Positions 1-64,000 of a stretch of DNA of 64,000 nt are shown piece by piece (the first letter of the stretch is position 1; the number at the start of each line of letters is the position of its first letter). The notes below the pieces were generated by a model. It was not told the origin of the DNA. It searched no databases and was given only the letters and a program-made list of their open reading frames with translations. The translations under genes were made by a program, and so were the position numbers. Source of the DNA: a bacterium (GTDB lineage: Bacteria; Patescibacteriota; Minisyncoccia; Moranbacterales; GWC2-37-73); the NCBI GenBank assembly GCA_003251635.1, contig QKEW01000001.1, positions 15,588 to 79,587 on the forward strand, written 5' to 3'.

Positions 1-1
1 G

Positions 2-331
2 CCGGAGAATTGGCGAAAAAAGACCGAAAAATTTTTGCAAAGTCAGGAAAATAAGATCAAGAATTTAAATATCAGCAAGGAAGATCAACAATATTTTATT
101 GCGATGGGCTATCAAATTCCTTGTCGATTTTCCGGTGATCTTAAGGCGCTGGTCTATTTGGCGGAATTGCGATCAACTCGTTTTGTGCATCCGACCCTGG
201 TAGCACAAATGTTGAAAATGATTGCTAGCTTGAAAAAACTTTTTGCTAAAGATGGCTTGGTTTTGCATCTGGATGATGAGCCGAACCGTTTCGACATCCG
301 CCGCGGACAGCAGGATATTGTGGCGAAATAA
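2..331 (+). CDS. Hypothetical protein, 3' portion; the reading frame is open to the window edge so the true start is probably upstream
   Basis: No in-frame stop from position 2 to the TAA at 329-331. The listed ORF 35..331 begins at a TTG. No motif recognised. Confidence 0.3.
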   Translation, partial: PENWRKKTEKFLQSQENKIKNLNISKEDQQYFIAMGYQIPCRFSGDLKALVYLAELRSTRFVHPTLVAQMLKMIASLKKLFAKDGLVLHLDDEPNRFDIRRGQQDIVAK

Positions 332-345
332 ATTTTTCTTTTGAT

Positions 346-1367
346 GAATTCAAGAATTTAAAGCCCCTTTTTTTACATAGCATTGGCGAGAACTTCATTA
401 GGTGTTAGATAATTAAGGCACTTTCTGGCTCGGTTGTTAAGTTTTTCCTGGATTTCCCAGACGTATCTTTCTGTAATGTTATCAAGATTAGATTTTTTAG
501 GGAAATATTCTCGAATTAGTTCATTTAGGTTTTCCACGCCACCTTTCTGCCAACTTGAGTACGGATCACAGAAATATGAGGGAATTTCTGTTTCGTGGTG
601 CAATGCATTTTCGCTTCCATTGTCTCTGGTGATTGTAAGCCACATTCCTGCAGGCAATGACTCAATGCTATCTCTCAAGGCCTCTTCTGAAACGATGGCG
701 GATTTATCTTTGCATTTATGAATTCTACATAACTTACTTTTTCTTTCTTGCTGCACTGATAGAATACTTTTACCTGAAAATATGACGCTATCAGTTTCCC
801 AATCGCCAAACCTTTCTCTGTAAAGTCCCTTGTTTCCTGGCTTTTTCTTTCTTACGCTTGCATTGTTTTCTACGCAAAAATTTATACAATCCTCCATATC
901 TGCCTTCGCCTTCGTAAATGTAGTTGTAAATACTTTCATAACTTATCGTTTTATCTTTGCAATTTGCTACTTCCTTAGGGTGATGTTTTTTGAGTCTGCC
1001 TGCAATTTCTTCAGGACTCCAACCATCTTTTAATCTATCATTCACATACTTTTTGAGTTTTTTATTGGCATACTTTTCCAGTTTTCTTTTGTTGGTATTT
1101 CTCTTTCTGCGATCAGCGCAGCTTTGAGCATCGATGGCACAGTATGGCATAACTTCTCCTGAATTCCTTTTGATTTCTCTTTTGATAACTGAATAGTCTC
1201 TGCACAATTTTTTGGCAATTTTAGTCTTTTTCCATCTCATTCTCAGATACGTTTCTATTTGTTGCCGTTCAAAAAAGGTTATTTCCTTACCTTTTGGCAT
1301 ATTCATAATGGGTTAAATGAGTTAACACCATATGATAGCAGAAAAAGGGGCTTCGGGGTTTGAATTC
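346..1367 (-). mobile_element. IS30-family insertion sequence, about 1.02 kb, with imperfect terminal inverted repeats of about 26 bp
   Basis: The left end gaattcaagaatttaaagccccttttt (346-372) is an imperfect reverse complement of the right end aaaaaggggcttcggggtttgaattc (1343-1367). The outer 8 bp and inner 11 bp match. The ends bracket transposase ORFs with IS30 hallmarks. Confidence 0.7.
373..1306 (-). pseudogene. IS30-family transposase split into two overlapping frames (791..1306 N-terminal HTH part, 373..939 DDE catalytic part); a frameshift or a degraded copy
   Basis: The N-terminal ORF has an HTH with SVIKREIKRN, comparable to IS30 STISRELKRN. The C-terminal ORF has GDWETD, DNGSE and CDPYSSWQKGGVEN motifs typical of the IS30 DDE domain. 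The combined length of about 311 aa matches IS30 transposases. The frames overlap at 791-939. Confidence 0.7.
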
Positions 1368-1430
1368 AGGGGCAAGGGCGGCTCTTTTATTTTGCCTGAA
1401 TGTATGATAAAATGGCTTCATAAGCCTAAA

Positions 1431-2057
1431 ATGATTTTTATGGAAAAGGGAAAGTTCGTGGCAATTTATGGAATCAATGGGATTGGAAAAACTACCCAAG
1501 TTGAATTGTTGGTGGAAAATCTTGGGAAAAAGTACGGTTTGAAAATTAGTCGTTTGAAATATCCGGTTTACGATTTGGAACCCGAAGGATCTTTTATCTA
1601 TAAATATTTGCGAGACACGAAATTTAGAGGTGAAAATGAACTTTCAACTCACAAGTTGCAAAAAAAATATGCAGACAATCGACTTAGGTTTGAGGGTGAA
1701 CTAAAAAAAAGATTGGCTAATGGGGAATGGATCGTTGCGGAAGATTATGTGGGAACTGGGCTGGCTTGGGGTTTGACTTGGGGCGGCGATCTGGAATATC
1801 TGGAAGAAATCAATGAAAGCTTGCTGCGACCTGATTTGGAAATTTTGCTGCATGGTGACAGGTTTACTACAGCGGTAGAAAAAGATCATCGAAATGAAAT
1901 TGAATCGGAAAGAATCAAGATTTGTAAAAATTTTCATCTGCTTTTGGCGGAAAAATATGGTTGGCAAAAAGTTGACGCAATCAGGAAGATAGAACAGGTT
2001 CAAGAGGATTTGCTAAATGAAATTGAAAGTAAATTTAAATTGAAACAATCACAATAG
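1431..2057 (+). CDS. P-loop nucleotide kinase, thymidylate-kinase-like (start uncertain; alternatives at 1440 and an in-frame extension from 1332 that runs into the IS end)
   Basis: The N-terminus KGKFVAIYGINGIGKTTQ resembles the Tmk GxDGxGKTT P-loop. The size is about 205 aa from the MEKGK start. Confidence 0.5.
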   Translation: MIFMEKGKFVAIYGINGIGKTTQVELLVENLGKKYGLKISRLKYPVYDLEPEGSFIYKYLRDTKFRGENELSTHKLQKKYADNRLRFEGELKKRLANGEWIVAEDYVGTGLAWGLTWGGDLEYLEEINESLLRPDLEILLHGDRFTTAVEKDHRNEIESERIKICKNFHLLLAEKYGWQKVDAIRKIEQVQEDLLNEIESKFKLKQSQ

Positions 2058-2069
2058 AATTTTAGGAAA

Positions 2070-2495
2070 ATGAAAATTTTAATCAAAAAAATTATCAAAG
2101 ATGCAGTCGTGCCTAAATTTGCCTTGGAAGGAGATGCTGGAATGGATATTTTTTCAGCCGAGGATCGAGTTATCAAACCGGGCGAGCGAATATCTTGCCG
2201 CAGCGGCATTGCCATCAAAATTCCAGTTGGATATGCCGGGTTGATTTGGGATAAAGGAGGTCCTTCTCATAAGTTCGGCATAAAAACATTAGGTGGAGTT
2301 TTTGATAGCAATTATATTGGAGAATGGTTTATTGGTCTGATAAATTTGGGCCAGGAAGATTATGAAATAAAAAAGGGACAAAAAATTGCTCAGGCCCTTT
2401 TTCAAAAAATTGAACAACCGGAAATTGAAGAAGTTGAAGAGCTGGAAGATACTAATCGGGGAGAGGGTGCTTTTGGAAGTACTGGATTGCACTAA
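2070..2495 (+). CDS. dut: dUTP diphosphatase (dUTPase)
   Basis: GDAGMDIFS, RSGIAIK and GVFDSNYIGEW match conserved dUTPase motifs. 141 aa. Confidence 0.8.
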   Translation: MKILIKKIIKDAVVPKFALEGDAGMDIFSAEDRVIKPGERISCRSGIAIKIPVGYAGLIWDKGGPSHKFGIKTLGGVFDSNYIGEWFIGLINLGQEDYEIKKGQKIAQALFQKIEQPEIEEVEELEDTNRGEGAFGSTGLH

Positions 2496-2519
2496 AATTT
2501 AAATTTTGAAAATAAAAAT

Positions 2520-3989
2520 ATGGCTAAATATATCCCAGTAATCGGAATGGAAATCCATGTTGAGCTCAAGACGGACTCAAAGATGTTTTGCGCTTGTAAA
2601 AATGATTTAGGATTGGATAAGGAACCCAATTCTAATATTTGCCCGGTTTGTACTGCGCAGCCCGGAACGCTGCCGGTACCGAACCGAAAAGCGGTAGAAT
2701 TTGTGCAATTGGCCGGTCTGGCTTTGGATTGCAAGTTGAATCTCGATTCCAAATTTGATCGCAAGAACTATTTTTACCCGGACATCCCCAAGGGTTACCA
2801 GATTTCCCAATTTGATCAGCCGCTTTGCGGCAAAGGTTCTTTGCAGATTGACGGCAAAGAAATTGGAATTACTCGAATTCACTTGGAAGAGGATACTGGA
2901 AAATTGACCCATCCCAAGGGCACGGACTATTCTTTGGTGGATTTTAATCGAGCCGGAGTGCCATTGATGGAATTGGTGACTGAGCCAGACATTGAAACTG
3001 GAGCCGAGGCGCGTTTGTTTTGCCAAAAATTGCAACAAATTTGCCGCTATTTGGAAATTTCCGACGCGGACATGGAAAAGGGGCACATGCGCTGCGAGGT
3101 GAATCTTTCTTTGCATAAAGAAGGGGAGGAAAAACTTTCTGGTACGAAGGTAGAAGTGAAAAACATCAATTCTTTCCGCTTCGTGGAAAAGGCGGTCAAT
3201 TTTGAAATTGAAAGACAAACCGAGCTTTTGGAAAATGGCGAAGAAATTGTGCAGGAAACTCGCGGTTGGGATAGTGTCAAAAACCAGACAGTTTCACAGC
3301 GCAAAAAAGAATCAGCTCATGACTATCGTTATTTTCCTGAACCGGACATTCCGCCGATGAAGTTTGACGAGGAATATGTGCGACAGTTGAAATTGCGTTT
3401 GCCGGAGTTGCCTTTGGCTAAAGAAAAGAGATTTATTGAACAATTTGGGGTTTCAGCGGAAAATGCTGCCACTCTGGTATCGGATAAGTCTTTGGCAGAT
3501 TATTTCGAAAACGTGATCAGTGAATTGGAAGAAAAATTGATTTCCAAGGAAATTGTGGCCGAGCGAAAAAAAGTTTTCAAACTGGCAGTCAACTATATTT
3601 TGACGGAACTGCGAAAGCACATGATGGAAGACGGATTGGAAATTGCCGACTTGAAGATTAGTGCGGAAAATTACGCCGAGCTGATTGGAATTGTGGCCGA
3701 TGGCAAGATCAATTCCAGCGCAGCTCAAAATGTTTTGCAGCAAATGTATCAAACTGGTGGCGATCCGTCGCAAATTATTGAAGAAAAGAATTTATTGCAA
3801 ACCAATGACAGTGGAGAATTGGAAGATTTGGTGGATGGAGTTTTGGCAGAGAATGAAAAATCAGTGGCTGACTTTAGAGCTGGTAAGGAAAATGCTTTGA
3901 AATTTTTGATGGGTCAAGTGATGAAGCAATCAAAAGGCAAAGCTAATCCGCAAATAGTGATGGAGATTTTGAAGGAGAAGTTGAAATAG
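2520..3989 (+). CDS. gatB: Asp-tRNA(Asn)/Glu-tRNA(Gln) amidotransferase subunit B
   Basis: The N-terminus YIPVIGMEIHVELKTDSKMFCAC is a GatB hallmark. 489 aa with a C-terminal GatB/YqeY-like tail. Confidence 0.9.
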   Translation: MAKYIPVIGMEIHVELKTDSKMFCACKNDLGLDKEPNSNICPVCTAQPGTLPVPNRKAVEFVQLAGLALDCKLNLDSKFDRKNYFYPDIPKGYQISQFDQPLCGKGSLQIDGKEIGITRIHLEEDTGKLTHPKGTDYSLVDFNRAGVPLMELVTEPDIETGAEARLFCQKLQQICRYLEISDADMEKGHMRCEVNLSLHKEGEEKLSGTKVEVKNINSFRFVEKAVNFEIERQTELLENGEEIVQETRGWDSVKNQTVSQRKKESAHDYRYFPEPDIPPMKFDEEYVRQLKLRLPELPLAKEKRFIEQFGVSAENAATLVSDKSLADYFENVISELEEKLISKEIVAERKKVFKLAVNYILTELRKHMMEDGLEIADLKISAENYAELIGIVADGKINSSAAQNVLQQMYQTGGDPSQIIEEKNLLQTNDSGELEDLVDGVLAENEKSVADFRAGKENALKFLMGQVMKQSKGKANPQIVMEILKEKLK

Positions 3990-3997
3990 ATTTTTTT

Positions 3998-4315
3998 ATG
4001 ACTTTAAAAGAAATTATTGACATTATAATGATTCAGGCCAAGGAGAAAGGTTTTGGTACAAAGCCTGAAGAGATTAATGTTGCTGAAAAAATTGCCCTTA
4101 TTCATTCGGAGGTTTCTGAGGCATTTGAGGCCTACCGACACAAAAACATAAAAGGCAAGGATGGTTTTGAGGAAGAATTGGGAGATGTGGTCCAGCGTGT
4201 TTTACACTTGTGCGGTATCATGAAAATTGATATTGAAAAATCAATTTTAAGCAAGATTAAGCATAACAAAGAAAGAAAGTGGGAATGGGATGAAATAAAT
4301 GAAAGCCATTCTTGA
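3998..4315 (+). CDS. MazG-like nucleotide pyrophosphohydrolase (small all-alpha NTP-PPase)
   Basis: EVSEAFEA...ELGDVV pattern typical of the MazG/YpjD family. 105 aa. Confidence 0.55.
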   Translation: MTLKEIIDIIMIQAKEKGFGTKPEEINVAEKIALIHSEVSEAFEAYRHKNIKGKDGFEEELGDVVQRVLHLCGIMKIDIEKSILSKIKHNKERKWEWDEINESHS

Positions 4316-4343
4316 ATTACTCCAAATACTTTAAATATAAAAA

Positions 4344-4366
4344 GAAGCCATGAAGGCTTCTTTTTT
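4344..4366. terminator. Bidirectional intrinsic terminator between the mazG-like gene (+) and tRNA-Leu (-)
   Basis: Hairpin gaagcc-atgaa-ggcttc followed by tttttt, preceded by an A-run on the other side. Confidence 0.6.
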
Positions 4367-4380
4367 CGTGTTTTAAATCT

Positions 4381-4467
4381 TGGTGCCCAGGGCGAGACTC
4401 GAACTCGCACGATATTGCTACCACTGGATTTTGAGTCCAGCGCGTCTACCAATTCCGCCACCCGGGC
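4381..4467 (-). tRNA. tRNA-Leu, anticodon CAA, long variable arm, encoded CCA
   Basis: The reverse complement is GCCCGGGTGGCGGAATTGGTAGACGCGCTGGACTCAAAATCCAGTGGTAGCAATATCGTGCGAGTTCGAGTCTCGCCCTGGGCACCA. It has a 7-bp acceptor stem, anticodon loop CTCAAAA and a GTTCGAGTC T-arm. Confidence 0.85.
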
Positions 4468-4700
4468 CTACTAACTATCAACTAATAACTTACAACTAAC
4501 AACAAACAATCAACAACAATAATAAGCTCAAAACTTACAATAGACAACCAACAACCAATAACCAATAACTCACAACTGAAAACTGACAACTGATAATTTA
4601 CAATAAACAGCTGATACGCATAAAATACATAGACTGACCACCTGAAAGCTATAAACCGAAACCGGCCAACCTGCCCTAAATAATAGGTGATTGATAAGGA
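4468..4700 (+). repeat. G-depleted CA-rich low-complexity tract with degenerate caacYaa/caaccaa repeats
   Basis: About 230 bp with very few G on the plus strand (caactaataacttacaactaacaacaaacaatcaacaacaataat...caaccaacaaccaataaccaataactcacaactgaaaactgacaactg). It shares the 12-mer acaactaacaac with the tract at 35847-35934. Confidence 0.6.
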
Positions 4701-4773
4701 ATTGTCAATGTGGTAGAATAATAAAGTGAATAACTTCTGGGAAAAAAATTCAAAACAGTTTTATTTTTGATTT

Positions 4774-5595
4774 ATGGCAAAGGTAATATCATTGATTAAC
4801 CAAAAGGGTGGGGTTGGAAAAACCACTACCGCTATCAATATCTCAACTTATTTGGCCAATTTTGGCAAAAAAGTTTTATTGGTTGATTTGGACCCGCAAG
4901 GCAATGCGTCTTCCGGATTGGGAGTTAACATACAAAAATTAGAAAAAGGTCTTTATCAGGCCTTGGTTGGAACAGAGAATCCTCATAATGTGATTATGCA
5001 ATTGGAAGATGCTGGACATGATTTGATGCCATCTTCACAAGATTTGGCTGGGGCGGGAATTGAATTGGTTCATTTTGAAAATCGAGAGTTTAAGCTCTAT
5101 GAAGTTTTGCGTCAGGTTAATAATGAATATGACTATATCATTATTGATAGTCCGCCAAGTTTGGGACTTTTGACTATTAACGGCTTGGTAGCGAGTGATG
5201 AGGTGATAATTCCGGTTCAGACGGAATATTATGCCCTAGAGGGGCTCAGTCAACTTTTAGAAACTATTGAATTGGTTCGAAAACATTTGCAGCCGCGCTT
5301 GGAAATTGGCGGCGCGATTCTGACCATGTATGATAAGCGTAATCGTTTGGCCCGCCAGGTTGTTAAGGAGATGAGAGAACATTTTCCAGGTCACGTTTTT
5401 AATAGTATGATTGCTCGTTCAATTCGCTTGGCGGAAGCTCCGAGTTTTGGTAAATCTATTTTGAATTTCGATAGTCTTTCCAAGGGTGCTCGTTCTTATA
5501 AAGCTCTGGCTAAGGAAATTATGGAAAAAGATGAAGAGCGAAAAAAAGCGATTCAGAAAAACTTGGGAATTGATCATAAGTTAATGAAACAATAA
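4774..5595 (+). CDS. parA: Chromosome partitioning ATPase ParA/Soj
   Basis: Deviant Walker A NQKGGVGKTTTAINIS. 273 aa, immediately followed by parB. Confidence 0.9.
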   Translation: MAKVISLINQKGGVGKTTTAINISTYLANFGKKVLLVDLDPQGNASSGLGVNIQKLEKGLYQALVGTENPHNVIMQLEDAGHDLMPSSQDLAGAGIELVHFENREFKLYEVLRQVNNEYDYIIIDSPPSLGLLTINGLVASDEVIIPVQTEYYALEGLSQLLETIELVRKHLQPRLEIGGAILTMYDKRNRLARQVVKEMREHFPGHVFNSMIARSIRLAEAPSFGKSILNFDSLSKGARSYKALAKEIMEKDEERKKAIQKNLGIDHKLMKQ

Positions 5596-5623
5596 ACTTG
5601 TTCTGGGTATAAAAACAAAAAAT

Positions 5624-6520
5624 ATGGCACAAAATTATGGTTTAGGACGAGGACTTTCGTCTTTAATTCCAAGTAATAAAAAGGAAGAAGAAACTCAACA
5701 GAATTTTTCGAAACGTACGATTTCAGGTCAGGACGAAAATTCTATTCGAGGAGATCGTTTTGTAATAGAAGTTGATATAAATAACATTGTACCGAATCCT
5801 CATCAACCGAGAATATTTTTTGATGAGGAGAAATTACAGGACTTGGCTGATTCCATCAAGCATCATGGCATAATTCAGCCTTTGATTGTCAGTCACAACG
5901 GAGCTCGCTATGAATTGATTGCCGGTGAAAGACGACTGCAGGCCTCCAAAAAGGCTGGATTGAAGAAAGTCCCGGTAATTGTGCGCGATGCTAATGAGAA
6001 ACAAAAATTGGAGTTGGCTATTATTGAAAATGTTCAACGGCATGATCTGAATGCTGTTGAAGAGGCTAAGTCTTACAAGAAGTTGATGGAGGATTATCAG
6101 ATGAACCAGGAAGAAGTAGCTGATAAGATAGGCAAAAGCCGTTCTCTAGTAGCCAATAAGGTTCGCCTTTTAGCTTTGCCGATTGAAATTCAAAAGGCAC
6201 TGATTGCTGGAAAAATTTCCGAGGGTCATGCAAAAGCCATCTTATCTTTAGAAAATCCGCAAAAGCAATTAGCGGCTTTTGAGATGATCACAAAAAACGG
6301 CCTAACGGTAAGACAAAGTGAAGACAAGATTAAACAACTTTCACAAAAAAGTATTCTCAGGAAATCAATTATTGATCCCCAGATTAAAAAATTAGAAGAT
6401 AAACTGGTGGAAAAATTTGGAACAAAAGTCAGAATAACCAAATCTGGAAAGGGCGGTAGGATTGTTGTTGAATATTATTCCTCGGAGGAATTGGATTCTA
6501 TCTTGAAAAAAATAGGTTAA
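5624..6520 (+). CDS. parB: Chromosome partitioning protein ParB/Spo0J
   Basis: ParB box GERRLQASKKAGL..VPVIVRD and an HTH region. 298 aa. Confidence 0.9.
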   Translation: MAQNYGLGRGLSSLIPSNKKEEETQQNFSKRTISGQDENSIRGDRFVIEVDINNIVPNPHQPRIFFDEEKLQDLADSIKHHGIIQPLIVSHNGARYELIAGERRLQASKKAGLKKVPVIVRDANEKQKLELAIIENVQRHDLNAVEEAKSYKKLMEDYQMNQEEVADKIGKSRSLVANKVRLLALPIEIQKALIAGKISEGHAKAILSLENPQKQLAAFEMITKNGLTVRQSEDKIKQLSQKSILRKSIIDPQIKKLEDKLVEKFGTKVRITKSGKGGRIVVEYYSSEELDSILKKIG

Positions 6521-6542
6521 TTTTTTTAAAATATTTTTAATT

Positions 6543-8099
6543 ATGAAGAAGAAAAAAACAAAAAAAAGCGTTTTTTTAAAAAAGTGCAAGTTAAAGCTGG
6601 GAAAACATGGCTCAGCCTTAGTTTTTGTTTTAGTTATTTTGGCAGTTATGTCTGTGATGGCGATTGGGTCATATCAATCCGCTAGTCTTAGCAGGAATAG
6701 CGCTACTTTCTCTGAGAAATCCGTCTCTTCTTTTCAGGCAGCGGATAGTGGAGTCGAGTTTATTATGGAAAATATAAATGATCAAATCGAGGCCAATGGT
6801 AAAAATATAACCCTAGAAGAAGCAGGACTTTGCACGGATGAAAATCCTTACTATGAAGATGATTCTTCTTTGGAAGGTAAAGAAATTAAAATTGAATTTT
6901 ACGTTAATGAATCAGGTGATCCGGAAAAATTGGTTGAAGCCGGTGATTGCTCGAGTTACACATTGAAAGATCTTAGATACGTCAAATCGGTTGGTGAATT
7001 TGGAGGAACCAGTCGGGCAGTAAAAGTGAATGTTCAAGGTAGTTGTCTGGATATTGTAGCCGTTCAAGATTCACTTCCTGGAACGGAGGCTTACGCTCAA
7101 TCACTTTTCGTGGGCGGTGACTATGCTTATTTGGGAACGGATGATAACAGTAATCCGGATGTTGGGATGAATATTTTTAATATTTCCGACCCGGCAAATC
7201 CTCAAAAGGTTGGTTTTTTTCCAGTTCAACAAACGATCGCTGGTGGGTTCTGTGATGGTCACATAACAGCAACCGGTTACAAAGAATCGGTTCTGGGAAT
7301 TGATGTGGTTGGAAACTATGCTTACCTAGCAACCTTCCTTGGTGGTTTGGTTATTGTAGATGTTAGTGATAAAACTAATCCTACTTGTCAGGCTGAATTA
7401 GATTTGGCAGGGGAAGCTTGGTCGGTAAAAGTTGTTGGAAATAAAGCTTATGTTGCGGATTATACTAAATTGTTGGTTATTGATGTTTCCGATAAAAATA
7501 ATCCCTATATTGAAGATGAGTTTGTGTTGCAAGAAGGCTCAATGACCCAAGCGCTTGGCCCTCATGAATTATTTGTTGATTCTGGTGCGAATTATGCTTA
7601 TGTGGTTGGAAGAGACTCTTCTCTGGATCTAAGAGATGGTCTTGCAGTTGTTGATTTGAGCGATGGTTCAATGAGTGATTACAATTTATTGGGCTATAAC
7701 CGTGATTTTTACCGAGGAATTGATATAAAGGATGGCTATGCCTATATTGGAAAATATAATGAAAGTACTGCTGTTGCCGAATTGGCTACTTATGATGTGA
7801 GCGACCCAATGAATATTGAAGAGGTTGATAATGATGCAGTTACAGGTAGTGGCGATTTTGGAAGCGATGTTTTTGTTGATGGGGATAAGGTTTACCTTTC
7901 GGCTTACAGAGAAGTAGCCGTTTTTGATATATCGGATGATCCAGCAAATCCTGAGCTTGTCTATGAATTTGATGTGCCATCCTATATGAGAGCTGATCAG
8001 ATTTGGAAACACACTGACGGAAAGATTTATTTTGCCGGAGGTTTTAATGTTGATGGCAAAGGAGCTCCAATCGTGGTGGCTAATGACTGTTCGGAATAA
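6543..8099 (+). CDS. Secreted or membrane-anchored LVIVD-repeat beta-propeller protein with a Lys-rich leader and hydrophobic N-terminus
   Basis: Repeated LVIVDVSD, LLVIDVSD, LAVVDLSD and VAVFDISD segments characteristic of LVIVD repeats. The N-terminus is KKKKTKK followed by a 23-residue hydrophobic helix. Confidence 0.65.
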   Translation: MKKKKTKKSVFLKKCKLKLGKHGSALVFVLVILAVMSVMAIGSYQSASLSRNSATFSEKSVSSFQAADSGVEFIMENINDQIEANGKNITLEEAGLCTDENPYYEDDSSLEGKEIKIEFYVNESGDPEKLVEAGDCSSYTLKDLRYVKSVGEFGGTSRAVKVNVQGSCLDIVAVQDSLPGTEAYAQSLFVGGDYAYLGTDDNSNPDVGMNIFNISDPANPQKVGFFPVQQTIAGGFCDGHITATGYKESVLGIDVVGNYAYLATFLGGLVIVDVSDKTNPTCQAELDLAGEAWSVKVVGNKAYVADYTKLLVIDVSDKNNPYIEDEFVLQEGSMTQALGPHELFVDSGANYAYVVGRDSSLDLRDGLAVVDLSDGSMSDYNLLGYNRDFYRGIDIKDGYAYIGKYNESTAVAELATYDVSDPMNIEEVDNDAVTGSGDFGSDVFVDGDKVYLSAYREVAVFDISDDPANPELVYEFDVPSYMRADQIWKHTDGKIYFAGGFNVDGKGAPIVVANDCSE

Positions 8100-8130
8100 C
8101 AGGTACGCTGCTAGAGTTATTTTATTAAAA

Positions 8131-8167
8131 AGACCAGATTACTTCTTAGTTTATCTGGTCTTTTTTT
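8131..8167. terminator. Bidirectional intrinsic terminator between convergent genes
   Basis: Hairpin agaccagat...atctggtct followed by ttttttt, with aaaa upstream for the minus-strand gene. Confidence 0.6.
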
Positions 8168-9659
8168 CCTCATTTTTTCGTAGTTCTCGACGAATTGAAG
8201 ATTTAGCCATGGAAGTTTTGACAAATTTGAGCCAATCAGGATTGGGAACGTGACGTTTTTTGCAGGTCAAAACTTCAATCATTTGACCATTTTGAATTTG
8301 AAAATCCACGGGAACCATTTTCCCATCAGCTTTGGCGCCTACGATTGAATTGCCAACTTCACTATGAATAGCATAGGCAAAATCAACCGGAGTAGCTTCT
8401 TCTGGTAAATCAATAATATCGCCCATTGGCGTGAAGGCAAATATATGGTTTTTAAAGAAATCTATTCGCAGGCCCTCCATAAACTCGCCATCGTTTAAAC
8501 CGATTTCATTTTGCCATTCGCGCAATTGCTTGACCCACTTCAGTTCCTTGAGAACACTTTCTTTTTTTTGCTTGAAAATAAAATCTTTCCAGGTTCTTTT
8601 TTTCATTTTGTCGCTATAAATCCAGTGAGCGGCAATTCCAAACTCAGCCTCGCTGTGCATCTGGGTGGTGCGTATTTGAACCTCCAAAATTCGTCCCTCT
8701 GGTCCAAAGATGGTGGTGTGGATTGATTGATATCCGTTCGGTTTGGGCAGGGAAATGTAATCCTTGATGCGTCCAACCATTGGTCGATATTTTCTGTGAA
8801 CAATTCCCAGAGCTTCATAACAATCGGCAATTTGAGGAACTATCACTCGAACCGCTGAAAGGTCATAGATTCTGTTGATGTTCATGTCATATTTTTTCAA
8901 CTTTTCATATGAGCTGAAAAGACTTTTGGCTCGGCCGTGAATGTTAATAACATGAATTCCGCCTTTTTCCAATTCCTTTTTTAGTTCGCGAATTGCTTCA
9001 TCGACATATTTTTTTCTTTCTTTATAGCTTTTAGTTATGATATCTTTGACAAGGTTGTAGTTTTCATTATCCAAATATTTAAAAGACAAATCCTGTAATT
9101 GGGATTTGATTTCGCCGATTCCCAGGCGGTTGGCAATCGGAGCAAAAATCTCCATGGTCTCGTTGGCAATTCGCTTTTGTTTTTCGACCGGGAGATATTC
9201 AAGGGTTTGCATGTTGTGCAAGCGATCTGCCAATTTGATGATAACCACGCGAATGTCAGCTGCCATAGCCAAAAACATTTTGCGCAAATTTTCTATGAAG
9301 TATTCTTCATGGGATCCTCGCAATTTGATTTTTCCTAATTTGGTCACGCCGTCAACCATGAAAGTCACTTCAGGCCCGAATTTTTGTTGTATTTCATCTA
9401 AAGTCACTTCCGTGTCTTCATCAACATCATGCAAGAGTCCAGCGGCGATAGTTTTGCCGCCCATGCCGATTTCCGCCAAAATTTTACCAGTAGCAGCGGC
9501 ATGTTGAAAATAATCATCACCAGACATTCTTTTTTGCCCAGCGTGAGCTTTTTGGGCAAAATAGAAAGCTTCGGTGATAATCTTTTTTCGTTTTTCGGAA
9601 GGGTGATTTTTTAGAGCTTTAAGAATATCTTCAAGCTCTATGTTTTTTTTAGCTTCCAT
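8151..9659 (-). CDS. rel: Short RelA/SpoT-homolog (p)ppGpp synthetase/hydrolase with HD, synthetase and TGS domains and no ACT domain
   Basis: HD-domain HDVDEDT...LADRLHNM, synthetase motif YQSIHTTIFGPEGRILEVQIRT and a TGS-like VDFAYAIHSEVG. 502 aa. Confidence 0.85.
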   Translation of the reverse strand: MEAKKNIELEDILKALKNHPSEKRKKIITEAFYFAQKAHAGQKRMSGDDYFQHAAATGKILAEIGMGGKTIAAGLLHDVDEDTEVTLDEIQQKFGPEVTFMVDGVTKLGKIKLRGSHEEYFIENLRKMFLAMAADIRVVIIKLADRLHNMQTLEYLPVEKQKRIANETMEIFAPIANRLGIGEIKSQLQDLSFKYLDNENYNLVKDIITKSYKERKKYVDEAIRELKKELEKGGIHVINIHGRAKSLFSSYEKLKKYDMNINRIYDLSAVRVIVPQIADCYEALGIVHRKYRPMVGRIKDYISLPKPNGYQSIHTTIFGPEGRILEVQIRTTQMHSEAEFGIAAHWIYSDKMKKRTWKDFIFKQKKESVLKELKWVKQLREWQNEIGLNDGEFMEGLRIDFFKNHIFAFTPMGDIIDLPEEATPVDFAYAIHSEVGNSIVGAKADGKMVPVDFQIQNGQMIEVLTCKKRHVPNPDWLKFVKTSMAKSSIRRELRKNEEKKTR

Positions 9660-9687
9660 GATTTTAAGTTAGAAGATCAAATTTATT

Positions 9688-11928
9688 TTATTGTTGAAAG
9701 TCACATTCTTTATTTGAACAACGAACAGATCCTTTGGCTCCGAAAACTAAAAGACTGTCACACTTCGGACATTTTTCTCCGGTTGGTTTGCTCCAAAGAG
9801 AAAATTCACAATCCGGATAACGATTGCAGGCATAGAAAGTACGTCCCTTTTTGGATTTTTTTTCAACAACATCGCCCTTTTGACATTGTGGGCATTTGAC
9901 CCCAGTTTTCTTCTCGATGCTTTTAATGTTTTTGCATTCAGGATAACCTGAGCAAGCTAGAAATGGACCAAAGCGCCCACGTTTAACGATCATGGGCTTG
10001 CCACACTTTTCACAAGTTTCGCCGGAGAATTCGGCATCCATCTTCTTTTCGTCCTCGGTTTTTTCAGTGTGTTTGCATTCCGGATATCTTGAACAGGCGA
10101 TAAATTTTCCAAAGCGGCCAAATTTCACGATCAAATCACTCCCGCACTCCGGACATTTGCGCCCGACTTTTTCAACGAAATCCTCTTTTTTTACAACTTT
10201 ATTTTTCTTCTCTAAATTTTTATGAAAAGGTTGATAGAAATCTTCAATAATTGGAACCCAGGGTTTTTGACCTTGAGCGATCAAATCGAAATCTTCTTCC
10301 ATGTTGGCTGTAAAATCGACATCAACAATTTGCGGAAAATGTTCAACTAAAAGATCATTGACCACCTCTCCGATTTCCAAAGGAAACAGGCGACGATCTT
10401 CATTTTTATCGATATATTTTCTTTCAAAGATGGTAGCAATAGTTGGAGCGTAGGTTGAAGGTCGACCAATTCCATATTCCTCCATGGTCTTTACCAAGGA
10501 AGCTTCGTTGTAGCGAGGAGGCGGAGTAGTGGATTTTTCAGTTTCCAGAATTTTTTCCAATTCTAATTTTTGACCAATTTTCATTTCGGGTAAAAAAGTT
10601 TCTTTGCTGGCCGATTTTCCATAAATTTTCAAAAAGCCGTCAAAAACAATTTGTGAGCCATTGGCTCGCATCAAATATTCATTTTTTTTATTTTGAGCAA
10701 CGATGTCAATCTTGGTTTGATTAAGTCGCGCGCTTTGCATTTGGCAAGCCAACGTTCGGTTCCAAATCAAGCGATAGAGTCTTTTTTGGGAATCATCCAA
10801 ATCTTTTTCCAGATCACCTGGAAGATGTTCGGCGTGAGTTGGTCGGATGGCTTCGTGGGCTTCCTGGGCTGATTTGGATTTGGTTTTGTAGTAGCGGGGA
10901 CTTTCTAGGGCGTAATTTTTTCCGAACTCTTTTTGAATGGTTTTTTGGGCTTGCATTAAAAATTCCAAAGACAAATTGACACTATCGGTACGCATGTAGG
11001 TAATATGGCCCATTTCATAGAGTTTTTGAGCGACCATCATGGTTTGCTTGGCGCTCCAGCCTAAATTACTGATTGCAGCCTGTTGCAGTGTTGAAGTGGT
11101 GAAAGGAGGAAGAGGATTTCGGGAAATTTCTTTTTGGGAAAGATCTTTGATTTCGTAAGCAGCTTTTTCCAGGTCACTTTTAATGGCAGTAGCTTTGGCG
11201 GCGCTGTCGATGATGGTTTTTCGACTGGAATAATCCCCAGTGAAAAGTTTGATCTTTTCAACTTTCTCAATTTTTTCTCCATTTTTTTCAATCAAATCCG
11301 CTGGAAAAATCTGAGAAGATTTTTTGTCTGGCGCCAGTTCAGCCAAAATGGTCCAGAATTTTTGAGTCTTAAATTTTTGAATCTCCCGTTCTCTTTCCAC
11401 AATCAAACGAAGGGCTACTGACTGGACGCGACCAGCGCTGAGGCCACGGCGAATTTTTTTCCAAAGAAAAGGTGACAGTTCATAACCGACCAAGCGATCC
11501 AAGACTCGTCGGGCTTGTTGGGCATCAACCAAATTCAAGTCAATCTTGCGGGGACTTTCCAAGGCTTTTTGAATGGCGGATTTGGTAATTTCATGAAAAA
11601 CAATTCGACTGTGGGGTTTTTTGTTTTTCTTTTCCAAGCCCAAGGCTTCCAAAAGATGCCAGGCAATGGCTTCTCCTTCGCGGTCTTCGTCGGATGCCAG
11701 AATGACTTCATCAGCCTTTTGGGACAACTCTTGCAAAACGTTCAATTTATCTTGGGCCTTGGTTGGAATTATATAGTGAGGTTGAAAATTGTTTTCAATA
11801 TCGATGCCCATTTCATTTTTTGGCAGATCACGAATATGGCCAAAGGAAGATTTGACGGTAAATCCTTTGCCTAGAAATTTTTTGATAGTTTTGGCTTTGG
11901 TAGGTGACTCGACAATTACTAATTTCAT
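9688..11928 (-). CDS. topA: DNA topoisomerase I
   Basis: TOPRIM start MKLVIVESPTKAKTI, conserved Topo IA core, and a C-terminus with several CxxC...CxxC zinc ribbons. 746 aa. Confidence 0.9.
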   Translation of the reverse strand: MKLVIVESPTKAKTIKKFLGKGFTVKSSFGHIRDLPKNEMGIDIENNFQPHYIIPTKAQDKLNVLQELSQKADEVILASDEDREGEAIAWHLLEALGLEKKNKKPHSRIVFHEITKSAIQKALESPRKIDLNLVDAQQARRVLDRLVGYELSPFLWKKIRRGLSAGRVQSVALRLIVEREREIQKFKTQKFWTILAELAPDKKSSQIFPADLIEKNGEKIEKVEKIKLFTGDYSSRKTIIDSAAKATAIKSDLEKAAYEIKDLSQKEISRNPLPPFTTSTLQQAAISNLGWSAKQTMMVAQKLYEMGHITYMRTDSVNLSLEFLMQAQKTIQKEFGKNYALESPRYYKTKSKSAQEAHEAIRPTHAEHLPGDLEKDLDDSQKRLYRLIWNRTLACQMQSARLNQTKIDIVAQNKKNEYLMRANGSQIVFDGFLKIYGKSASKETFLPEMKIGQKLELEKILETEKSTTPPPRYNEASLVKTMEEYGIGRPSTYAPTIATIFERKYIDKNEDRRLFPLEIGEVVNDLLVEHFPQIVDVDFTANMEEDFDLIAQGQKPWVPIIEDFYQPFHKNLEKKNKVVKKEDFVEKVGRKCPECGSDLIVKFGRFGKFIACSRYPECKHTEKTEDEKKMDAEFSGETCEKCGKPMIVKRGRFGPFLACSGYPECKNIKSIEKKTGVKCPQCQKGDVVEKKSKKGRTFYACNRYPDCEFSLWSKPTGEKCPKCDSLLVFGAKGSVRCSNKECDFQQ

Positions 11929-11962
11929 GGAAATGTTTTTTAGGTGGATTATTTTGTTTTTT

Positions 11963-13042
11963 TTATTGACGAACGTAATTTTGTCCGCCGATATTTTTGA
12001 TAGCGCCCTTTATTTCCAAAATCGATAGAGTGGAAAGGGCGGTTTCTGTTTTTAGTTTAGAGAGTTTCACGATTGTGTCAACGTGAAGCGGCTCCAACGA
12101 GAGAATTTGGAAAATTTTTTCTTCTTCAGGCGAATCTGGGCTAAAGTCTTGAATAGTTTTGTTTTGGACGGAATTTTGGAAGTCAAATTCTTCCAAGATA
12201 TCATTGATTGAAGCGACCAATTTGGCGCCGTTTTTGATCAACTGGTGGCAACCCTGGCTTTGAGAATTGAAAATTGCTCCCGGCACGGCAAAGACTTCTC
12301 GATTAAATTCCAAAGCTAGGCCGGCAGTGATCAAGCTGCCGCTATCCGGTGCAGCTTCCACTACCACGGTTCCCAAGGAAAGTCCGGCGATGATGCGATT
12401 GCGGGAAGGAAAATTGCCAGGAGCTGGAGAGGTTTCGGGGGTAAATTCACTTACAAGCAAGCCGCCTGAGCGTAAAATTTCTCGGGAAAGTTGAAAATTG
12501 GCTCGAGGGTGAATGTTTTGAGGCAACAGACCATTGCCCAAAACTGCTAAGGTTTTTCCTTGTCCCTCAAGGGCTCCTTGATGCGACAGGGCGTCGATTC
12601 CAATAGCCAGGCCACTGACCACCACCAAACCGGCCTGGGCCAAATCCCGGCCAAAATTTTGAGCCACTCGTCGGCCATAGTCAGTGAATTTGCGTGAACC
12701 TACTAAAGAAACCATGGGCATTTGCAAAAGATCCAAATTTCCCTGGGCATAAAAAAGAAATGGTGCAGAGGGAATTTCTCGCAGCAGGGGAGGATAATTT
12801 TCATCCAAAAGAGAAACGACTGAAATTTTTTCTGTTTGCAGTTTTGCCCATTCTTGATCGGGATTGATTTTGGCGCGCTCGGCGATAATTTTGTTAGCTA
12901 AATTTTCACTCAAGCCAGCGGCGGTCAATTTTTTAAAATCGGCCTGCCAAGTTTGTTGACCGTTTTCGAAATGACCTGCCAAAATTTTCAGCTTTTGCTG
13001 TCCAATTCCGTCAATCAAATTGAGTGCGTGCCAATATTTCAT
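11963..13042 (-). CDS. dprA: DNA processing protein A (DprA/Smf)
   Basis: Rossmann-like core with VVSGLAIGIDALSHQGAL. 359 aa. Confidence 0.85.
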   Translation of the reverse strand: MKYWHALNLIDGIGQQKLKILAGHFENGQQTWQADFKKLTAAGLSENLANKIIAERAKINPDQEWAKLQTEKISVVSLLDENYPPLLREIPSAPFLFYAQGNLDLLQMPMVSLVGSRKFTDYGRRVAQNFGRDLAQAGLVVVSGLAIGIDALSHQGALEGQGKTLAVLGNGLLPQNIHPRANFQLSREILRSGGLLVSEFTPETSPAPGNFPSRNRIIAGLSLGTVVVEAAPDSGSLITAGLALEFNREVFAVPGAIFNSQSQGCHQLIKNGAKLVASINDILEEFDFQNSVQNKTIQDFSPDSPEEEKIFQILSLEPLHVDTIVKLSKLKTETALSTLSILEIKGAIKNIGGQNYVRQ

Positions 13043-13272
13043 GAAAGAATCTTAAAATTAACTTCCTTTATTGTTCAACTATATCAAACAAGGCTTCGCT
13101 TGACAAAACTGTTATTTTATGATAATATTAAAAATCAAAGAGGAGTAATTTGAAAAACATCAAAAAAGGAGTCTTTTGGGGCTAAAATGAGAGAAAAACT
13201 GGTTTTAGCGGCAAAAGATTCCCGAATGGTTCGGGAAAAATATTCCAAGAAAATTGAGAAAGGGAGGGAAAT

Positions 13273-13425
13273 ATGAAAGGCTTCTTGGCTTTATCAATAG
13301 TTGTTGTGGGATTTATGGTCGCTCTCTATGCAAGCGGAGAGCTGGACGAATTAATTCACGACTGTGAGAGAATCTCGTGCGCTTGCAGCACCCTGATCGC
13401 TGTCTTTGACGGGATCAGGGGCTAA
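13273..13425 (+). CDS. Small membrane protein of 50 aa (not in the ORF track), one TM helix followed by CERISCACS
   Basis: Strong Shine-Dalgarno agggaggg 4-5 nt before the ATG, an uninterrupted 50-codon frame, and a terminator hairpin immediately downstream. A possible 29-codon upstream ORF (13187..13276) overlaps it in an ATGA arrangement. Confidence 0.4.
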   Translation: MKGFLALSIVVVGFMVALYASGELDELIHDCERISCACSTLIAVFDGIRG

Positions 13426-13431
13426 AAAGAA

Positions 13432-13464
13432 AGGTGGTTGCCAAACTCGGCGCCACCTTTTCTG
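13432..13464. terminator. Intrinsic terminator shared by the small ORF (+) and pth (-)
   Basis: ggtggttgcc-aaactc-ggcgccacc followed by ttttct, with an A-rich tract on the other side. Confidence 0.55.
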
Positions 13465-13467
13465 ATT

Positions 13468-14046
13468 TTAGAAGGAGATTTTTTCAAATACATCCTCTAT
13501 TTGCGATAATTCATCTTTTTCAAAATCCTTCAAGACAAAATCCCGACCGGATTCAAGGCGCTCGGATCGGCCGCCTTTTTTTTCCACCCCGATTCGGATT
13601 CGAGTGAATTTTTGGCTGCCGACGCGGTCGATGATTGACTGGATGCCGTTGTGACCGGCTGCGCGCGAATCGGTTGAAATTTTGAAATTGCCAATTTCCA
13701 AATCCAGATCGTCATGGATGACGGTCAAATTTTCTAATGGAATTTTATAGAAATCCAAAATCTTGCGCACGCTTTGACCGGAGTTGTTCATAAACGTTTG
13801 GGGTTTGGCCAGAATGATCTTTTGGCTATTTTCCATTTTTTCACAAATTTCAGCTTGAAATTTTTCTTTCATTTCAAATTCGCCAAAATCTTTTTCTTGG
13901 CGCAGTTTTTCCAGCAAGATGAAACCGACATTGTGGCGGTTTTTTTCGTATTTGGTTCCGGGATTACCCAAGCCGACGATCAATTTGATCTTGTCGTTTT
14001 TGGGTTGGGCGGATTTATTTTTCAGGAGTTTGAAAAAATTTTTCAT
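13468..14046 (-). CDS. pth: Peptidyl-tRNA hydrolase
   Basis: LIVGLGNPGTKYEKNRHNVGF signature. 192 aa. Confidence 0.9.
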   Translation of the reverse strand: MKNFFKLLKNKSAQPKNDKIKLIVGLGNPGTKYEKNRHNVGFILLEKLRQEKDFGEFEMKEKFQAEICEKMENSQKIILAKPQTFMNNSGQSVRKILDFYKIPLENLTVIHDDLDLEIGNFKISTDSRAAGHNGIQSIIDRVGSQKFTRIRIGVEKKGGRSERLESGRDFVLKDFEKDELSQIEDVFEKISF

Positions 14047-14054
14047 GAAATTTT

Positions 14055-15692
14055 TTAGGGTAATAAATTGGATGGGTACTGGAAATCGAGAATTTCATCT
14101 TTTTCTTTTTCCAGTTGATCGAGATCAACTTCTTCATAATCATAGATTTCAACCAAATCCCGACCTAAATATAGCGTAAAATCAGTTTGTTTTGAAGAGG
14201 TGGTTTTGTTCGCTAAGGATTTGGCGGAATAATTTTCGATTGAGCTTGGGTCTATTTCTTCTTCAATCAAAGAGGCGGGAATTATTTTGATGATTTCATC
14301 CAGGGAAAAAATCTTTTGACCTTGGGTGTGATCGACAACCTCACTGCGTGAGCTCAGCTTGGAACTGCTTTTGGTTTGAATTTGTGAGGATTTGATCCCC
14401 AGGGATTCTTGCAAGACGGAGCGGATTTTTTCGGTCATTTTGGAATCCCCGCTTTCGTTGACCAAGACAATGGTTGGATTTTCTTCACTAAACTCGATTT
14501 TTCTTTTTTGCCAGATTTCCTGGTTGAAAATATTTTCAGACAGATCCTGGATCTGACTGTAAGATCCGACTTTTGGAACCAAAACAAAGGCCCGGGTTGA
14601 ATCGAAATAAACATGGGCTACTTTCAGTAGGCTATCCGGTTTCCAGGCATCTACCACTTGAGTGGAAATATTTTGGGTGTCCAATTCTTGGGAGAGGGCC
14701 AAAAAATTTTCAATTTCTCCCAAAGTCAGATTGGTGCGTAAATTTTCTTCCAAAGTATTCAGGATCTCGTTGATTTTTAGCGGATTAAGAAATGTCTTTA
14801 CGGAGAAGGCTTTATTTTTCACGGCTTGCAGGATTTGCTGTTGTCTTTTGGCTCGACCAAAATCGCCTTCCGGATCGGCGTGTCTTTCGCGGGCGTATTT
14901 TAAGGCGGTGGCTCCGTTCAAATCTTGCCAGCCTTTTTTTATTTCAAATGTTTCGTAGCTGTAGTTGGGTCCAGGATAGCGCGGATCAAAAATATCACGT
15001 TCGACTTCCACCCTGACTCCGTCCAAGGTGTCAATGAATTTAGTAAATCCATCAAAATCAACAATCAAATAATAGCCAATTTTTTGATTGGTTATTTGCT
15101 CAACTGATTTTTTAATCAGTTCGGCGCCTTGATTATTTTTCAGGCCAATTTGGTAAAGACTGTTTATTTTGGCAAATGATTGAGAATCTGGGACTTCGAC
15201 GTAAAGATCGCGGGGAAGTGAAAGGAGAGCCACTTTTTTATTTTTAGTGTCGATACTGGCCAGCATAATCGTGTCAGTCAAATTGTTGCCCGGTTTTTCT
15301 TCGCCGGCAATTCCCAATAATAAAATGTTGATGCGACCAGATTCTTGGCCGACTAAGGAAGTTTTTTCCTTGGAAAAAAGTGAATTGGAAGTAGCCTTAA
15401 TTTCTTCGATCAGGGAAGGTTTTTCGTTTTTTAGGGAAATTTTCTGACTGGTGGTATAAATTCTAAACAAAAATAGACTGGAAAAAAGTAGAAATATTAG
15501 AAAGATGGAACCTAAAAATATTCCCAAAATTTTTTTCCAGCAAAAGACTGGTTTTCTGTGGCATTGATCTTTCAGTAAGGGCTTGGAAAAGGTTAAATCG
15601 GGGATTTGGTCATTTTTTTGATCGGGGAAATTTTTAGGTAAATACCCATCCGAAAAGTTTCTTTTCTTTTGATTTTTTTTGAGGCTGTCCAT
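14055..15692 (-). CDS. LytR-CpsA-Psr (LCP) family cell-envelope phosphotransferase, N-terminal TM anchor
   Basis: LCP core INILLLGIAGEEKPGNNLTDTIMLASID. 545 aa. Confidence 0.8.
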   Translation of the reverse strand: MDSLKKNQKKRNFSDGYLPKNFPDQKNDQIPDLTFSKPLLKDQCHRKPVFCWKKILGIFLGSIFLIFLLFSSLFLFRIYTTSQKISLKNEKPSLIEEIKATSNSLFSKEKTSLVGQESGRINILLLGIAGEEKPGNNLTDTIMLASIDTKNKKVALLSLPRDLYVEVPDSQSFAKINSLYQIGLKNNQGAELIKKSVEQITNQKIGYYLIVDFDGFTKFIDTLDGVRVEVERDIFDPRYPGPNYSYETFEIKKGWQDLNGATALKYARERHADPEGDFGRAKRQQQILQAVKNKAFSVKTFLNPLKINEILNTLEENLRTNLTLGEIENFLALSQELDTQNISTQVVDAWKPDSLLKVAHVYFDSTRAFVLVPKVGSYSQIQDLSENIFNQEIWQKRKIEFSEENPTIVLVNESGDSKMTEKIRSVLQESLGIKSSQIQTKSSSKLSSRSEVVDHTQGQKIFSLDEIIKIIPASLIEEEIDPSSIENYSAKSLANKTTSSKQTDFTLYLGRDLVEIYDYEEVDLDQLEKEKDEILDFQYPSNLLP

Positions 15693-15842
15693 GGGTTTAG
15701 TTTAACTTGTTTGGGACTTTCGTGTCAAAATAATTTTTCCAAAAATCGCTTATTTAAAGCCATTGTTACCCTTGCAAAAAGGGCAAAAATGTGCTATCAT
15801 TGGTTTGCTTTAGAGTTGATAATAATTCTAATTTCATTGTAA

Positions 15843-16535
15843 ATGTTTTGGAAAAAAAATAAAAATAAACAAGCACCCTTTGAGACCAAGTCTGATTCCG
15901 AGAGCTTCAATGATTATGCCAATGAAGTGATCAACAATCAGGAGGTTGAATATTATGGAGTTGGTACCTTCATTTGGGAGGTGGCTAAAGTCTTTTTTTG
16001 GGCTTTGGTTATCATCATACCCATTCGGGTTTTTCTCTTGCAGCCTTTCTATGTGCAGGGCGCTAGCATGGAACCGAACTTTACAGATGGCGACTATCTC
16101 ATAATTAACGAATTTGGTTTAAAAAAGACTGAAGTTGGAGTGAAAGATCACGTTTTTTTCAAAGTCGAACCATTTTTTGATTTAAAAAGAGGGGAAATTG
16201 TAGTTTTTCATTACCCAAGAAATCCCTCGCAGATTTTTATCAAAAGAGTGATTGCCTTGGGCGGAGAAAAAATCAAACTGGAAAATGGTCAGATTTGGAT
16301 ATTTAACGATGAATATCCGGGTGGTGTTCTTTTGGATGAGAGTGTATATCTCGACCCGGATGTTTTTACGAAAGGGTCGGTAGAGATAAAATTGGCTGAG
16401 GATGAATATTTTGTCATGGGTGATAATCGGGAGTTCAGTCATGATTCACGGGCCTGGGGTCCGGTTAACAAAAGTGAAGTAATTGGCAAAGTCCTTTTGC
16501 GAGCTTGGCCATTTGATAATGTTAGTGTTTTTTAA
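15843..16535 (+). CDS. lepB: Signal peptidase I
   Basis: Catalytic boxes GASMEPNF, KRVIALGGE and GDNREFSHDSR. 230 aa. Confidence 0.85.
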   Translation: MFWKKNKNKQAPFETKSDSESFNDYANEVINNQEVEYYGVGTFIWEVAKVFFWALVIIIPIRVFLLQPFYVQGASMEPNFTDGDYLIINEFGLKKTEVGVKDHVFFKVEPFFDLKRGEIVVFHYPRNPSQIFIKRVIALGGEKIKLENGQIWIFNDEYPGGVLLDESVYLDPDVFTKGSVEIKLAEDEYFVMGDNREFSHDSRAWGPVNKSEVIGKVLLRAWPFDNVSVF

Positions 16536-16604
16536 TTTATTTTATTTTTTATTATTGGTCTAATTTGATTATTTTTGGTTTATTAATTAATCAAGTTTCG
16601 ACTT

Positions 16605-18113
16605 TTGTGGTTTATGGTTAGTAAATCAAACAAGGGGCAGATCAAAACAAAATTGGCAAAATCTAAATCTAAAATAAAAAGCTCTAAAAGGGTTTTAAAT
16701 TCAGTTAAAAAAAATCCTTCAGCCAAAAAGAAAGTTGCTGCCAAGAAAGCTACTATTGCTGCTATGAAAAATTCGGCCAAAAAAGCTAAAAAGATAACTA
16801 AGGTTGAAGAAGAAATTATGCTGCAGCCGCCGCGAGGCATGCGGGATTTGTTGCCAGGTGATCAACCTTATTGGGCTCAATTAAGAAAAGTTGTGGCCAA
16901 GTTGGGGCATGAATATGGTTTTCAACGAATTGATCCGCCGGCAGTTGAATATTCCAATTTGTACACTCGTTCAATTGGAGAAGGTACGGATATCATTGAT
17001 AAGGAAATGTATACCTTTACCACTAAAGGAGGAGACAAGGTGGCGCTCAGACCGGAATTTACAGCTGGGATTTGCCGAGCCTATATTCAACATGGCATGA
17101 ATGTTATGCCTAAGCCGATCAAGCTTTTCTCTATTGGACCGGTTTATCGCTATGATCGTCCGCAACAGGGTCGCTATCGCGAACATTGGCAGGCTAATTT
17201 TGATATTTTTGGAGAGCAGGATGCGGTTTTAGATGCTCAGATGATTCAATTGGCTCATCGGTTGGTGACCGGAATTGGAATTAAAAGCTTGCAATTTCAG
17301 ATCAACAGTATCGGCTGTCCGAAGTGTCGTCAGGATTACCAAAATTTGTTGGTTGCTTACTTGGAATCAAAAAAACAAAAGCTTTGCTTGGTTTGTAAAA
17401 AGCGTTTGGAGACTAATCCTCTCAGAATTTTGGATTGTAAGGAAGAAAAATGTTCTCAGGTAGCTGCCAACGCTCCGCAATCCATTGATCACCTTTGTGA
17501 TGAATGTCATGTACATTTCAAGCATTTGCTTGAATATTTGGATGAATTGGATTTGCCCTACGTTATCAATCCGCGCTTGGTGCGAGGTTTGAGTTATTAT
17601 TCCAAAACGGTTTTTGAAATTTGGACCGGTGATAATGAAGAAAAGAAACACTCTTTGGGTGGCGGCGGACGCTATGATTATTTGGTGGAAAGTTTAGGTG
17701 GCGAACACACTCCAGCCATCGGATTTGGTTTGGGCTTGGATCGTTTGGTGATGGAAATGAAAAGAGTTAAGGCTAAAACCTACATTGAGCCTAAACCGAA
17801 AGTCTTTCTGGCTCAGCTTGGAGAATTGGCTAAGAAAAAAAGTCTAAGATTGTTTGCTGAGTTGCAAAAAAATGGAATTTTGGTGGCTGAAAGTTTTGGT
17901 CGCGGCAGTTTGAAATCTCAATTAAGAGTAGCTGATCGATTGGGAGCCGAGATCACTTTGATTGTTGGCCAAAAGGAAGCTCTGGACGAGACAGTTATCA
18001 TAAAAGATATGGTTAGCGGTACCCAAGAAAATGTTTCCAATGCTAAGATGATTGCAGCGGTAAAAAAGATTCTCAAAGGAAATATTTTGGTTTTGAATAA
18101 TAATATACTGTAA
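16605..18113 (+). CDS. hisS: Histidyl-tRNA synthetase with an unusual Lys/Ala/Ser-rich N-terminal extension of about 70 aa (the listed start is a TTG; first ATG at 16614)
   Basis: Class II HisRS core from MLQPPRGMRDLLPGDQ onward. Upstream, about 213 nt of in-frame K-rich codons with no stop. Confidence 0.85.
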   Translation: MWFMVSKSNKGQIKTKLAKSKSKIKSSKRVLNSVKKNPSAKKKVAAKKATIAAMKNSAKKAKKITKVEEEIMLQPPRGMRDLLPGDQPYWAQLRKVVAKLGHEYGFQRIDPPAVEYSNLYTRSIGEGTDIIDKEMYTFTTKGGDKVALRPEFTAGICRAYIQHGMNVMPKPIKLFSIGPVYRYDRPQQGRYREHWQANFDIFGEQDAVLDAQMIQLAHRLVTGIGIKSLQFQINSIGCPKCRQDYQNLLVAYLESKKQKLCLVCKKRLETNPLRILDCKEEKCSQVAANAPQSIDHLCDECHVHFKHLLEYLDELDLPYVINPRLVRGLSYYSKTVFEIWTGDNEEKKHSLGGGGRYDYLVESLGGEHTPAIGFGLGLDRLVMEMKRVKAKTYIEPKPKVFLAQLGELAKKKSLRLFAELQKNGILVAESFGRGSLKSQLRVADRLGAEITLIVGQKEALDETVIIKDMVSGTQENVSNAKMIAAVKKILKGNILVLNNNIL

Positions 18114-18125
18114 TTTTTTGAGAAA

Positions 18126-18485
18126 ATGGTCGATTGTATTTTTTGCAAAATCATCAAGAAAGAAATTCCGGCTCAAATTGTTTTTGAAAACGATCAAATT
18201 TTGGCTTTTCGTGATATTAAGCCTTTGGCCCCGGTTCACATTTTGTTGATTCCAAAAAAACATTTTGCCTCGCTCAATGAAATTAAACAGGAAGATGCTC
18301 TTTTGATGGGAGAATTGATTTTTCAGGCCAAGCAATTGGCTGAGGAAAATGGCATAAGCCGGGATGGTTACAAGCTGCTTTTTCGAACCGGAGAACATGG
18401 CGGACAGGAAGTTGGACATATTCACTTGCATTTGATCGGAGGGGCTAAATTATATGAGGAGATTCGTCCACTGAAAGCGGATTAG
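18126..18485 (+). CDS. HIT-family (Hint-like) nucleotide hydrolase
   Basis: Histidine triad HIHLHLIGG. 119 aa. Confidence 0.8.
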   Translation: MVDCIFCKIIKKEIPAQIVFENDQILAFRDIKPLAPVHILLIPKKHFASLNEIKQEDALLMGELIFQAKQLAEENGISRDGYKLLFRTGEHGGQEVGHIHLHLIGGAKLYEEIRPLKAD

Positions 18486-18513
18486 GAAAAATAAGCTCAG
18501 ACTTTCGGGGGAC

Positions 18514-18541
18514 TTGATAATAATTGATAATGTGTTAAATT
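18514..18541 (+). promoter_or_regulatory. Putative sigma70-type promoter for rpsU: TTGATA, 16 nt, TAAATT, with TG at -15
   Basis: cTTGATAataattgataatgtgtTAAATT lies 80 bp upstream of rpsU, which has a strong SD aaggaggt at 18607-18614. Confidence 0.4.
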
Positions 18542-18618
18542 AGACAAACCCTTGTTTAGTAGGGGATTTACACTTTCTTAATATATTCGGAAGTGTTTTT
18601 AGAGAAAGGAGGTTTAAT

Positions 18619-18873
18619 ATGATCGAAGTAAAAAAGAAGAACAAAGAAACAGCTGAAAGCTTGATTCGCAGGTTTTCCCGACGCATTCAACAAAGTGCGG
18701 TTTTGGTGCAGGCTCGTAAAAATCGTTTTCGCCGTGATGAAAAAACCAAGAACGAGAAACGACAAGAAGCTTTGTATAAGGTTAAAATTCGCAAGGAAAT
18801 TGACCGGATGAAAAAATTCGGTAAATTCGACGATGAAGCTTTGCGCAATATTAAACGCAAGTTGAATTCTTGA
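18619..18873 (+). CDS. rpsU: 30S ribosomal protein S21
   Basis: ESLIRRFSRRIQQSAVLVQARKNRFRRDEKTKNEKRQ resembles S21 (ALRRFKR...GVL...RRR.FYEKPT.ERKR). Strong SD. Confidence 0.7.
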   Translation: MIEVKKKNKETAESLIRRFSRRIQQSAVLVQARKNRFRRDEKTKNEKRQEALYKVKIRKEIDRMKKFGKFDDEALRNIKRKLNS

Positions 18874-19027
18874 TTTGGGTAGTTGTGATGCTGGTCATTT
18901 TTTTGGCTGGCATTCATCTGTTTTAATCTAGTTTGATTTTTTCGGGACGATGCTTGCTTTGGTTGATTCAATGTTTGGCGATTTCTTTTTTGGGGTCTGT
19001 TAATTTAATTTTAAATAAATATAAACT

Positions 19028-19489
19028 ATGTCTTTGAATGAAAAAATCACAGCGGATTTGAGGGAAGCTTTAAAATCCGGGGATACTTTAAAGAGAGACA
19101 CTTTGCGTCTTTTGGATAGTGCCATCAAAAATGTTCAAATCGAAAAGAAAAAGCGTGAGACCGGCCTAAGTGATGAAGAGATATTGGAAGTTGTGGGTCG
19201 GGCGGTTAAGCAGCATCAGGACAGTATTGATCAATTTGAAAAAGCTGGCCGCCAAGAATTAGCCCAAAAAGAAAAAGCTGAATTGGAAATTTTGCAGCAA
19301 TATTTGCCGGAACAATTGAAGGAAGATGAGATTGCTGAAATTGTCAGGGGCGTTATTGGCAAAATGGAGAAATTGCAACCGAATGACTTTGGTTTGGTGA
19401 TGGGTCAGTCTATGGCTCAGATGAAAGGTCGGGCGGACGGAAAATTGGTTGGGGAAATTGTTCGCCAGGAGCTTAAGAAAAGTCTTTAA
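19028..19489 (+). CDS. GatB/YqeY-domain protein
   Basis: All-alpha protein of 153 aa with a YqeY-like pattern (ITADLREALKSGD...LRLL). Confidence 0.75.
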   Translation: MSLNEKITADLREALKSGDTLKRDTLRLLDSAIKNVQIEKKKRETGLSDEEILEVVGRAVKQHQDSIDQFEKAGRQELAQKEKAELEILQQYLPEQLKEDEIAEIVRGVIGKMEKLQPNDFGLVMGQSMAQMKGRADGKLVGEIVRQELKKSL

Positions 19490-19500
19490 TTTTTCCAATA

Positions 19501-19986
19501 ATGAAATATTCTTCAGTGGATTTGGAAATTAATAATCAAACGGATTTTGAAATTGAGCCTGATTTCTTTAGGCATATTTTTCAAGAAGTTATCGCTTTGG
19601 TTTCAATGGAATGCTTGGAAGGCAAAAAAGCTTCAATTAGCGTGGCTTTCATTGATCAAGAAGAAATTGCTCGAATAAACGAACAATATCGTCAGCGAAA
19701 AGAGCCAACAGATGTGCTTTCTTTTTGCGAACATGAAAAAATTTCCGATTTGTGTCATAATAAAGATAAAGAAGTTTTTTTGGGGGAAATTTTGATTTGT
19801 CCGGAATATATCTTGAAATCAGCCCCAAATTTTGGCGTTTCTTTTGAATACGAATTGGCCTATATTTTTTCTCACGGAATTTTGCACCTACTGGGTTTTG
19901 AACACGGAGAAAAAATGTTTGGTTTGCAAGAAAAAATTGCTCAAAAGTTCGCCGGTGACTCTAAATTCGATAAAATAAAACAATGA
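19501..19986 (+). CDS. ybeY: rRNA maturation endoribonuclease YbeY
   Basis: Zinc motif HGILHLLGFEH. 161 aa. Confidence 0.85.
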   Translation: MKYSSVDLEINNQTDFEIEPDFFRHIFQEVIALVSMECLEGKKASISVAFIDQEEIARINEQYRQRKEPTDVLSFCEHEKISDLCHNKDKEVFLGEILICPEYILKSAPNFGVSFEYELAYIFSHGILHLLGFEHGEKMFGLQEKIAQKFAGDSKFDKIKQ

Positions 19987-20360
19987 TCATAGAAGAAATA
20001 AAGAGTTTCAAAAGAAGTTTGACCAATGCTTTCAGGGGTTTGAGTTATGCGCTTAAGCGAGAACGCAATTTCCAAATCGAATTGGTGATCGGATTTTTGG
20101 TTTTGGTTTTAATTTTAGTGTTTAAGGTGAAAAATTGGGAAGCGGTGGTTTTGATTTTGATGGTGGCTGGAGTTTTGGTGATGGAATTGGCTAATACTGT
20201 AATGGAAAGAATTGTGGATATTTTGAAACCAAAAATTCATCCTTATGCTCGAGTAATCAAAGATATCACAGCTGCGGCAGTTTTAATCTGCTCTTTTGTG
20301 GCGCTGTTTGTTGGAGTGATAATTTTTTATCCGTATATTCGCGATCTGTTGAATTTTTAA
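19983..20360 (+). CDS. dgkA: Diacylglycerol/undecaprenol kinase DgkA family
   Basis: Three TM helices. VLVMELANTVMERIVD and IKDITAAAVLI align with DgkA motifs. The start overlaps the ybeY stop by 4 bp. Confidence 0.7.
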   Translation: MIIEEIKSFKRSLTNAFRGLSYALKRERNFQIELVIGFLVLVLILVFKVKNWEAVVLILMVAGVLVMELANTVMERIVDILKPKIHPYARVIKDITAAAVLICSFVALFVGVIIFYPYIRDLLNF

Positions 20361-20475
20361 GCGCTTGTTTTGGTAAAAGGTGGGTTTATTGTATAATTGA
20401 AAAAATTGGGTATAAAGACAAAAATAAAAAATAAATGTTAATTTTAATGGGCGTATAGTCGCTCAGTTTCGGTTT

Positions 20476-21732
20476 ATGGCGAAAAATAATATAATCACCG
20501 GAATTGATATAGGATCTTCAAATATTCGAACTTTAGTTGCGCATCAGATTCGGGGTGAAGAAAATTTACGAATCGTTGGAGTTGGAGTGGTTACTTCAGC
20601 CGGAATTCGGCGCGGAATAATTGTGGACATCGAGGAAGCGATTAAGGCCATCAATGAATCAGTTGAGCTGGCTGAAAGAATGGCTGGCAGTGCGGTTAAT
20701 CGAGCTTTCGTCAGTATTGGTGGGAATGAAATATCTTTGGAAAATTCCAAGGGAGTGGTTGCGGTTGGTCGGGCGGATGGCGAAGTTGAAGAAAATGACA
20801 TCAATCGAGTTATCGCAGAGGCGCAGGCAATTGCTTTGCCAATGAATAAGGATATCTTGCATATAATTCCTAAAAAATATCGTTTGGATGATCAGGATAA
20901 TATCAAAAATCCCTTAGGAATGCGTGGAGTTCGCTTGGAAGTCGAGGCTTTGGTAGTTGAAAGCAGTGCTTCTCATATGAAGAATTTGACCAAGGCTTTT
21001 TATCAGGCTGGAATTGAAATTGAAGATATTGCCTTGGAACCTTTGGCCAGTGCCAAATCGGTTTTAACCAAAAAGCAAAAAGAGCTGGGAGTTGTTTTGA
21101 TAAATATTGGCGGCGGCACCACTTCTTTGGCGGTTTTTGAAGAAGGTGAAATTTTGCATACGGCCATTTTGCCAATTGGGGCGGGGCACATTACCAATGA
21201 CGTGGCTATCGGACTAAGAACCTCAATTGAGGTGGCGGAAAAAGTTAAACTGGAATATGGTAGCGCCCTTTGTCGTGACATCAATCGTAAAGAAGAAATC
21301 GATCTTTCCCAGTTTGATTCTCAAGAATATGGCTATGTTTCTCGGCATCATGTGGCGGAGATAATTGAAGCGCGTCTGCGGGAAATTTTGGAAATGGCTC
21401 AGAGTGAACTTCAGAAAATTGGAAAAGCCGGGCTATTGCCGGCCGGTGGAGTTTTGGCTGGAGGCGGAGCCAAGCTGCCTTTTGTTAGTGAGTTAGCTAA
21501 GGATGTTTTGGGTTTGCCGATCCAGGTTGGTTTTCCTCAGGGTTTTTCTGGAGTTTTGGATAAGGTTGATGACCCGGCTTTTGCTACAGCTGCTGGACTG
21601 TTACTTTGGTCTCAAGATCATCAAGGGGGTTCGTCGATATCTGGCAATGATGCTATTTTTGCTCCCATCATTCGAACTACCGGTTCGGCGGTGGGCAAGG
21701 TTCGCAAGTGGGTAGGCAAGTTTTTGCCTTAA
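20476..21732 (+). CDS. ftsA: Cell division protein FtsA
   Basis: Actin-like ATPase with an ITGIDIGSSNIRTLVA start. 418 aa, directly upstream of ftsZ. Confidence 0.9.
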   Translation: MAKNNIITGIDIGSSNIRTLVAHQIRGEENLRIVGVGVVTSAGIRRGIIVDIEEAIKAINESVELAERMAGSAVNRAFVSIGGNEISLENSKGVVAVGRADGEVEENDINRVIAEAQAIALPMNKDILHIIPKKYRLDDQDNIKNPLGMRGVRLEVEALVVESSASHMKNLTKAFYQAGIEIEDIALEPLASAKSVLTKKQKELGVVLINIGGGTTSLAVFEEGEILHTAILPIGAGHITNDVAIGLRTSIEVAEKVKLEYGSALCRDINRKEEIDLSQFDSQEYGYVSRHHVAEIIEARLREILEMAQSELQKIGKAGLLPAGGVLAGGGAKLPFVSELAKDVLGLPIQVGFPQGFSGVLDKVDDPAFATAAGLLLWSQDHQGGSSISGNDAIFAPIIRTTGSAVGKVRKWVGKFLP

Positions 21733-21885
21733 AAGCCAAGTAAAATTAAAAACTTTTCTTGACACGAGATTCTCGGGTATGTTAAATTTAGGTACTGAGG
21801 GTGTTTGAGGTGTTTTAAATGGATTAAATTATTCAGATAAATCGTTAAGTTGGTCGTTTATTTTGAATTAAGATTTTCAAGCTGA

Positions 21886-23187
21886 TTGTACAAAAATATG
21901 GCAGAAGTAAAATTGGACATCGAAACATTTGCAAGAATAAAAGTAGTCGGAGTTGGAGGCTCGGGCAATAATGCAATCAGTCGAATGATTGATTCAAAAA
22001 TCAAAGGAGTTGAGTTTGTTACCATCAACACTGACGCTCAAGCTCTTCATCATTCCAAAGCACCGGAAAAAGTGCATATTGGAAAAAACTTGACCAAAGG
22101 ATTGGGAGCTGGCATGAATCCGGAGATTGGTCGCCAAGCTGCTGAAGAAAATCGGGATGAAATTCAAGAAGTTTTGAAGGGGGCTGACATGGTTTTTGTG
22201 ACGTGCGGACTTGGAGGCGGAACTGGAAGCGGAGCTGCGCCAGTGGTAGCTGAGACTGCTAAGGAATTGGGCGCTTTGACGGTGGCCGTGGTAACTAAGC
22301 CTTTTGCTTTCGAGGGCGCGCAAAGAAGACAAATCGGAGAAGAAGCTTTGCAAAATCTGAAGGATCGAGTGGATACCTTGATCACTATTCCGAATGACAA
22401 ATTACTTTCCATTATTGATCGCAAAACCACTTTGATAAACGCTTTCAAGATTGTGGATGATGTTTTGCGCCAAGGTGTTCAAGGAATTTCCGATTTGATC
22501 ACTAAGCCGGGAATCGTTAATGTGGACTTTGCGGATGTGCGAGCCATTATGCATGACAGCGGTTCGGCTTTGATGGGAATCGGAGTAGCCAGTGGCGATG
22601 ATCGAGCAGCGGAAGCAGCTAAAGCTGCTATCAACAGTCCACTTTTGGAACTGTCAGTGGATGGTGCCAAGGGAGTCTTGTTTAATATTTCCGGATCCAG
22701 TGATTTGACGATGTTGGAAATCAACGAAGCGGCTAATATTATCACGGAAAGCATTGATCCGAATGCTAAAGTTATTTTTGGAGCGGTGGTGGATGATCAA
22801 GTTAAGAAAGGTGAAATTCATATTACCGTGGTGGCAACCGGGTTCGACGCTGATCGGGAAACATCGAATCCTTTGATTTCGCGGCCGCCGGTCAATAAAC
22901 CGCAGTCGATTAAACCAAAAATAGAAGCAGAGGAAGAGAGGATCAGGGAGGATGATTTTTATGAAGAACCGAAACCGGAGCCGAAAAGAGAAAAATCTTT
23001 GGCGGATGAAATCAGGGAAAAGGTTGTTTTTCCGACTCGTAAAGTTGAGACCAAAATGATCATTGAAGAAAAGATTCAGCCCAAGCCTTTTGTGCCGGAA
23101 CGCAAAGAAATCGAAAAGGAGCAAACAAATGATGACGATGATGAATTGGAAATCCCGGCCTTTATCAGGAGGAAGATGGAGAAATAA
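21886..23187 (+). CDS. ftsZ: Cell division GTPase FtsZ
   Basis: Tubulin signature [14 protein letters not shown] and [12 protein letters not shown], a long charged linker, and a C-terminal EIPAFIRRK peptide. Confidence 0.9.
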
Positions 23188-23195
23188 AATTTACT

Positions 23196-23238
23196 TTCGA
23201 TATTTTGAAAAACCAGCCTTGAGAGGGGCTGGTTTTTT
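23196..23238. terminator. Intrinsic terminator hairpin; copy 1 of a dispersed repeat of about 43 bp
   Basis: ttcgatattttgaaaaaccagccttgagaggggctggtttttt, nearly identical to 25678-25720. Confidence 0.6.
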
Positions 23239-23294
23239 GGTGGACGTAAAATATGTTATTATGTTTATATAGTAAAAAATAATAAATAAAAAAA

Positions 23295-23828
23295 ATGAGC
23301 GAAAATGAAAATCGGGGAGTTGAAAAATTATTATTAGTAATCTTGTTTTTTATTACTATCACTCAATTTTCTACCTGGGGTTATCAGTCGGTCAAATATA
23401 TTTTGGGTAGGATTTTTGATGTTGAAGTTCTTAGTACCCCGGTGGATACGGTTATTGGTTTGGTGGCTATGATTGCTAGTATCGTCGTTTTTGCAGCATC
23501 GGCTATGTGGTGGAAAAATAACACTAAGGCCAAGGAAATCTTTTTTGTGGGAGCCTTTTTATTTGTCTTAAAGAATGTTTTGGATATTATAAATCAAGTT
23601 GTTTTATTTGGTCTTAAATATGAGGGCGTGACCAAAACAGTTTCCGGAATTGAAGGTTTGGCAATCAGCATTGGGAATGAATTTTTTCAGTTGGCTTTTT
23701 GGATTTTTATTGCTTTTTATTTTCGTTATAAAATTTCCATATTTTCCAGGGTTGATAAAATTTCTTTATCCGAAGAACCAGTAGAGGAACTTGGCAAGCA
23801 AGTTTTTACAGGGGAGAACTTAAAATAA
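23295..23828 (+). CDS. Integral membrane protein, about 4 TM helices, hypothetical
   Basis: Hydrophobic segments across 177 aa. No recognised motif. Confidence 0.4.
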   Translation: MSENENRGVEKLLLVILFFITITQFSTWGYQSVKYILGRIFDVEVLSTPVDTVIGLVAMIASIVVFAASAMWWKNNTKAKEIFFVGAFLFVLKNVLDIINQVVLFGLKYEGVTKTVSGIEGLAISIGNEFFQLAFWIFIAFYFRYKISIFSRVDKISLSEEPVEELGKQVFTGENLK

Positions 23829-23839
23829 AAATTAAATAA

Positions 23840-25639
23840 ATGGAAAATAATAGTTTTAACACAGAAAACAAAAACAATTTTGAAAATGATTTAGCAATTC
23901 AGTCTAAAAATATTTCGGCTAAAAAAAATTCAAATAAAAAATTGATCTTTTGGATAATTTTTATTTTGCTTGTTTTTGTTGGTTTGGTTTCGGTTTATTT
24001 GGTTTACAGTTTGAAAAAAGTTGAGTTTAAAAATCCAAGCCCTGATCCGGTTCTGAGTCTGGATGGTAACATAAGTTTCAATTCAAAAAGTACAAAATTA
24101 CTCGATCTGAGTGGATATGAGCAAAGTGGGGCGGGAAATTCTTTGCCGATTTTCAGTCAATATGGCAATTGGGTTTTAGTTCCGAAAGTGAATGGTGAAA
24201 AGGGCGCTGGCGTGATGGTTTTGGGAATGAAAAATGGGATTGTACGGGAGTTTGAAACTCCCTATGTTGCAGTTTCGCCAAATTTCAAAGAATTGGCTTA
24301 TGCAGCTATTGTTGGTAATGAAATAAAGATAGTAATGGAGTCAATCGAAAGTGGCCAAGAAGAATGGGAAAGCTCAATTTTTGATGGAATTTTAAGTTTG
24401 TATTTTGGCACTGAAACAAATTTGCTTAATATTATCGGGATTCAAAACAATAAGACTGTTTGGTATGAAAATGGCGTTAAAAAAGCAGAGCTTGACCCGA
24501 TTAAATATTTGACATCAGGTGTGGTTAAAATGTCGGAAGATAAAACTAAAGTGGCTCTGGTTGGATCAAAAGGTAGTGATGCCATACTGATTATCAATGG
24601 AGAAGAAAAAGTTTTTAAGGGCGCTAGGTTGATAAATTTAATAGGTTTTTCGGCTGATAATAAGCTTGCTTATTTAGTTAAGTACTCCGATGTTGAAAAC
24701 GTTGCTTACGTTGATAATGTTGAAGTTGCTCGTAATATTTCAGGGGAAGGAATCATGAGCGGTAGTGTTGGGTTAACTTTTGATAATGGCATGCTAGCTA
24801 AACAGAGTTACGACGGCCAGCAAGAGTATATGCAAGTATTCAATGAAAGCCCAAGGGTTTTTAGAAAATCTTACTATAGAACATTTTTCCCATCTTTTAG
24901 CTTGGATGGCAAAAGATTGGCTTATGTTGTTGACACAATGGATTATTTCCAGTCCGGATCTAAGAGTTTTGTTGTAGTGGATGAGAAAGAGCAGAAACAA
25001 TATGACAGTGTTAGTAATGTGGTTTGGGGTGGAAACGATACGTATGCCTATGTGGCTCAGGAAATTTTCCGGGACAGTGAAGATGTGGTGGAAGATAAAT
25101 TTGTGGTTATTGATGGAATTGAACAGTATAAATTTGGTGGAAAATCGATTGATGTTCCCAATATTGAATCCTATCAATTAGCGGTCAATCCAGTAAACGG
25201 AAAAGTTGGTTATGTGGTTTGCCATGCTGACGTAAAAAACGAAAAAGATCCGAATGTGTCGGAAGGAGTGCTTAATCTGGGAACTGTCACGGAAATAATG
25301 CACCATTGTTTTGTGATTTATGATGGTAAAGCCCAACCGGAATTTGGTTTGATTTCAGAAAAATTGCAATTTACGCCGGATGGGGAACATATTCTCTACC
25401 TGGCTGGGGAAAAAGGGGATAATTTTGGAAAGAACGGACCAACGAAATTGGTTATGGATGGGAAAGTTGTGAATATTGAAGGCATGATATCTGGGAATAT
25501 ATATTTTAATTCAGAGGGCAATAGAATAGGATTATATGTTTTTAAAAATGACAACACTGTTTGGTGGGAAACTTACGGTATTGATGAGGTATTAAAAAAT
25601 GCAAAAATTTTGGAGAATAAAAACATTGAGAATATGTGA
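23840..25639 (+). CDS. Membrane-anchored extracytoplasmic protein with TolB/PD40-like beta-propeller repeats
   Basis: N-terminal TM anchor, then recurring ...LAY(V/L).. blades about every 50 aa (KELAYAAIVG, NKLAYLVKYSD, KRLAYVVDT, GKVGYVVCH). Confidence 0.45.
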   Translation: MENNSFNTENKNNFENDLAIQSKNISAKKNSNKKLIFWIIFILLVFVGLVSVYLVYSLKKVEFKNPSPDPVLSLDGNISFNSKSTKLLDLSGYEQSGAGNSLPIFSQYGNWVLVPKVNGEKGAGVMVLGMKNGIVREFETPYVAVSPNFKELAYAAIVGNEIKIVMESIESGQEEWESSIFDGILSLYFGTETNLLNIIGIQNNKTVWYENGVKKAELDPIKYLTSGVVKMSEDKTKVALVGSKGSDAILIINGEEKVFKGARLINLIGFSADNKLAYLVKYSDVENVAYVDNVEVARNISGEGIMSGSVGLTFDNGMLAKQSYDGQQEYMQVFNESPRVFRKSYYRTFFPSFSLDGKRLAYVVDTMDYFQSGSKSFVVVDEKEQKQYDSVSNVVWGGNDTYAYVAQEIFRDSEDVVEDKFVVIDGIEQYKFGGKSIDVPNIESYQLAVNPVNGKVGYVVCHADVKNEKDPNVSEGVLNLGTVTEIMHHCFVIYDGKAQPEFGLISEKLQFTPDGEHILYLAGEKGDNFGKNGPTKLVMDGKVVNIEGMISGNIYFNSEGNRIGLYVFKNDNTVWWETYGIDEVLKNAKILENKNIENM

Positions 25640-25677
25640 CTTAATGAAAATGCGGAAATATTCTAATTAAAATAAAA

Positions 25678-25720
25678 TTCGATATTTTGAAAAACCAGCC
25701 TTGAGAGAGGTTGGTTTTTT
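25678..25720. terminator. Intrinsic terminator hairpin; copy 2 of the dispersed repeat of about 43 bp
   Basis: ttcgatattttgaaaaaccagccttgagagaggttggtttttt. It differs at 3 positions from copy 1; the stem is maintained by G-U pairing. Confidence 0.6.
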
Positions 25721-25818
25721 ATATCGCATGTAAGTAAATATTTGGTTATTGAATTTTTTTGGTAGCAAAAACGGTCACTCAGATCGTATTATTTCTGAGT
25801 GACCGTAGGGCAGGGATT

Positions 25819-26292
25819 TTATGGCAGTTTCTCACTTATTGTTTTAACCGAATATGTTTTGTTTTTCTTGTAGACTGTTAGCCTATTTATAGTATAGCCA
25901 GCACTTACAAGGGTTTTGATAGCACTAAACATGTCTTTGGCTACAAGAACTATATCCTCTGTACGAAGGGAAGCTCGGTTTTGTTGGCTTTCGATCGATA
26001 AGTCATCTTGCTCCAGTATGAACGTTTTTTCTTCTGGTTTGAAATTTCGTATTTCCTGGAGCGTAAAGGTCGAACCGTGAACTCTTAAAGAGAAAATAGG
26101 GCCAATTTGGAACTCTTTTTCTACTAGAATACGTATGGCATCTAGTTCGTCAGTGGCTTCTAAAAAACTCTCACTTGCACATGGATCATCAATTGGTTTT
26201 ATAAGGAAAAACATAGTATACCTCTCGCTTGTAGATTTCCAGTTAATTCTGGATCCTAAATAATTACACGTGTTAAAAAATATGTCAAACAC
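25819..26292 (-). CDS. Hypothetical protein
   Basis: 157-aa ORF on the minus strand with no recognisable motif. Convergent with the 23840 gene. Confidence 0.3.
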   Translation of the reverse strand: MFDIFFNTCNYLGSRINWKSTSERYTMFFLIKPIDDPCASESFLEATDELDAIRILVEKEFQIGPIFSLRVHGSTFTLQEIRNFKPEEKTFILEQDDLSIESQQNRASLRTEDIVLVAKDMFSAIKTLVSAGYTINRLTVYKKNKTYSVKTISEKLP

Positions 26293-26506
26293 TAAGATTA
26301 GTTCCGATTCATCTTTAAAGTGGTTTTATTGTATGTTTAGCTATTGTTACTTAATAGAATTTTATTGACTTTTGAAAGTTTTTATTGTGGTCTTTACTAT
26401 TGTTGTTTAACAATTTATTGGTTTTTTCTCGGGTATTTCGGTGTCCACTAAACTTATTTTTTAAAGAAAAAGGAGACTGAGGATAGAAATTTATAAAATT
26501 GTTTAT

Positions 26507-27172
26507 GTGCCGACGGCCGGGGCCTTGAAGGAATTGTATTACTACAGCTTGAGGCTTTGGTTTTTCCTGACCTGGCCGATTTTCAAGAGGTTGTGTAATT
26601 ACTTGGGAGCTCGTTCGGAATATTTAGAGGAACTAAAAATTGAGACCGTGGCGCGATTGGAAAAAGCACTATGGGTCCGGAATAATCTTGGACCGGAATT
26701 TTTTTATCTTTCTGGCGGAAAGTTCAGGAGAAATCCTACAGTTGTGGACATGATGAAGGGATGGCTGGTTTTGAACGGTCAGATTTCGGAAAAAAATATT
26801 TTGATGGATACCAACTCCGTTCAAACTTGCGAAGGGATCGAAAAATTCGTCAAATATTTGTTCGGATTGCATAATGATTTTATTTCGGTTTATTTGACGA
26901 CGAGCTGGTATCATCTGCCGCGTTGTCGGTATGAATTAAAAAAATCAATTGAAAAATTTAGAAGGGAGTCGGAAATAGACTTATCATTTGGCAACCCAAA
27001 GTTTATAGAAATAATCGCGGTTTCAGTTAAACCGCCCTGGACTTTAGAGTGCTTAAAGTATGAATATCTGTACAATTTGTTGGTCGAGCCAATAAATTTG
27101 ATCATTATGCGTTTTCCCAAGCTTAAAAAATGGCTGGGGAAAAGGGAGCGAAAAAATCGGGGAGTTGAATAA
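26507..27172 (+). CDS. DUF218/YdcF-SanA-like protein
   Basis: FFYLSGGKF...ILMDTNSVQTCEG...YLTTSWYHLPRC pattern as in DUF218. Confidence 0.5.
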   Translation: MPTAGALKELYYYSLRLWFFLTWPIFKRLCNYLGARSEYLEELKIETVARLEKALWVRNNLGPEFFYLSGGKFRRNPTVVDMMKGWLVLNGQISEKNILMDTNSVQTCEGIEKFVKYLFGLHNDFISVYLTTSWYHLPRCRYELKKSIEKFRRESEIDLSFGNPKFIEIIAVSVKPPWTLECLKYEYLYNLLVEPINLIIMRFPKLKKWLGKRERKNRGVE

Positions 27173-27229
27173 AAACCGAATCTTATTTCTTGAACTCACG
27201 GTAAACTCATTACATGAGAGGATTGAAAA

Positions 27230-27535
27230 ATGAATGTGGCTTTGAAGTTCGAAGGCTCATATGTGGAAAAATTAAAAGGGTCTTGGTATTATCCTATGAA
27301 TCAAGAAGACGCCGCTTTGCTTCCAGGGACTTTAATTGATCTATATATTAAAGGGGGTGAGGAGAAGCTTATAACTTTTGAGATATTCCGGAGTCGTCGC
27401 TTGCCTCAAAAAAATTTATTCCTTTTGGAAGTGATTTTTAAGTTTTGCGCTGCATCTATTGAAGAGTTTTCTTCATACATTCAAAAAGACTGGGTGTGTG
27501 GTGATAAAATTGAAGAATGGGCGAAAACGCCCTGA
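27230..27535 (+). CDS. Hypothetical protein
   Basis: 101-aa ORF with a moderate SD (gagaggattgaaaaATG). No motif. Confidence 0.3.
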   Translation: MNVALKFEGSYVEKLKGSWYYPMNQEDAALLPGTLIDLYIKGGEEKLITFEIFRSRRLPQKNLFLLEVIFKFCAASIEEFSSYIQKDWVCGDKIEEWAKTP

Positions 27536-27674
27536 TGTTTTTTGAAAAACTGGCGGCTTGTCTCTGAAAAGAGGCAAGCCGTTTTTTCTTTTGTGATGGC
27601 TGCATTGATTTTTTGGCAAATTTGTACTAAGATGGTAAGAATCTGGAAATGGGAAATTATTTTTTAGGAAAAAT

Positions 27675-30608
27675 TTGGTGAAAAATCAAACCGATAAAAT
27701 TGAAAATGTGGATGGATTTGCGCGGCAAATTGTGATCAAAGGTGCGCGCGAACACAATCTGAAAAACATCGACCTGGTCTTGCCACGAGGTAAGTTCATC
27801 GTGTTTACCGGAATTTCCGGCTCGGGCAAATCAACCTTGGCTTTTGATACCATCTTTGCCGAGGGCCAGCGGCGTTATTTGGAAAGTTTGTCTTCCTATG
27901 CCAGACAGTTTTTGGGACAGATGGATAAACCCGACGTGGATTATATTGAAGGACTTTCGCCGACCATTTCAATTGATCAAAAATCTACTTCACACAATCC
28001 CCGTTCAACGGTTGGAACAGTAACCGAAATCCATGACTATCTGCGCTTGCTGTTTGCCAAAATCGGACGGCCGCATTGTCCGGTTTGCGGTCGGGAGATT
28101 ACTCAGCTTTCGGTTGATGAAATTGTGGATCGGATTTTTGATTTGCCAAACTCTTTAGGCGGAAAAAATAAGAAAATAAAAATTTCTCAAATCGAAATTC
28201 TTTCACCGATCGTGCGATCACGCAAAGGTGAATATTTGGCACTTTTAGACGACATGTTTCGGCGTGGATTTTCACGGGCGATTGTGGATGGCAAAAGAAT
28301 TCAATTGGAAAATCATCAAGATTTGAAATTGGAGAAAAATAAAAAGCACAATATTGATGTGGTGGTGGATCGTTTGGATTTGAATGAAGATAATATTTCA
28401 CGAATTTTTGAAGGAGTGGAAAAAGCTCTGAGACTTTCCGAAGGGTTGGTTAAAATTTTCTGTTGGGAAAAATCTTCCCAAAAAGAAGAAAAAAATTGTG
28501 GCGAACAGATTTACAATCAAAAACTGTCTTGTCCGCTTCATGACATTGAGTTTCCGGAATTGGAACCGCGACTTTTTTCTTTCAATTCGCCGTTCGGCGC
28601 TTGTGAAAGCTGTGAGGGATTGGGAGCTAAAAAAGAAATCGATCCGGCTCGTTTGATTCCGGACAAAAATAAAACGATTGCGGAGGGTGGAATCATGCCT
28701 TGGAGCTACAAGCGAAACAACTATCAAGGAACTTTGCTTAGCGCGGTTTGCGCCCATTTTCGGATTCCCGACAATAAAAGAATTCGGGATCTAAAAAAAG
28801 AACAATTGGACATTTTGCTTTTTGGCGCTGAGGAAGAAGAATTGATTCGGATCAAATATCATTTCCGCAGCGGTAATCATGTCTATCAAATTCATTGGAA
28901 GGGTGTGATCAATTGGTTGGAAGAAAGATATCGCAGCACTTCCTCGGAGGCGGTTCGCGCCGATATTGAAAAATATATGTCGCAAAAACCTTGTTCGACT
29001 TGCCAAGGTTCGCGCTATAAAAAAGAGGCTTTACTGGTGACGGTCGGTGAAAAAAATATTTTTGAAGTTTCAACTTTGAGCATTCGAAATTGTCAGGATT
29101 TTTTTGCCAAGCTCAAACTTAGTCAGCGCGAAGAAATGATTGCCGGTCGCATCTTGAAAGAAATCATCACCCGCTTGGAATTTCTCAACAATGTCGGTTT
29201 GGATTATTTAACTTTGCATCGAGCGGCCTATTCGCTCTCTGGTGGTGAATCGCAACGAATTCGTTTGGCTTCGCAAATCGGCTCGCAATTAGTGGGCGTG
29301 CTCTATATTTTGGATGAGCCGTCAATTGGACTTCACGCTCGAGATAACACCAAATTGATTGAAACTTTGCGGCATTTGCAAAAAATCGGCAACACCTTGA
29401 TTGTGATTGAACATGATGAAGAAACTATGCGCAGCGCTGATTGGCTGGTGGATATTGGTCCAGGAGCAGGCAAGCATGGGGGTGAGGTTATATCCCAAGG
29501 TACGCCTGAGCAGGTGATTGCTGATCCGAAATCTTTGACCGGTCAATATTTGCGCGGTGAAAAAACAATTGAAATCCCGCGTTTGCGCCGCACTGTCAAT
29601 CGCAAGAAAAATATCATTGTTAAAAATGCCAGTGAAAATAATTTAAAAAACATTACGGTCGAGTTTCCACTTAAAGTTTTCACTTGCGTGACTGGAGTTT
29701 CTGGTAGTGGCAAATCAACCTTGGTTGAAGACACTCTCTATAAAGCTTTGGCGCACAAATTGCACCGGGCTTTGGACGTGCCGGGAAAACACCAGGAAAT
29801 TTTGGGAATAGAAAATATCAACAAAGTCATCATGATTGACCAGTCGCCGATTGGGCGAACTCCTCGATCTAACCCGGCTACTTATACTGGACTTTTCACG
29901 CATATCCGAGAACTGTTTGCTCAAGCCAAAGATGCGCGACTCCGGGGCTACGGTCCGGGAAGATTTTCTTTTAATGTTAATGGCGGACGCTGTGATAATT
30001 GTCAGGGGGAGGGATTTTTGAAAATCGAAATGCAGTTTATGCCGGATGTCTATTTGCCGTGCGATGTTTGTCAGGGTCAGCGTTACAATCGTGAGACTTT
30101 GCAGGTCAGATATAAAAATAAAACCATTGCGGATGTTTTGGCGATGACAGTTTCGGAGGCTCGAGAATTTTTTGCCAATTTCCCCAAAATTCACGATCCG
30201 CTGGCAGTCTTGGAAGACGTCGGCTTGGGCTATATTGAATTGGGTCAAAGCGCGACCACGCTTTCCGGTGGTGAAGCTCAGCGCATCAAATTGGCCAGTG
30301 AGCTTTCGCGTCGAGCTACCGGTGACACTTTCTATATTTTGGATGAACCGACAACCGGTCTTCATTTTGAAGACATTCAAAAATTATTGGTTGTTTTGAA
30401 TCGTTTGGTGGATGCCGGTAACACGGTGGTAGTGATTGAACATAATTTGGATGTGATTAAGACGGCGGATTGGCTCATTGATTTGGGACCGGAAGGCGGC
30501 GAAGGTGGCGGTCGGGTGATTGTGACCGGCTGCCCGGAAGAAGTGGCTAAATACGAAAAGGAAAGTCACACAGCCAAATATTTGAAGCAAGTTTTGAGGA
30601 GAAAATAA
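27675..30608 (+). CDS. uvrA: Excinuclease ABC subunit A (full-length class I)
   Basis: Two ABC ATPase modules (GISGSGKST, LSGGESQRIRLA, LDEPSIGLH; second GVSGSGKST, LSGGEAQRIKLA), zinc fingers CPVCG/CSTCQG/CDNCQGEG/CDVCQG, and a UvrB-binding region. 977 aa. Confidence 0.9.
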   Translation: MVKNQTDKIENVDGFARQIVIKGAREHNLKNIDLVLPRGKFIVFTGISGSGKSTLAFDTIFAEGQRRYLESLSSYARQFLGQMDKPDVDYIEGLSPTISIDQKSTSHNPRSTVGTVTEIHDYLRLLFAKIGRPHCPVCGREITQLSVDEIVDRIFDLPNSLGGKNKKIKISQIEILSPIVRSRKGEYLALLDDMFRRGFSRAIVDGKRIQLENHQDLKLEKNKKHNIDVVVDRLDLNEDNISRIFEGVEKALRLSEGLVKIFCWEKSSQKEEKNCGEQIYNQKLSCPLHDIEFPELEPRLFSFNSPFGACESCEGLGAKKEIDPARLIPDKNKTIAEGGIMPWSYKRNNYQGTLLSAVCAHFRIPDNKRIRDLKKEQLDILLFGAEEEELIRIKYHFRSGNHVYQIHWKGVINWLEERYRSTSSEAVRADIEKYMSQKPCSTCQGSRYKKEALLVTVGEKNIFEVSTLSIRNCQDFFAKLKLSQREEMIAGRILKEIITRLEFLNNVGLDYLTLHRAAYSLSGGESQRIRLASQIGSQLVGVLYILDEPSIGLHARDNTKLIETLRHLQKIGNTLIVIEHDEETMRSADWLVDIGPGAGKHGGEVISQGTPEQVIADPKSLTGQYLRGEKTIEIPRLRRTVNRKKNIIVKNASENNLKNITVEFPLKVFTCVTGVSGSGKSTLVEDTLYKALAHKLHRALDVPGKHQEILGIENINKVIMIDQSPIGRTPRSNPATYTGLFTHIRELFAQAKDARLRGYGPGRFSFNVNGGRCDNCQGEGFLKIEMQFMPDVYLPCDVCQGQRYNRETLQVRYKNKTIADVLAMTVSEAREFFANFPKIHDPLAVLEDVGLGYIELGQSATTLSGGEAQRIKLASELSRRATGDTFYILDEPTTGLHFEDIQKLLVVLNRLVDAGNTVVVIEHNLDVIKTADWLIDLGPEGGEGGGRVIVTGCPEEVAKYEKESHTAKYLKQVLRRK

Positions 30609-30609
30609 A

Positions 30610-31863
30610 ATGAATTTATCTGAAAAAATCAAACAATTTCCTCAATCGCCTGGCGTTTATTTTTTCTATGGCGATAAAGCTGAAATTTTGTATATTGGCA
30701 AAGCAACCAATCTGCGCTCGCGGGTTTCTTCCTATTTTCGCGGAGCGGATGGACGGGGTGAGCGGATTGAGGCCATGGTAGCTCAGGCTCAAGACGTGAA
30801 ATTTGAAACCACTGACTCGGTTTTGGAGGCTTTGATTTTGGAAAGCAACCTGATTAAAAAGCACCAGCCGAAATATAATGTTCAGGAAAAAGATGACAAG
30901 TCTTTTTCCTATTTTGCGATTACCAAGGAAGAATTTCCACGGGTTGTGATTGTGCGCCAGACGGATTTGAAAAAAGCGGATTCGGATCTAAAAAAAATAA
31001 AATTTGAAATTGCCAAAACCTTCGGGCCCTACACTAGCAAAAAACAAATGGAAGTGGCGCTCAAAATTATTCGACGGATTTTCCCTTTTCATTCCAACTT
31101 ACAAAAAACCGAAAAGGGTTGTCTGGATTTTCAGTTGGGTCGTTGCCCGGGACCCTATGTCGGGGCGATTTCCAAAAAAGATTACGCAAAAAATATCCGA
31201 GCAATTGAAATGATTTTGAATGGCAAGAAAAAAAGATTAATTTTGGATTTGGAAAAACAAATGCGCTTGGCGGCCAAAGATGGGGAGTTTGAAAAAGCGG
31301 CTGAGCTTAGAGACAAAATTTTTGTCCTTAACCATTTGCGGGAGGTGGCGCTACTTTCGGATTTTGAAGGAGATTTAGTTGATAAGCATTCAAAAAAAAT
31401 TCGCATTGAAGCTTATGATATTTCCAACATTTCCGGTCAAGCAGCGGTCGGCTCAATGGTTGTTTTTATTGGCAGTGAACCAGATAAGAATCAGTATCGT
31501 AAATTCAAAATAAAAAGTGTTTCCGGAATCAATGACGTGGCTATGATGGCTGAAGTTTTGCGGCGGCGCTGGGCTAATGATTGGCCGCAACCGGACTTGG
31601 TTTTGTTAGATGGCGGAATGGGTCATTTGCAAATGGCTGAAAAAATTTGGCGCGAATTGAAATTGGAAAGTGCCCTGGCGGCGGTAGCCAAAGGCGTCGA
31701 GCGCAAAAATGTGGATGTGCGTCTCTCAGTTGTCTCCAGACCGACCGATGCTCTCAAAAAAGTTTTGGCTGATAAGAATCTTTTGAAAAAAGTTATGGAC
31801 GAAGCCCATCGCTTTGCTATTGGTTACCATCGGCAAAGAAGATCTAAAGAATTTATAAATTAA
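30610..31863 (+). CDS. uvrC: Excinuclease ABC subunit C, short form (GIY-YIG, UVR and RNase H-like domains; no C-terminal (HhH)2 domain)
   Basis: GIY-YIG GVYFFYGDKAEILYIGKATNLRSR, UVR domain QMRLAAKDGEFEKAAELRDKIFVL, and UvrC homology region IEAYDISNISGQAAVGSMVVF...YRKFKIK...DLVLLDGGMGHL. The protein ends at 417 aa. Confidence 0.8.
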   Translation: MNLSEKIKQFPQSPGVYFFYGDKAEILYIGKATNLRSRVSSYFRGADGRGERIEAMVAQAQDVKFETTDSVLEALILESNLIKKHQPKYNVQEKDDKSFSYFAITKEEFPRVVIVRQTDLKKADSDLKKIKFEIAKTFGPYTSKKQMEVALKIIRRIFPFHSNLQKTEKGCLDFQLGRCPGPYVGAISKKDYAKNIRAIEMILNGKKKRLILDLEKQMRLAAKDGEFEKAAELRDKIFVLNHLREVALLSDFEGDLVDKHSKKIRIEAYDISNISGQAAVGSMVVFIGSEPDKNQYRKFKIKSVSGINDVAMMAEVLRRRWANDWPQPDLVLLDGGMGHLQMAEKIWRELKLESALAAVAKGVERKNVDVRLSVVSRPTDALKKVLADKNLLKKVMDEAHRFAIGYHRQRRSKEFIN

Positions 31864-31865
31864 AT

Positions 31866-32894
31866 TTGGATAAAAGTTTCATGAAAAAAATTTTCCAAAA
31901 TCAAAATTTTAAAACAATGAGATTACTTTTGGGATTGGCAGTGTTGTTTTTGATGCTGGGCGTCGGTTTTTCCTTTCAAGATAAGAAGCACGTTTTTTCA
32001 AGGGAGCAGGAAATTTCCATAAAAAAAGTTCAGGCGGACTTGGCGAGCGGCGAAAAATATTCCCAAGATCCAGTTGAGATTATTTTTGGTGGCGATGTGA
32101 TGTTGGATCGTTACATTCGGCAAGTTATTGAGCGGCGTGGCGGAGATTTCATTTGGCAAAAAATTATTTCTGAGTTGCAAATGGCTGAAGGCGTAGTTGT
32201 TAATTTGGAAGGCCCGATAACTTCCAATGAATCAGTCAGTGTGAATACTCAAATTGGCGAGAGGAATAATTATATTTTCACTTTTGATTCAGGAGTAACT
32301 GATTTTTTGAAGGACGCCAATATTCGGGCAGTCAATTTGGGAAATAATCACATTCTCAATTTTGGATCAGATGGCGCCAAACAAACTCAAAAATATCTGC
32401 AAGAAGCCGGCATTACTTTTTTTGGAAATTTTCAGGGCAACTCGGCGCCTGGCTGGAGAACCTTGGAAATTGAGGGATTAAAAATTGCCTTGGTTAATTT
32501 CAATCAATTTTCGTCCGGAGCTGTGGAGAAAACTTTAGCGGATTTGAAAGAAGCTCAAGTGAAAAATGATTTTGTAGTCTTGATGCCTCACTGGGGAAAT
32601 GAATACGAAAATTATATCAATGAAAAGCAAAAGGAGTTAGCTCGGCGCTTTATTGAAGCTGGGGCTGATTTGGTTATCGGCTCTCATCCGCACGTTGTGC
32701 AGCTCAGTGAAACCTATCAGGGTCGAAAAATTTATTATTCACTGGGAAATTTCATCTTCGATCAATATTTTAGCGAGGAAACACAAAAAGGCTTATTAGT
32801 AAAAGCGGTTTTTGACAAGAAAAACCACTCAATTGATTTTCAAGAACTACGCTTGAATTTAAATGCTAATGGGCAAGTGGAAATAGTTCGCTAA
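31866..32894 (+). CDS. CapA/PGA_cap-family metallophosphatase-like protein (poly-gamma-glutamate capsule synthesis family), N-terminal TM/signal
   Basis: IFGGDVMLDR, NLGNNHILNFG and GSHPHVVQ motifs typical of the CapA family. 342 aa. Confidence 0.7.
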   Translation: MDKSFMKKIFQNQNFKTMRLLLGLAVLFLMLGVGFSFQDKKHVFSREQEISIKKVQADLASGEKYSQDPVEIIFGGDVMLDRYIRQVIERRGGDFIWQKIISELQMAEGVVVNLEGPITSNESVSVNTQIGERNNYIFTFDSGVTDFLKDANIRAVNLGNNHILNFGSDGAKQTQKYLQEAGITFFGNFQGNSAPGWRTLEIEGLKIALVNFNQFSSGAVEKTLADLKEAQVKNDFVVLMPHWGNEYENYINEKQKELARRFIEAGADLVIGSHPHVVQLSETYQGRKIYYSLGNFIFDQYFSEETQKGLLVKAVFDKKNHSIDFQELRLNLNANGQVEIVR

Positions 32895-33035
32895 AAATCA
32901 AGTTTTTTCAAATTTTACCATTTTGGACCCGACTCTTTACCTCGGATTAATTTTCTGATAACATACATACTTAGCGAATAGCTTTTTAAATTTTAAATTA
33001 ATGATTATCCAGTTGAGATAATGTTTAAATAAGGT

Positions 33036-35846
33036 ATGGCGAAAAAAAATTCTTCCCTAAATCAAAATAGATCTGAAATCGTTATTCGAGGTGTCAGAGT
33101 GAATAACTTAAAAAATATTGATTTGCAAATCCCACGGGATAAATTCGTGGTAATAACCGGGCTTAGCGGTAGCGGTAAATCATCAGTGGCTTTCGATACG
33201 GTTTATGCGGAGGGTAATCGTCGCTATATGGAAAGCCTTTCTTCCTATGCTCAGAATTTCCTGGAGCCATCCGCCAAGCCGGAAGTTGATCAGATTGAAA
33301 ATTTGAGCCCGTCAATTTCCATCGACCAAAAAAGTATCAGTCGCTCTCCGCGTTCAACGGTTGGAACCTTGACCGAGATTTATGATTATTTGCGAATTCT
33401 TTTTGCCAAGGTTGGTACTATGTATTGTCCCGAATGCGGGCAGGTGATGAGGCGCAAAACCAATCGGCAGATTTTATCGGACATTTTGTCTTTGGAGCAC
33501 CATGCTTCAGTGGTCATTTTGGCTCCTTTGAAAAGTCAGCATGGCGATTTGAAAGAAAATTTACGCAATATTTCGCAACTGGGTTATGCTCGGATTCGCT
33601 CTGGCAATAAAATAATAACAATCAACGAGGCTCAGGCTGATCCGGATTTGCTTTCGCAATCTTCCGATGGTAGTCAGATGGAAATTGTGGTTGATCGTTT
33701 GATTTTGGATCGAAAAGAGCCGGATGAGGAAAGGATTTTGGATTCGATCGAAACGGCCATGAAACTCAGTGGCGGTTCGATGACGGTTTTGGTTGATAAT
33801 AAAACGGAGCAAAAATACAACCGAGACTTTTTTTGTGCTAATTGTAAAATAAAGATCAAAGAAATTTCGCCGCGTCATTTTTCTTTTAACAATCCGGAAG
33901 GTGCTTGTTCGGTTTGTAGTGGCTTGGGTTATGTCCCGACTGTTAATCCGGAACTGGTTATCGCCAATCGAAACCTATCGATTTTGGAAGGAGCTATTTT
34001 GCCTTGGAGTAAATCCGGTGGTCGGATAAGCAATCAAAATGGAAATTGGGATAATTTGAAATCAGCCGCTCGCAAATATAAATTTTCCCTCACTGCGCCT
34101 TTGAAAAAGTTTTCTGCCAAACAAATGGAAATTTTGCTGCATGGAAATGAGGAATTTGAGGGTGTGATTGGCGGGCTTTTGCAGAAATATCAACAAACCA
34201 AGTCTGATTATGTTCGAGCAGAAATTGAAAAATATATGACCTCGGATATTTGTGGTGAATGTCAGGGTCGAAAATTAAAAAAAGAATTTTTAGCAGTGCG
34301 AGTAGAGAATAAATCAATCGATGATTTGGTGAGGATGAGTATAAATGATTTGAGGAATTTTTTTCAAAATTTCAATAGCTGGTCTTTGAAGGAGAATGAA
34401 AAAAATATCGCCAAACCATTAGTGGAAGAAGCCGCTAAAAGATTGGAAGCTTTGGAGAATGTCGGTTTGGATTATTTGAATCTGGGTCGCAGCGCTCAGA
34501 CGATTTCCGGCGGAGAGGCTCAAAGGATAAGATTGGCAACTCAGCTCAATTCTCAATTGATGGGAATAGTTTATGTTTTGGATGAACCGTCTGTTGGTCT
34601 TCACAGTCGGGATACTGAAAAGCTGATTTCTACTCTGAAAAGATTGCAGGATTTAGGAAATTCATTGGTGGTGGTTGAACATGACGAGAGCATCATTAAG
34701 GCGGCGGATTGGATTATCGATATGGGGCCGGGTGCCGGTGAAGAAGGCGGGACGGTGGTTTTTGACGGTCCATATGAAAAACTTTTGAAATCGAAAAGTC
34801 TGACTGCTCAATATATTTTGGATCGAAAAAAAATCAGTTCCAAGAAAAAAATTCAAAAAGGCAATGGAAAAGAAATAAAAATAATTGGTGCTAGTGAAAA
34901 TAATTTAAAAAATATCGATATTAAAATTCCATTGGGAAAATTTGTGGTTATGTGTGGAGTTTCCGGCAGTGGAAAATCGACTTTGGTGAGGGATATAATT
35001 TCTAAGGCTTTGGCGCGGCATTTCTATAAAGCCAAGGATTTGCCTGGAAATCACCGAAAAATTGTCGGTTTGAGCAATATAGATAAGGTGATAAGCATCA
35101 ATCAGAGTCCGATTGGTCGAACCCCGCGTTCCAATGCGGCAACTTACACCGGGCTTTTTACTCATATTCGTGAACTTTTTGCCCAAACTGAGGAAGCTAA
35201 AAATCGGGGATACAGCGCCAGTCGCTTTAGTTTTAATATGAAAGGCGGTCGTTGCGAGGTTTGTCAGGGTGATGGTTTGAAAAAAATTGAAATGCATCTT
35301 TTGCCAGACATGTATGTTAGGTGCGAAAGTTGCGGAGGAACTCGCTATAATCGCAAAACATTGGAAATTGAATACAAGGGCTTCAATATTGCTGAAGTTT
35401 TGGATATGGATGTGCGATTTGCTTCCAGATTTTTTGCCAAACATCCGCTTATTGTTGAAAAATTGAAAACCATGGAGGATGTTGGTTTGGGTTATCTTAA
35501 ATTAGGTCAAAACGCCACTAGTCTTTCGGGTGGAGAGGCTCAGCGAATTAAGCTGGCTACCGAGTTGGCACGTAAATCAACCGGCCGAACCTTGTATATT
35601 TTGGATGAACCAACTGTTGGGTTGCATTTTGAAGACATCCGTCAGTTGCTGCAGGTTCTGAACGCTTTAGTGGAAAAAGGCAATTCAGTTTTGGTAGTTG
35701 AACACAATTTGGATGTGATTCGCAGTGCTGATTGGGTGATTGAGTTGGGTCCGGATGGTGGCAGTCGAGGCGGTGAAATTATTTTTGAAGGACTGCCGGA
35801 TAATTTGAAAAAAAATCAAAAAAGTTGGACAGCCAGATACCTATAA
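33036..35846 (+). CDS. uvrA: Second full-length UvrA paralog
   Basis: Same module set as the first uvrA (GLSGSGKSS, LSGGEAQRIRLA, CPECG, CGECQG, CEVCQGDG, CESCGG). 936 aa. Clearly diverged from the first copy, so not a recent duplicate. Confidence 0.9.
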   Translation: MAKKNSSLNQNRSEIVIRGVRVNNLKNIDLQIPRDKFVVITGLSGSGKSSVAFDTVYAEGNRRYMESLSSYAQNFLEPSAKPEVDQIENLSPSISIDQKSISRSPRSTVGTLTEIYDYLRILFAKVGTMYCPECGQVMRRKTNRQILSDILSLEHHASVVILAPLKSQHGDLKENLRNISQLGYARIRSGNKIITINEAQADPDLLSQSSDGSQMEIVVDRLILDRKEPDEERILDSIETAMKLSGGSMTVLVDNKTEQKYNRDFFCANCKIKIKEISPRHFSFNNPEGACSVCSGLGYVPTVNPELVIANRNLSILEGAILPWSKSGGRISNQNGNWDNLKSAARKYKFSLTAPLKKFSAKQMEILLHGNEEFEGVIGGLLQKYQQTKSDYVRAEIEKYMTSDICGECQGRKLKKEFLAVRVENKSIDDLVRMSINDLRNFFQNFNSWSLKENEKNIAKPLVEEAAKRLEALENVGLDYLNLGRSAQTISGGEAQRIRLATQLNSQLMGIVYVLDEPSVGLHSRDTEKLISTLKRLQDLGNSLVVVEHDESIIKAADWIIDMGPGAGEEGGTVVFDGPYEKLLKSKSLTAQYILDRKKISSKKKIQKGNGKEIKIIGASENNLKNIDIKIPLGKFVVMCGVSGSGKSTLVRDIISKALARHFYKAKDLPGNHRKIVGLSNIDKVISINQSPIGRTPRSNAATYTGLFTHIRELFAQTEEAKNRGYSASRFSFNMKGGRCEVCQGDGLKKIEMHLLPDMYVRCESCGGTRYNRKTLEIEYKGFNIAEVLDMDVRFASRFFAKHPLIVEKLKTMEDVGLGYLKLGQNATSLSGGEAQRIKLATELARKSTGRTLYILDEPTVGLHFEDIRQLLQVLNALVEKGNSVLVVEHNLDVIRSADWVIELGPDGGSRGGEIIFEGLPDNLKKNQKSWTARYL

Positions 35847-35881
35847 CTAACAACTAACAACTAACAACTAACAACTAACAA
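35847..35881 (+). repeat. Perfect tandem heptamer repeat (CTAACAA)x5 starting at the uvrA2 stop codon
   Basis: ctaacaactaacaactaacaactaacaactaacaa read directly, followed by a further G-poor CA-rich tract to 35934. Confidence 0.9.
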
Positions 35882-35934
35882 ACCTAGAAGCTGTTTCTAA
35901 AAATCTAATAACCTAAAAACTATAAGCTAAATAC

Positions 35935-36600
35935 ATGGGAATTTTATATATCGTAGCTACGCCAATCGGCAATTTGGAAGATATAACTTTGAGAGCCTTA
36001 CGTATCTTGAAAGAAGTTGATTTGGTGTTATGTGAAGACACTCGGGTAACTCAAAGATTATTGTCTCGCTATGAAATTTCAACTTCAACCAATTCTTTTC
36101 ATCAGCATTCTTCCCAGGAAAAAATCCAGAAAATTGTTGAACAATTAAGGGAAGGGAAAAATATAGCTTTGGTAACGGATGCTGGCACCCCGGGAGTTTG
36201 CGATCCGGGCAATGTTTTGGTTCAAGCGGCAGTGAAGGAAGATGTTGGAATAATTCCGATTCCGGGTTCTAGTGCTTTGGCTACTTTAATTAGTGTGGCT
36301 GGAATTGATCTGCAAAAATTTGTTTTTTTAGGTTTTCCTCCCCATAAAAAGGGTCGACAGACCTTTTTTGATCAAATTGCCCAAGAAAAAATCCCAGTAA
36401 TCTATTATGAGTCGCCGCATCGGATTTTGAAAAACTTAGAGCTGTTGGAATCTTTGGGTGGAAACAAAAATATTATAGTCGGACGCGAGCTGACTAAGAT
36501 GTTTGAAGAAATTTTTCGAGGGAGTATCTTGGAAGCCAAAACCTATTTTCAAACGGAAAGTCAAAAAATAAAGGGAGAATTTTCCATAATAGTATATTAG
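35935..36600 (+). CDS. rsmI: 16S rRNA 2'-O-methyltransferase RsmI (tetrapyrrole-methylase fold)
   Basis: ILYIVATPIGNLEDITLRALRILKEVDLVLCEDTR N-terminus. 221 aa. No Shine-Dalgarno; preceded by the CA-rich tract. Confidence 0.85.
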   Translation: MGILYIVATPIGNLEDITLRALRILKEVDLVLCEDTRVTQRLLSRYEISTSTNSFHQHSSQEKIQKIVEQLREGKNIALVTDAGTPGVCDPGNVLVQAAVKEDVGIIPIPGSSALATLISVAGIDLQKFVFLGFPPHKKGRQTFFDQIAQEKIPVIYYESPHRILKNLELLESLGGNKNIIVGRELTKMFEEIFRGSILEAKTYFQTESQKIKGEFSIIVY

Positions 36601-36605
36601 TTTTC

Positions 36606-36638
36606 TAGAAGAAGTTATCCACACTACTTCTTTTTTTT
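36606..36638 (+). terminator. Putative intrinsic terminator after rsmI
   Basis: agaagt...acttct stem followed by 8 T. An extended -10 tgttataat follows at 36657-36665. Confidence 0.45.
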
Positions 36639-36699
36639 AAAAAAAAATAAGACTTGTGTTATAATTTGAACATAGGTTAATTTTTTCTTAAAAATAAAA

Positions 36700-37062
36700 A
36701 TGAAAAATAAAAAAACTTTGTATTTGGTTATTGCAGTTATTTTTATTCTCTCGATCGTCGTCGTTGTTTGGAGTTTGTGGATAAGCAATTCGAGAAGAAA
36801 GGCCAATGTTGAAAATTCTGCCGTTAAGCAGGAAAGCCGGCCGGTTTCCGATGTTGAATTGAATGAGGCTCGAGTAAGAGAAATTCAAGAAGCCCTAAAG
36901 AAACAGGAGGAACTGACTGGCACAATAACCGAGGAGGAAAAAACTGAGTTAGTTAAGGAGATTAATGATTCATTAGTTCAGGAAAAAGTTGAATCTGATG
37001 ATTCTCAAGTAGAGGAAAAGAAAGTCCAGGAGATTTTAGATATTCTTGATGGTTTAGAATAA
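36700..37062 (+). CDS. Membrane-anchored acidic coiled-coil protein, hypothetical
   Basis: N-terminal TM LYLVIAVIFILSIVVVVWSLW followed by an E/K-rich helical tail. 120 aa. Confidence 0.4.
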   Translation: MKNKKTLYLVIAVIFILSIVVVVWSLWISNSRRKANVENSAVKQESRPVSDVELNEARVREIQEALKKQEELTGTITEEEKTELVKEINDSLVQEKVESDDSQVEEKKVQEILDILDGLE

Positions 37063-37096
37063 AAATTAGCTCGAATAAATTCTTAACAATATAAAA

Positions 37097-38134
37097 ATGA
37101 AAAAGAAAACTTTGTTTTCAATCATAGTTTTAAGTTTAGTCTTTGTGGCTGCCAGTATAACTAAAGTTCAGGCTGGTGTGTCGCATAATTCTTCTGGTTG
37201 GCTTTTGGGCGCCAGTGATGATGGCGCTGGCAATCCGATTAACATTGGCTGGATTAGCATGAATAGTCTCAATTGTGATGTGGATGGGGATGGAGTTTAT
37301 ACTGGATCGACCGAAGGGGCACCCGTTGGTTGTCCAACTTCAGGCCTAGTGGCTAATGGATTCTCTGGTTGGGGCGTTAACATTCCGACTGATGGATCGC
37401 TAGCTTCAGGGTATGCTTGGAGTAGTGCTATTGGTTGGGTAAGTTTCAATCAAGCTGATTTATCAGGATGTCCAAGCGGAACATGTAGTGCTAGGATGGA
37501 ATCTGGATCATTAAAAGGTTGGGCTAGGATTATGAGTATCGTGCAGGCTGGGGCTAATGCTGGCGGTTGGAATGGCTGGATTTCTCTGAGTGGCACTAAT
37601 TATGGTATTACATACAATGACGTGAGCGGCGCACTTTCTGGCTTTGCTTGGTCAAATGAATTAGGTTGGATTGATTTTAGTGGAGCCAAAATTACTCCCC
37701 CTCCTACCGTTTCACTTTCGGCCAGTCCAATGACTATCAATGTGGATAATATTTCTACTTTTCCGTGGTCTGAGAATATTGATTTGACCTGGACGGTTTC
37801 TGGGGCTACAAGTTGCAGCACGACGAGTGATAATGGAACTTGGAACAATGTCAGTGTTGATGCGACAGATGGGTCGTACACAGATTCAGCTTCAGTTGAC
37901 TCGTCTATGCCTACGGTTAAATTTACTATTAGCTGCAAAGGACCAGGTGATTTGACGGTGGCCAGTCAGGATGTGACAACTGTTTGCTACGAACACGTTT
38001 GCGGAAGTGACGTTTGCAGTGCTGTTGGAAAATTTGGAATTCCAAGTTCTTCATCTTGTACTACTCAAAGTTGTGAAAATGATAGTGAATGCCAAGGAAT
38101 ATCTGCTGGCAACTGGAGAGAGGTTTCCCCGTAG
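37097..38134 (+). CDS. Secreted protein with internal G(Y/F)AWS...GW(I/V)(S/D)F repeats and a Cys-rich C-terminus
   Basis: Signal peptide MKKKTLFSIIVLSLVFVAASITKVQA. Repeats GWISMNSL, GWVSFNQADLSGC, GWISLSG, GWIDFSG. 14 Cys in the C-terminal third. Shares GNPINIGW with the downstream paralogs. Confidence 0.5.
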   Translation: MKKKTLFSIIVLSLVFVAASITKVQAGVSHNSSGWLLGASDDGAGNPINIGWISMNSLNCDVDGDGVYTGSTEGAPVGCPTSGLVANGFSGWGVNIPTDGSLASGYAWSSAIGWVSFNQADLSGCPSGTCSARMESGSLKGWARIMSIVQAGANAGGWNGWISLSGTNYGITYNDVSGALSGFAWSNELGWIDFSGAKITPPPTVSLSASPMTINVDNISTFPWSENIDLTWTVSGATSCSTTSDNGTWNNVSVDATDGSYTDSASVDSSMPTVKFTISCKGPGDLTVASQDVTTVCYEHVCGSDVCSAVGKFGIPSSSSCTTQSCENDSECQGISAGNWREVSP

Positions 38135-38182
38135 TTTACGGAGAGTCGTTGTTTGATCTGATAAATTCATAGAAAGACTGAT

Positions 38183-38443
38183 ATGAAAAAAGAGGAGGTA
38201 AAAAAAATAATTATATCAATTTGGTTGGTTGCTATGTCTGTTTATTTTGTTAACGATATTTGGCAGGATTACAAAGTTAGAGGAATTAAAGAGGCTTATC
38301 AAAAAGGAATAGATGATATGGCCAGTCAAATTATTAATGAGGTGGAAAAAGGCTCCTGTGAATCTTTTGAAATCTCTGCTAATAATCAAAAAGTAACCAT
38401 TATGGGAGCGGAATGTTTGAGTCAGATAAATGAAAATAATTAA
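38183..38443 (+). CDS. Small membrane-anchored protein, hypothetical
   Basis: SD aagaggagg before the ATG. TM segment IIISIWLVAMSVYFV. 86 aa. Confidence 0.35.
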   Translation: MKKEEVKKIIISIWLVAMSVYFVNDIWQDYKVRGIKEAYQKGIDDMASQIINEVEKGSCESFEISANNQKVTIMGAECLSQINENN

Positions 38444-38495
38444 GTTTTGAAAAACTTAATATGGTTAAATAATTTTTTAAAAGAAACAAATTGAC

Positions 38496-38612
38496 ATGAA
38501 ACAAAAAACTCAAAAGTTTCTCAAAAAATCCTCCTATTGGCTGGGGATTATCATTTTTGGAGCCATCCTGGGCGTTTCTTTGCAGATAACCAAGGCGGCT
38601 TGGACTGAACCA
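38496..38612 (+). repeat. Direct repeat copy 1 (about 117 bp, near-identical to 39015-39131), the 5' coding cassette of paralog A
   Basis: Nucleotide comparison shows only a few synonymous differences. Similarity decays over the next 70 bp. Confidence 0.8.
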
Positions 38613-38996
38613 GGCACTAATCCGCCTGCTGGCAACATTGGAGCGCCAATTAACACTAGTTCGGTAACTCAGGTCAAGGGTGGTTCTCTGGGATTAACCG
38701 GAGATTTGATAGTTAATAGTAAGTCTATGTTTGGAACATCCACAATTGCCAGTAATTTGACTGCGCATGTAGGCGGTAATGTTGGTGCAGCCGCTTATTG
38801 TAATGAAGATGGAACTGTTTGCGTATCGCCGGGTTCCTTGGGAGGTGAAGTTAAGAAGCTTAATTGTGTTTGGTATGGTACCACTAGAACGACTACGATT
38901 TGTCCAGCTGGTAAGTATGTAGCGGGCACCTACATGGGTGTTGGAGGTGGTGGGGATGATCGATTGGAAAAGATTTATTGTTGCGATTTATTCTAA
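38496..38996 (+). CDS. Secreted/anchored surface protein, paralog A of a tandem pair (pilin-like architecture: conserved N-terminal hydrophobic helix, variable Cys-containing C-terminal domain)
   Basis: N-terminus MKQKTQKFLKKSSYWLGIIIFGAILGVSLQITKAAWTEP...NPPAGNIGAPIN is identical to paralog B over about 40 aa. Conserved AAYCNEDGTVCVSP. The C-terminus is divergent. Confidence 0.5.
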   Translation: MKQKTQKFLKKSSYWLGIIIFGAILGVSLQITKAAWTEPGTNPPAGNIGAPINTSSVTQVKGGSLGLTGDLIVNSKSMFGTSTIASNLTAHVGGNVGAAAYCNEDGTVCVSPGSLGGEVKKLNCVWYGTTRTTTICPAGKYVAGTYMGVGGGGDDRLEKIYCCDLF

Positions 38997-39014
38997 TTTT
39001 TAAAATAGGAAGAT

Positions 39015-39131
39015 ATGAAACAAAAAACTCAAAAGTTTCTCAAAAAATCCTCCTATTGGCTGGGGATAATCATTTTCGGAGCCATTTTGGGAGTTTCTCT
39101 GCAAATAACCAAGGCTGCTTGGACTGAGCCT
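39015..39131 (+). repeat. Direct repeat copy 2 of the 5' coding cassette
   Basis: See copy 1. Confidence 0.8.
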
Positions 39132-39602
39132 GAGCCAGGCATTAATCCGCCTGATGGCAATATTGGTGCTCCTATTAATATTAGCAGCATTGCTCAAAAC
39201 AAAGTTGGTTCTTTGACGACTACGGGTGGCTTGGGAACGGCTGGTTCACTATTTGTTGGGACTAAAGCCGGAATTGCTAATACTTCAATAAGTGGTGATT
39301 TAACATTGGATGTGGAAGGGAAAGTTGGAGCCACTGCCTATTGTGATCAGAATGGTGATAATTGTGTAACGCCAAATGTTCTGGGTGGAAATTTGATAAT
39401 CACTGATATGGGAAGAATTCCCACGGGAGATGTTGGCCCTGCTGGTCCGGTTGATTTGGGTGTTCATAGTTTTTGTTTTTTTTATGATTTAACTTTTAAT
39501 AGGGATGCTGCTCAATGTAGGCTTTATAAAAGTGGAGATAATTGGTATTTGCGTACTTACGAAAATGCCAGATGTGGTGCTTATTGCGCGGATTTTAACT
39601 AA
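39015..39602 (+). CDS. Secreted/anchored surface protein, paralog B of the tandem pair
   Basis: Same N-terminal 40 aa. Conserved ATAYCDQNGDNCVTP. Different C-terminal domain. 195 aa. Confidence 0.5.
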   Translation: MKQKTQKFLKKSSYWLGIIIFGAILGVSLQITKAAWTEPEPGINPPDGNIGAPINISSIAQNKVGSLTTTGGLGTAGSLFVGTKAGIANTSISGDLTLDVEGKVGATAYCDQNGDNCVTPNVLGGNLIITDMGRIPTGDVGPAGPVDLGVHSFCFFYDLTFNRDAAQCRLYKSGDNWYLRTYENARCGAYCADFN

Positions 39603-39626
39603 AATAGCCTTGTGTTTTTTTAAAAA

Positions 39627-39650
39627 GAGCCCGAAGCAGGGTTCTTTTTT
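39627..39650 (+). terminator. Intrinsic terminator after paralog B
   Basis: gagccc-gaagca-gggttc followed by tttttt. Confidence 0.5.
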
Positions 39651-39795
39651 GATTGATTTTGTGTCCAAAATATGGAATAATTAGAGTAGTTTTTTCTTGT
39701 CACATCACTTGATTTTTTTTGAATTTTGCTTTAAAATTAACCGAATCGATAATTTGTAAGTAGCTGGCTTCTTTTTTGTAAAATTTGAAATCAGC

Positions 39796-40977
39796 TTGAA
39801 AAATATGCGTATCGGAATTGATGCTCGAACGATTTTGAGCCCGGAAAAAAGCTATGCGATCGGCAGCGGTCACTATACCTACCAATTGATCCGCCATTTG
39901 CTTAAAATTGACCAGAAGAATGAATATGTCTTATTCTTTGATTTTCGAGTGCGGGAAAAAGATATCAAGAAGTTTACTCAATCCAACGTTAAGATAAAGT
40001 TTTACCCTTTTTCTGATTATAAGAAATATTTGCCAGCCATGTACAGTGAAATTTTGGGCTTGGCTACCTTGCAGAGAGAGAAATTGGATGTTTTGCATTC
40101 CACTTCTCAATTCAGTCGGATTCCTAGCGGTTATCGGGGGAAAACGGTGACAACTTTCAATGATTTGATTTCTTTTTGTGCGCCGCAATATCTGCCTTCG
40201 GCTAAAAAAATCAGAGACAAAGCCCTGACCAAATTTATGGCCAAAAAGACGGACAAGATCATTGTTAGTTCAAATTCTCTGAAAAATGAAATGGAAAGCT
40301 GTTTGGGGGTTAGTCAGGACAAGATAGAAATTGTTCCTAGTGGATTGGATCAGCGTTTTTTTGAGCAACCATTAGGTGACTCAGAAAAAGTTTTGGCCAA
40401 ATTCGGTATTGAGAAAAAATACATTTTATTTTTAGGAACTTTGGAGCCATCCAAAAACATTACCAGATTGTTACAGGCTTTTGCCAAGGTGAAAAATAAT
40501 TTTAAAGATAAGGGTCAAAAATTCAACTATCAATTGGTTCTAGCTGGCAAGAAAGGTTGGTTGGCCAATGAATATTTGCAAATAATTGATGATTTGGGCT
40601 TGAAAAAAGACGTCGTATTTACTGGTTATGTGATTGGCGATGAATTGGTGCCGCTTTTCCGTCGAGCTGAATTTTTTGTGATGCCTTCTTTGTATGAAGG
40701 TTTTGGTCTGACGGTTTTGGAAGCTTTTGCTACTCAAACTGCTTCGATAATTTCAGACATTCCGTCCTTGGCGGAGATTGCCCAAGGGGCAGCCGAGTTG
40801 GTAAATCCTTTGGATGTTGATTCTATTGTAGCTGGCATGGAAAAAATTATGCGGGACGAAAACTATAAAAATGTTTTGCGCCAAAAAGCCTTGAAAGTGG
40901 CCCAGGAATTCGATTGGCTCAAAACCGCCCAAAAGACACTGCAGGTGTATCAGAACCTTTTGGAAAGTAGCAAATAA
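39796..40977 (+). CDS. GT4-family (GT-B fold) glycosyltransferase
   Basis: C-terminal EGFGLTVLEA nucleotide-sugar-binding motif and an MRIGIDAR N-terminus. 393 aa. Confidence 0.8.
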   Translation: MKNMRIGIDARTILSPEKSYAIGSGHYTYQLIRHLLKIDQKNEYVLFFDFRVREKDIKKFTQSNVKIKFYPFSDYKKYLPAMYSEILGLATLQREKLDVLHSTSQFSRIPSGYRGKTVTTFNDLISFCAPQYLPSAKKIRDKALTKFMAKKTDKIIVSSNSLKNEMESCLGVSQDKIEIVPSGLDQRFFEQPLGDSEKVLAKFGIEKKYILFLGTLEPSKNITRLLQAFAKVKNNFKDKGQKFNYQLVLAGKKGWLANEYLQIIDDLGLKKDVVFTGYVIGDELVPLFRRAEFFVMPSLYEGFGLTVLEAFATQTASIISDIPSLAEIAQGAAELVNPLDVDSIVAGMEKIMRDENYKNVLRQKALKVAQEFDWLKTAQKTLQVYQNLLESSK

Positions 40978-40998
40978 ATTTAAACGAAAAATAAAACT

Positions 40999-43956
40999 AT
41001 GAGTTTTAGGAAAGTTGATCCTAGGCAAACTTTACCTCAAATGGAGGAGGAAGTTTTGAAGTTTTGGAATGAAAATAAGATTTTTGAAAAAAGTTTGGAG
41101 AATAGACAAGGCTCTTCCGAATTTAGTTTTTATGACGGGCCGCCTTTTGCTACGGGCACTCCTCATTATGGACACTTAGTGGCCAGCACCATGAAAGATG
41201 TGGTGCCTCGGTATTGGACAATGCGTGGTTATAGGGTTGAAAGAAAATGGGGTTGGGATTGTCATGGATTACCGATTGAAAATATCGTGGAAAAAGAATT
41301 AGGCTCCAAGACTAAAAAGGATATCGAAAAAATTGGAGTAAAAAAATTCAATGAAATTTGTCGAACCAAAGTTTTGACCTATGTGGATGAATGGGAAAAA
41401 GTGATTGGCCGACTTGGACGTTGGGCTGATATGAAAAATGCTTACCGAACCATGGATAAAGATTACATGGAGAGTGTTTGGTGGGTTTTCAAACAGCTTT
41501 GGGACAAAGGCTTGATCTATGAAGATTATCGTTCCATGCACATCTGTCCTCGTTGTGAGACGACTTTGTCTCAGCAGGAAGTTTCCGAGGGATACAAGGA
41601 TATTAAAGACCTGAGTGTTATTGCTGAGTTTGAATTGGTGGATGAACCGGGAACTTACGTTTTGGCTTGGACGACTACGCCCTGGACGTTGCCAGGCAAC
41701 GTGGCTTTGGCGGTAGGTGAAGATATTGATTATGTGAAAATCGAAAAGAAAGATGAGGGCATTGGAGAATTGGTTAGATTTATTCTTTCTAAAGATAGAA
41801 TAAATGAGATTTTAAAAGACGATGATTATAAAATTGTCAAAGAATTTAAGGGCAATGATTTAGTAGGTAAAAAATATAAGCCGCTATTTGATTTTTACGC
41901 TAAAGACGAAAAATTGGAGAACAGGGAAAATGGTTGGAAGATTTATGCCGGGGATTTTGTGACGACTGATGAGGGAACCGGGGTGGTGCATATTGCGCCG
42001 GCTTTCGGTGAAGATGATATGCGCCTGGGCAAAGAAAATAATTTGCCATTTGTGCAGCACGTGGCCATGGATGGAACTTTCAAAAAAGAAATGGGCGAGT
42101 TGGCCGGGCTTAACGTGAAGCCGATTGATAATCACCAAGCTACGGACGTGGAGATAATCAAATATTTAGCCAAAAACAAAGCGCTTTTTTCCAAGGAAAA
42201 ATATGAACATAGCTATCCGCATTGTTGGCGTTGCGATACTCCCTTGATTAACTATGCCACCACTTCTTGGTTTGTGGCTGTGACTAAAATAAAAGATCAA
42301 ATTTTGAAATTGGCTGAAAATATCAATTGGTTTCCCACTCACATCAAAGAGGGTCGTTTTGGTAAATGGTTGGAAGGAGCGCGCGATTGGTCAATTTCTC
42401 GCCAGCGCTTCTGGGCTAGTGTTATTCCGGTTTGGCGCTGCGAATGCGGAGAGTTGAAAGTTTTTGGTAGCGTGGCTGAGTTGGAAAAAATATCCGGTCA
42501 AAAAATATCTGATATTCACAAACACGTGGTTGACGAAATAACTTTCGAGTGTGAAAAATGCCAAAAAACAATGAAGCGGGTGCCGGATGTTTTGGATACC
42601 TGGTTTGATAGTGGTTCTATGCCTTACGCCCAAGCGCATTATCCGTTTGAGAATAAGGAAAAATTTGAACAGAGTTTCCCGGCTCAATTTATTGCGGAAG
42701 GTCAAGATCAAACCCGAGCCTGGTTTTATTATTTGCACACGATTTCCAGCGCTATTTTTGATAGCGAGGCTTTTAAGAATGTCATTGTCAACGGAATAGT
42801 TTTAGCTGAGGATGGCAAGAAAATGTCCAAACGTCTGAAGAATTATCCCGATGTCGGATTTATTTTTGAAAAGTATGGAGCGGATGCCTTGCGACTTTAT
42901 TTGATGAGTTCGCCGGTTGTTTCGGCTCAAAATTTGAACTTTTCCGAAAAAGAAGTGGCGGAATTTGTGCGCGGAACATTGCGAATGCTTTGGAATTCTT
43001 ATTCCTTTTTCATTCTTTATGCCAGGGTCGACGGTTTTGAGCCAACCAGGCAGAATGAAAAATCGGAAAATATTTTGGATCGCTGGATTTTGAGCGAACT
43101 CAACATTTTGATTGAACAGGTCAATCAAAATATGGAGAAATATGATCTGGCAACCACCTCCAGATTGTTTGCTCCCTTTGTGGATAATCTTTCCAATTGG
43201 TTTATTCGCCGCTCTCGTGATCGATTTTGGAAGCCGGCCGAAAAAGTGGTTGAAAATGAATCGCACCAAAAAACTTTCGATGGCGATAAGGAAAATGCTT
43301 ATCGAACTTTGCATGAAGTGTTGGTAAAATTGTCTCAGGTCATGGCCCCCTTCACGCCTTTTATTAGTGAAGAAATTTATAGAAATCTGACCAATGAGGA
43401 GTCGGTTCATTTGAGTGATTTTCCAGCGGTTAATTTGGACTGCGTGGATAATTCCTTGAGGGAAGAAATGAAGACGGTCCGTGAAATTGTTAGTCAGGGT
43501 CTGCAGCTTCGAGCTCAAAACAAAATCAAAGTTCGTCAACCTTTGCGATCAATTTCTATTAATCAAGAAAAAGAAAAATTGATAAACAGGGAAGAATATT
43601 TGCAGATAATCAAAGAGGAATTGAACCTAAAAGAGGTTGAATTTGTTTCTTTGGAAAATAATGCTGAAGAAATGGTTGTTTTGGACAGCGAAATAACTGT
43701 CGAGCTTCAGTTGGAAGGCATGGCTCGCGAAATTGTGCGCTTTGTTCAGGAAATGCGAAAGAAAGCTGACTATCAGGTGGAAAATCGTATTCGAATTTGG
43801 CATTTGGGCGGTGAAAAAGTTTTTGAAAAATTCGGAAGCTTGATTGCCAAGGAAACTTTAGCCACGGAAATAGTTTCCGGATTAATTGATGATTTTGATC
43901 AGCAAAAAGAAATTGACTTGGAGGGAGAAAAAATAACTTTGCAAATAAAAAAGTAA
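40999..43956 (+). CDS. ileS: Isoleucyl-tRNA synthetase
   Basis: HIGH-type PHYGH, GWDCHGLPIE signature and KMSKRL. 985 aa. Confidence 0.9.
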   Translation: MSFRKVDPRQTLPQMEEEVLKFWNENKIFEKSLENRQGSSEFSFYDGPPFATGTPHYGHLVASTMKDVVPRYWTMRGYRVERKWGWDCHGLPIENIVEKELGSKTKKDIEKIGVKKFNEICRTKVLTYVDEWEKVIGRLGRWADMKNAYRTMDKDYMESVWWVFKQLWDKGLIYEDYRSMHICPRCETTLSQQEVSEGYKDIKDLSVIAEFELVDEPGTYVLAWTTTPWTLPGNVALAVGEDIDYVKIEKKDEGIGELVRFILSKDRINEILKDDDYKIVKEFKGNDLVGKKYKPLFDFYAKDEKLENRENGWKIYAGDFVTTDEGTGVVHIAPAFGEDDMRLGKENNLPFVQHVAMDGTFKKEMGELAGLNVKPIDNHQATDVEIIKYLAKNKALFSKEKYEHSYPHCWRCDTPLINYATTSWFVAVTKIKDQILKLAENINWFPTHIKEGRFGKWLEGARDWSISRQRFWASVIPVWRCECGELKVFGSVAELEKISGQKISDIHKHVVDEITFECEKCQKTMKRVPDVLDTWFDSGSMPYAQAHYPFENKEKFEQSFPAQFIAEGQDQTRAWFYYLHTISSAIFDSEAFKNVIVNGIVLAEDGKKMSKRLKNYPDVGFIFEKYGADALRLYLMSSPVVSAQNLNFSEKEVAEFVRGTLRMLWNSYSFFILYARVDGFEPTRQNEKSENILDRWILSELNILIEQVNQNMEKYDLATTSRLFAPFVDNLSNWFIRRSRDRFWKPAEKVVENESHQKTFDGDKENAYRTLHEVLVKLSQVMAPFTPFISEEIYRNLTNEESVHLSDFPAVNLDCVDNSLREEMKTVREIVSQGLQLRAQNKIKVRQPLRSISINQEKEKLINREEYLQIIKEELNLKEVEFVSLENNAEEMVVLDSEITVELQLEGMAREIVRFVQEMRKKADYQVENRIRIWHLGGEKVFEKFGSLIAKETLATEIVSGLIDDFDQQKEIDLEGEKITLQIKK

Positions 43957-43963
43957 GCTGTTT

Positions 43964-44542
43964 TTGGAGAGATTTAATGAATATGCTACTATTAAGTTTA
44001 GATTTATAACTTTTGCAAAAATGGATTTAGCACAAATAAAAAAAACTTATCTGCTTGAATTGGAAAAAGAATTGAAAAAAGTGCCCGAGGGACTTCATTG
44101 GCGCGCGCCTGAATTTGAGGTGGTGCAAAAGAGTTGGTATTGGTATCTGCTCATGATGTTGTTTCTTTTGGGAATTGTGACTTATGCACTTTTTGTGGAT
44201 AGCCCGATAATGGCCATAACTTTCATTTTGGTTGGAATTGTCGGCTATCTGCATTTGCAAAAACAGCCAAGAATTTTGGATTTCAAGATCAGCGGCGAAG
44301 GCGTTCAAGCTGGTCGGGATTTTTATGATTTTGAAAATGTTGAATCTTTTTGGATTTTTTATCATCCGTCGGAGATTAAATCAATAAGTTTGAGAACCAA
44401 GAACTCGGTAATTCCTTTTGTGCACATTCCTTTGGGCGATCAAGATCCCGTAGTGGCCCGCGACTTCCTCACTCGTTTCTTGAAAGAAAAAAAACAGACG
44501 CCAAGCTTTGTGAATGCGCTTGAAAGACTTTTTCATGTTTGA
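43964..44542 (+). CDS. Hypothetical membrane protein (two TM helices; the start is probably the internal MDLAQIKK)
   Basis: Hydrophobic pair WYWYLLMMLFLLGIVTYALF and IMAITFILVGIVGYL. No motif recognised. Confidence 0.35.
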   Translation: MERFNEYATIKFRFITFAKMDLAQIKKTYLLELEKELKKVPEGLHWRAPEFEVVQKSWYWYLLMMLFLLGIVTYALFVDSPIMAITFILVGIVGYLHLQKQPRILDFKISGEGVQAGRDFYDFENVESFWIFYHPSEIKSISLRTKNSVIPFVHIPLGDQDPVVARDFLTRFLKEKKQTPSFVNALERLFHV

Positions 44543-44644
44543 TGCGGAATCCAGCGGTCGGGGGTTGCTTTTTTAAGGTTTTTGCGCTAGTTTAGTTAGG
44601 ATTGATTTGATGGAATTTATGGTTTAGCGGGTTTTGGGAAATTT

Positions 44645-44718
44645 GCTCTCGTAGCTCAGTGGATAGAGCGTCTGGTTGCGGTCCAGAAGGTCGTAGGTTC
44701 GACTCCTGCCGGGAGCAC
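44645..44718 (+). tRNA. tRNA-Arg (anticodon read as GCG)
   Basis: GCTCTCGTAGCTCAGTGGATAGAGCGTCTGGTTGCGGTCCAGAAGGTCGTAGGTTCGACTCCTGCCGGGAGCA folds as a cloverleaf with acceptor 7 bp, D-stem GCTC/GAGC, anticodon stem TCTGG/CCAGA with loop TTGCGGT, and T-loop TTCGACT. No encoded CCA. Confidence 0.7.
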
Positions 44719-44762
44719 AACAGAAATTATCTTATCAGATAAACTTTTTAAAAATAAAATAT

Positions 44763-45260
44763 ATGTTTGGAAAACTTTTTTCCGGGGCCATGGAAAAGCT
44801 TAAATCGGAAAAAGGCGCTGTGCCTGTTTCGCCTTCTCCCTTGGCTGAACCTGAAGTGAGGGCGGCAAATTTAAAAATACCGAAAGCAACCAAAGTTCCT
44901 GAGGGGGAAATTGATCTCCCGGTGGGAGATTTTATACTAAAAGGAGTTAAGGATAAAATAAAAATCCCAAACAGGGATGAGGTGTATCAAAAATATTTTT
45001 CTCACGACTCTTTCTTGCATGAGATATTTAAAATAAAAGAGTCTAATTTTACAGTAGAAAAAAATCCACAGCTTAATGAAAAAGGCTATTACTATCTTTT
45101 TGCCACAGTTTTAAAAATAAATCCAAACATTTCGCAGTTAAGAGAAGTTGCCGAGCAGGGTGGTTGGGTAGTAACTGAAGGAGCTAGATATTATCTGTTT
45201 GAAAAAGAGGTCGGACCGGAATATTTTGCCAAAAAATCTTCCAATGAAACGGTGCACTGA
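44763..45260 (+). CDS. Hypothetical protein
   Basis: 165-aa ORF. No motif recognised. Confidence 0.3.
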   Translation: MFGKLFSGAMEKLKSEKGAVPVSPSPLAEPEVRAANLKIPKATKVPEGEIDLPVGDFILKGVKDKIKIPNRDEVYQKYFSHDSFLHEIFKIKESNFTVEKNPQLNEKGYYYLFATVLKINPNISQLREVAEQGGWVVTEGARYYLFEKEVGPEYFAKKSSNETVH

Positions 45261-45350
45261 TCTGTCGATCGGATTTAAAAATCTTCAAAAATAAAAATAA
45301 TGTCAGCACGTCCGTACTTACGTCTGTCAGTACGTGAACTTGGGTGTGCA

Positions 45351-45391
45351 AAAAGAAAACCGGCCACGCGATGGTTGTCATCGGCGGCCGG
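45351..45391 (-). terminator. Strong GC-rich intrinsic terminator on the minus strand after the small basic protein gene
   Basis: ccggcc-a-cg-cgatg-gttgt-catcg-gc-ggccgg stem of about 13 bp. Read on the minus strand, it is followed by ttttcttttt. Confidence 0.5.
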
Positions 45392-45402
45392 CTTGTGTGT
45401 GC

Positions 45403-45534
45403 CTAACTGTATTTAATAGTTCTTCTTGCGAACTCTTCCTCACTCGTTTCTGGTGGTTGACTAAGTGTAAGATTTCTACCGGCTGATTTGTTGAAGCGAG
45501 GACCTTTTTGATTAAATTTTTTATTTTCTTTCAT
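45403..45534 (-). CDS. Small basic protein of 43 aa, hypothetical (MKENKKFNQKGPRFNKSAGRNLTLSQPPETSEEEFARRTIKYS)
   Basis: SD agggag 8 nt before this ATG on the minus strand. It has its own terminator. The ORF track's longer 60-aa version lacks an SD. Confidence 0.4.
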   Translation of the reverse strand: MKENKKFNQKGPRFNKSAGRNLTLSQPPETSEEEFARRTIKYS

Positions 45535-45583
45535 AAACACAACTCCCTTCTTTTTTACAGACGGCATGTTTATAAAGATAACC

Positions 45584-45605
45584 AAAAACCCGCCTTATGA
45601 GCGGG
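45584..45605 (-). terminator. Intrinsic terminator for comFC (minus strand)
   Basis: cccgc-cttatga-gcggg hairpin with a T-run on the minus strand (aaaaa on the plus strand at 45584-45588). Confidence 0.5.
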
Positions 45606-45698
45606 AACCCTATATATTTAAAAGGACCAAACTTTATCCCTTATCTTTCTATCTTAGCATATTTTGAGCCTTTTGGCAAGGGGCGCCAAATTTGAAAA

Positions 45699-46451
45699 TT
45701 AACGATTGATTTCTTGGCGAGCCAGAACAACGGCGAAAATCTCACTGGCTCCGGCTTCACGCAAAACCTCGGCACATTCAAAGATGGTGGCGCCGGTGGT
45801 GGCGATGTCGTCGATTAGCAAGATGCGTTTTTGGCGAATTTTTTCGGGATCAATAATCTTAAAAGCGTTTTTTAAATTGAGATAGCGTTTTTGGTAATTT
45901 TTAATTTTCATTTGTGAATCGGTAAACCTGATTCTTTGCAAAGTTTTCGAATCCAGAGAAATTTCAAAATTGGGTGTTAGGTTTTGGCTGACTTGCTTTG
46001 CTAACAAGTGGGATTGATTGAAACCTCGCCAACGCTCTCGGCGTGGATGCAATGGTACTGGTAAAATAAGATCCGGCAAGGGAATTGAAGAGCTGCCGAT
46101 TTTTTCGGTCAAGATTTTTCCCAGTGGGATAGCCAAATCCGAAACAAAACGATATTTGAAGTTGTGGATGGTTTGGCGCAGTTGGCGATCTTGATAGGAG
46201 GCACAAACTAAAAGTCCGTCCAAGGGAGAATCTGGTCGACAGTGGTGGCAAACTTTTCCATCCGGGGTTAAATTTTTTTCACACTTTGGACAAACTTGTT
46301 CAGTTGAAGTTTTGATTTTTTGGCGACAGTTTGAGCAAAGCCAATGGTTTTCCTTTTGACAGCCCAGGCAATTAATCGGAAAAAGACAGTCAAGAAAAAC
46401 TTCGTGCAATTTTCGACTGATTCGCCCAAGTCCTTTTTTGGAAGCTTTCAT
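45699..46451 (-). CDS. comFC: Competence protein ComFC (double zinc-ribbon plus phosphoribosyltransferase domain)
   Basis: CLGCQK...CSNCRQK and CPKCEK...CHHCR zinc ribbons. PRTase motif ILLIDDIATTGATI. 250 aa. Confidence 0.8.
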   Translation of the reverse strand: MKASKKGLGRISRKLHEVFLDCLFPINCLGCQKENHWLCSNCRQKIKTSTEQVCPKCEKNLTPDGKVCHHCRPDSPLDGLLVCASYQDRQLRQTIHNFKYRFVSDLAIPLGKILTEKIGSSSIPLPDLILPVPLHPRRERWRGFNQSHLLAKQVSQNLTPNFEISLDSKTLQRIRFTDSQMKIKNYQKRYLNLKNAFKIIDPEKIRQKRILLIDDIATTGATIFECAEVLREAGASEIFAVVLARQEINR

Positions 46452-46470
46452 CTAAAAAAGATCAAAAAAA

Positions 46471-48963
46471 TTATTTAGCTATGACCTTGTCTTTTTTTAA
46501 GTCTAGGGAAATCGTTTTTTTATGGGGATTTTCCAGAATAAAGCGGGCAATTTCCAATTCCAGGATATCTTGAATATTTTTTCCAACCAAGCGACCCCCG
46601 TATTCAGCCACATGACTTTTTTGAGCTAGGAATTTTTTTAGCGAAGCAGCTACCTTCAAAGAAAGTCCTTGTTTTTTGAGTCTTTGGATGAGATTGCCAA
46701 TTTGCAGATCAACAATTTTCAGAATGTCTTTTTCCGAAAGGGCTTCAAAAATAATCAGATGGTCGAGACGGTTGAGAATTTCCGGTTTGAGATAGTGGGA
46801 AATTTTCTTGATTACATCGGATTTGAGATGATTAAGTTGGGATTGTTGTTTGGAATCCGGGTTTTCTTTTTCAAAAAATCCTAATCGAGCGCCTTGAGTC
46901 AATTCCAAAGTTCCGACATTGGAAGTCAGGATTATGATGGTATTGCGAAAATCAACTCTTTGACCTTCGGCATCAGTCAAAAATCCATCTTCCAAAATTT
47001 GCAGCAGAATGTTGAGAATTTCCGGATGGGCTTTTTCAACTTCATCAAAGAGAATAAGGCTATAGGGATTATGACGCACCCTTTCGGTCAGGGTTCCGCC
47101 TTCGCCAAAACCGATGTAACCGGCCGGCGCTCCCACTAGGCGGGCCACTGTGTGTTTTTCGCTAAATTCACTCATGTCAATCTTGATGATGGAATTGTTG
47201 TCGGAAAATATTTCTTGGGCTAAAATTTTGGCGGTCAGAGTTTTGCCGCTGCCACTGGGACCTAAAAACAAAAAGGAGCCGATCGGTTTGTCCGGGTTGG
47301 TGATTCCACTGAAAGAGCGCAGCAGAACATCGGAAATTGTCCGGATGGCTTTTTCCTGACCAATGATGCTGCGGCCCATTTTTGTTTCTATGTTTTTGAT
47401 TTGACGCCGATCTTGGTTGATGGCTATTTTTTCTTTGGGGATTCGGGTGATGCGAGCAATGGTTTCAATGATGTCTTTTTCGGTCAAAATCAAAGAATTG
47501 TCATTTTCTTGTTCAATTTTCTTTTTGAGTCCGGCTACTTGCTCCAAAAGCTCTTTTTCTTTTTCCTGTTGCAATAGGGCCTGTTCATATTGCTGGTTTT
47601 GAGTCAAAGCTTCCTTTTCTTTGAGGGATTTTTTAATTTGCAATTTGAAACTTTGAATTTGCTTGGTCTGCTCAAAAGAAACGGAATGATTTTTGAGCAC
47701 AGCCGCGCTTTCATCCAGGATATCGATAGCTTTGTCCGGCAAAAATCGGTCATTGATATAGCGCGAGCTCAGTTCAACTGCACTATCAATGGCTTGATCG
47801 GAAATGGAGAGGTGGTGGAATTTTTCGTACTGACTTTTGATTTTGCGCAGCATTTCTTTGGCTTGCTCCACAGAAGGTTCGGCCAATTTGATGGTTTGAA
47901 AACGACGAGCCAGGGCGCTGTCTTTTTCAATATATTTTTTGTATTCACCATAAGTGGTGGCGCCAATACATTGGATTTGGCCGGAAGAAAGAGCGGGTTT
48001 GAGAATGTTGGCCGCGTCCAGTCCGCCTTGAGTATTGCCAGCTCCAACGATAATGTGAAGTTCATCAATAAATAAAATCACATTGGGATTTTGAGAGGCT
48101 TGGTTGATGATTTCCTTGAGTCGATTTTCAAATTCACCGCGAAAGGTTGTGCCAGCTACCACTAGAGCGATATCCAATGAGAAAATTATTTTATCCGCCA
48201 AATAGGCCGGTACTTGTCCGGAATTAATTTTTTGCGCCAAAGCTAAAACCAAAGCGGTTTTACCAACGCCGGGCTGACCGATTAGCAGTGGGTTGTTTTT
48301 AGTTTTGCGTCCCAAGATGTGGATCAATCTTTCCAGTTCTTCTTGGCGACCACTCAATGTTTCCTTGCTTTTAGTTATTTGCTGATTTAGGTTGCTGCAA
48401 AATTGTTGCAAAAAATTTAGACTGGAAGAGTTGGTTTCCGGTTTGGTTGGAATCTTCATTTGCGGAAATTGCATGGAAGCTGAAAAATCAAGCGGGCTTT
48501 CGTCAAAAGGCAAAGCGCTTAAAAGATTTTTGAGATTTTGAAGACTTTTTTGCGAAAGAGATTTATTTTGCCAGATTTTTTTGATTTCCAAATCGTTTGA
48601 TTCCAGCAGAACATGAATCAAATGCTCGGTTCCGATGTAGGGATAGTTCAAATCGCTGGCTAAAGAAAAAGCATCGGTAATGAGCACGCGTAAATTCTTG
48701 GATAGACCCGGCCTGATGGTGGCAACTGATTTGTTGATCGATTTGGAATTTTTTTTGGGCAAAATCTGATTGAAGTGAGTTTTGCGAACCCCGGCATCCT
48801 TGAGCATGTTGGCGCCCAAACTACCTTCTTCCAAATAGATAGCTAAAAGCAGGTGAATCGGTTTGACCTGGGAGCTATGGTAGTGCGCAGCTAAAGCAGC
48901 AGCTTCATTAAGGCTCTTTTTAGCGTGCAAAGTCATTTTGTCGAATATTTCAGCTTGGAACAT
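46471..48963 (-). CDS. clpC: AAA+ chaperone ClpC/ClpB family (two Clp_N repeats, D1 and D2 ATPase modules)
   Basis: Clp_N N-terminus, Walker A GQPGVGKTA (D1) and GPSGSGKT (D2), and a coiled-coil M-region. 830 aa. Confidence 0.85.
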   Translation of the reverse strand: MFQAEIFDKMTLHAKKSLNEAAALAAHYHSSQVKPIHLLLAIYLEEGSLGANMLKDAGVRKTHFNQILPKKNSKSINKSVATIRPGLSKNLRVLITDAFSLASDLNYPYIGTEHLIHVLLESNDLEIKKIWQNKSLSQKSLQNLKNLLSALPFDESPLDFSASMQFPQMKIPTKPETNSSSLNFLQQFCSNLNQQITKSKETLSGRQEELERLIHILGRKTKNNPLLIGQPGVGKTALVLALAQKINSGQVPAYLADKIIFSLDIALVVAGTTFRGEFENRLKEIINQASQNPNVILFIDELHIIVGAGNTQGGLDAANILKPALSSGQIQCIGATTYGEYKKYIEKDSALARRFQTIKLAEPSVEQAKEMLRKIKSQYEKFHHLSISDQAIDSAVELSSRYINDRFLPDKAIDILDESAAVLKNHSVSFEQTKQIQSFKLQIKKSLKEKEALTQNQQYEQALLQQEKEKELLEQVAGLKKKIEQENDNSLILTEKDIIETIARITRIPKEKIAINQDRRQIKNIETKMGRSIIGQEKAIRTISDVLLRSFSGITNPDKPIGSFLFLGPSGSGKTLTAKILAQEIFSDNNSIIKIDMSEFSEKHTVARLVGAPAGYIGFGEGGTLTERVRHNPYSLILFDEVEKAHPEILNILLQILEDGFLTDAEGQRVDFRNTIIILTSNVGTLELTQGARLGFFEKENPDSKQQSQLNHLKSDVIKKISHYLKPEILNRLDHLIIFEALSEKDILKIVDLQIGNLIQRLKKQGLSLKVAASLKKFLAQKSHVAEYGGRLVGKNIQDILELEIARFILENPHKKTISLDLKKDKVIAK

Positions 48964-49090
48964 GGTTTAAAAATTGGTTAAAATCTTAAAAATATCCATT
49001 GGTATATTCTATTTTTATTAGCTTTAAATGTCAACTGACTAGACCTATTTGGACATTGGACATTTACGCTATAAAGTTGTAATATAGAGT

Positions 49091-51070
49091 GTGATTTTTT
49101 TTGAATTTTTTATGCGATTTGAGATTGATTCAAAATTTCAACCTTCCGGTGATCAGCCGGGAGCCATCAAGGAATTGACACAAGGATTGAAAGACGGACA
49201 GCGTTTTCAAACGCTTTTGGGTGTGACCGGATCAGGTAAGACATTTACGATGGCCAACGTGATTGAGGCGGTGCAAAAACCCACTTTGGTAATTGCGCCC
49301 AATAAAACCCTGGCCGCTCAGCTGGCTCAAGAATTTCGCTTGTTTTTTCCCAAGAATTCGGCGGAATATTTCGTATCCTACTATGATTACTACCAACCGG
49401 AAGCTTATATTGCATCATTCGGAGCTTACATTGAAAAAGAAGTTCAAATCAATGAGGAGATTGATCGGTTGCGTCATGCGGCGACGGCCGCTTTGCTTTC
49501 GCGGCGCGACGTGGTGATTGTGGCCTCAGTTTCTTGCATCTATGGTTTGGGCTCGCCGGAATATTACAAAAAAGGTACGGTTGAAGTGATCGTTGGTCAG
49601 AAAAACAGTCGGGAAAAAATTATGCAAGGCTTGATTGAGATGCAATATCAACGATCGGAGATTTTGGAACGCGGAAAATTTCGAGTAGTTGGCGATGTGT
49701 TGGAAGTGATCATGCCTGGACGGGAAGTGATCACTCGGATTGAATTGGAAAGTGGCAAAGTCGCGTCGATTCGGGAATATGATTTTTTAACCGGTGAAAA
49801 ATTGGGACAATTGGAGAAAACTTTGATTTTTCCGGCCAAGCACTTTGTGGTGCCGGAAGAAATTTTGGAAAATTCATTTGAGCAGATCGAGCGTGAAGCA
49901 ATCGAGCGGGAAAAATTTTTTACTAAAAATGGTCAGAATTTGGAGGCGGAAAGAATTCGCCTGAGAACTCGGCATGATTTGGAAATGATGCGTGAAATCG
50001 GCTATTGCAATGGAATTGAAAATTATTCGCGTTATTTGACCGGACGAGAAGCTGGGGAAGCGCCTTATACTTTGCTGGATTATTTTCCTGAGGATTTTTT
50101 GTTGATCATTGATGAGTCGCACGTGACAATTCCGCAATTGGGCGCGATGTTCAATGGCGACAAATCGCGTAAAAATTCTTTGATCGAAAACGGTTTTCGT
50201 TTGCCAAGTGCCTATGATAACCGCCCGTTGAAATTTGAAGAATTTGAAGGCAAGATCAATCAAGCTATTTTCACTTCAGCCACTCCGGGAAATTATGAAA
50301 AGAAAAACTCAAGCCAAATTGTGGAACAGATCATTCGTCCAACCGGTCTTTTGGATCCGCAAATTGAAATCAAACCGGCTCGAGGGCAAGTCAAAGACGT
50401 GTTGGGTCAAATTGAGAAAGTGGTTGAAAAAAACCAACGGGTTTTGATCACGACTTTGACCAAGAAACAGGCTGAAGATTTGGCGGAATTTTTGCGGGAA
50501 AATGAAATTAAATCTGAGTATTTGCATTCCAATGTGGATACCTTGGATCGAATTCGAATTTTGGAAGGCTTGCGGCGCGGTGAGTTTGACGTTTTGGTGG
50601 GAGTCAATCTGCTACGCGAAGGTTTGGATTTGCCGGAAGTTTCTTTGGTGGCGATTTTGGATGCGGACAAGGAAGGGTTTCTGCGCAGTGAAACTTCTTT
50701 GATTCAGACCATTGGTCGAGCGGCTCGCAATGTCAATGGCAGAGTGATTCTCTATGCGGATGCCCCAACCGGTTCAATGAAAAAAGCCATTGGGGAAACC
50801 GAGCGTCGGCGCCAATTGCAAATGGACTACAATCAAAAACATCACATCACGCCCAAAACGATTGAGAAAAAAATCCAGTCAATTGTGGATCATGAAATCA
50901 ACCCGCAAATGGTCCAAGACTTTTCTCACTTGGAATCTTTGGAAAATATTGGAGCCTACATCAAGCAGAAAGAAAAAGAGATGAAGACGGCGGCCAAGAA
51001 TCTGGAATTTGAAAAAGCCGCCCTGATTCGAGATGAGATTTCCCAGTTGCGCAAATTGCAACTTAACTAA
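49091..51070 (+). CDS. uvrB: Excinuclease ABC subunit B (the true start is probably MRFEIDSKFQ at 49112)
   Basis: FQPSGDQPGAIKEL, helicase motifs GVTGSGKT and DESH, and a C-terminal UVR domain EFEKAALIRDEISQLR. 659 aa. Confidence 0.9.
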   Translation: MIFFEFFMRFEIDSKFQPSGDQPGAIKELTQGLKDGQRFQTLLGVTGSGKTFTMANVIEAVQKPTLVIAPNKTLAAQLAQEFRLFFPKNSAEYFVSYYDYYQPEAYIASFGAYIEKEVQINEEIDRLRHAATAALLSRRDVVIVASVSCIYGLGSPEYYKKGTVEVIVGQKNSREKIMQGLIEMQYQRSEILERGKFRVVGDVLEVIMPGREVITRIELESGKVASIREYDFLTGEKLGQLEKTLIFPAKHFVVPEEILENSFEQIEREAIEREKFFTKNGQNLEAERIRLRTRHDLEMMREIGYCNGIENYSRYLTGREAGEAPYTLLDYFPEDFLLIIDESHVTIPQLGAMFNGDKSRKNSLIENGFRLPSAYDNRPLKFEEFEGKINQAIFTSATPGNYEKKNSSQIVEQIIRPTGLLDPQIEIKPARGQVKDVLGQIEKVVEKNQRVLITTLTKKQAEDLAEFLRENEIKSEYLHSNVDTLDRIRILEGLRRGEFDVLVGVNLLREGLDLPEVSLVAILDADKEGFLRSETSLIQTIGRAARNVNGRVILYADAPTGSMKKAIGETERRRQLQMDYNQKHHITPKTIEKKIQSIVDHEINPQMVQDFSHLESLENIGAYIKQKEKEMKTAAKNLEFEKAALIRDEISQLRKLQLN

Positions 51071-51176
51071 TTTGGACAGGGTTAAGATGCAATGCGCCCT
51101 TTATTATTGTTTTTTACCCTGAAAATGTGTACAATAGAAGTGTCTTTGATTTTTAAAAAAAATTAGAAAAAATAAG

Positions 51177-52076
51177 ATGAGTATTGATGGCAGTGAAGAC
51201 ACAAGAAAAACGCCAGGCGATTTTTATTCCAAGGCTTTTTCTCGAAATATTGGTTTATTAAGTAAAAAGGAGCAAGACACTCTGAAAAAATCAAAAATTG
51301 CAATAGCGGGACTTGGTGGTGTTGGGGGTAACTATTGTTTAAGTATGGTCAGGACTGGTTTGGGAAATTTTTCTATTGCCGATTTTGATTCTTTTGAGGT
51401 TGCTAATATTAATAGGCAAGCCGGCGCTGAGGTGGATACTTTTGGGCGAGCTAAATGTGAAGTTATGGCGGAAAAAATATTAGCAGTTAACCCTCACGCT
51501 GAAGTTGAAAAGTTCTCAAAGGGTATAAACGAGGACAACATGGATGAATTTTTGCAAGAAGTCGATGTTGTTTTGGATGGTTTAGATTTTTTTGCAATCA
51601 AAGAAAGGTTGTTGCTTTTTCGTAAAGCTAGAGAAAAAGGGATTTTTGCGATAACTTCGCCCCCGGTTGGTTTCGGGGCGGCTTTATTGGTTTTTGATCC
51701 TAAGGGGATGAGTTTTGAGGATTATTTTGATATTCAAGCTGGAATGGAGGAAAAAGAAATGTTATTTCGTTTCGGAATTGGATTAACCCCGTCATTTATA
51801 CAAAGAGCCTATTTTCGTCCAGATTCAATAGATTTGTCTGGCAAAAAAACTCCATCTCTGAGTATTGGGACTCAAATGTGCAGTGCACTGGTTTCTTGTG
51901 AGGTTGTTAAGATAGTTTTAGATAAAAAAATTCGAGCTGTTCCTTGCTCTACTCATTTCGATCCCTATGTTCAAAAGTATAGGAAAATATATTTGCCTTG
52001 GGGAAACAGAAACCCCAAACAATTATTTAAGAGATGGGTAATTAAAAAAATTCTTAAAAATAGTGGGAAAATATGA
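51177..52076 (+). CDS. ThiF/MoeB/TcdA-family E1-like adenylyltransferase
   Basis: Rossmann nucleotide-binding motif IAIAGLGGVGGNYCLSMVRTG plus DFD...NINRQ. 299 aa. First gene of an 11-gene co-directional cluster. Confidence 0.7.
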   Translation: MSIDGSEDTRKTPGDFYSKAFSRNIGLLSKKEQDTLKKSKIAIAGLGGVGGNYCLSMVRTGLGNFSIADFDSFEVANINRQAGAEVDTFGRAKCEVMAEKILAVNPHAEVEKFSKGINEDNMDEFLQEVDVVLDGLDFFAIKERLLLFRKAREKGIFAITSPPVGFGAALLVFDPKGMSFEDYFDIQAGMEEKEMLFRFGIGLTPSFIQRAYFRPDSIDLSGKKTPSLSIGTQMCSALVSCEVVKIVLDKKIRAVPCSTHFDPYVQKYRKIYLPWGNRNPKQLFKRWVIKKILKNSGKI

Positions 52077-52741
52077 AAGAGGCTAAAAAATTTAAAAGAA
52101 GTAGTAAAATTCTAATAAAAGCGCGATATTTTGTTGGGGATTTGGTGATCTTCATGAGTCAGATATTTTTATATGTATCTGTTTCCAGAATACTTCGTTT
52201 TTATTTTAAGGCTAATAAGAAAATTGATTATCCGAGCAAGTCTATAAAAAATGGATCCTTGATAATCTCCAATCATCAATCAATGCTGGATCCCTTTGTT
52301 ATTACAGCCTACCTGCCTTTTAGGGATTTTTTGAAAATAATTCCAATAAGATATCCAACTAGTCATAGACATTTTATGAAGATGCCGTTTTTAGCTTTTT
52401 TTGGAGCTTACAGTATAGGGGGAGATAAAAGAAGTAAGATGTTGAAACTTTTTCTTACTAGAGAACATTTGGCCAGAGGAAGAAGTATAATGCTATTTCC
52501 TGAGGGTAAAATTTGTTATAATCCCAATGAGGGAATGAGTGAATTTCAAAAAGGTGTAACTTTTTTAACAGATATTGCCAACAACGTTTTGATTGTCAGA
52601 ATGGAGGGATTTCATAGTTGTGACTGGATTAAGCTTTGGCGAAAGCATAGGAGTATGGCTTTTAGTGATCTATATAATTTCCAGGGAAAAGATAAGGACG
52701 TCAACGATTTAAAGGAATGTCTGGAACAGTTACCTGTCTAA
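52073..52741 (+). CDS. PlsC-family lysophospholipid/aminolipid O-acyltransferase (OlsA/PlsC-like), N-terminal TM
   Basis: HX4D box ISNHQSMLDPF and FPEGK motif. 4-bp overlap with the upstream gene. 222 aa. Confidence 0.7.
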   Translation: MKEAKKFKRSSKILIKARYFVGDLVIFMSQIFLYVSVSRILRFYFKANKKIDYPSKSIKNGSLIISNHQSMLDPFVITAYLPFRDFLKIIPIRYPTSHRHFMKMPFLAFFGAYSIGGDKRSKMLKLFLTREHLARGRSIMLFPEGKICYNPNEGMSEFQKGVTFLTDIANNVLIVRMEGFHSCDWIKLWRKHRSMAFSDLYNFQGKDKDVNDLKECLEQLPV

Positions 52742-52762
52742 TTAATTCGTAAAGATACTGTT

Positions 52763-53452
52763 ATGGAAATCGCAAATTGTTCTAGGTGGAATGATTCGTG
52801 CGTGAATAAATACTTTTCTATTGAGGAAAAAAAGACTTTTGAAGGAATGGATTTTGCTAGAAAAAATGATTGGATTTTGGGTCGAATTGCAGCTAAGCGA
52901 GCAGTAGCAAGACTTTTGGTAAAAAAATTTTCCCTAAGAATTGCTCATAATGATGTTAATATAGTTTATTTAGAAAGTGGCAAACCGCAGGTTGAAATTT
53001 TGAATCTTGAGATTAGCAAAAAAATAATAGAATATGGACTTGAGAATAATATTGATATTTCCATATCTCATTCTGGATCAATAGCTTTAGCGGCAGTTTC
53101 AATTATGAGTGAAGATGGCTGCGTGGGGATTGATATTGAAAGAGAGAGGAAATTTTCTTCACAAGTAAGGGGAGCATTTTTAAATAAAGAAGATGAGATT
53201 GTTATTTCCAGAAAACCGCCGGTAAATTTGAACAAGATGGTAACTTTTTATTGGTGTGCCAAAGAAGCATTTCTTAAGGCTAAAGGAGTTGGTATTAGGC
53301 AGCATCCAGCCACAGTAAGTCTTTTTTTTCAAGAAAAAAATTGTGGAAAAATTATTGATAAAACGGAACCTTCGATCAAAGCTTTTTTTCAAAGAATAAA
53401 TTTTTCGAAAGGGCATGTGGCGGCTGTAGTGAATATTGCATCTAAGTATTGA
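52763..53452 (+). CDS. 4'-phosphopantetheinyl transferase (Sfp/EntD-type)
   Basis: GIDIERERKF and FYWCAKEAFLKAKG correspond to PPTase motifs (G-D-E and W-KEA-KA-G). 229 aa. Confidence 0.7.
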   Translation: MEIANCSRWNDSCVNKYFSIEEKKTFEGMDFARKNDWILGRIAAKRAVARLLVKKFSLRIAHNDVNIVYLESGKPQVEILNLEISKKIIEYGLENNIDISISHSGSIALAAVSIMSEDGCVGIDIERERKFSSQVRGAFLNKEDEIVISRKPPVNLNKMVTFYWCAKEAFLKAKGVGIRQHPATVSLFFQEKNCGKIIDKTEPSIKAFFQRINFSKGHVAAVVNIASKY

Positions 53453-53493
53453 TAGGTAATTTTTATAAATCGTCGGAATAAAAAATAAAAACT

Positions 53494-53724
53494 ATGGATA
53501 AGATAACGGAGAGGGTTTATGAAGTTATCAACAAAACGCTGGAGGGTGAAAAAAAAGTTTTAACGTTGGAAGCTAAAATAGAGGATATATGCAAAGACTC
53601 AATTCAAATATTTGGTTTGATAATGGCATTTGAAAAAGAATTTCAAAAAAAAGTAACTTACGAAGATTTAATAAGCATTGAAACTGTCGGAGATGTTATT
53701 GATTACATAAGAACCAATTATTAG
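53494..53724 (+). CDS. Acyl carrier protein (stand-alone, 76 aa)
   Basis: DICKDSIQIFGLIMAFEKEF aligns with the ACP LGADSLDTVELVMALEEEF region; Ser is in DSI. Confidence 0.65.
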   Translation: MDKITERVYEVINKTLEGEKKVLTLEAKIEDICKDSIQIFGLIMAFEKEFQKKVTYEDLISIETVGDVIDYIRTNY

Positions 53725-53727
53725 AAA

Positions 53728-54510
53728 TTGAAATTTATGAAGTTAAAAAATATAACTAAAACAACTATGATTTTTTTTACATTTTTGATTATTGGTATAG
53801 TTCTTTTCCTGACTTTAAATGGGTTTTTTAACGGATTTAGTTTTAAGCTCAAATATGGTACTCTTTCTTTTTTTGGAACCAAGGAAAAAATGAACACCTT
53901 AAATCAGGAAAGTATTACTGATTCCAAGAATGGAAATGAAATTGCAACAATTATAATTCATGGAGCTGGAGCCAGTTATTACAAAGATGTTTATGGGATG
54001 ACTGTTTGGCTAAAAAGTCAGGGTTTTAATCCGATTTCATTTGATTATGATTATAAGGATTCACCGGATATTTCCGCAGAGAAACTAGCGGAGTTCGTTG
54101 ACGAGGTGCTTGTAAAAACTGATAAAAGTAAAGTTAATATTTTAGGATTATGTTTGGGTGGTTTGCTTGCTAAATACTATGTGCAAGAATTCAATGCAAG
54201 TGATAAAATTGAGAAATTCGTTTCTGTTGTTTCACCAGCAAAAATTATTCCAAAAAAAGAACCAGCTTACCAATATAATAAATTCTTTTCTTTTGATCCG
54301 GAGCCTTGGAATTTTGTTTTAAAGGAATTGGAAAATAAAAATCCAATCGATAATCATCTTTATATTTATTGTAAAAAAGATTTATTAGTTCCAAGTAAAT
54401 ACCAATTTTCTCAAGAGGGAAATTATCTGGGCTTAAGTTGTGGACATTCTTTCATAAATTCTAATCCGGAAATATTAAATAGGACTGTCGATTTTTTTCA
54501 GAAAAAATAA
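53728..54510 (+). CDS. Membrane-anchored alpha/beta-hydrolase-fold enzyme with a Cys in the nucleophile elbow (GLCLGG)
   Basis: N-terminal TM, oxyanion IIIHGAGAS, and a nucleophile elbow ILGLCLGGLLA with Cys instead of Ser (compare PHA synthase GxCxG and dienelactone hydrolase GYCLGG). Confidence 0.5.
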   Translation: MKFMKLKNITKTTMIFFTFLIIGIVLFLTLNGFFNGFSFKLKYGTLSFFGTKEKMNTLNQESITDSKNGNEIATIIIHGAGASYYKDVYGMTVWLKSQGFNPISFDYDYKDSPDISAEKLAEFVDEVLVKTDKSKVNILGLCLGGLLAKYYVQEFNASDKIEKFVSVVSPAKIIPKKEPAYQYNKFFSFDPEPWNFVLKELENKNPIDNHLYIYCKKDLLVPSKYQFSQEGNYLGLSCGHSFINSNPEILNRTVDFFQKK

Positions 54511-54529
54511 AAACAATAAAACCTTACTA

Positions 54530-55723
54530 ATGTTTAGCAGGATAAAAATATTATTATCTTTTGCACTCCGAGATATATCCAAAAGTAGGACTACTTTAAT
54601 ACTGACAGTTTTTAGTTTGACGGCTATATTTACGGCAGTTATTTTGTCCACTAGTATTTTGGATGGTTTTCAAGCTACTTTGCAAAATGGTTCAATAAAC
54701 ACTGGCGGTCATCTCACTGTAAAACCAGCAAAAGGTGAGAATATAAAAAATATAGATTTGGTTCAAAATGATTTGGGTCTCAATGAAGAGATTGAAGGCT
54801 ACAGCACAAGGAGTCATGCTGGCCTTATTATGGAAATTGACGGATCTTTTAAAGGGGTTGGATATGCAGCATTAGGGGTGGATCCCATGATGGAAAGAAG
54901 TGCCTCGCAAGTTCCAAATTACTTGGTATCTGGACGTTATTTGCTTCCATCTGACGAGAGAAGCGTGGTTATTGGTGTCACCTTGGCTGATTTGTTGTCT
55001 GGCTTATTATATGACGGAAAAGAAATAAGTGTTGGTGAAGAGGTGAGATATATTTCACCTCTGACTGGCAAAGCTAGAGACTACACGGTAGTGGGGATTG
55101 TTGATACTAAATATTTTCATTCAAATTGGAGTTCTTATTTTCCTAAAAAAGAATTGGAATGGCTAGATAATTCTAAAAAGGATAGTGAAATTATAGTTAG
55201 GTTAAAGGACCCAAGTAATATTGAAGATCAGCGACAGGTTTTACAAAATGAACTGAATGGCGAAAAAGTTTTTACCTGGAATGAAAAAGAGGGATATATT
55301 TTTAACATAGTAATGGCTATTAAGTTTATTACGGGAAATATAAGTAATCTCTTGATAATCACAGCCTTTGTTATTGTTAGCGTTATTATTTACATAAATG
55401 TGTCACAGCGACGCAGGCAAATTGGAATAATAAAATCAATGGGAGCTAAAAATAGTTTTGTAGTGGCTATTTATATGGTAGAGGCTTTGGTTTATTTTAT
55501 ACTTTCTTTTTTGTTGGCTTTTTTGGTTTTTTTGTTAATCCACATTTTTTTTGTGAATAATCCAATACCTTTGCTTATTGGAGATTTTCGCACCGTAATT
55601 GTTAAAAGCGATATGGTAAAAATATTTTTTATTCTTATTTTATCAACAATTTCTGGTAGCATGATTCCGTCTTATATTGCTGCTAGAACGCAGATTGTTA
55701 ATGTTTTAAGAGGGGAATCCTGA
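54530..55723 (+). CDS. ABC transporter permease, FtsX/MacB/LolC-like (TM1, periplasmic domain, three C-terminal TMs)
   Basis: FtsX-domain C-terminus ...QRRRQIGIIKSMGAKNSFV... followed by three TM helices. 397 aa. Confidence 0.8.
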   Translation: MFSRIKILLSFALRDISKSRTTLILTVFSLTAIFTAVILSTSILDGFQATLQNGSINTGGHLTVKPAKGENIKNIDLVQNDLGLNEEIEGYSTRSHAGLIMEIDGSFKGVGYAALGVDPMMERSASQVPNYLVSGRYLLPSDERSVVIGVTLADLLSGLLYDGKEISVGEEVRYISPLTGKARDYTVVGIVDTKYFHSNWSSYFPKKELEWLDNSKKDSEIIVRLKDPSNIEDQRQVLQNELNGEKVFTWNEKEGYIFNIVMAIKFITGNISNLLIITAFVIVSVIIYINVSQRRRQIGIIKSMGAKNSFVVAIYMVEALVYFILSFLLAFLVFLLIHIFFVNNPIPLLIGDFRTVIVKSDMVKIFFILILSTISGSMIPSYIAARTQIVNVLRGES

Positions 55724-55730
55724 TGAGCTT

Positions 55731-56930
55731 ATGAATTATTTTATAAGTAAATTTAGAATAATTATTTCTTTCGCTCTGAGAGATTTTTCTAAGAGTCGTT
55801 TTGTTTTGATGTTTACAATTATTGGTTTAAGCTCAGCTTTTACAGCTGTGTTTTTATCTAGGGGTATTTTGGACGGCTTTCGAACTACCCTGGAGAGTGG
55901 TGCTGTTGATGTCATTGGACACTTGATTGTATATCCTCAAGAAGGGGAGGATGAAATAGAAAAGGTTGATTCACTAATCGAAAAAATAAAAAAGATTGAT
56001 AATGTTCAAGCTCTTAGTCTTAGGAATCAGACGTTTGTCATGCTTGAATACAAGGGTCATGTCCCCGGTTCCTATACTGGATTGGGTATAGATTTTAAAC
56101 AAGAATCTCAAACAACTAAATTGCCATTTGATATTGTTGAGGGTAGATTCTTGAGTGGAAAAGATTCCAAAGAAATAGTTATTGGTCAAAATTTGGCAGA
56201 CGCTTTGGTGGATCTAGAGTATGATGGCGAGAAAGTTCCAGTTGGTGCTAAAGTTCAAGTCATAACAACTTCAGGTCAAAAAATTTCCTATAAGGTGGTT
56301 GGAATATTGGATGGTAAAACATTTGTTCCAAATTGGATGGCGTATTTCAATAAGGATGAGATGGAAAGAATTGAGCCTCAAACTAAAAATAATCAAATCA
56401 TAATAAAATTGAAAGACGAAAATTTTTTGGAGGAAACTAGAGAATTGATTCAAAGTCAGAATCCAAATGTTAGAGTTAGGACTTGGCATGAGGAAGCTAC
56501 TTATGTAGATGACATGGTTTTGGCGACTCAATTTATAACAGGTTCAATTGTAGTCCTTTTGGTTATTTCAGTGATAATAGTTACCAGTGTGATCATATTT
56601 ATCAATGTTTATAATCGTCGTCGCCAAATTGGTATTTTGAAATCAATGGGGGCCAGTAATCGTTTTATTATTATAATTTATTTAAGTGAAGCTCTTCTTT
56701 ATTCAACAACTGCTTTTATTTTTGGATTTTTATTTTTCATGTTGATTAACATAAAGTCAATTGAAAATCCTATCCCTCTATTGATTGGAGATTTTCACAC
56801 AGAATTTAACTCGCGCGATATTGTCCCCCTAGCTTTGATTTTTGTGGTTGCTACTTTTGGAGGTAGTTTATTTCCCGCTTTGTCTGCAGCTAAAACTCGT
56901 ATAGCTGATGTTTTGCGAAATGTTATATAA
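55731..56930 (+). CDS. Second paralogous FtsX/LolE-like ABC permease
   Basis: Same architecture; ...NRRRQIGILKSMGASNRFI... 399 aa. Confidence 0.8.
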   Translation: MNYFISKFRIIISFALRDFSKSRFVLMFTIIGLSSAFTAVFLSRGILDGFRTTLESGAVDVIGHLIVYPQEGEDEIEKVDSLIEKIKKIDNVQALSLRNQTFVMLEYKGHVPGSYTGLGIDFKQESQTTKLPFDIVEGRFLSGKDSKEIVIGQNLADALVDLEYDGEKVPVGAKVQVITTSGQKISYKVVGILDGKTFVPNWMAYFNKDEMERIEPQTKNNQIIIKLKDENFLEETRELIQSQNPNVRVRTWHEEATYVDDMVLATQFITGSIVVLLVISVIIVTSVIIFINVYNRRRQIGILKSMGASNRFIIIIYLSEALLYSTTAFIFGFLFFMLINIKSIENPIPLLIGDFHTEFNSRDIVPLALIFVVATFGGSLFPALSAAKTRIADVLRNVI

Positions 56931-56979
56931 TTTATTATTATATATTTGTAAGCATAATTTTAAAATGAAGTTTAAATAA

Positions 56980-57675
56980 ATGGAAGCTTTGGTAAGCATT
57001 AGAAATGTTTTTAAAGAATATGTTATGAGCAGCCAGTTGACGATACCGGCTCTTAACGGAATTAGCCTGGATATAATCAAAGGCGAATTTTTGGCGATTA
57101 CTGGTCACTCTGGCTCAGGAAAAAGTACCTTGCTGAATTTGCTGGGACTTTTAGATGATCCTACTCGGGGTGAAATATATTTTGCGGGAAGTGACATTCA
57201 TAATTTTACAGAAAAACAAAAAGTCAGCTTTCGTCTTAATGCTATAAGTTTTGTTTTTCAATTTTTTAATTTAATAGAAAATTATACTGCTGTTGAAAAT
57301 ATTAGTTTTCAATTATTATTGCAAGGATATAGTGGAAGGGAGGCAAAAAATAGAGCTAGGGAAATTATTGATTTTCTTGGACTTTCCGATAGGGCTTCAT
57401 TTTTTCCTCATGAGCTTTCTGGCGGGCAACAACAAAGAGTGGCGATTGGTCGCGCCTTAGCCAAAGACTCTTTGCTTATTTTGGCTGATGAGCCCACAGC
57501 CCATCTTGATTCCAAGAATGGAGAAGCCATTATTGAACTTTTACATGATATAAATAAGCAATTCAATCGCACAATAGTGCTTGTTACCCATGAAAAAGAA
57601 GAGGCTCGTCACTCTGACAGAAATATTATGATGCGTGATGGAAAAGTGGTGAATATAGTCAATGTGCAAAAATAA
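56980..57675 (+). CDS. ABC transporter ATP-binding protein (MacB/LolD type)
   Basis: Walker A GHSGSGKSTLL, signature LSGGQQQRVAIGRAL, and Walker B ILADEPT. 231 aa. Confidence 0.9.
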   Translation: MEALVSIRNVFKEYVMSSQLTIPALNGISLDIIKGEFLAITGHSGSGKSTLLNLLGLLDDPTRGEIYFAGSDIHNFTEKQKVSFRLNAISFVFQFFNLIENYTAVENISFQLLLQGYSGREAKNRAREIIDFLGLSDRASFFPHELSGGQQQRVAIGRALAKDSLLILADEPTAHLDSKNGEAIIELLHDINKQFNRTIVLVTHEKEEARHSDRNIMMRDGKVVNIVNVQK

Positions 57676-57866
57676 TTTTCTCAAATTTCTTTTCAGGCAA
57701 AAAATATGCTACAATATTGAAAATAGTAGTTTTTTAAACTCTATTAAAATCGATTATATTTCAGGAATATTTTTTGCTTTTGTTGCTGGCACCTTTTGAT
57801 TGCTAATGGAGAATTTTAAGTTATATGATTCGATTTTTGATTTAATTCGTTGCAAATTAAACATCA

Positions 57867-59429
57867 TTGATGAGTAATTTTGTAAAGTGGATTTTGATTT
57901 TGTTCTTGCTTGCGGCTATTGGATCCGTATTTTTTTGGTATTTCTTTATTTTTAAAAAAGCTGACAGTTCCGATGTTGATGAAATATCAGAGGAAACTTA
58001 TGTCGAAGTTGGGCCAGTTAAAAAAATTATTGAAATAGATGATGCTCGAGTGGCTTCCGATGACTCTTTTTCACTGGCTTTTCCGGTTAGTGGAAAAATA
58101 GAGAAAATTTATAAGCATGAGGGTAAATTTGTTTTTGAAGGAGATGAAATTGTTAAGTTGGAGACAACCGAGTTGGAGCTTCAATCTAAAATTTTGCAAA
58201 CAAAGCTATTGGCGGCTCAGGCTAATTTGGATAAGCTTTATGCTGGTGCGGTAGAGGAATATAGAAATTTAGTTGACGAGGAGTTATCTGGCGCTAAATA
58301 TGGTTTGGCAGAAGCTAGCAAGGGGGTTGTGAATGCAATTCAGGCTCTTGCCAATCAAATTGACGATGCTGTTAGGGGTAAGACGGATGAACTTTTTTCC
58401 GGTCCAAGAAGTTCAAATCCACAACTACTGGTGACTATTGGAAATTCAGATTTAGAGAATGATATTGAAGGGGGTAGGGCTGAATTAGAATCGGATATGG
58501 ATGATATTGTAGATATGGCAGAATCAATAAAGACGTCTGATGATCTTGAGAAAAAAACCTCCAAGGCAAGAAAGATTACTGAAAACACCCAAGAATATTT
58601 AACCAAGCTAGCCTCCTTGATTAATCAGTTAAGTGTTTCGGGTGAACTAACTCAGGACCTGATTGATAGATATAAATCTGAGGTTTCTTTGGCTCGGACT
58701 CAGGTTAACACCGCTGTCGCATCTCTGGGTTTGGTAATGGAAGATTATTCGGAACTTGAGGTTGATAGAAAAGTGGCTAAAAGTAAATTGTATTTAGTTG
58801 AAGCTAATCCTCGAGTTGAGGATATAACTATAGCTCAAGCTGGGATTGATGAAATAAGTATTCAAATAGATATTTTAAATAATCACATTAAGGATTCCAC
58901 TATCAAGGCAAGTAAGGCTGGTTTTTTAAAGAAAATATTTTTTGACGAGCAAGAGATAATCCCAGAAGGTGTTCCGGAGGTTATCTTGGAAAGTGTAGAT
59001 CTTTATGTAGAAGCTGATATTCCAGAGGAGAATATTTCAAAAATCGATAGTGGGGTTATCGCGACTGTCAAATTCGAAGCGATAGGAGGAAAACAATTCA
59101 AAGGCGAAGTTGAGCTTATTGAGCCTTACGCCATAGAAAAAGATGGTGATGTTTTTTATCGTTCTCATGTAAGGATTGATGATCTTGATTCTGGGGTGAG
59201 GGTTGGGATGACGGCTGAGGTTTCCATTGAATCATTAGAGGATATTTCATCCTTGAGAATTCCTATTGGATATGTTATTGATCGCGGAAGTAAAAGTTTC
59301 GTAATAGTTTCAAAGGGTTTGGTAAGGGAGGAGGTTGAAATAGAAAAAGGCATAGAAGACGAAGGTTTTATTCAGGTTCAAGGAGGTCAAATAAGTGAAG
59401 GGGATAAAATCATTTTTCCAAAAATTTAA
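57867..59429 (+). CDS. HlyD/MacA-like periplasmic adaptor (membrane fusion protein) with a long coiled coil
   Basis: N-terminal TM, lipoyl-like VSGKIEKIYKHEGKFVFEGDEIVKLE, an alpha-helical hairpin of about 250 aa, and a C-terminal beta-barrel GMTAEVSIE. Confidence 0.65.
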   Translation: MMSNFVKWILILFLLAAIGSVFFWYFFIFKKADSSDVDEISEETYVEVGPVKKIIEIDDARVASDDSFSLAFPVSGKIEKIYKHEGKFVFEGDEIVKLETTELELQSKILQTKLLAAQANLDKLYAGAVEEYRNLVDEELSGAKYGLAEASKGVVNAIQALANQIDDAVRGKTDELFSGPRSSNPQLLVTIGNSDLENDIEGGRAELESDMDDIVDMAESIKTSDDLEKKTSKARKITENTQEYLTKLASLINQLSVSGELTQDLIDRYKSEVSLARTQVNTAVASLGLVMEDYSELEVDRKVAKSKLYLVEANPRVEDITIAQAGIDEISIQIDILNNHIKDSTIKASKAGFLKKIFFDEQEIIPEGVPEVILESVDLYVEADIPEENISKIDSGVIATVKFEAIGGKQFKGEVELIEPYAIEKDGDVFYRSHVRIDDLDSGVRVGMTAEVSIESLEDISSLRIPIGYVIDRGSKSFVIVSKGLVREEVEIEKGIEDEGFIQVQGGQISEGDKIIFPKI

Positions 59430-59442
59430 TTAAATAGATTGT

Positions 59443-60567
59443 ATGAAAAATCAGTTAATAGCGATTCGTAATGCTGTTGAGCGGTTTGTGTATAAAAATA
59501 TTTTTCGAAAAATATTTTTTTTATATGATCCGGAAAAAATTCATGATAGGATGATATTTTTTGGTAGGTGGTTGGGTAATTATTCATTTACTCGAACGCT
59601 AACGTGCCTATTCTTTGGATACAAAAATAAAATTTTGAAACAAGAAATTTCAGGATTAAATTTCAAAAATCCAATTGGTTTGGCTGCGGGATTTGATAAA
59701 AACGCTGAACTTACCAATATTTTACCCAGTGTTGGGTTTGGTTTTATGGAAGCTGGTTCAATAACAGGGGAACCGTGTGAAGGAAATAAAAAACCGCGCC
59801 TTTGGAGACTTAAAAAATCAAAGGGGCTTTTAGTATATTATGGGTTGAAAAATGATGGCTGTGAAGTAATTGCTAAGCGCCTAAATGCTAAACAAAAATT
59901 TTTTCCACTTGGAATAAGTATAGCCAAAACCAACAACAAAGATACAGTTTCCCTTGACGGCGGAGTAGCTGATTATGTTAAAGCTTATAAAAACCTCGTG
60001 GATTTAGCTGATTATATAACTGTCAATATAAGCTGCCCCAATGCTTATGGCGGATGTCCTTTTATTAGTAAGGAATATTTAAATAAACTTCTAGCTGGAT
60101 TAATGAATATTGAAAGTTCAAAACCGATTTTTTTGAAGCTATCCCCAGATCTTAGTCATGAGGAGATTGATATTATTGTTGAAGTTGCTGGGGAATATAA
60201 CGTAACAGGCTTTATTTGCACTAACCTTACCAAGAAGAGGGAGAATGCGAATTTAAAAGATGCAGACATTTCTCAGGTGGGTGGAATGAGTGGCAAGGTG
60301 GTTGCCGAGATGGCTGATGACTTGATAAAATACATATATTCCTCCACAAAGGGCGGGTTTGTTATAGTGGGTTGCGGAGGGGTTTTTTCAGCCCAGGATG
60401 CTTATAGAAAAATAAGATTGGGAGCCTCACTGATCCAATTGATTACGGGTATGATATATGAAGGACCTCAGTTGATTGGGGAGATAAACAGAGAGTTAGC
60501 TTTAATGCTTAAAAAAGATGGATTCTCATCAATTACTCAGGCAATTGGGGTTGATAATAGATCGTAA
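59443..60567 (+). CDS. Class-2 (membrane-associated, quinone-type) dihydroorotate dehydrogenase-like flavoenzyme
   Basis: GFGFMEAGSITGEPCEGNKKPRLWRL matches the DHODH GFGFVE(I/V)G(S/T)VTP.PQ.GNP.PR(L/I)FRL box, and the N-terminal amphipathic extension is typical of class 2. 374 aa. Confidence 0.7.
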   Translation: MKNQLIAIRNAVERFVYKNIFRKIFFLYDPEKIHDRMIFFGRWLGNYSFTRTLTCLFFGYKNKILKQEISGLNFKNPIGLAAGFDKNAELTNILPSVGFGFMEAGSITGEPCEGNKKPRLWRLKKSKGLLVYYGLKNDGCEVIAKRLNAKQKFFPLGISIAKTNNKDTVSLDGGVADYVKAYKNLVDLADYITVNISCPNAYGGCPFISKEYLNKLLAGLMNIESSKPIFLKLSPDLSHEEIDIIVEVAGEYNVTGFICTNLTKKRENANLKDADISQVGGMSGKVVAEMADDLIKYIYSSTKGGFVIVGCGGVFSAQDAYRKIRLGASLIQLITGMIYEGPQLIGEINRELALMLKKDGFSSITQAIGVDNRS

Positions 60568-60575
60568 CTTTATTA

Positions 60576-61259
60576 TTGTTTATGAAAAAAATTGATTTTT
60601 ACTTGGTTTGTTCGGGTGACAAAATTGAAAAAGCAAATGGTTTGATTTTATCGGAATACGGAAAAGAAGGATATGTTGATTTAACTGGAGAAAAATCAGG
60701 TTTAAATCCTTTGAAGGGGGATTTGAACTCGCAATTATTTACTTTTTTAGCTTTGAGTGATGGATTTGTGCTTGGTACAGTGAGTATTGTTGTTGATGAA
60801 AAGTGGGGACTTCCATTGGATGAAATTTTTAAGATTGAAGCTGATGGACTTAGAGCTTTCGGGGAAAAATGTGCAGAGGTTGCACGGTTAGCTGTGAATC
60901 GTCAGGCTGGGGATTTTTTTGGAATTGACCAACGTAAAATACAAATGTCTATATCATTGTCATTGTTTAAAATGGTTTTTTATTGTGCTAAAGCTAGAAA
61001 TATTGATATTCTTTGCATAACTATAAATCCTAAACATGAAAATTTCTATGAGGCTTTGGGTTTTGAATCGGTCGGTGAAATGAAAAGTTACGATACTGTT
61101 AATGGAGCGCCAGCTTTACTGAAAATCCTTAGATTGAAAAACCTAGACGTTATGAAAAATAATTTTGTTGGAAGAGAGATTTTGGAAAATCCTATTGATA
61201 TGAATGTTTTTGACCTTAAGGAGAAAAAAGACAAGATTATTTTTTCTCAAGAATTTTAG
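60576..61259 (+). CDS. GNAT-fold N-acyltransferase resembling acyl-ACP-dependent N-acyl amino acid synthases (OlsB/FeeM/Acetyltransf_5-like)
   Basis: EVARLAV...ITINPKHENFYEALGF pattern as in the OlsB/NAS/LuxI-like acyl-ACP N-acyltransferase fold. 227 aa. By-eye call; needs an HMM. Confidence 0.45.
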   Translation: MFMKKIDFYLVCSGDKIEKANGLILSEYGKEGYVDLTGEKSGLNPLKGDLNSQLFTFLALSDGFVLGTVSIVVDEKWGLPLDEIFKIEADGLRAFGEKCAEVARLAVNRQAGDFFGIDQRKIQMSISLSLFKMVFYCAKARNIDILCITINPKHENFYEALGFESVGEMKSYDTVNGAPALLKILRLKNLDVMKNNFVGREILENPIDMNVFDLKEKKDKIIFSQEF

Positions 61260-61265
61260 TTAAAA

Positions 61266-62327
61266 TCAAATATTTTTTATCATTTTTTCAAGATCTTTGC
61301 GGCCTGAGATTGAGGTTGGCTTATTGGCATAACCAGCCCTAAAAAGAGCCACGAAAGCATCGCTTTTTAAGTTTGGAAATTTTTCCGTGAAATAATTTTC
61401 AATTTCTTTTCGAATACGTTCATGTTTGGGCAAAAGGCCACCTTTTTCTAATTGCCCGTTTAAAATAAAGGCTATAGGTCCAAAAAGTGGTTGAATTGAA
61501 ATGTCATATTCTGACATTTTTAACCAGACTGACTGTAAGGCTCGACCTCCTTGAATGTAGGTATGAGGATGTTGCTTTTTTGGTATGGTCATTAGGCCTA
61601 TTGCATTAGAATGTTTGATATTATTTCTGGTATGAAGAACTGATCCAATTCCTAAAAGTTTCCAAATAAAAGGAAGTTGATTGGCTATGGCTATAGAGGG
61701 TTTAAAGAAATGTCTTTTTGGACCTAATTCTAAACTTTCAAGAGAAAGTCCGTCACTGTGAATTTTTTTTCCAAATCTAAGCATTCGAACAAGATTTTCG
61801 CGCAATTTTTGATCTTCCCAAAGAATGGTGTCGTGGGTTGATATCAATTTTGATAGTTTGGATATTTCTTGCGCAGAGTCAATCCACTGTAAGTTAACTT
61901 GATTTTCCTGAGCTAATTTGATTGCTTCGTTCTTTAGCTCAGGGTGAATAGGTTTTTTGAAAAATTTGCGTCTGTTTGTTTTTCTTTTGGTTAAGTATTC
62001 ATATAGATGCAAAGATTTCTTGGAATCTTCTTTTTCAAGAGATATTTTAGCTAAGGGTTCACCTGCATTATGTTTTAGAAGTTCTATTTTAATTTCCCAG
62101 CCCAGATGTTTTGCTTGTTGATGGATATTTTCCAGCACGGTTCCCAAGCTTACGAAATCGGCAAAATGGTTAATGTTGTAAATATGATTAGCATGAGTAT
62201 TTTCGTGGTCATGAAACAGAAAGATATTATTCTTGTCTTTTTTAAAAAGCCAAGGTTGGCAATTATCGGCAGATGGAGCCAATTGTCCCGCGGCCAATAG
62301 AATATCAAGAGGGTTTGATGAATTCAT
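61266..62327 (-). CDS. Double-length nitroreductase-family protein (Acg-like)
   Basis: N-terminal APSADNCQPW, the nitroreductase S-x-x-N-x-QPW box. 353 aa, about twice the single-domain size, with a second half ending in a G-rich flavin region. Confidence 0.5.
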   Translation of the reverse strand: MNSSNPLDILLAAGQLAPSADNCQPWLFKKDKNNIFLFHDHENTHANHIYNINHFADFVSLGTVLENIHQQAKHLGWEIKIELLKHNAGEPLAKISLEKEDSKKSLHLYEYLTKRKTNRRKFFKKPIHPELKNEAIKLAQENQVNLQWIDSAQEISKLSKLISTHDTILWEDQKLRENLVRMLRFGKKIHSDGLSLESLELGPKRHFFKPSIAIANQLPFIWKLLGIGSVLHTRNNIKHSNAIGLMTIPKKQHPHTYIQGGRALQSVWLKMSEYDISIQPLFGPIAFILNGQLEKGGLLPKHERIRKEIENYFTEKFPNLKSDAFVALFRAGYANKPTSISGRKDLEKMIKNI

Positions 62328-62721
62328 GAAAGTGATATTAATTTCCTTTATTTTTATTTTAGCAGTTTATTTTTTGAAAGCAAAGATCGTGCTTATTTTA
62401 TTGCAAACATAAATTAGGTGAGTTAAGTCTTTGCTGTAAAAACAATTAGATATTTTTTGCTCAACTTTAAATCATTGGATTTTCTTATATATTTACTTAA
62501 ATACAAATATGACCCAAATGATTATTTTTTGTTGTAGGCAGGCCGGATTTAGCCTAGTTTGAAAAGGTAAATATCATATCTAGGCTATTTCTAAATCGCT
62601 TGAGGCTCTGTTTGCTTGGTGTTATCATAAAAATGGTAAAAATATTTTGTAAAAACAATAGTTTATATAATATGTCAACTTAAATTCTGTAAAAAATTAA
62701 ATTGTAGTAATAATAAAAATT

Positions 62722-63312
62722 ATGCGGAAAATAGCTTTTATAATTCTGGGATATAATCAAAACAAGAAAAATGTGCCGGCTTTTGGAAAAATCGAATCTT
62801 TTTTTCAGGCCAAAAATTTTCAAACGGTTATGGTTGACATTGATTGGAAATATAAAACTCTTTCGGATTATGTGGCTCAGTTTGAAAAAATTTATCTGGA
62901 AAATGTCAAAAAAGATGACCAAATTTGTTTTTTAGGTTTTTCTCTTGGAGCTATGATTGCTTTGATATCTTCGGAAAAACTGAAACCAAAATTTCAAATT
63001 CTCTGTTCTTTGTCCCCCTATTTCAAGGAAGATTTGCCCAGGATTAAAAATTGGTGGAAGGTTTTTTGGGGTAAAAGGAGGATGGAAGATTTTGCCAAAT
63101 TTTCTTTGAATAAGCTGGCTAAAAATATTCCCACCAAAACCATAATTCTAGCCGGTGACAAAGAGGATTGGGAAGTTGAAATCAGAGCCAAGGAAGCTCG
63201 GCAAAAAATACGAAACAGTCAATTGATTTTTATTCCTAATGCTAAGCATGACATTGGGCAGACTGAATATCTGACAGAGGTTGAAAGAATAATTTCAGAA
63301 AAGGTTTTTTGA
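62722..63312 (+). CDS. Small alpha/beta hydrolase (serine hydrolase)
   Basis: Nucleophile elbow GFSLGA. About 196 aa with a short fold. H in PNAKHD near the C-terminus. Confidence 0.55.
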   Translation: MRKIAFIILGYNQNKKNVPAFGKIESFFQAKNFQTVMVDIDWKYKTLSDYVAQFEKIYLENVKKDDQICFLGFSLGAMIALISSEKLKPKFQILCSLSPYFKEDLPRIKNWWKVFWGKRRMEDFAKFSLNKLAKNIPTKTIILAGDKEDWEVEIRAKEARQKIRNSQLIFIPNAKHDIGQTEYLTEVERIISEKVF

Positions 63313-63418
63313 TTAAATCAGTCAAGGACTATCCCCGATCTAGTTTAATTTTCTTTTGTAAAATCACCAATCCTTCGCTTTTTTGGTAAGTATTATAATA
63401 CGTATTATTTTTCAATTA

Positions 63419-63446
63419 CCCCCGTCGGGAAACTGGCGGGGGTTTT
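63419..63446 (+). terminator. Intrinsic terminator downstream of the hydrolase gene
   Basis: cccccgtc-gggaaact-ggcggggg followed by tttt. Confidence 0.55.
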
Positions 63447-63485
63447 GTTGTGGATAAGTCGGATTTTGGGCTTGGAAAAGCCGAG

Positions 63486-63514
63486 CTTGTTGGATTCTCG
63501 GCTTGTGGTATAAT
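63486..63514 (+). promoter_or_regulatory. Putative nrdR promoter (cTTGtt, 17 nt, TATAAT with TG extension), overlapped by an 8-bp inverted repeat
   Basis: cttgttggattctcggcttgtggTATAAT. The inverted repeat aagccgag...ctcggctt spans the -35. A partial NrdR-box-like acacaagatatggt lies just downstream. Confidence 0.35.
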
Positions 63515-63683
63515 TAGTCTTACGAACACAAGATATGGTAGAAATTGTTCGAAAACACTGATTGATATTAGAAAATGAAAGTGTAAAATTGGCAAGCTGT
63601 CAAGAGCCAAAAAGGGCTTAGAAAAAACTTTCTGATAATTTCTGCCAAATGTTTTTTGGAAAATAAAAAATAATGATAAAACT

Positions 63684-64000
63684 ATGATTTGTCCTTTTTG
63701 TGGTCACGTTGACACCAAAGTGGTTGATTCGCGCGATACCAATGACGGAAAGGCCATTCGTCGCCGTCGGGAGTGTGAAAAATGCCAAGCGCGTTTCAGT
63801 ACCTATGAAGAAATGGAAATTATGAAACTGACGGTAGTCAAGCGCGACGGTACTCGTCAGGAATATGACAAAAGAAAGATAATCGCCGGATTTCACAAGG
63901 CTTTGGAAAAAAGGCCACTCAGTGAAGATCGAATTTTGAAAGCTGTGGGGGATATCGAATATGAGATTCAATCTCGGGAGAATAATGAAATCAAAAGTAA
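63684..64000 (+). CDS. nrdR: Transcriptional repressor NrdR, 5' portion; the gene runs off the window end
   Basis: MICPFCGHVDTKVVDSRD...RRRECEKCQARFSTYEE zinc ribbon, then an ATP-cone beginning. Confidence 0.85.
   Translation, partial: MICPFCGHVDTKVVDSRDTNDGKAIRRRRECEKCQARFSTYEEMEIMKLTVVKRDGTRQEYDKRKIIAGFHKALEKRPLSEDRILKAVGDIEYEIQSRENNEIKS

Follow-up and report, generated by a model that had tools for sequence, protein, structure and literature searches.

What might a bacterium of the ultra-small CPR/Patescibacteria, a group credited with hardly any biosynthesis of its own, synthesize and export with its own acyl carrier protein, an N-acyltransferase and a pump? The locus that raises this question lies in the window, i.e., the whole 64,000-nucleotide stretch of DNA that was analysed. 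A sequence-only reading had described eleven co-directional genes with operon-like spacing and proposed them as a candidate aminolipid pathway of the OlsB/OlsA kind. The ORF listing of the window bears out the eleven plus-strand frames at 51177-61259, spaced in gene order by -4, 21, 41, 3, 19, 7, 49, 191, 13 and 8 bp, and every motif quoted at the time can be read in their translations (GLGGVGG, NHQSMLD, FPEG, GIDIE, WCAKEAFLKAKG, the DSI box of the carrier protein, GLCLGG, the Walker A motif GHSGSGKST, LSGGQ and EVARLAV). A twelfth, convergent gene, beyond those eleven, encodes a flavin oxidase (FDO) and belongs to the system. The genes and the families that their products match are as follows:

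51177..52076, plus strand: ThiF-like ATP-dependent adenylating cyclase of the OxzB-N / TyzB / TrzS-N type (Pfam ThiF, 1.1e-40, 139.8 bits)
52073..52741, plus strand: short, divergent acyltransferase of the PlsC family (HX4D) (Pfam Acyltransferase, 2.6e-8, 34.2 bits)
52763..53452, plus strand: Sfp/HetI-type 4'-phosphopantetheinyl transferase, PPTase (Pfam ACPS, 4.8e-13, 49.6 bits, plus 4PPT_N)
53494..53724, plus strand: dedicated acyl carrier protein (ACP) of 76 aa, attachment Ser36 in the DSI box (Pfam PP-binding, 1.5e-5, 25.6 bits)
53728..54510, plus strand: membrane-anchored LipA-like minimal alpha/beta hydrolase with a Cys nucleophile (Cys-Asp-His) (Pfam Abhydrolase_1 and Palm_thioest, both weak)
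54530..55723, plus strand: MacB/LolC-type permease 1, FtsX with periplasmic core domain (Pfam MacB_PCD, 7.7e-13; FtsX, 1.5e-11)
55731..56930, plus strand: MacB/LolE-type permease 2 (Pfam FtsX, 1.9e-14)
56980..57675, plus strand: LolD/MacB/DevA-like ABC ATPase (Pfam ABC_tran, 6.3e-33, 114.7 bits)
57867..59429, plus strand: HlyD/YknX-type membrane-fusion adaptor (Pfam HlyD_D23, 1.7e-10, 41 bits; HlyD_3)
59443..60567, plus strand: class-2-type dihydroorotate dehydrogenase (DHODH) of a CPR/DPANN-wide type (Pfam DHO_dh, 9.6e-70, 235.5 bits)
60576..61259, plus strand: FeeM-family N-acyl amino acid synthase (Pfam PF21926 FeeM, 1.2e-28, 100.3 bits)
61266..62327, minus strand: FDO, nitroreductase-superfamily flavin oxidase (NCBIfam PRK14851, Rv1355c family, Acg family)

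This arrangement is not due to chance, because the same genes co-occur in many other genomes, and their homologues are repeatedly co-localised among relatives. We consider it likely that the twelve genes form an island for the carrier-protein-dependent synthesis and export of a lipid that derives from an N-acyl amino acid and belongs to the acyl-oxazolone or N-acyl-dehydro-amino-acid class. Lipids of the oxazolone type have been discovered only recently.

The families named in the sequence-only reading score above the Pfam gathering score with the sole exception of its OlsB-like GNAT. At E<=0.01 this protein matches FeeM and no other Pfam family, the OlsB-type family included, and FeeM itself (2G0B, 1.3e-22) is its only PDB relative. 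The likely true start of the gene is the ATG at 60582, because the database protein P0001 has 225 aa and the orthologues begin there. The ThiF-like protein, previously taken for an E1-like extra outside any canonical aminolipid pathway, pairs with the FDO missed at the time as a known oxazolone-forming couple. In the PDB its nearest relative is TcdA, a ct6A dehydratase that forms an oxazolone, and it matches the NCBIfam models PRK14851 (360 bits, positions 20-301 of 679) and PRK08223 (342 bits, cutoff 266). Conserved positions comprise G45/G47/G50/G51, R59, D69, D71, N79, R80, Q81, K93 and D134; a conserved Cys is absent from the orthologue alignment. Among its 150 nearest representatives, 74 carry an FDO-homologous domain fused to ThiF and two a FeeM-like domain, the top relative in this survey being 693 aa long and 51% identical. 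The FDO of the window is homologous to the fused domain (~1e-36). It matches PRK14851 at positions 328-673 (5.5e-51), the Rv1355c family at 374-718 (2.5e-45) and the Acg family with 130.7 bits, so that the first two models each cover ThiF plus FDO, while the tri-domain family PRK14852 spans all three proteins, with FeeM at its N-terminal positions 37-217, ThiF at 311-588 and FDO at 621-800. The AF2 model of the FDO (pLDDT 86.5) has as its top PDB fold the Acg homologue 2YMV (TM 0.68/0.73). Judged by these sequence relationships, FeeM, the ThiF-like enzyme and the FDO are the known oxazolone-forming enzyme set. In the clade of the window, ThiF and FDO lie about 9 kb apart, neither adjacent nor fused. 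Characterised FDOs require O2, and many CPR bacteria are anaerobes.

These assignments bear on the ornithine-lipid-like pathway, in which an OlsB-like GNAT would use 3-hydroxyacyl-ACP, an OlsA-like PlsC enzyme would O-acylate the product and the pump would export a diacylated aminolipid, leaving ThiF, the Cys hydrolase and DHODH as extras. Ornithine and glycine lipids are classically made by an N-acyltransferase working together with a PlsC-type O-acyltransferase (OlsBA, GlsBA), and here a GNAT-fold N-acyltransferase, an HX4D acyltransferase of the PlsC family and the ACP are indeed tightly co-conserved. However, the GNAT is a FeeM, ThiF and FDO, whose joint function is known, are no less conserved than the other genes, and neither the window, as had already been remarked, nor the related loci contain fatty acid synthase genes that could supply 3-hydroxyacyl-ACP. 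The PlsC-like protein, moreover, falls far below every NCBIfam cutoff, its weak top matches being acyl-ACP:phospholipid O-acyltransferase (Aas) models. The OlsB/OlsA model is therefore not supported and we regard it as improbable, although an OlsA-like O-acylation step may occur.

The PlsC-like gene overlaps that of ThiF by 4 bp and its product, for which a sequence search of the PDB gave no match, retains H68/D73 and F142-P-E-G145 in 16 orthologues. The cluster has, as proposed earlier, its own PPTase and ACP: the former is of the Sfp type (TIGR00556, 55.8 bits, cutoff 45) with conserved D124, E126, W164, K167 and E168, and the latter, confirmed by Pfam PP-binding, reaches 56 bits against the NCBIfam ACP models, under the AcpP cutoffs, and keeps D35-S36 in 20 orthologues. 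Of 23 CPR loci, about 16-18 carry the block ThiF-PlsC-like-PPTase-ACP-FeeM, which is absent from all of ~36 non-CPR loci, and this gene order is common to Paceibacterota, Moraniibacteriota, Kaiserbacteria, Zambryskiibacteria, Doudnabacteria and others. Individually, the PlsC-like gene is present in 17 of the 23 CPR loci (and in none of the others), the PPTase in 18, and FDO and the adaptor in 14 each. The block is often accompanied by FDO, by the MacB/Lol-like pump with its adaptor and by a lipase-type hydrolase with a membrane anchor. Both the families and their recurrence thus support a conserved pathway, linked to a carrier protein, for the N-acylation of an amino compound, as the sequence-only reading had it.

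Alternatively, the operon could be composite, with the PlsC-like enzyme, PPTase and ACP (together with DHODH) serving as a general membrane-lipid and housekeeping kit for acyl-ACP-dependent phospholipid acylation in an organism without fatty acid synthase; FeeM-ThiF-FDO would then be an independent neighbouring module and the MacB-type pump an unrelated one. PlsC enzymes of Gram-positive-type bacteria do use acyl-ACP as donor, the DHODH is clearly of a CPR-wide housekeeping type, and the pump, DHODH, hydrolase and a methyltransferase come and go among the loci. Against this, the PlsC-like, PPTase and ACP genes adjoin FeeM and ThiF in the CPR loci just counted, where the flanks are unrelated, and never occur in non-CPR FeeM loci; most CPR loci have the ACP gene immediately upstream of FeeM; the PlsC-like protein and the ACP do not reach the curated cutoffs that mark genuine PlsC and AcpP; and the block as a whole has a lower GC content (0.341) than the surrounding genome (0.397). 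Together with the overlap of ThiF with the PlsC-like gene, this makes a composite operon unlikely.

The DHODH, formerly counted as a cluster component, proved to be an ordinary PyrD of the CPR/DPANN-wide type (TIGR01036, 304 bits, cutoff 200) rather than a tailoring enzyme specific to the cluster. Its homologues, at 57-66% identity, make up more than 100 clusters from many CPR phyla and DPANN archaea, and its Cys198 (NISCPN) and V131 substitutions show little or no variation across 20 of these. Since it lies directly upstream of FeeM in seven contexts, all within the subclade of the window, it is probably the organism's ordinary PyrD and a housekeeping passenger in the operon. The hydrolase (Abhydrolase_1, 30.6 bits, above the gathering score) resembles Lip_vut1 (6nkc, 2.4e-8) and Bacillus subtilis LipA, whose AHSMGG pairs with its GLCLGG; it has an N-terminal helix, and its Cys, Asp and His are kept in five orthologues. 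Membrane-anchored GDSL/SGNH lipases stand in for it in other CPR clades, and it is an integral, putative lipase or acyl-transfer step. The associated tripartite FtsX/ABC/adaptor pump also holds up, with Pfam support and co-occurrence in CPR loci. Its permeases reach 95 and 96.6 bits against the lolCE model (cutoff 362) and its ATPase, 58-80% identical to orthologues in relatives, 215.9 bits against LolD TIGR02211 (cutoff 307.75), and orthologues of the adaptor match BSH_YknX and YknX_C.

In the proposed N-acyl amino acid pathway, the PPTase would, to judge from its family and conserved residues, convert the ACP into its holo form, which would then receive a fatty acyl chain, probably scavenged, because no fatty acid synthase was seen. 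No ACP-loading enzyme was identified in the cluster or the 64-kb window; speculatively, the loading could fall to the PlsC-like acyltransferase, to the lipase-type hydrolase or to genes elsewhere in the genome. FeeM would then acylate an amino acid at its alpha-amino group; analogy points to a probably aromatic substrate (Tyr, Phe or Trp). By homology to OxzB, TyzB/TyzC and TrzS, the ThiF-like enzyme would adenylate the carboxylate and close the oxazol-5-one ring and the FDO would desaturate C-alpha/C-beta; the resulting oxazolone could remain as such or be opened by hydrolysis to give the N-acyl-dehydro-amino acid. Conserved co-location suggests that the pump of LolCDE/MacB type (two FtsX permeases and the ATPase) and the YknX/HlyD-like adaptor would carry the lipid out of the membrane to the cell surface or host interface.

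Might the N-acyl amino acid itself be exported as a diffusible signal or antibiotic, Fee-type or AHL-like, which ThiF and FDO merely tailor? [quoted passage not shown] The conserved ThiF and FDO nevertheless argue that the modified form matters, and we hold this reading to be very unlikely. It departs from the preferred one solely in the identity of the final compound.

The three-enzyme set of OxzAB, TyzABC and TrzAS makes N-acyl oxazolones or N-acyl-dehydro-amino acids experimentally, and stieleriacine-type clusters include a UbiE-like methyltransferase. The open dehydro-amino acid may be the end product, because in Stieleria-type producers with the same three genes oxazolone was not detectable. 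We base the link to OxzAB/TyzABC on fold, fusions, the literature and NCBIfam models, one of which bears the name of the Rv1355c family. The core chemistry is already known, and the earlier suggestion of an undescribed system thus stands just for the CPR/ACP-dependent form, which may be new: the island is apparently a carrier-protein-dependent variant of the known pathway, undescribed in CPR. FeeM has been described as an acyl-carrier-protein-dependent synthase, whereas every NAS enzyme so far characterised from an oxazolone pathway takes acyl-CoA rather than acyl-ACP. Compared with the known oxazolone core, the CPR form adds a dedicated ACP, an enzyme resembling lipases and a pump for export.

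The cluster occupies 51177-62327 of the window and comprises twelve genes. Its eleven plus-strand ORFs have exactly the coordinates reported in the sequence-only reading, and all the motifs quoted there can be read in their translations. Consecutive ORFs are spaced by -4, 21, 41, 3, 19, 7, 49, 191, 13 and 8 bp. The family assignments made there by motif were reproduced with Pfam, in which ThiF, PlsC-type Acyltransferase, ACPS, PP-binding, alpha/beta hydrolase, MacB_PCD with FtsX, FtsX, ABC_tran, HlyD and DHO_dh all scored above their gathering scores. The twelfth gene, which had been missed because it lies on the opposite strand, encodes a nitroreductase-superfamily flavin-dependent oxidase (FDO). 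It is convergent with the FeeM-like gene at a distance of 6 bp, and the ThiF gene lies inside the same co-directional block. The positions needed in what follows are:

51177-62327, eleven genes on the plus strand and one on the minus strand: the cluster
59443-60567, plus strand: DHODH
60576-61259, plus strand: FeeM-like N-acyl amino acid synthase (NAS)
61266-62327, minus strand: FDO

A scan for promoters and terminators between 50.8 and 63.5 kb returned counts at chance level (50 against 45.8 expected, and 9 against 6.7), so it was uninformative on operon structure. Rfam matched two tRNAs only in the window, both outside the cluster, and direct reading of the 191-bp gap before the adaptor and of the 395-bp region after the FDO gene revealed nothing notable. 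Further downstream, 62722-63312 encodes a small alpha/beta hydrolase (196 aa) with sub-threshold Pfam matches only, which is probably unrelated to the cluster; we rejected it as a member, as it is conserved in no related locus.

The GNAT-fold enzyme had been taken for an OlsB-like acyltransferase, acting with a PlsC-family OlsA in the synthesis of an ornithine-type aminolipid for export. Instead, its sole Pfam match is PF21926, "N-acyl amino acid synthase FeeM" (1.2e-28), with no other acyltransferase family at E<=0.01, and its sole PDB relative is FeeM itself (2G0B, 1.3e-22). The ornithine-lipid model is not supported, as the GNAT matches FeeM only. One NCBIfam model brings this enzyme together with ThiF and the twelfth gene. 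Along the 989 aa of the tri-domain model PRK14852, the FeeM-like protein aligns to 37-217, the ThiF-like protein to 311-588 and the minus-strand ORF to 621-800. The 679-aa di-domain model PRK14851 is matched by ThiF with 360 bits and by the FDO ORF with 173 bits, the Rv1355c family likewise covers both proteins, and ThiF also scores above the cutoff of PRK08223.

The 353-aa FDO ORF matches the C-terminal half of PRK14851 (5.5e-51), the Rv1355c family (2.5e-45) and the Acg family (7.7e-38). An AlphaFold model built with 15 sequences reached a pLDDT of 86.5, and its best fold match in the PDB was 2YMV (TM 0.68/0.73), the M. smegmatis Acg homologue that serves as structural reference for the FDO subgroup. 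This subgroup comprises monomeric proteins of about 340 aa with an Acg-like fold, and the modeled protein is assigned to it as a nitroreductase-superfamily oxidase, with FMN binding predicted.

We then mapped the domains of ThiF relatives collected in an exhaustive HMMER search. Among the 150 nearest of the 50%-identity representatives, an FDO-homologous domain is fused to ThiF in 74 (62 ThiF-FDO, 8 FDO-ThiF and 4 ThiF-FDO-FDO) and a FeeM-like domain in two; the best match is a 693-aa ThiF-FDO fusion with 51% identity. The best PDB relative is TcdA, likewise an oxazolone-ring-forming enzyme. The residues conserved in ThiF (GxGxxGG, R59, D69/D71, NxRQ, K93 and D134) are those of nucleotide binding and adenylation, and the orthologue alignment contains no conserved Cys. 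E1-like adenylation followed by thioester formation could also describe a fatty-acid:ACP ligase, a role that we disfavor given the density of FDO fusions and the missing Cys. The NCBIfam matches, the fusions and the known chemistry of the trio therefore make the "E1-like enzyme", formerly placed outside any canonical aminolipid pathway, the cyclase of the known NAS-ThiF-FDO pathway. We also considered azole synthesis on a peptide, as in TOMM/McbBCD systems of the microcin B17 type (E1-like enzyme, YcaO and FMN dehydrogenase), and rejected it: none of the 13 ORFs scanned with Pfam has a YcaO-family match and there is no precursor peptide, all-against-all clustering having detected no conserved small-ORF family in the related loci.

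Altogether, profiles, fusions, fold and conserved neighborhoods are independent lines of evidence, and they give good support to a predicted core in which a FeeM-type enzyme would N-acylate an amino acid, ThiF would cyclize the product and FDO would desaturate it before export. The expected end product would be either a 2-alkyl-4-arylidene-oxazol-5-one or the open N-acyl-dehydro-amino acid that corresponds to it. Of the fetched related loci, designated by L and a number, 13 from CPR (Patescibacteria) contain FeeM, ThiF and FDO all together, as do L029, L037 and L062 from outside CPR.

Neighborhoods were fetched via FeeM and FDO homologues, supplemented by a scan that took a single genome for each species (60 loci), and compared by tblastn and all-against-all clustering. 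The cluster genes recur together in related CPR loci, which bears out the expectation of a conserved neighborhood; the source organism is itself a CPR bacterium, its named relatives being Moraniibacteriota, Paceibacterota and other CPR metagenome-assembled genomes.

Table. Occurrence of gene families in the 23 CPR loci compared.
FeeM: 21 of 23
PPTase: 18 of 23
PlsC-like: 17 of 23
ThiF: 16 of 23
ACP: 16 of 23
FDO: 14 of 23
HlyD/YknX-like adaptor: 14 of 23
ABC ATPase: 11 of 23
Membrane-anchored GDSL/SGNH lipases: 11 of 23
FtsX permeases: 10 of 23
DHODH: 6 of 23
LipA-like Cys hydrolase: 5 of 23
UbiE-like methyltransferase: 5 of 23
VTT/DedA-like protein: 4 of 23

In CPR the commonest order is ThiF-PlsC-PPTase-ACP-FeeM, in which the ACP gene immediately precedes FeeM, and the adjacency of the ACP and NAS genes is the ancestral order in CPR loci; in the subclade of the window, the hydrolase, pump and DHODH genes lie between the two. 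About 36 non-CPR loci (Brocadiaceae, Omnitrophota, Desulfobacterota and others) carry FeeM alone or with ThiF and FDO, and tblastn found PlsC, PPTase and ACP in none of them. The conserved residues of the PPTase (D124, E126, W164, K167 and E168, i.e., the Mg-binding D/E and the W..KE..K motif) and of the ACP (D35-S36) are those of an Sfp-type PPTase (ACPS fold, about 230 aa) and its cognate carrier protein with a DSx serine, for which pantetheinylation is predicted. The PlsC-like protein retains H68 and D73 of the HX4D motif as well as FPEG and matches Pfam Acyltransferase, an assignment at the superfamily level only, its best NCBIfam matches being of Aas type and far below cutoff.

Work on TyzABC describes FeeM as acyl-carrier-protein dependent. 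ACP and PPTase accompany FeeM in CPR loci only, and the CPR form is best regarded as a presumably carrier-protein-dependent variant that has its own ACP and an Sfp-type PPTase. The dedicated pair and the ACP-FeeM adjacency suggest that the donor is acyl-ACP instead of acyl-CoA. No fatty-acid synthase genes were found in the otherwise housekeeping 64-kb window or in the related loci, and clustering revealed no conserved AMP-ligase or acyl-ACP synthetase family in the latter. A private ACP and PPTase fits organisms that lack the ACP of fatty acid synthase and AcpS.

The Cys hydrolase can be aligned with minimal lipases such as LipA of B. subtilis, with the nucleophilic Ser (AHSMGG) replaced by Cys (GLCLGG). 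The Cys, Asp and His are kept in five orthologues and an N-terminal transmembrane helix is present; a single-sequence AlphaFold model (pLDDT 39.7) was unusable beyond this helix. Positive-inside lysines around the helix, read by eye, suggest that the hydrolase domain would face outward. CPR loci without this gene encode one or two GDSL/SGNH hydrolases that are anchored in the membrane and have their GDS and DxxH motifs intact, and the eleven GDSL/SGNH loci are exactly those without the LipA-like enzyme. This looks like non-orthologous replacement and suggests that some lipase or acyl-transfer reaction forms an integral part of the system. Two roles are consistent with the data: the harvest of acyl chains from external lipids, which would address the missing loading of the ACP, and an extracellular action on the exported reactive oxazolone. 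The GDSL/SGNH genes often form tandem pairs and were seen in L017 (10560-11984, minus strand), L018, L019, L022, L023, L041-L043, L045, L052 and L068.

Four proteins make up the pump, a type VII ABC system: a pair of FtsX permeases, of which one contains a MacB periplasmic core domain, an ATPase resembling LolD and an adaptor of YknX/HlyD type (Pfam MacB_PCD, FtsX, ABC_tran and HlyD_D23). The NCBIfam equivalogs lolCE, LolD, MacB, DevA and DevC all scored below cutoff, and the assignment to the LolCDE, MacB and DevBCA systems is therefore one of superfamily membership only. By analogy, the pump would act on a lipid at the outward-facing side of the membrane, extracting or expelling it.

The DHODH scores above the cutoffs of two class 2 (quinone-dependent) PyrD equivalogs, TIGR01036 (304 bits, cutoff 200) and NF003652 (352 bits, cutoff 267), matching over its full length with the N-terminal helical domain included; its alignment with human DHODH likewise starts at the N-terminal domain. 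Two active-site positions are substituted: Cys198 (NISCPN) stands at the human catalytic Ser position (NVSSPN), and Val131 at the orotate-binding Asn position, which we take to be Ser215 and Asn145 (xINxxG motif), respectively, in human numbering. The Lys, the remaining Asn residues and the Lys that binds FMN are retained. These substitutions, together with the fact that conversion of DHO to orotate is the same C-alpha/C-beta desaturation, raised the idea of a neofunctionalized, cluster-specific desaturase. We rejected this as the main reading, since homologues unlinked to FeeM share the substitutions. More than 100 homologous DHODH clusters with 57-66% identity span many CPR phyla and DPANN archaea, and in an alignment of 20 sampled CPR/DPANN homologues from many phyla Cys198 is invariant and Val131 nearly so; one relative, at L071, lies in an archaeal housekeeping context. 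Because homologues throughout CPR/DPANN share the substitutions, the enzyme at 59443-60567 is of the general CPR/DPANN PyrD type. It is directly upstream of FeeM in seven contexts of the window's subclade despite other rearrangements, and the gene has a GC content of 0.359, low like the rest of the island. A functional link between the DHODH and the cluster is unlikely. At L070, the DHODH gene adjoins phosphoribosyltransferases and a ferric-reductase-like flavocytochrome (Ferric_reduct, FAD_binding_8 and NAD_binding_1).

The GC content of the cluster is 0.341 against 0.397 in the rest of the window, and all twelve genes lie at or below 0.372 compared with a mean of 0.401 (SD 0.029) for the other genes. 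The flanks differ in every genome compared. In a Candidatus Moraniibacteriota genome (L004 886-12627, GCA_049287005.1), the whole cluster is located between fusA (EF-G) and tuf (EF-Tu), and Bro-N genes or a phage-type integrase stand beside it in three other loci (L001 4415-5275, L007 1670-2488 and L008 5988-6998). The low GC content, variable flanks and Bro-N or integrase neighbors suggest a horizontally moving island.

Several features of the related loci and of the window were recorded in passing. In L004, the minus strand carries ThiF and FDO side by side, and the S10 ribosomal protein operon follows just after the cluster. L005 carries a second, longer ThiF-family gene (440 aa) and a weakly recognizable FDO-like protein (5425-6747 and 14932-16020), along with an epimerase and an extra alpha/beta hydrolase. 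At a contig end in L006 (7821-11062), a 53%-identical FDO gene adjoins a UbiA-family prenyltransferase and a CMAS-type methyltransferase, which may represent a differently tailored version of the pathway. L009-L011 and L041 come from assemblies titled 'uncultured Bdellovibrionales bacterium', a label that looks doubtful, as they agree with CPR genomes in gene content and type of cluster. In the window, two UvrA paralogues of 977 and 936 aa (27675-30608 and 33036-35846) flank uvrC and a PGA_cap-family gene, and a separate uvrB (49091-51070) is immediately upstream of the cluster. Sizeable ORFs at 23840-25639, 37097-38134, 38496-39602 and 43964-45260 have no Pfam match at E<=1e-4, one of them (599 aa) directly after a YrhK-like gene. 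The 518-aa protein at 6543-8099, with a PilX_N pilin-like N terminus followed by LVIVD and beta-propeller repeats, is possibly a pilus-associated surface protein.

CPR bacteria are regarded as metabolically minimal epibionts unable to make fatty acids, and we know of few molecules through which they interact with their hosts. A conserved, apparently mobile island of this kind would be among the few specialized-metabolite pathways assignable in CPR, in which a single exported lipid receives a private ACP, PPTase, acyltransferases, ATP-dependent cyclase, flavin oxidase and tripartite pump. The acyl-oxazolone family, characterized in Proteobacteria, mycobacteria and Planctomycetota, would extend to a carrier-protein-dependent form, which raises the question of how an ACP comes to be acylated where fatty acids are not synthesized. 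Since oxazolones are reactive electrophiles and the M. tuberculosis homologues affect oxidative-stress resistance and macrophage survival, it is plausible that the system acts at the host interface. The earlier suggestion that the system may be undescribed stands for the CPR, ACP-dependent, pump-linked form, which appears to be so, but not for the core chemistry, which is already known; within the literature covered, nothing relevant was found on oxazolones, N-acyl amino acid synthases or antiSMASH results in Patescibacteria or CPR.

It is tempting to join these elements into one scheme, although we consider it improbable: an oxazolone module that forms part of a system for scavenging lipids and modifying the cell surface, independent of any fatty acid synthase. 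A lipase-type enzyme anchored in the membrane (in the window's clade the LipA-like hydrolase with its Cys nucleophile, in other clades the GDSL lipase pair) would release acyl chains from lipids of the host or the environment and, with the PlsC-like protein as transacylase, would feed them to the private ACP. The product would be an azlactone (acyl-oxazolone), electrophilic and pre-activated by ATP, which the Lol/MacB-like machine would export and which, with no need for ATP outside the cell, could then acylate targets at the host interface. CPR and DPANN organisms are thought to be without quinones, and a further possibility is that in the window's subclade the quinone-type DHODH is linked by redox chemistry to the FDO/dehydro-amino-acid couple.

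The closest biochemical precedents are the oxazolone pathways. OxzA and OxzB of Pseudoalteromonas rubra are an N-acyltransferase and a ThiF-nitroreductase di-domain "oxazolone synthetase" (de Rond, Asay and Moore, bioRxiv 10.1101/2020.06.11.147165), supplied with acyl-CoA from beta-oxidation (bioRxiv 10.1101/2020.06.11.147165). N-acyltransferase, ThiF-like cyclase and nitroreductase-type oxidase are common to both systems, and PRK14851 is matched in one half by the window's ThiF and in the other by its FDO. In contrast to OxzB, these are separate genes about 9 kb apart, the donor is presumably acyl-ACP and not acyl-CoA, given the dedicated ACP and PPTase, there are additional PlsC-like, lipase-like and pump genes, and the host is a member of CPR instead of a proteobacterium.

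In M. tuberculosis, TyzA N-acylates Tyr or Phe, the FDO TyzC carries out O2-dependent desaturation and the ThiF protein TyzB performs ATP-dependent cyclization to C12:0-tyrazolone, whereas TrzAS yields tryptazolones, TrzS being Rv1355c with a required Asp217 in its adenylation motif; the homologous genes affect oxidative-stress resistance and macrophage survival (PMC10404671, PMC12856293). The same three activities are predicted in the window, with TyzB and TyzC likewise stand-alone proteins; its FDO matches the Rv1355c family, and the adenylation Asp is kept (D134 versus Asp217). The lipid transporter gene mmpL9 adjoins tyz, parallel to the window's pump, although the former is of MmpL/RND and the latter of MacB/Lol ABC type. 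All characterized oxazolone N-acyltransferases, TyzA and TrzA included, use acyl-CoA (bioRxiv 10.1101/2020.06.11.147165, PMC10404671, PMC12856293), and the mycobacterial clusters differ from that of the window in having no ACP, PPTase, PlsC-like or lipase genes.

FeeM of the environmental DNA fee cluster (FeeM/FeeL; 2G0B), the sole Pfam and PDB relative of the window's synthase, depends on an ACP, and in CPR loci an ACP gene lies beside the NAS gene. Reportedly, the N-acyl tyrosine of the fee cluster is tailored by enzymes other than a ThiF/FDO pair. [quoted passage not shown] UbiE-like methyltransferases also occur in the CPR loci L004, L005 and L017 and on the P0017 contig, but the window's cluster has none, and no ACP, PPTase or pump is reported for the stieleriacine-type clusters. 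Finally, although the window's pump falls below the Lol, MacB and DevBCA equivalog cutoffs and no outer-membrane partner is evident, it resembles LolCDE, MacAB and YknXYZ in having a pair of FtsX-type permeases with an extracytoplasmic domain, a separate ATPase of the LolD kind and a membrane-fusion adaptor.

Follow-up and report, generated by a model that had tools for sequence, protein, structure and literature searches.

The locus described here lies in a window of 64,000 nucleotides, the whole stretch of Moranbacteria DNA that was analysed. A run of 11 co-directional genes extends along the + strand from 51177 to 61259, with intergenic gaps of no more than 49 nt apart from a single exception of 191 nt. 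The cluster opens with a gene (51177..52076, + strand) for a ThiF/E1-like adenylating enzyme (PF00899, 140 bits), predicted to be an ATP-dependent cyclase of an N-acyl amino acid carboxylate, whose closest PDB relative is the t6A cyclodehydratase TcdA. This is followed by a PlsC/LPLAT-family acyltransferase with an HX4D motif (52073..52741, + strand; PF01553, 34 bits), which had been called OlsA-like in the first-pass annotation. The PF01553 match and the motif place it at the level of family rather than of OlsA orthology. Its top NCBIfam matches were acyl-ACP-phospholipid O-acyltransferase domains, and its role in the cluster is a putative one. Next come an Sfp-type 4'-phosphopantetheinyl transferase (PPTase; 52763..53452, + strand; PF01648, 49.6 bits; TIGR00556, 55.8 bits), predicted to prime the carrier protein, and a dedicated acyl carrier protein (ACP) of 76 aa with a DSI serine motif (53494..53724, + strand; PF00550), which scored 50-56 bits with NCBIfam ACP models, below their cutoffs. 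A membrane-anchored, lipase/thioesterase-like alpha/beta-hydrolase (53728..54510, + strand) carries a conserved G-x-C-x-G elbow in which Cys is the nucleophile. Profile matches identified the genes at 54530..59429 (+ strand) as a MacB-type ABC exporter with a HlyD-like adaptor, composed of two FtsX permeases (54530-55723 and 55731-56930, + strand), the ATPase (56980-57675, + strand) and the adaptor (57867-59429, + strand).

The last two genes of the run encode a dihydroorotate dehydrogenase (DHODH, PyrD; 59443..60567, + strand; NF003652, 352 bits against a cutoff of 267) and the FeeM-like protein that is the subject of this analysis. Six nt beyond the FeeM-like stop codon is the end of a convergent gene (61266..62327, - strand) for a nitroreductase-superfamily flavin-dependent oxidase (FDO), Acg/Rv1355c-type, a predicted C-alpha/C-beta desaturase. 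It matched NF011424 with 173 bits (model positions 328-673), NF005901, the Rv1355c/TrzS family, with 155 bits (374-718) and the Acg model NF047509 with 131 bits; a PDB sequence search with the FDO gave no match. The ThiF protein scored 342 bits with NF006077 (above its cutoff of 266), 360 with NF011424 and 236 with NF011425, the last at model positions 311-588. Both FDO and ThiF fall under the full-length didomain cutoffs, because each is a single domain.

The DHODH, whose loop with the catalytic Cys (NISCPNAYGGCPF) is unusual, was also considered as a candidate for a dedicated desaturase of the pathway, and was rejected. The NISCPN..GGxPF loop is common to 80/80 close metagenomic DHODH relatives, none of which (0/80) lies near FeeM, ThiF, FDO or ACP genes, and the gene is missing from an otherwise complete cluster at locus L007. 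On these grounds we take this DHODH for an ordinary PyrD of the lineage's type.

The open reading frame at 60576..61259 (+ strand), 227 aa if counted from TTG 60576, was confirmed as first annotated, together with its position as the last gene of the operon and the two sequence segments that had drawn attention to it. An ATG at 60582, two codons past the TTG, is the start in the public gene call and in all homologues; the gene therefore probably begins there, and we give it as 60582..61259 (+ strand; 225 aa).

The protein is, by family and predicted fold, a genuine member of the FeeM family of N-acyl amino acid synthases. Its top Pfam match was PF21926 (FeeM) with 100.3 bits against a cutoff of 27 (E=1e-28), in an alignment that pairs residues 20-182 with positions 2-154 of the 158-position profile, and its sole PDB sequence match was FeeM itself (2G0B, E=1e-22). 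An AlphaFold2 model (pLDDT 86, pTM 0.86) searched with Foldseek again returned FeeM 2G0B first (E=1e-16, target-normalised TM 0.85-0.87), nine orders of magnitude ahead of the runner-up GNATs at about 1e-7. Although overall identity to FeeM is only ~30%, 17 of 21 product-pocket and phosphopantetheine (Ppant)/ACP-contact residues are identical and the other 4 are conservative replacements. The residues compared, which include FeeM Glu94, Asn142, Tyr149, Tyr163, APA168-170, His145 and Phe148, were taken from the published list of product-pocket positions (PMC9654057, Table 1) and from the work that assigns His145 and Phe148 to the Ppant tunnel and ACP contact (PMC11685415).

These residues account for both segments singled out in the first-pass annotation. 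The EVARLAV segment (60876..60896, + strand; aa 101-107) coincides with the FeeM Glu94 strand, and its Glu, which aligns with Glu94 of the product pocket, is invariant across a 12-sequence alignment. The INPKHENFYEALGF segment (61023..61064, + strand; aa 150-163) coincides with the FeeM Ppant/ACP-contact helix and holds the equivalents of Asn142, His145, Phe148, Tyr149 and Phe154. The acetyl-CoA P-loop [QR]xxGx[GA] had been described as absent, and a regular-expression search over the whole protein indeed found no match; carrier-protein-dependent GNATs likewise do without it (PMC11685415). Ordinary GNAT families stayed below threshold, with 13.4 bits for Acetyltransf_4 and 12 bits for Acetyltransf_10 against cutoffs of 24.3 and 23.6. 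The earlier proposal of a synthase of N-acyl amino acids in place of an acetyl-CoA GNAT is thus borne out, with PF21926 and no ordinary GNAT family as the best profile. Membership of Acetyltransf_5/OlsB or of TIGR03694, the two models that the first-pass annotation had put forward as a check, is not supported: neither PF13444 in Pfam nor TIGR03694 in NCBIfam matched the protein at E<=10.

FeeM (2G0B; PF21926) is an acyl-ACP-dependent N-acyl-tyrosine synthase from the environmental-DNA fee cluster, where its partner ACP is FeeL. The Moranbacteria protein shares with it the Pfam family, the lack of a CoA P-loop and a small ACP gene alongside. It differs in having a C-terminal extension of ~40 aa and a variable, low-confidence loop at aa 36-47, and the fee cluster, unlike the Moranbacteria cluster, is without ThiF or FDO partners.

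To place the gene in context, we compared its neighbourhood across Patescibacteria. The cluster is conserved and horizontally mobile among many lineages, including Moranbacteria, Paceibacteria, Kaiserbacteria, Zambryskiibacteria, Doudnabacteria and others, and its synteny is kept over FeeM identities of 35-52% despite differing flanking genes. Its invariant core consists of ThiF, the PlsC-like acyltransferase, the PPTase, the ACP and FeeM, usually joined by the FDO, a lipase and the MacB/HlyD exporter. ACP and PPTase genes accompany FeeM in all versions (18 non-redundant loci); in 10 loci FeeM has the ACP gene directly upstream, and the DSI serine motif of the ACP is conserved in 18 loci. The PlsC-type acyltransferase has an intact HX4D motif in 14 loci, where it is kept as NH(Q/R)SxxDPF. 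The exporter was found with FeeM at loci L005, L007, L008, L016, L038, L039, L049 and L149, and in other lineages a GDSL lipase replaces the alpha/beta-hydrolase. Two Paceibacterota versions (L041 and L042) have no FDO within 10 kb and still retain the five-gene core; a search for divergent FDO genes in these two and in L008 found none. Among the unassigned open reading frames of 15 related clusters we found no acyl-ACP synthetase, ketosynthase (KS) or fatty-acid synthase (FAS), and instead GDSL lipases, a PAS-sigma factor, NrdD, FtsW, glycosyltransferases and a methyltransferase. In the genome, which UvrB homologues place in Moranbacteria, the entire cluster forms a low-GC3 island, and scans for promoter and terminator consensus sequences gave nothing above background.

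Outside the Patescibacteria, counterparts of the FeeM-like, ThiF and FDO proteins can be joined in one polypeptide. All three proteins of the cluster matched NF011425/PRK14852, at successive model positions, and they are colinear with the 989-aa protein WP_011176612.1 from plasmid pDV of Nitratidesulfovibrio vulgaris Hildenborough. Identities to this protein are 28% for the FeeM-like protein, 41% for ThiF (residues 314-588) and 24% for the FDO, which aligns to residues 622-969 (E=2e-19). In contrast to the separate genes and ACP of the cluster, WP_011176612.1 is a single polypeptide of uncharacterised function with no dedicated ACP. It sits in an XrtA/PEP-CTERM exopolysaccharide locus; the Moranbacteria protein differs from the exosortase-associated type (TIGR03694) in that it does not match that model, and no exosortase or PEP-CTERM genes occur within the 64-kb window. 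A Desulfosoma locus has two FeeM-like genes followed by a ThiF-FDO didomain, which is the oxzAB layout, and a Bdellovibrio plasmid likewise carries the FeeM-ThiF-FDO triad. Linkage of ThiF to FeeM-like genes is thus repeated across phyla. Many FeeM-family genes of other phyla are solitary, and the ThiF family of the cluster is also found without FeeM or FDO, beside MMPL/DUF1302/DUF1329 genes.

The biochemistry of this triad has been described (PMC10404671, PMC12856293, bioRxiv 10.1101/2020.06.11.147165), and it defines the acyl-oxazolone pathways OxzAB of Pseudoalteromonas rubra, TyzABC, and TrzAS of M. tuberculosis, with tyrazolone, phenazolone and tryptazolone as products. The likeness of the Moranbacteria cluster to these systems is one of family and gene content, namely a GNAT-fold synthase, a ThiF cyclase and an FDO. 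As in tyz, ThiF and FDO are separate genes, and the Rv1355c (TrzS) family model matched across the whole FDO domain. There are also several differences. In vitro, acyl-CoA is the donor for the characterised OxzA, TyzA and TrzA, none of which has an ACP or PPTase dedicated to it, whereas the Moranbacteria cluster has both; oxz, tyz and trz lack a PlsC-like acyltransferase, a lipase and a MacB exporter, and their hosts are Proteobacteria and Actinobacteria. Here the host is a bacterium of the candidate phyla radiation (CPR), and ThiF and FDO stand at the two ends of an operon of 11 kb.

On balance we favour, at somewhat better than even odds, the reading in which the FeeM-like protein, ThiF and the FDO form an acyl-oxazolone-type unit whose acyl donor is most likely the holo-ACP of the cluster, a reading built on sequence comparison, a structural model and analogy. 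The FeeM-like GNAT would take a medium- or long-chain acyl group off its phosphopantetheine thioester and attach it to an amino acid, probably aromatic, at the alpha-amino group. The thioester would be carried by the cluster ACP, primed by the adjacent PPTase; the ACP is a plausible donor because ACP and PPTase accompany FeeM in all Patescibacteria versions, with the ACP gene directly upstream of it in 10 loci. ThiF would then adenylate the carboxylate of the N-acyl amino acid and cyclise it, and the FDO would desaturate the C-alpha/C-beta bond. By analogy with OxzAB, TyzABC and TrzAS, this sequence would yield a 2-alkyl-4-ylidene-oxazol-5(4H)-one, or a compound derived from it, which the MacB/HlyD pump would export. 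Scavenged acyl chains may be supplied or re-routed by the lipase and the PlsC-like acyltransferase. What the analysis itself shows is the family, fold and pocket of the FeeM-like protein, its missing CoA P-loop, the co-occurrence of the genes and the fusion of the three enzymes elsewhere. Against it, no version of the cluster contains an acyl-ACP synthetase, ketosynthase or FAS gene that could load the ACP, and because the FDO is missing in L041 and L042, a desaturated oxazolone would not be the universal end product. Furthermore, characterised FDO chemistry requires O2, and many CPR bacteria are anaerobic. The reliance of OxzA, TyzA and TrzA on acyl-CoA and the occurrence of this ThiF family apart from FeeM and FDO also speak against it.

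The first-pass annotation had described the cluster as ornithine-lipid-like. With ThiF and nitroreductase-like genes at its two ends, both fused to a FeeM domain in the 989-aa protein, this is no longer the best reading, although a second acyl-transfer step may take place, the PlsC-like acyltransferase being a conserved core member. An OlsB/OlsA-like aminolipid route would have the FeeM-like enzyme use acyl-ACP to N-acylate an amino acid, to which the PlsC-like enzyme would attach a second, O-linked chain to give a diacylated amino-acid membrane lipid; in a variant, ThiF would adenylate a fatty acid released by the lipase and load it on the ACP in the manner of an E1 enzyme, which would leave no step missing. 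We regard this route as unlikely. OlsB/OlsA and GlsB/GlsA (PF13444 plus PF01553) likewise pair a GNAT-superfamily N-acyltransferase with a PlsC-family O-acyltransferase and draw on acyl-ACP. In its favour are the 14 core loci with an intact HX4D acyltransferase, the acyl-ACP-dependent O-acyltransferase domains among the best matches of that enzyme, the recurrence beside the cluster of a lipase/acylhydrolase of two non-orthologous types, and the persistence of the five-gene core without the FDO. However, the OlsB-type profiles PF13444 and TIGR03694 are unmatched, OlsA requires a 3-hydroxyacyl group and the cluster has no FAS or hydroxylase gene, and ThiF and FDO are fused to the FeeM domain in proteins that have no ACP. 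The ols and gls loci, for their part, hold no counterparts of the ThiF, FDO, ACP, PPTase and exporter genes. As for ThiF as a loading enzyme, the carboxylate of an N-acyl amino acid is the substrate of all characterised ThiF proteins of this type, and an E1-like ligase for fatty acids is not known (PMC12596934).

The ACP could also be the acceptor in place of the donor, an arrangement that we consider quite unlikely. The FeeM-like enzyme would then use some other thioester, ThiF would adenylate the N-acyl amino acid, the ACP thiol would capture the adenylate or open a saturated oxazolone, and a hydroxyl would receive the N-acyl-aminoacyl group from the PlsC-like enzyme. Such a scheme fits the general reactivity of saturated 5(4H)-oxazolones as acyl donors; these compounds are also obligate intermediates in TrzS (PMC12856293). 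All five core genes would receive roles through canonical E1 adenylate-to-thioester chemistry, and clusters that lack the FDO would be accounted for. Yet the scheme is without precedent and leaves the acyl donor of the FeeM-like enzyme unexplained; FeeM itself is acyl-ACP dependent, and the adjacency of ACP and FeeM is read more simply as donor and enzyme.

Very unlikely, in our view, is an N-acyl amino acid as the exported end product itself, as a signal, surfactant or antibiotic, with ThiF and FDO unrelated to it. Solitary FeeM-family genes elsewhere, the many metagenomic synthases of this kind that serve as precedent, and the MacB/HlyD exporter upstream of the FeeM-like gene speak for it, as does the extracellular accumulation of N-acyl-Trp intermediates by TrzAS strains (PMC12856293). 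The colinear FeeM-ThiF-FDO fusion and the repeated linkage of ThiF across phyla argue instead for a shared pathway. Finally, an ordinary acetyl-CoA GNAT or a LuxI-type acyl-homoserine-lactone synthase is effectively refuted: for it speak the GNAT fold, the 12-13 bits of Acetyltransf_4/10 and BjaI as a distant structural neighbour (Foldseek E=4e-6, TM ~0.53), and against it scores under the Pfam cutoffs, the lack of a P-loop, the absence of any Autoind_synth (LuxI-type) Pfam match at E<=10 and a conserved FeeM pocket.

CPR/Patescibacteria are ultra-small, mostly uncultured episymbionts, generally described as without fatty-acid or lipid biosynthesis and with almost no specialised metabolism. 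Literature searches for an N-acyl amino acid or oxazolone cluster in this group returned nothing relevant. If the acyl-oxazolone reading is correct, it would extend a biosynthesis shown so far in Proteobacteria and Actinobacteria with acyl-CoA to a carrier-protein-linked form. There is also a small chance that the core serves, in bacteria without fatty-acid synthesis, a carrier-protein-templated building of lipids. The lipase would scavenge acyl chains from a host, N-acyl amino acids would be made from them, and ThiF would activate a carboxylate in E1 style onto the ACP thiol or by way of a reactive azlactone; the PlsC-like enzyme would hand the unit on to a hydroxyl, and MacB would export the product, a new amino-acid envelope lipid. 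In that case the core would not be an oxazolone end-product pathway; this reading draws on the survival of the core without the FDO in some lineages and on the lipase that is usually nearby. The cluster offers an expressible handle on how CPR bacteria deal with acyl chains and on the lipids that they display or secrete toward their hosts, and pDV of N. vulgaris Hildenborough and the Bdellovibrio plasmid would make the fused or clustered system accessible to biochemistry in cultured, tractable organisms. A separate observation concerns the homologues of ~300 aa (P0007-P0012), considered as candidate TyzA orthologues: one of them, at locus L066, is followed by a nitroreductase-like gene, and another lies near AMP-binding and reductase genes.

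The gene that closes a run of 11 co-directional genes (51177-61259), as the first-pass annotation had it, is on sequence and modelled fold very probably a true N-acyl amino acid synthase of the FeeM family, and a new member of that family. Its ORF exists at 60576-61259 (+ strand) and opens TTG-TTT-ATG; because P0001, the 225-aa public gene call, starts at ATG 60582, as do all homologues, its length is probably 225 rather than 227 residues. The two segments singled out earlier, EVARLAV (residues 101-107, nt 60876-60896) and INPKHENFYEALGF (residues 150-163, nt 61023-61064), are both present. In Pfam the best match is FeeM (PF21926, 100 bits against a cutoff of 27). An acetyl-CoA GNAT was rejected, since ordinary GNAT families in Pfam scored only 12-13 bits, under their cutoffs, and the acetyl-CoA P-loop [QR]xxGx[GA] has no match anywhere along the protein. 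The proposed OlsB/Acetyltransf_5 membership, for which PF13444 and TIGR03694 had been named as the HMMs to check, was also abandoned: the Pfam search gave no PF13444 match at E<=10, and the NCBIfam search none to TIGR03694. The sole NCBIfam match was the N-terminus of a 989-aa model, NF011425/PRK14852, and the sole match among all PDB sequences was FeeM (2G0B, E=1e-22).

An AlphaFold2 model (pLDDT 86, pTM 0.86) matched FeeM at E=1e-16 with a target-normalised TM of 0.85-0.87, as against E near 1e-7 for the next-best GNATs and 4e-6 for the CoA-dependent AHL synthase BjaI. Using a HMMER alignment, we transferred onto the protein the residues of the FeeM N-dodecanoyl-tyrosine pocket (PMC9654057, Table 1) and the two residues that contact Ppant/ACP, His145 and Phe148 (PMC11685415, citing Van Wagoner and Clardy 2006); the numbering offset is valid, because all 21 residue names agree with the FeeM chain letters. 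Seventeen of the 21 positions are identical and 4/21 conservative, against ~30% overall identity, and the two segments correspond precisely to the Glu94 strand and the His145/Phe148 helix. Family membership, fold and pocket conservation are thus established, and the core of the earlier call (FeeM-like, non-acetyl-CoA, probably ACP-dependent) is supported. The family has 2,085 cluster representatives at E<=1e-3 and only 10 at 1e-30, and the window's clade is therefore small. In other phyla, FeeM domains are fused on either side to c-di-GMP-binding PilZ domains (P0098, P0100, P0114, P0135, P0125), a hint that c-di-GMP may control how N-acyl amino acids are made; tandem FeeM-FeeM proteins also occur.

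A FeeM-like enzyme is in itself unsurprising; the useful lead is a conserved, expressible acyl-lipid cluster in bacteria without fatty-acid synthesis. On the + strand, ThiF (51177-52076) is followed by a PlsC-like acyltransferase (52073-52741), an Sfp-type PPTase (52763-53452), an ACP (53494-53724), an alpha/beta-hydrolase (53728-54510), two FtsX permeases, an ABC ATPase and an HlyD-like adaptor (54530-59429), a DHODH (59443-60567) and the FeeM-like gene (60582-61259), with intergenic gaps of 49 nt or less, save one of 191 nt. The gene for a 353-aa nitroreductase-like protein, a predicted flavin-dependent oxidase (FDO), is convergent (61266-62327, - strand) and ends 6 nt past the FeeM-like stop codon.

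Three of these genes match successive parts of NF011425, namely FeeM-like at 37-217, ThiF at 311-588 (236 bits) and nitroreductase-like at 621-800. Two further models are matched by ThiF and the nitroreductase-like protein: NF011424 for the ThiF-FDO didomain (360 and 173 bits) and NF005901 for the Rv1355c family (82 and 155 bits). Searching plasmids by tblastn, we traced PRK14852 to a real protein of 989 aa, WP_011176612.1, which Nitratidesulfovibrio vulgaris Hildenborough encodes on plasmid pDV within an XrtA/PEP-CTERM locus; a PilZ protein is also encoded near this fusion gene. The three window proteins align colinearly to it, at fusion residues 38-217 for FeeM-like (28% identity, E=3e-18), 314-588 for ThiF (41%, E=7e-75) and 622-969 for nitroreductase-like (24%, E=2e-19), which establishes the fusion. 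Further support for the FeeM-ThiF-FDO link comes from a Desulfosoma locus, where two FeeM-like genes immediately precede the gene for a ThiF-nitroreductase didomain protein of 745 aa (NF011424, 865 bits), and from a Bdellovibrio plasmid carrying FeeM-like, ThiF and nitroreductase-like genes. On that plasmid (pBdHAGR2 of cultured Bdellovibrio sp. HAGR004, AP029178.1; L152/L153), an ABC ATPase, an FtsX permease and ThiF are followed, beyond the record origin, by a FeeM-like gene of 415 aa; the nitroreductase-like gene is ~7 kb off, and ACP, PPTase and acyltransferase were not found at these loci. Several of the closest MAG loci are deposited as 'uncultured Bdellovibrionales' and have the gene order of Moraniibacteriota loci.

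Scanning species-representative genomes, we obtained 60 loci, whose ORFs we then called and searched with the window proteins. The FeeM-like gene is accompanied by ACP and/or PPTase in 18 non-redundant Patescibacteria loci, with ThiF in 14/18, the PlsC-like acyltransferase in 14/18, a nitroreductase-like gene in 10/18 and often a MacB/HlyD exporter. The ACP gene is immediately 5' of the FeeM-like gene in 10 loci, and the ACP DSI serine motif and acyltransferase HX4D motif are kept throughout. The same cluster recurs with other flanking genes in lineages whose FeeM-like proteins are just 40-52% identical. Co-occurrence is thus established, and the cluster is widespread in Patescibacteria; a literature search found no description of such a cluster there. 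In Brocadiaceae, Omnitrophota and Thermodesulfobacteriota the FeeM-like gene is mostly solitary or beside ThiF and nitroreductase-like genes. One Moraniibacteriota-type version has a PAS-domain/sigma-70 fusion directly after the ACP gene (L016 13265-14350; L038 11105-12277; L149 7893-9011), a candidate dedicated regulator.

FeeM-ThiF-FDO is the triad of published acyl-oxazolone pathways, so the cluster is not best read as ornithine-lipid-like, as first annotated. Such pathways comprise OxzA and the ThiF-nitroreductase fusion OxzB in Pseudoalteromonas rubra (bioRxiv 10.1101/2020.06.11.147165), and, in M. tuberculosis, TyzA, TyzB and TyzC, with FeeM and BjaI as the nearest structural relatives of TyzA (PMC10404671), and TrzA with TrzS (Rv1355c; PMC12856293). 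In all three an acyltransferase first forms the N-acyl derivative of an aromatic amino acid, ATP-dependent cyclisation by the ThiF part follows, and the FDO desaturates C-alpha/C-beta (bioRxiv 10.1101/2020.06.11.147165; PMC10404671; PMC12856293). The nearest solved relative of the window ThiF is TcdA, which cyclodehydrates t6A (PMC12596934). The cluster is a previously undescribed version of the oxazolone-type N-acyl amino acid pathway: split, carrier-protein-linked and extended by the PlsC-like acyltransferase, lipase and exporter. Here holo-ACP, primed by the PPTase, would carry the acyl chain, which the FeeM-like enzyme would move onto an amino acid; ThiF would adenylate and cyclise the product, the FDO would desaturate it to an acyl-oxazolone or derivative, and the MacB/HlyD system would export it. 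That ACP is the acyl donor is rather likely, the oxazolone route is slightly favoured, and the composite of synthase, ACP donor, oxazolone route and export is moderately likely.

Two other readings are kept alive by features that fit this scheme poorly: an OlsBA-like diacyl-aminolipid pathway, and a more novel scheme in which a unit activated by ThiF is handed to the carrier protein and then moved on by the PlsC-like enzyme. Genes for an acyl-ACP synthetase, ketosynthase or FAS were absent from every version of the cluster examined, so ACP loading is unaccounted for by cluster genes, and the acyltransferases characterised from the Oxz, Tyz and Trz systems use acyl-CoA. Two Paceibacterota loci have no FDO gene within 10 kb and are flanked by unrelated genes, which leaves ThiF, acyltransferase, PPTase, ACP and FeeM as the invariant core. 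Lipases/acylhydrolases recur beside the cluster without being orthologous: the window's clade has a Cys-type alpha/beta-hydrolase, other clades a GDSL lipase. Other members of this ThiF family, with ~50% identity to the window's, have DUF1329, DUF1302, MMPL and PEP-CTERM genes as neighbours and no FeeM or FDO gene.

At L147 (a Deltaproteobacteria MAG) and L148, about 3000-9500, the order is DUF1329, DUF1302, ThiF, MMPL with a PEP-CTERM protein; L147 adds patatin and AMP-binding genes, and FeeM or FDO genes were not found within 6 kb. The window's hydrolase at 53728-54510 has an N-terminal membrane anchor, weak matches to palmitoyl-protein thioesterase, PhaC and PhaZ7, and, as in L002, L005 and L007, a conserved G-x-C-x-G nucleophile elbow with Cys, as in PHA synthases, in place of the usual Ser.

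Overall, the DHODH inside the cluster resembles class 2 (NF003652, 352 bits, above cutoff), with an N-terminal extension and quinone-dependent PyrD as best matches. It reads NISCPNAYGGCPF at the position of NVSSPNTAGLR in human DHODH, with a class-1-type catalytic Cys (NISCPN) replacing the class-2 Ser, and has a distinctive GGxPF loop, which is GGCPF only in cluster-embedded copies and GG[E/Q/L]PF in others. Because the Cys loop is common to 80/80 close metagenomic relatives (51-63% identity; L067-L146), none near FeeM, ThiF, FDO or ACP genes, and the otherwise complete L007 cluster lacks DHODH, we rejected a cluster-specific role; the enzyme is the kind of PyrD usual in these lineages, most likely carried along as a passenger.

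By composition the cluster appears to be an acquired island, because GC3 is 0.23-0.33 in every gene from ThiF through a second small hydrolase (51177-63312) and 0.43-0.46 in adjacent uvrB and clpB. That alpha/beta-hydrolase (62722-63312, GFSLG serine elbow), 3' of the cluster and equally low in GC3, adjoins the cluster in none of the other loci examined. In Candidatus Moraniibacteriota JBAQEZ010000003.1 (L005/L009, about 880-12700) the whole cluster is bracketed by fusA (EF-G) and tuf (EF-Tu), 5' of the S10 ribosomal-protein operon, a striking position that would fit a mobile island. The remainder of the window holds ordinary housekeeping genes; ORFs 23840-25639 (599 aa) and 37097-38134 (345 aa) had no Pfam match at E<=1e-5. 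UvrB (49112-51070) is 74-81% identical to Candidatus Moranbacteria proteins, which places the host in Moranbacteria (CPR/Patescibacteria). Between two UvrA paralogues (27675-30608 and 33036-35846) are uvrC (30610-31863) and a gene of the PGA_cap family (31866-32894). At 63418-63443 there is a strong terminator-like hairpin.
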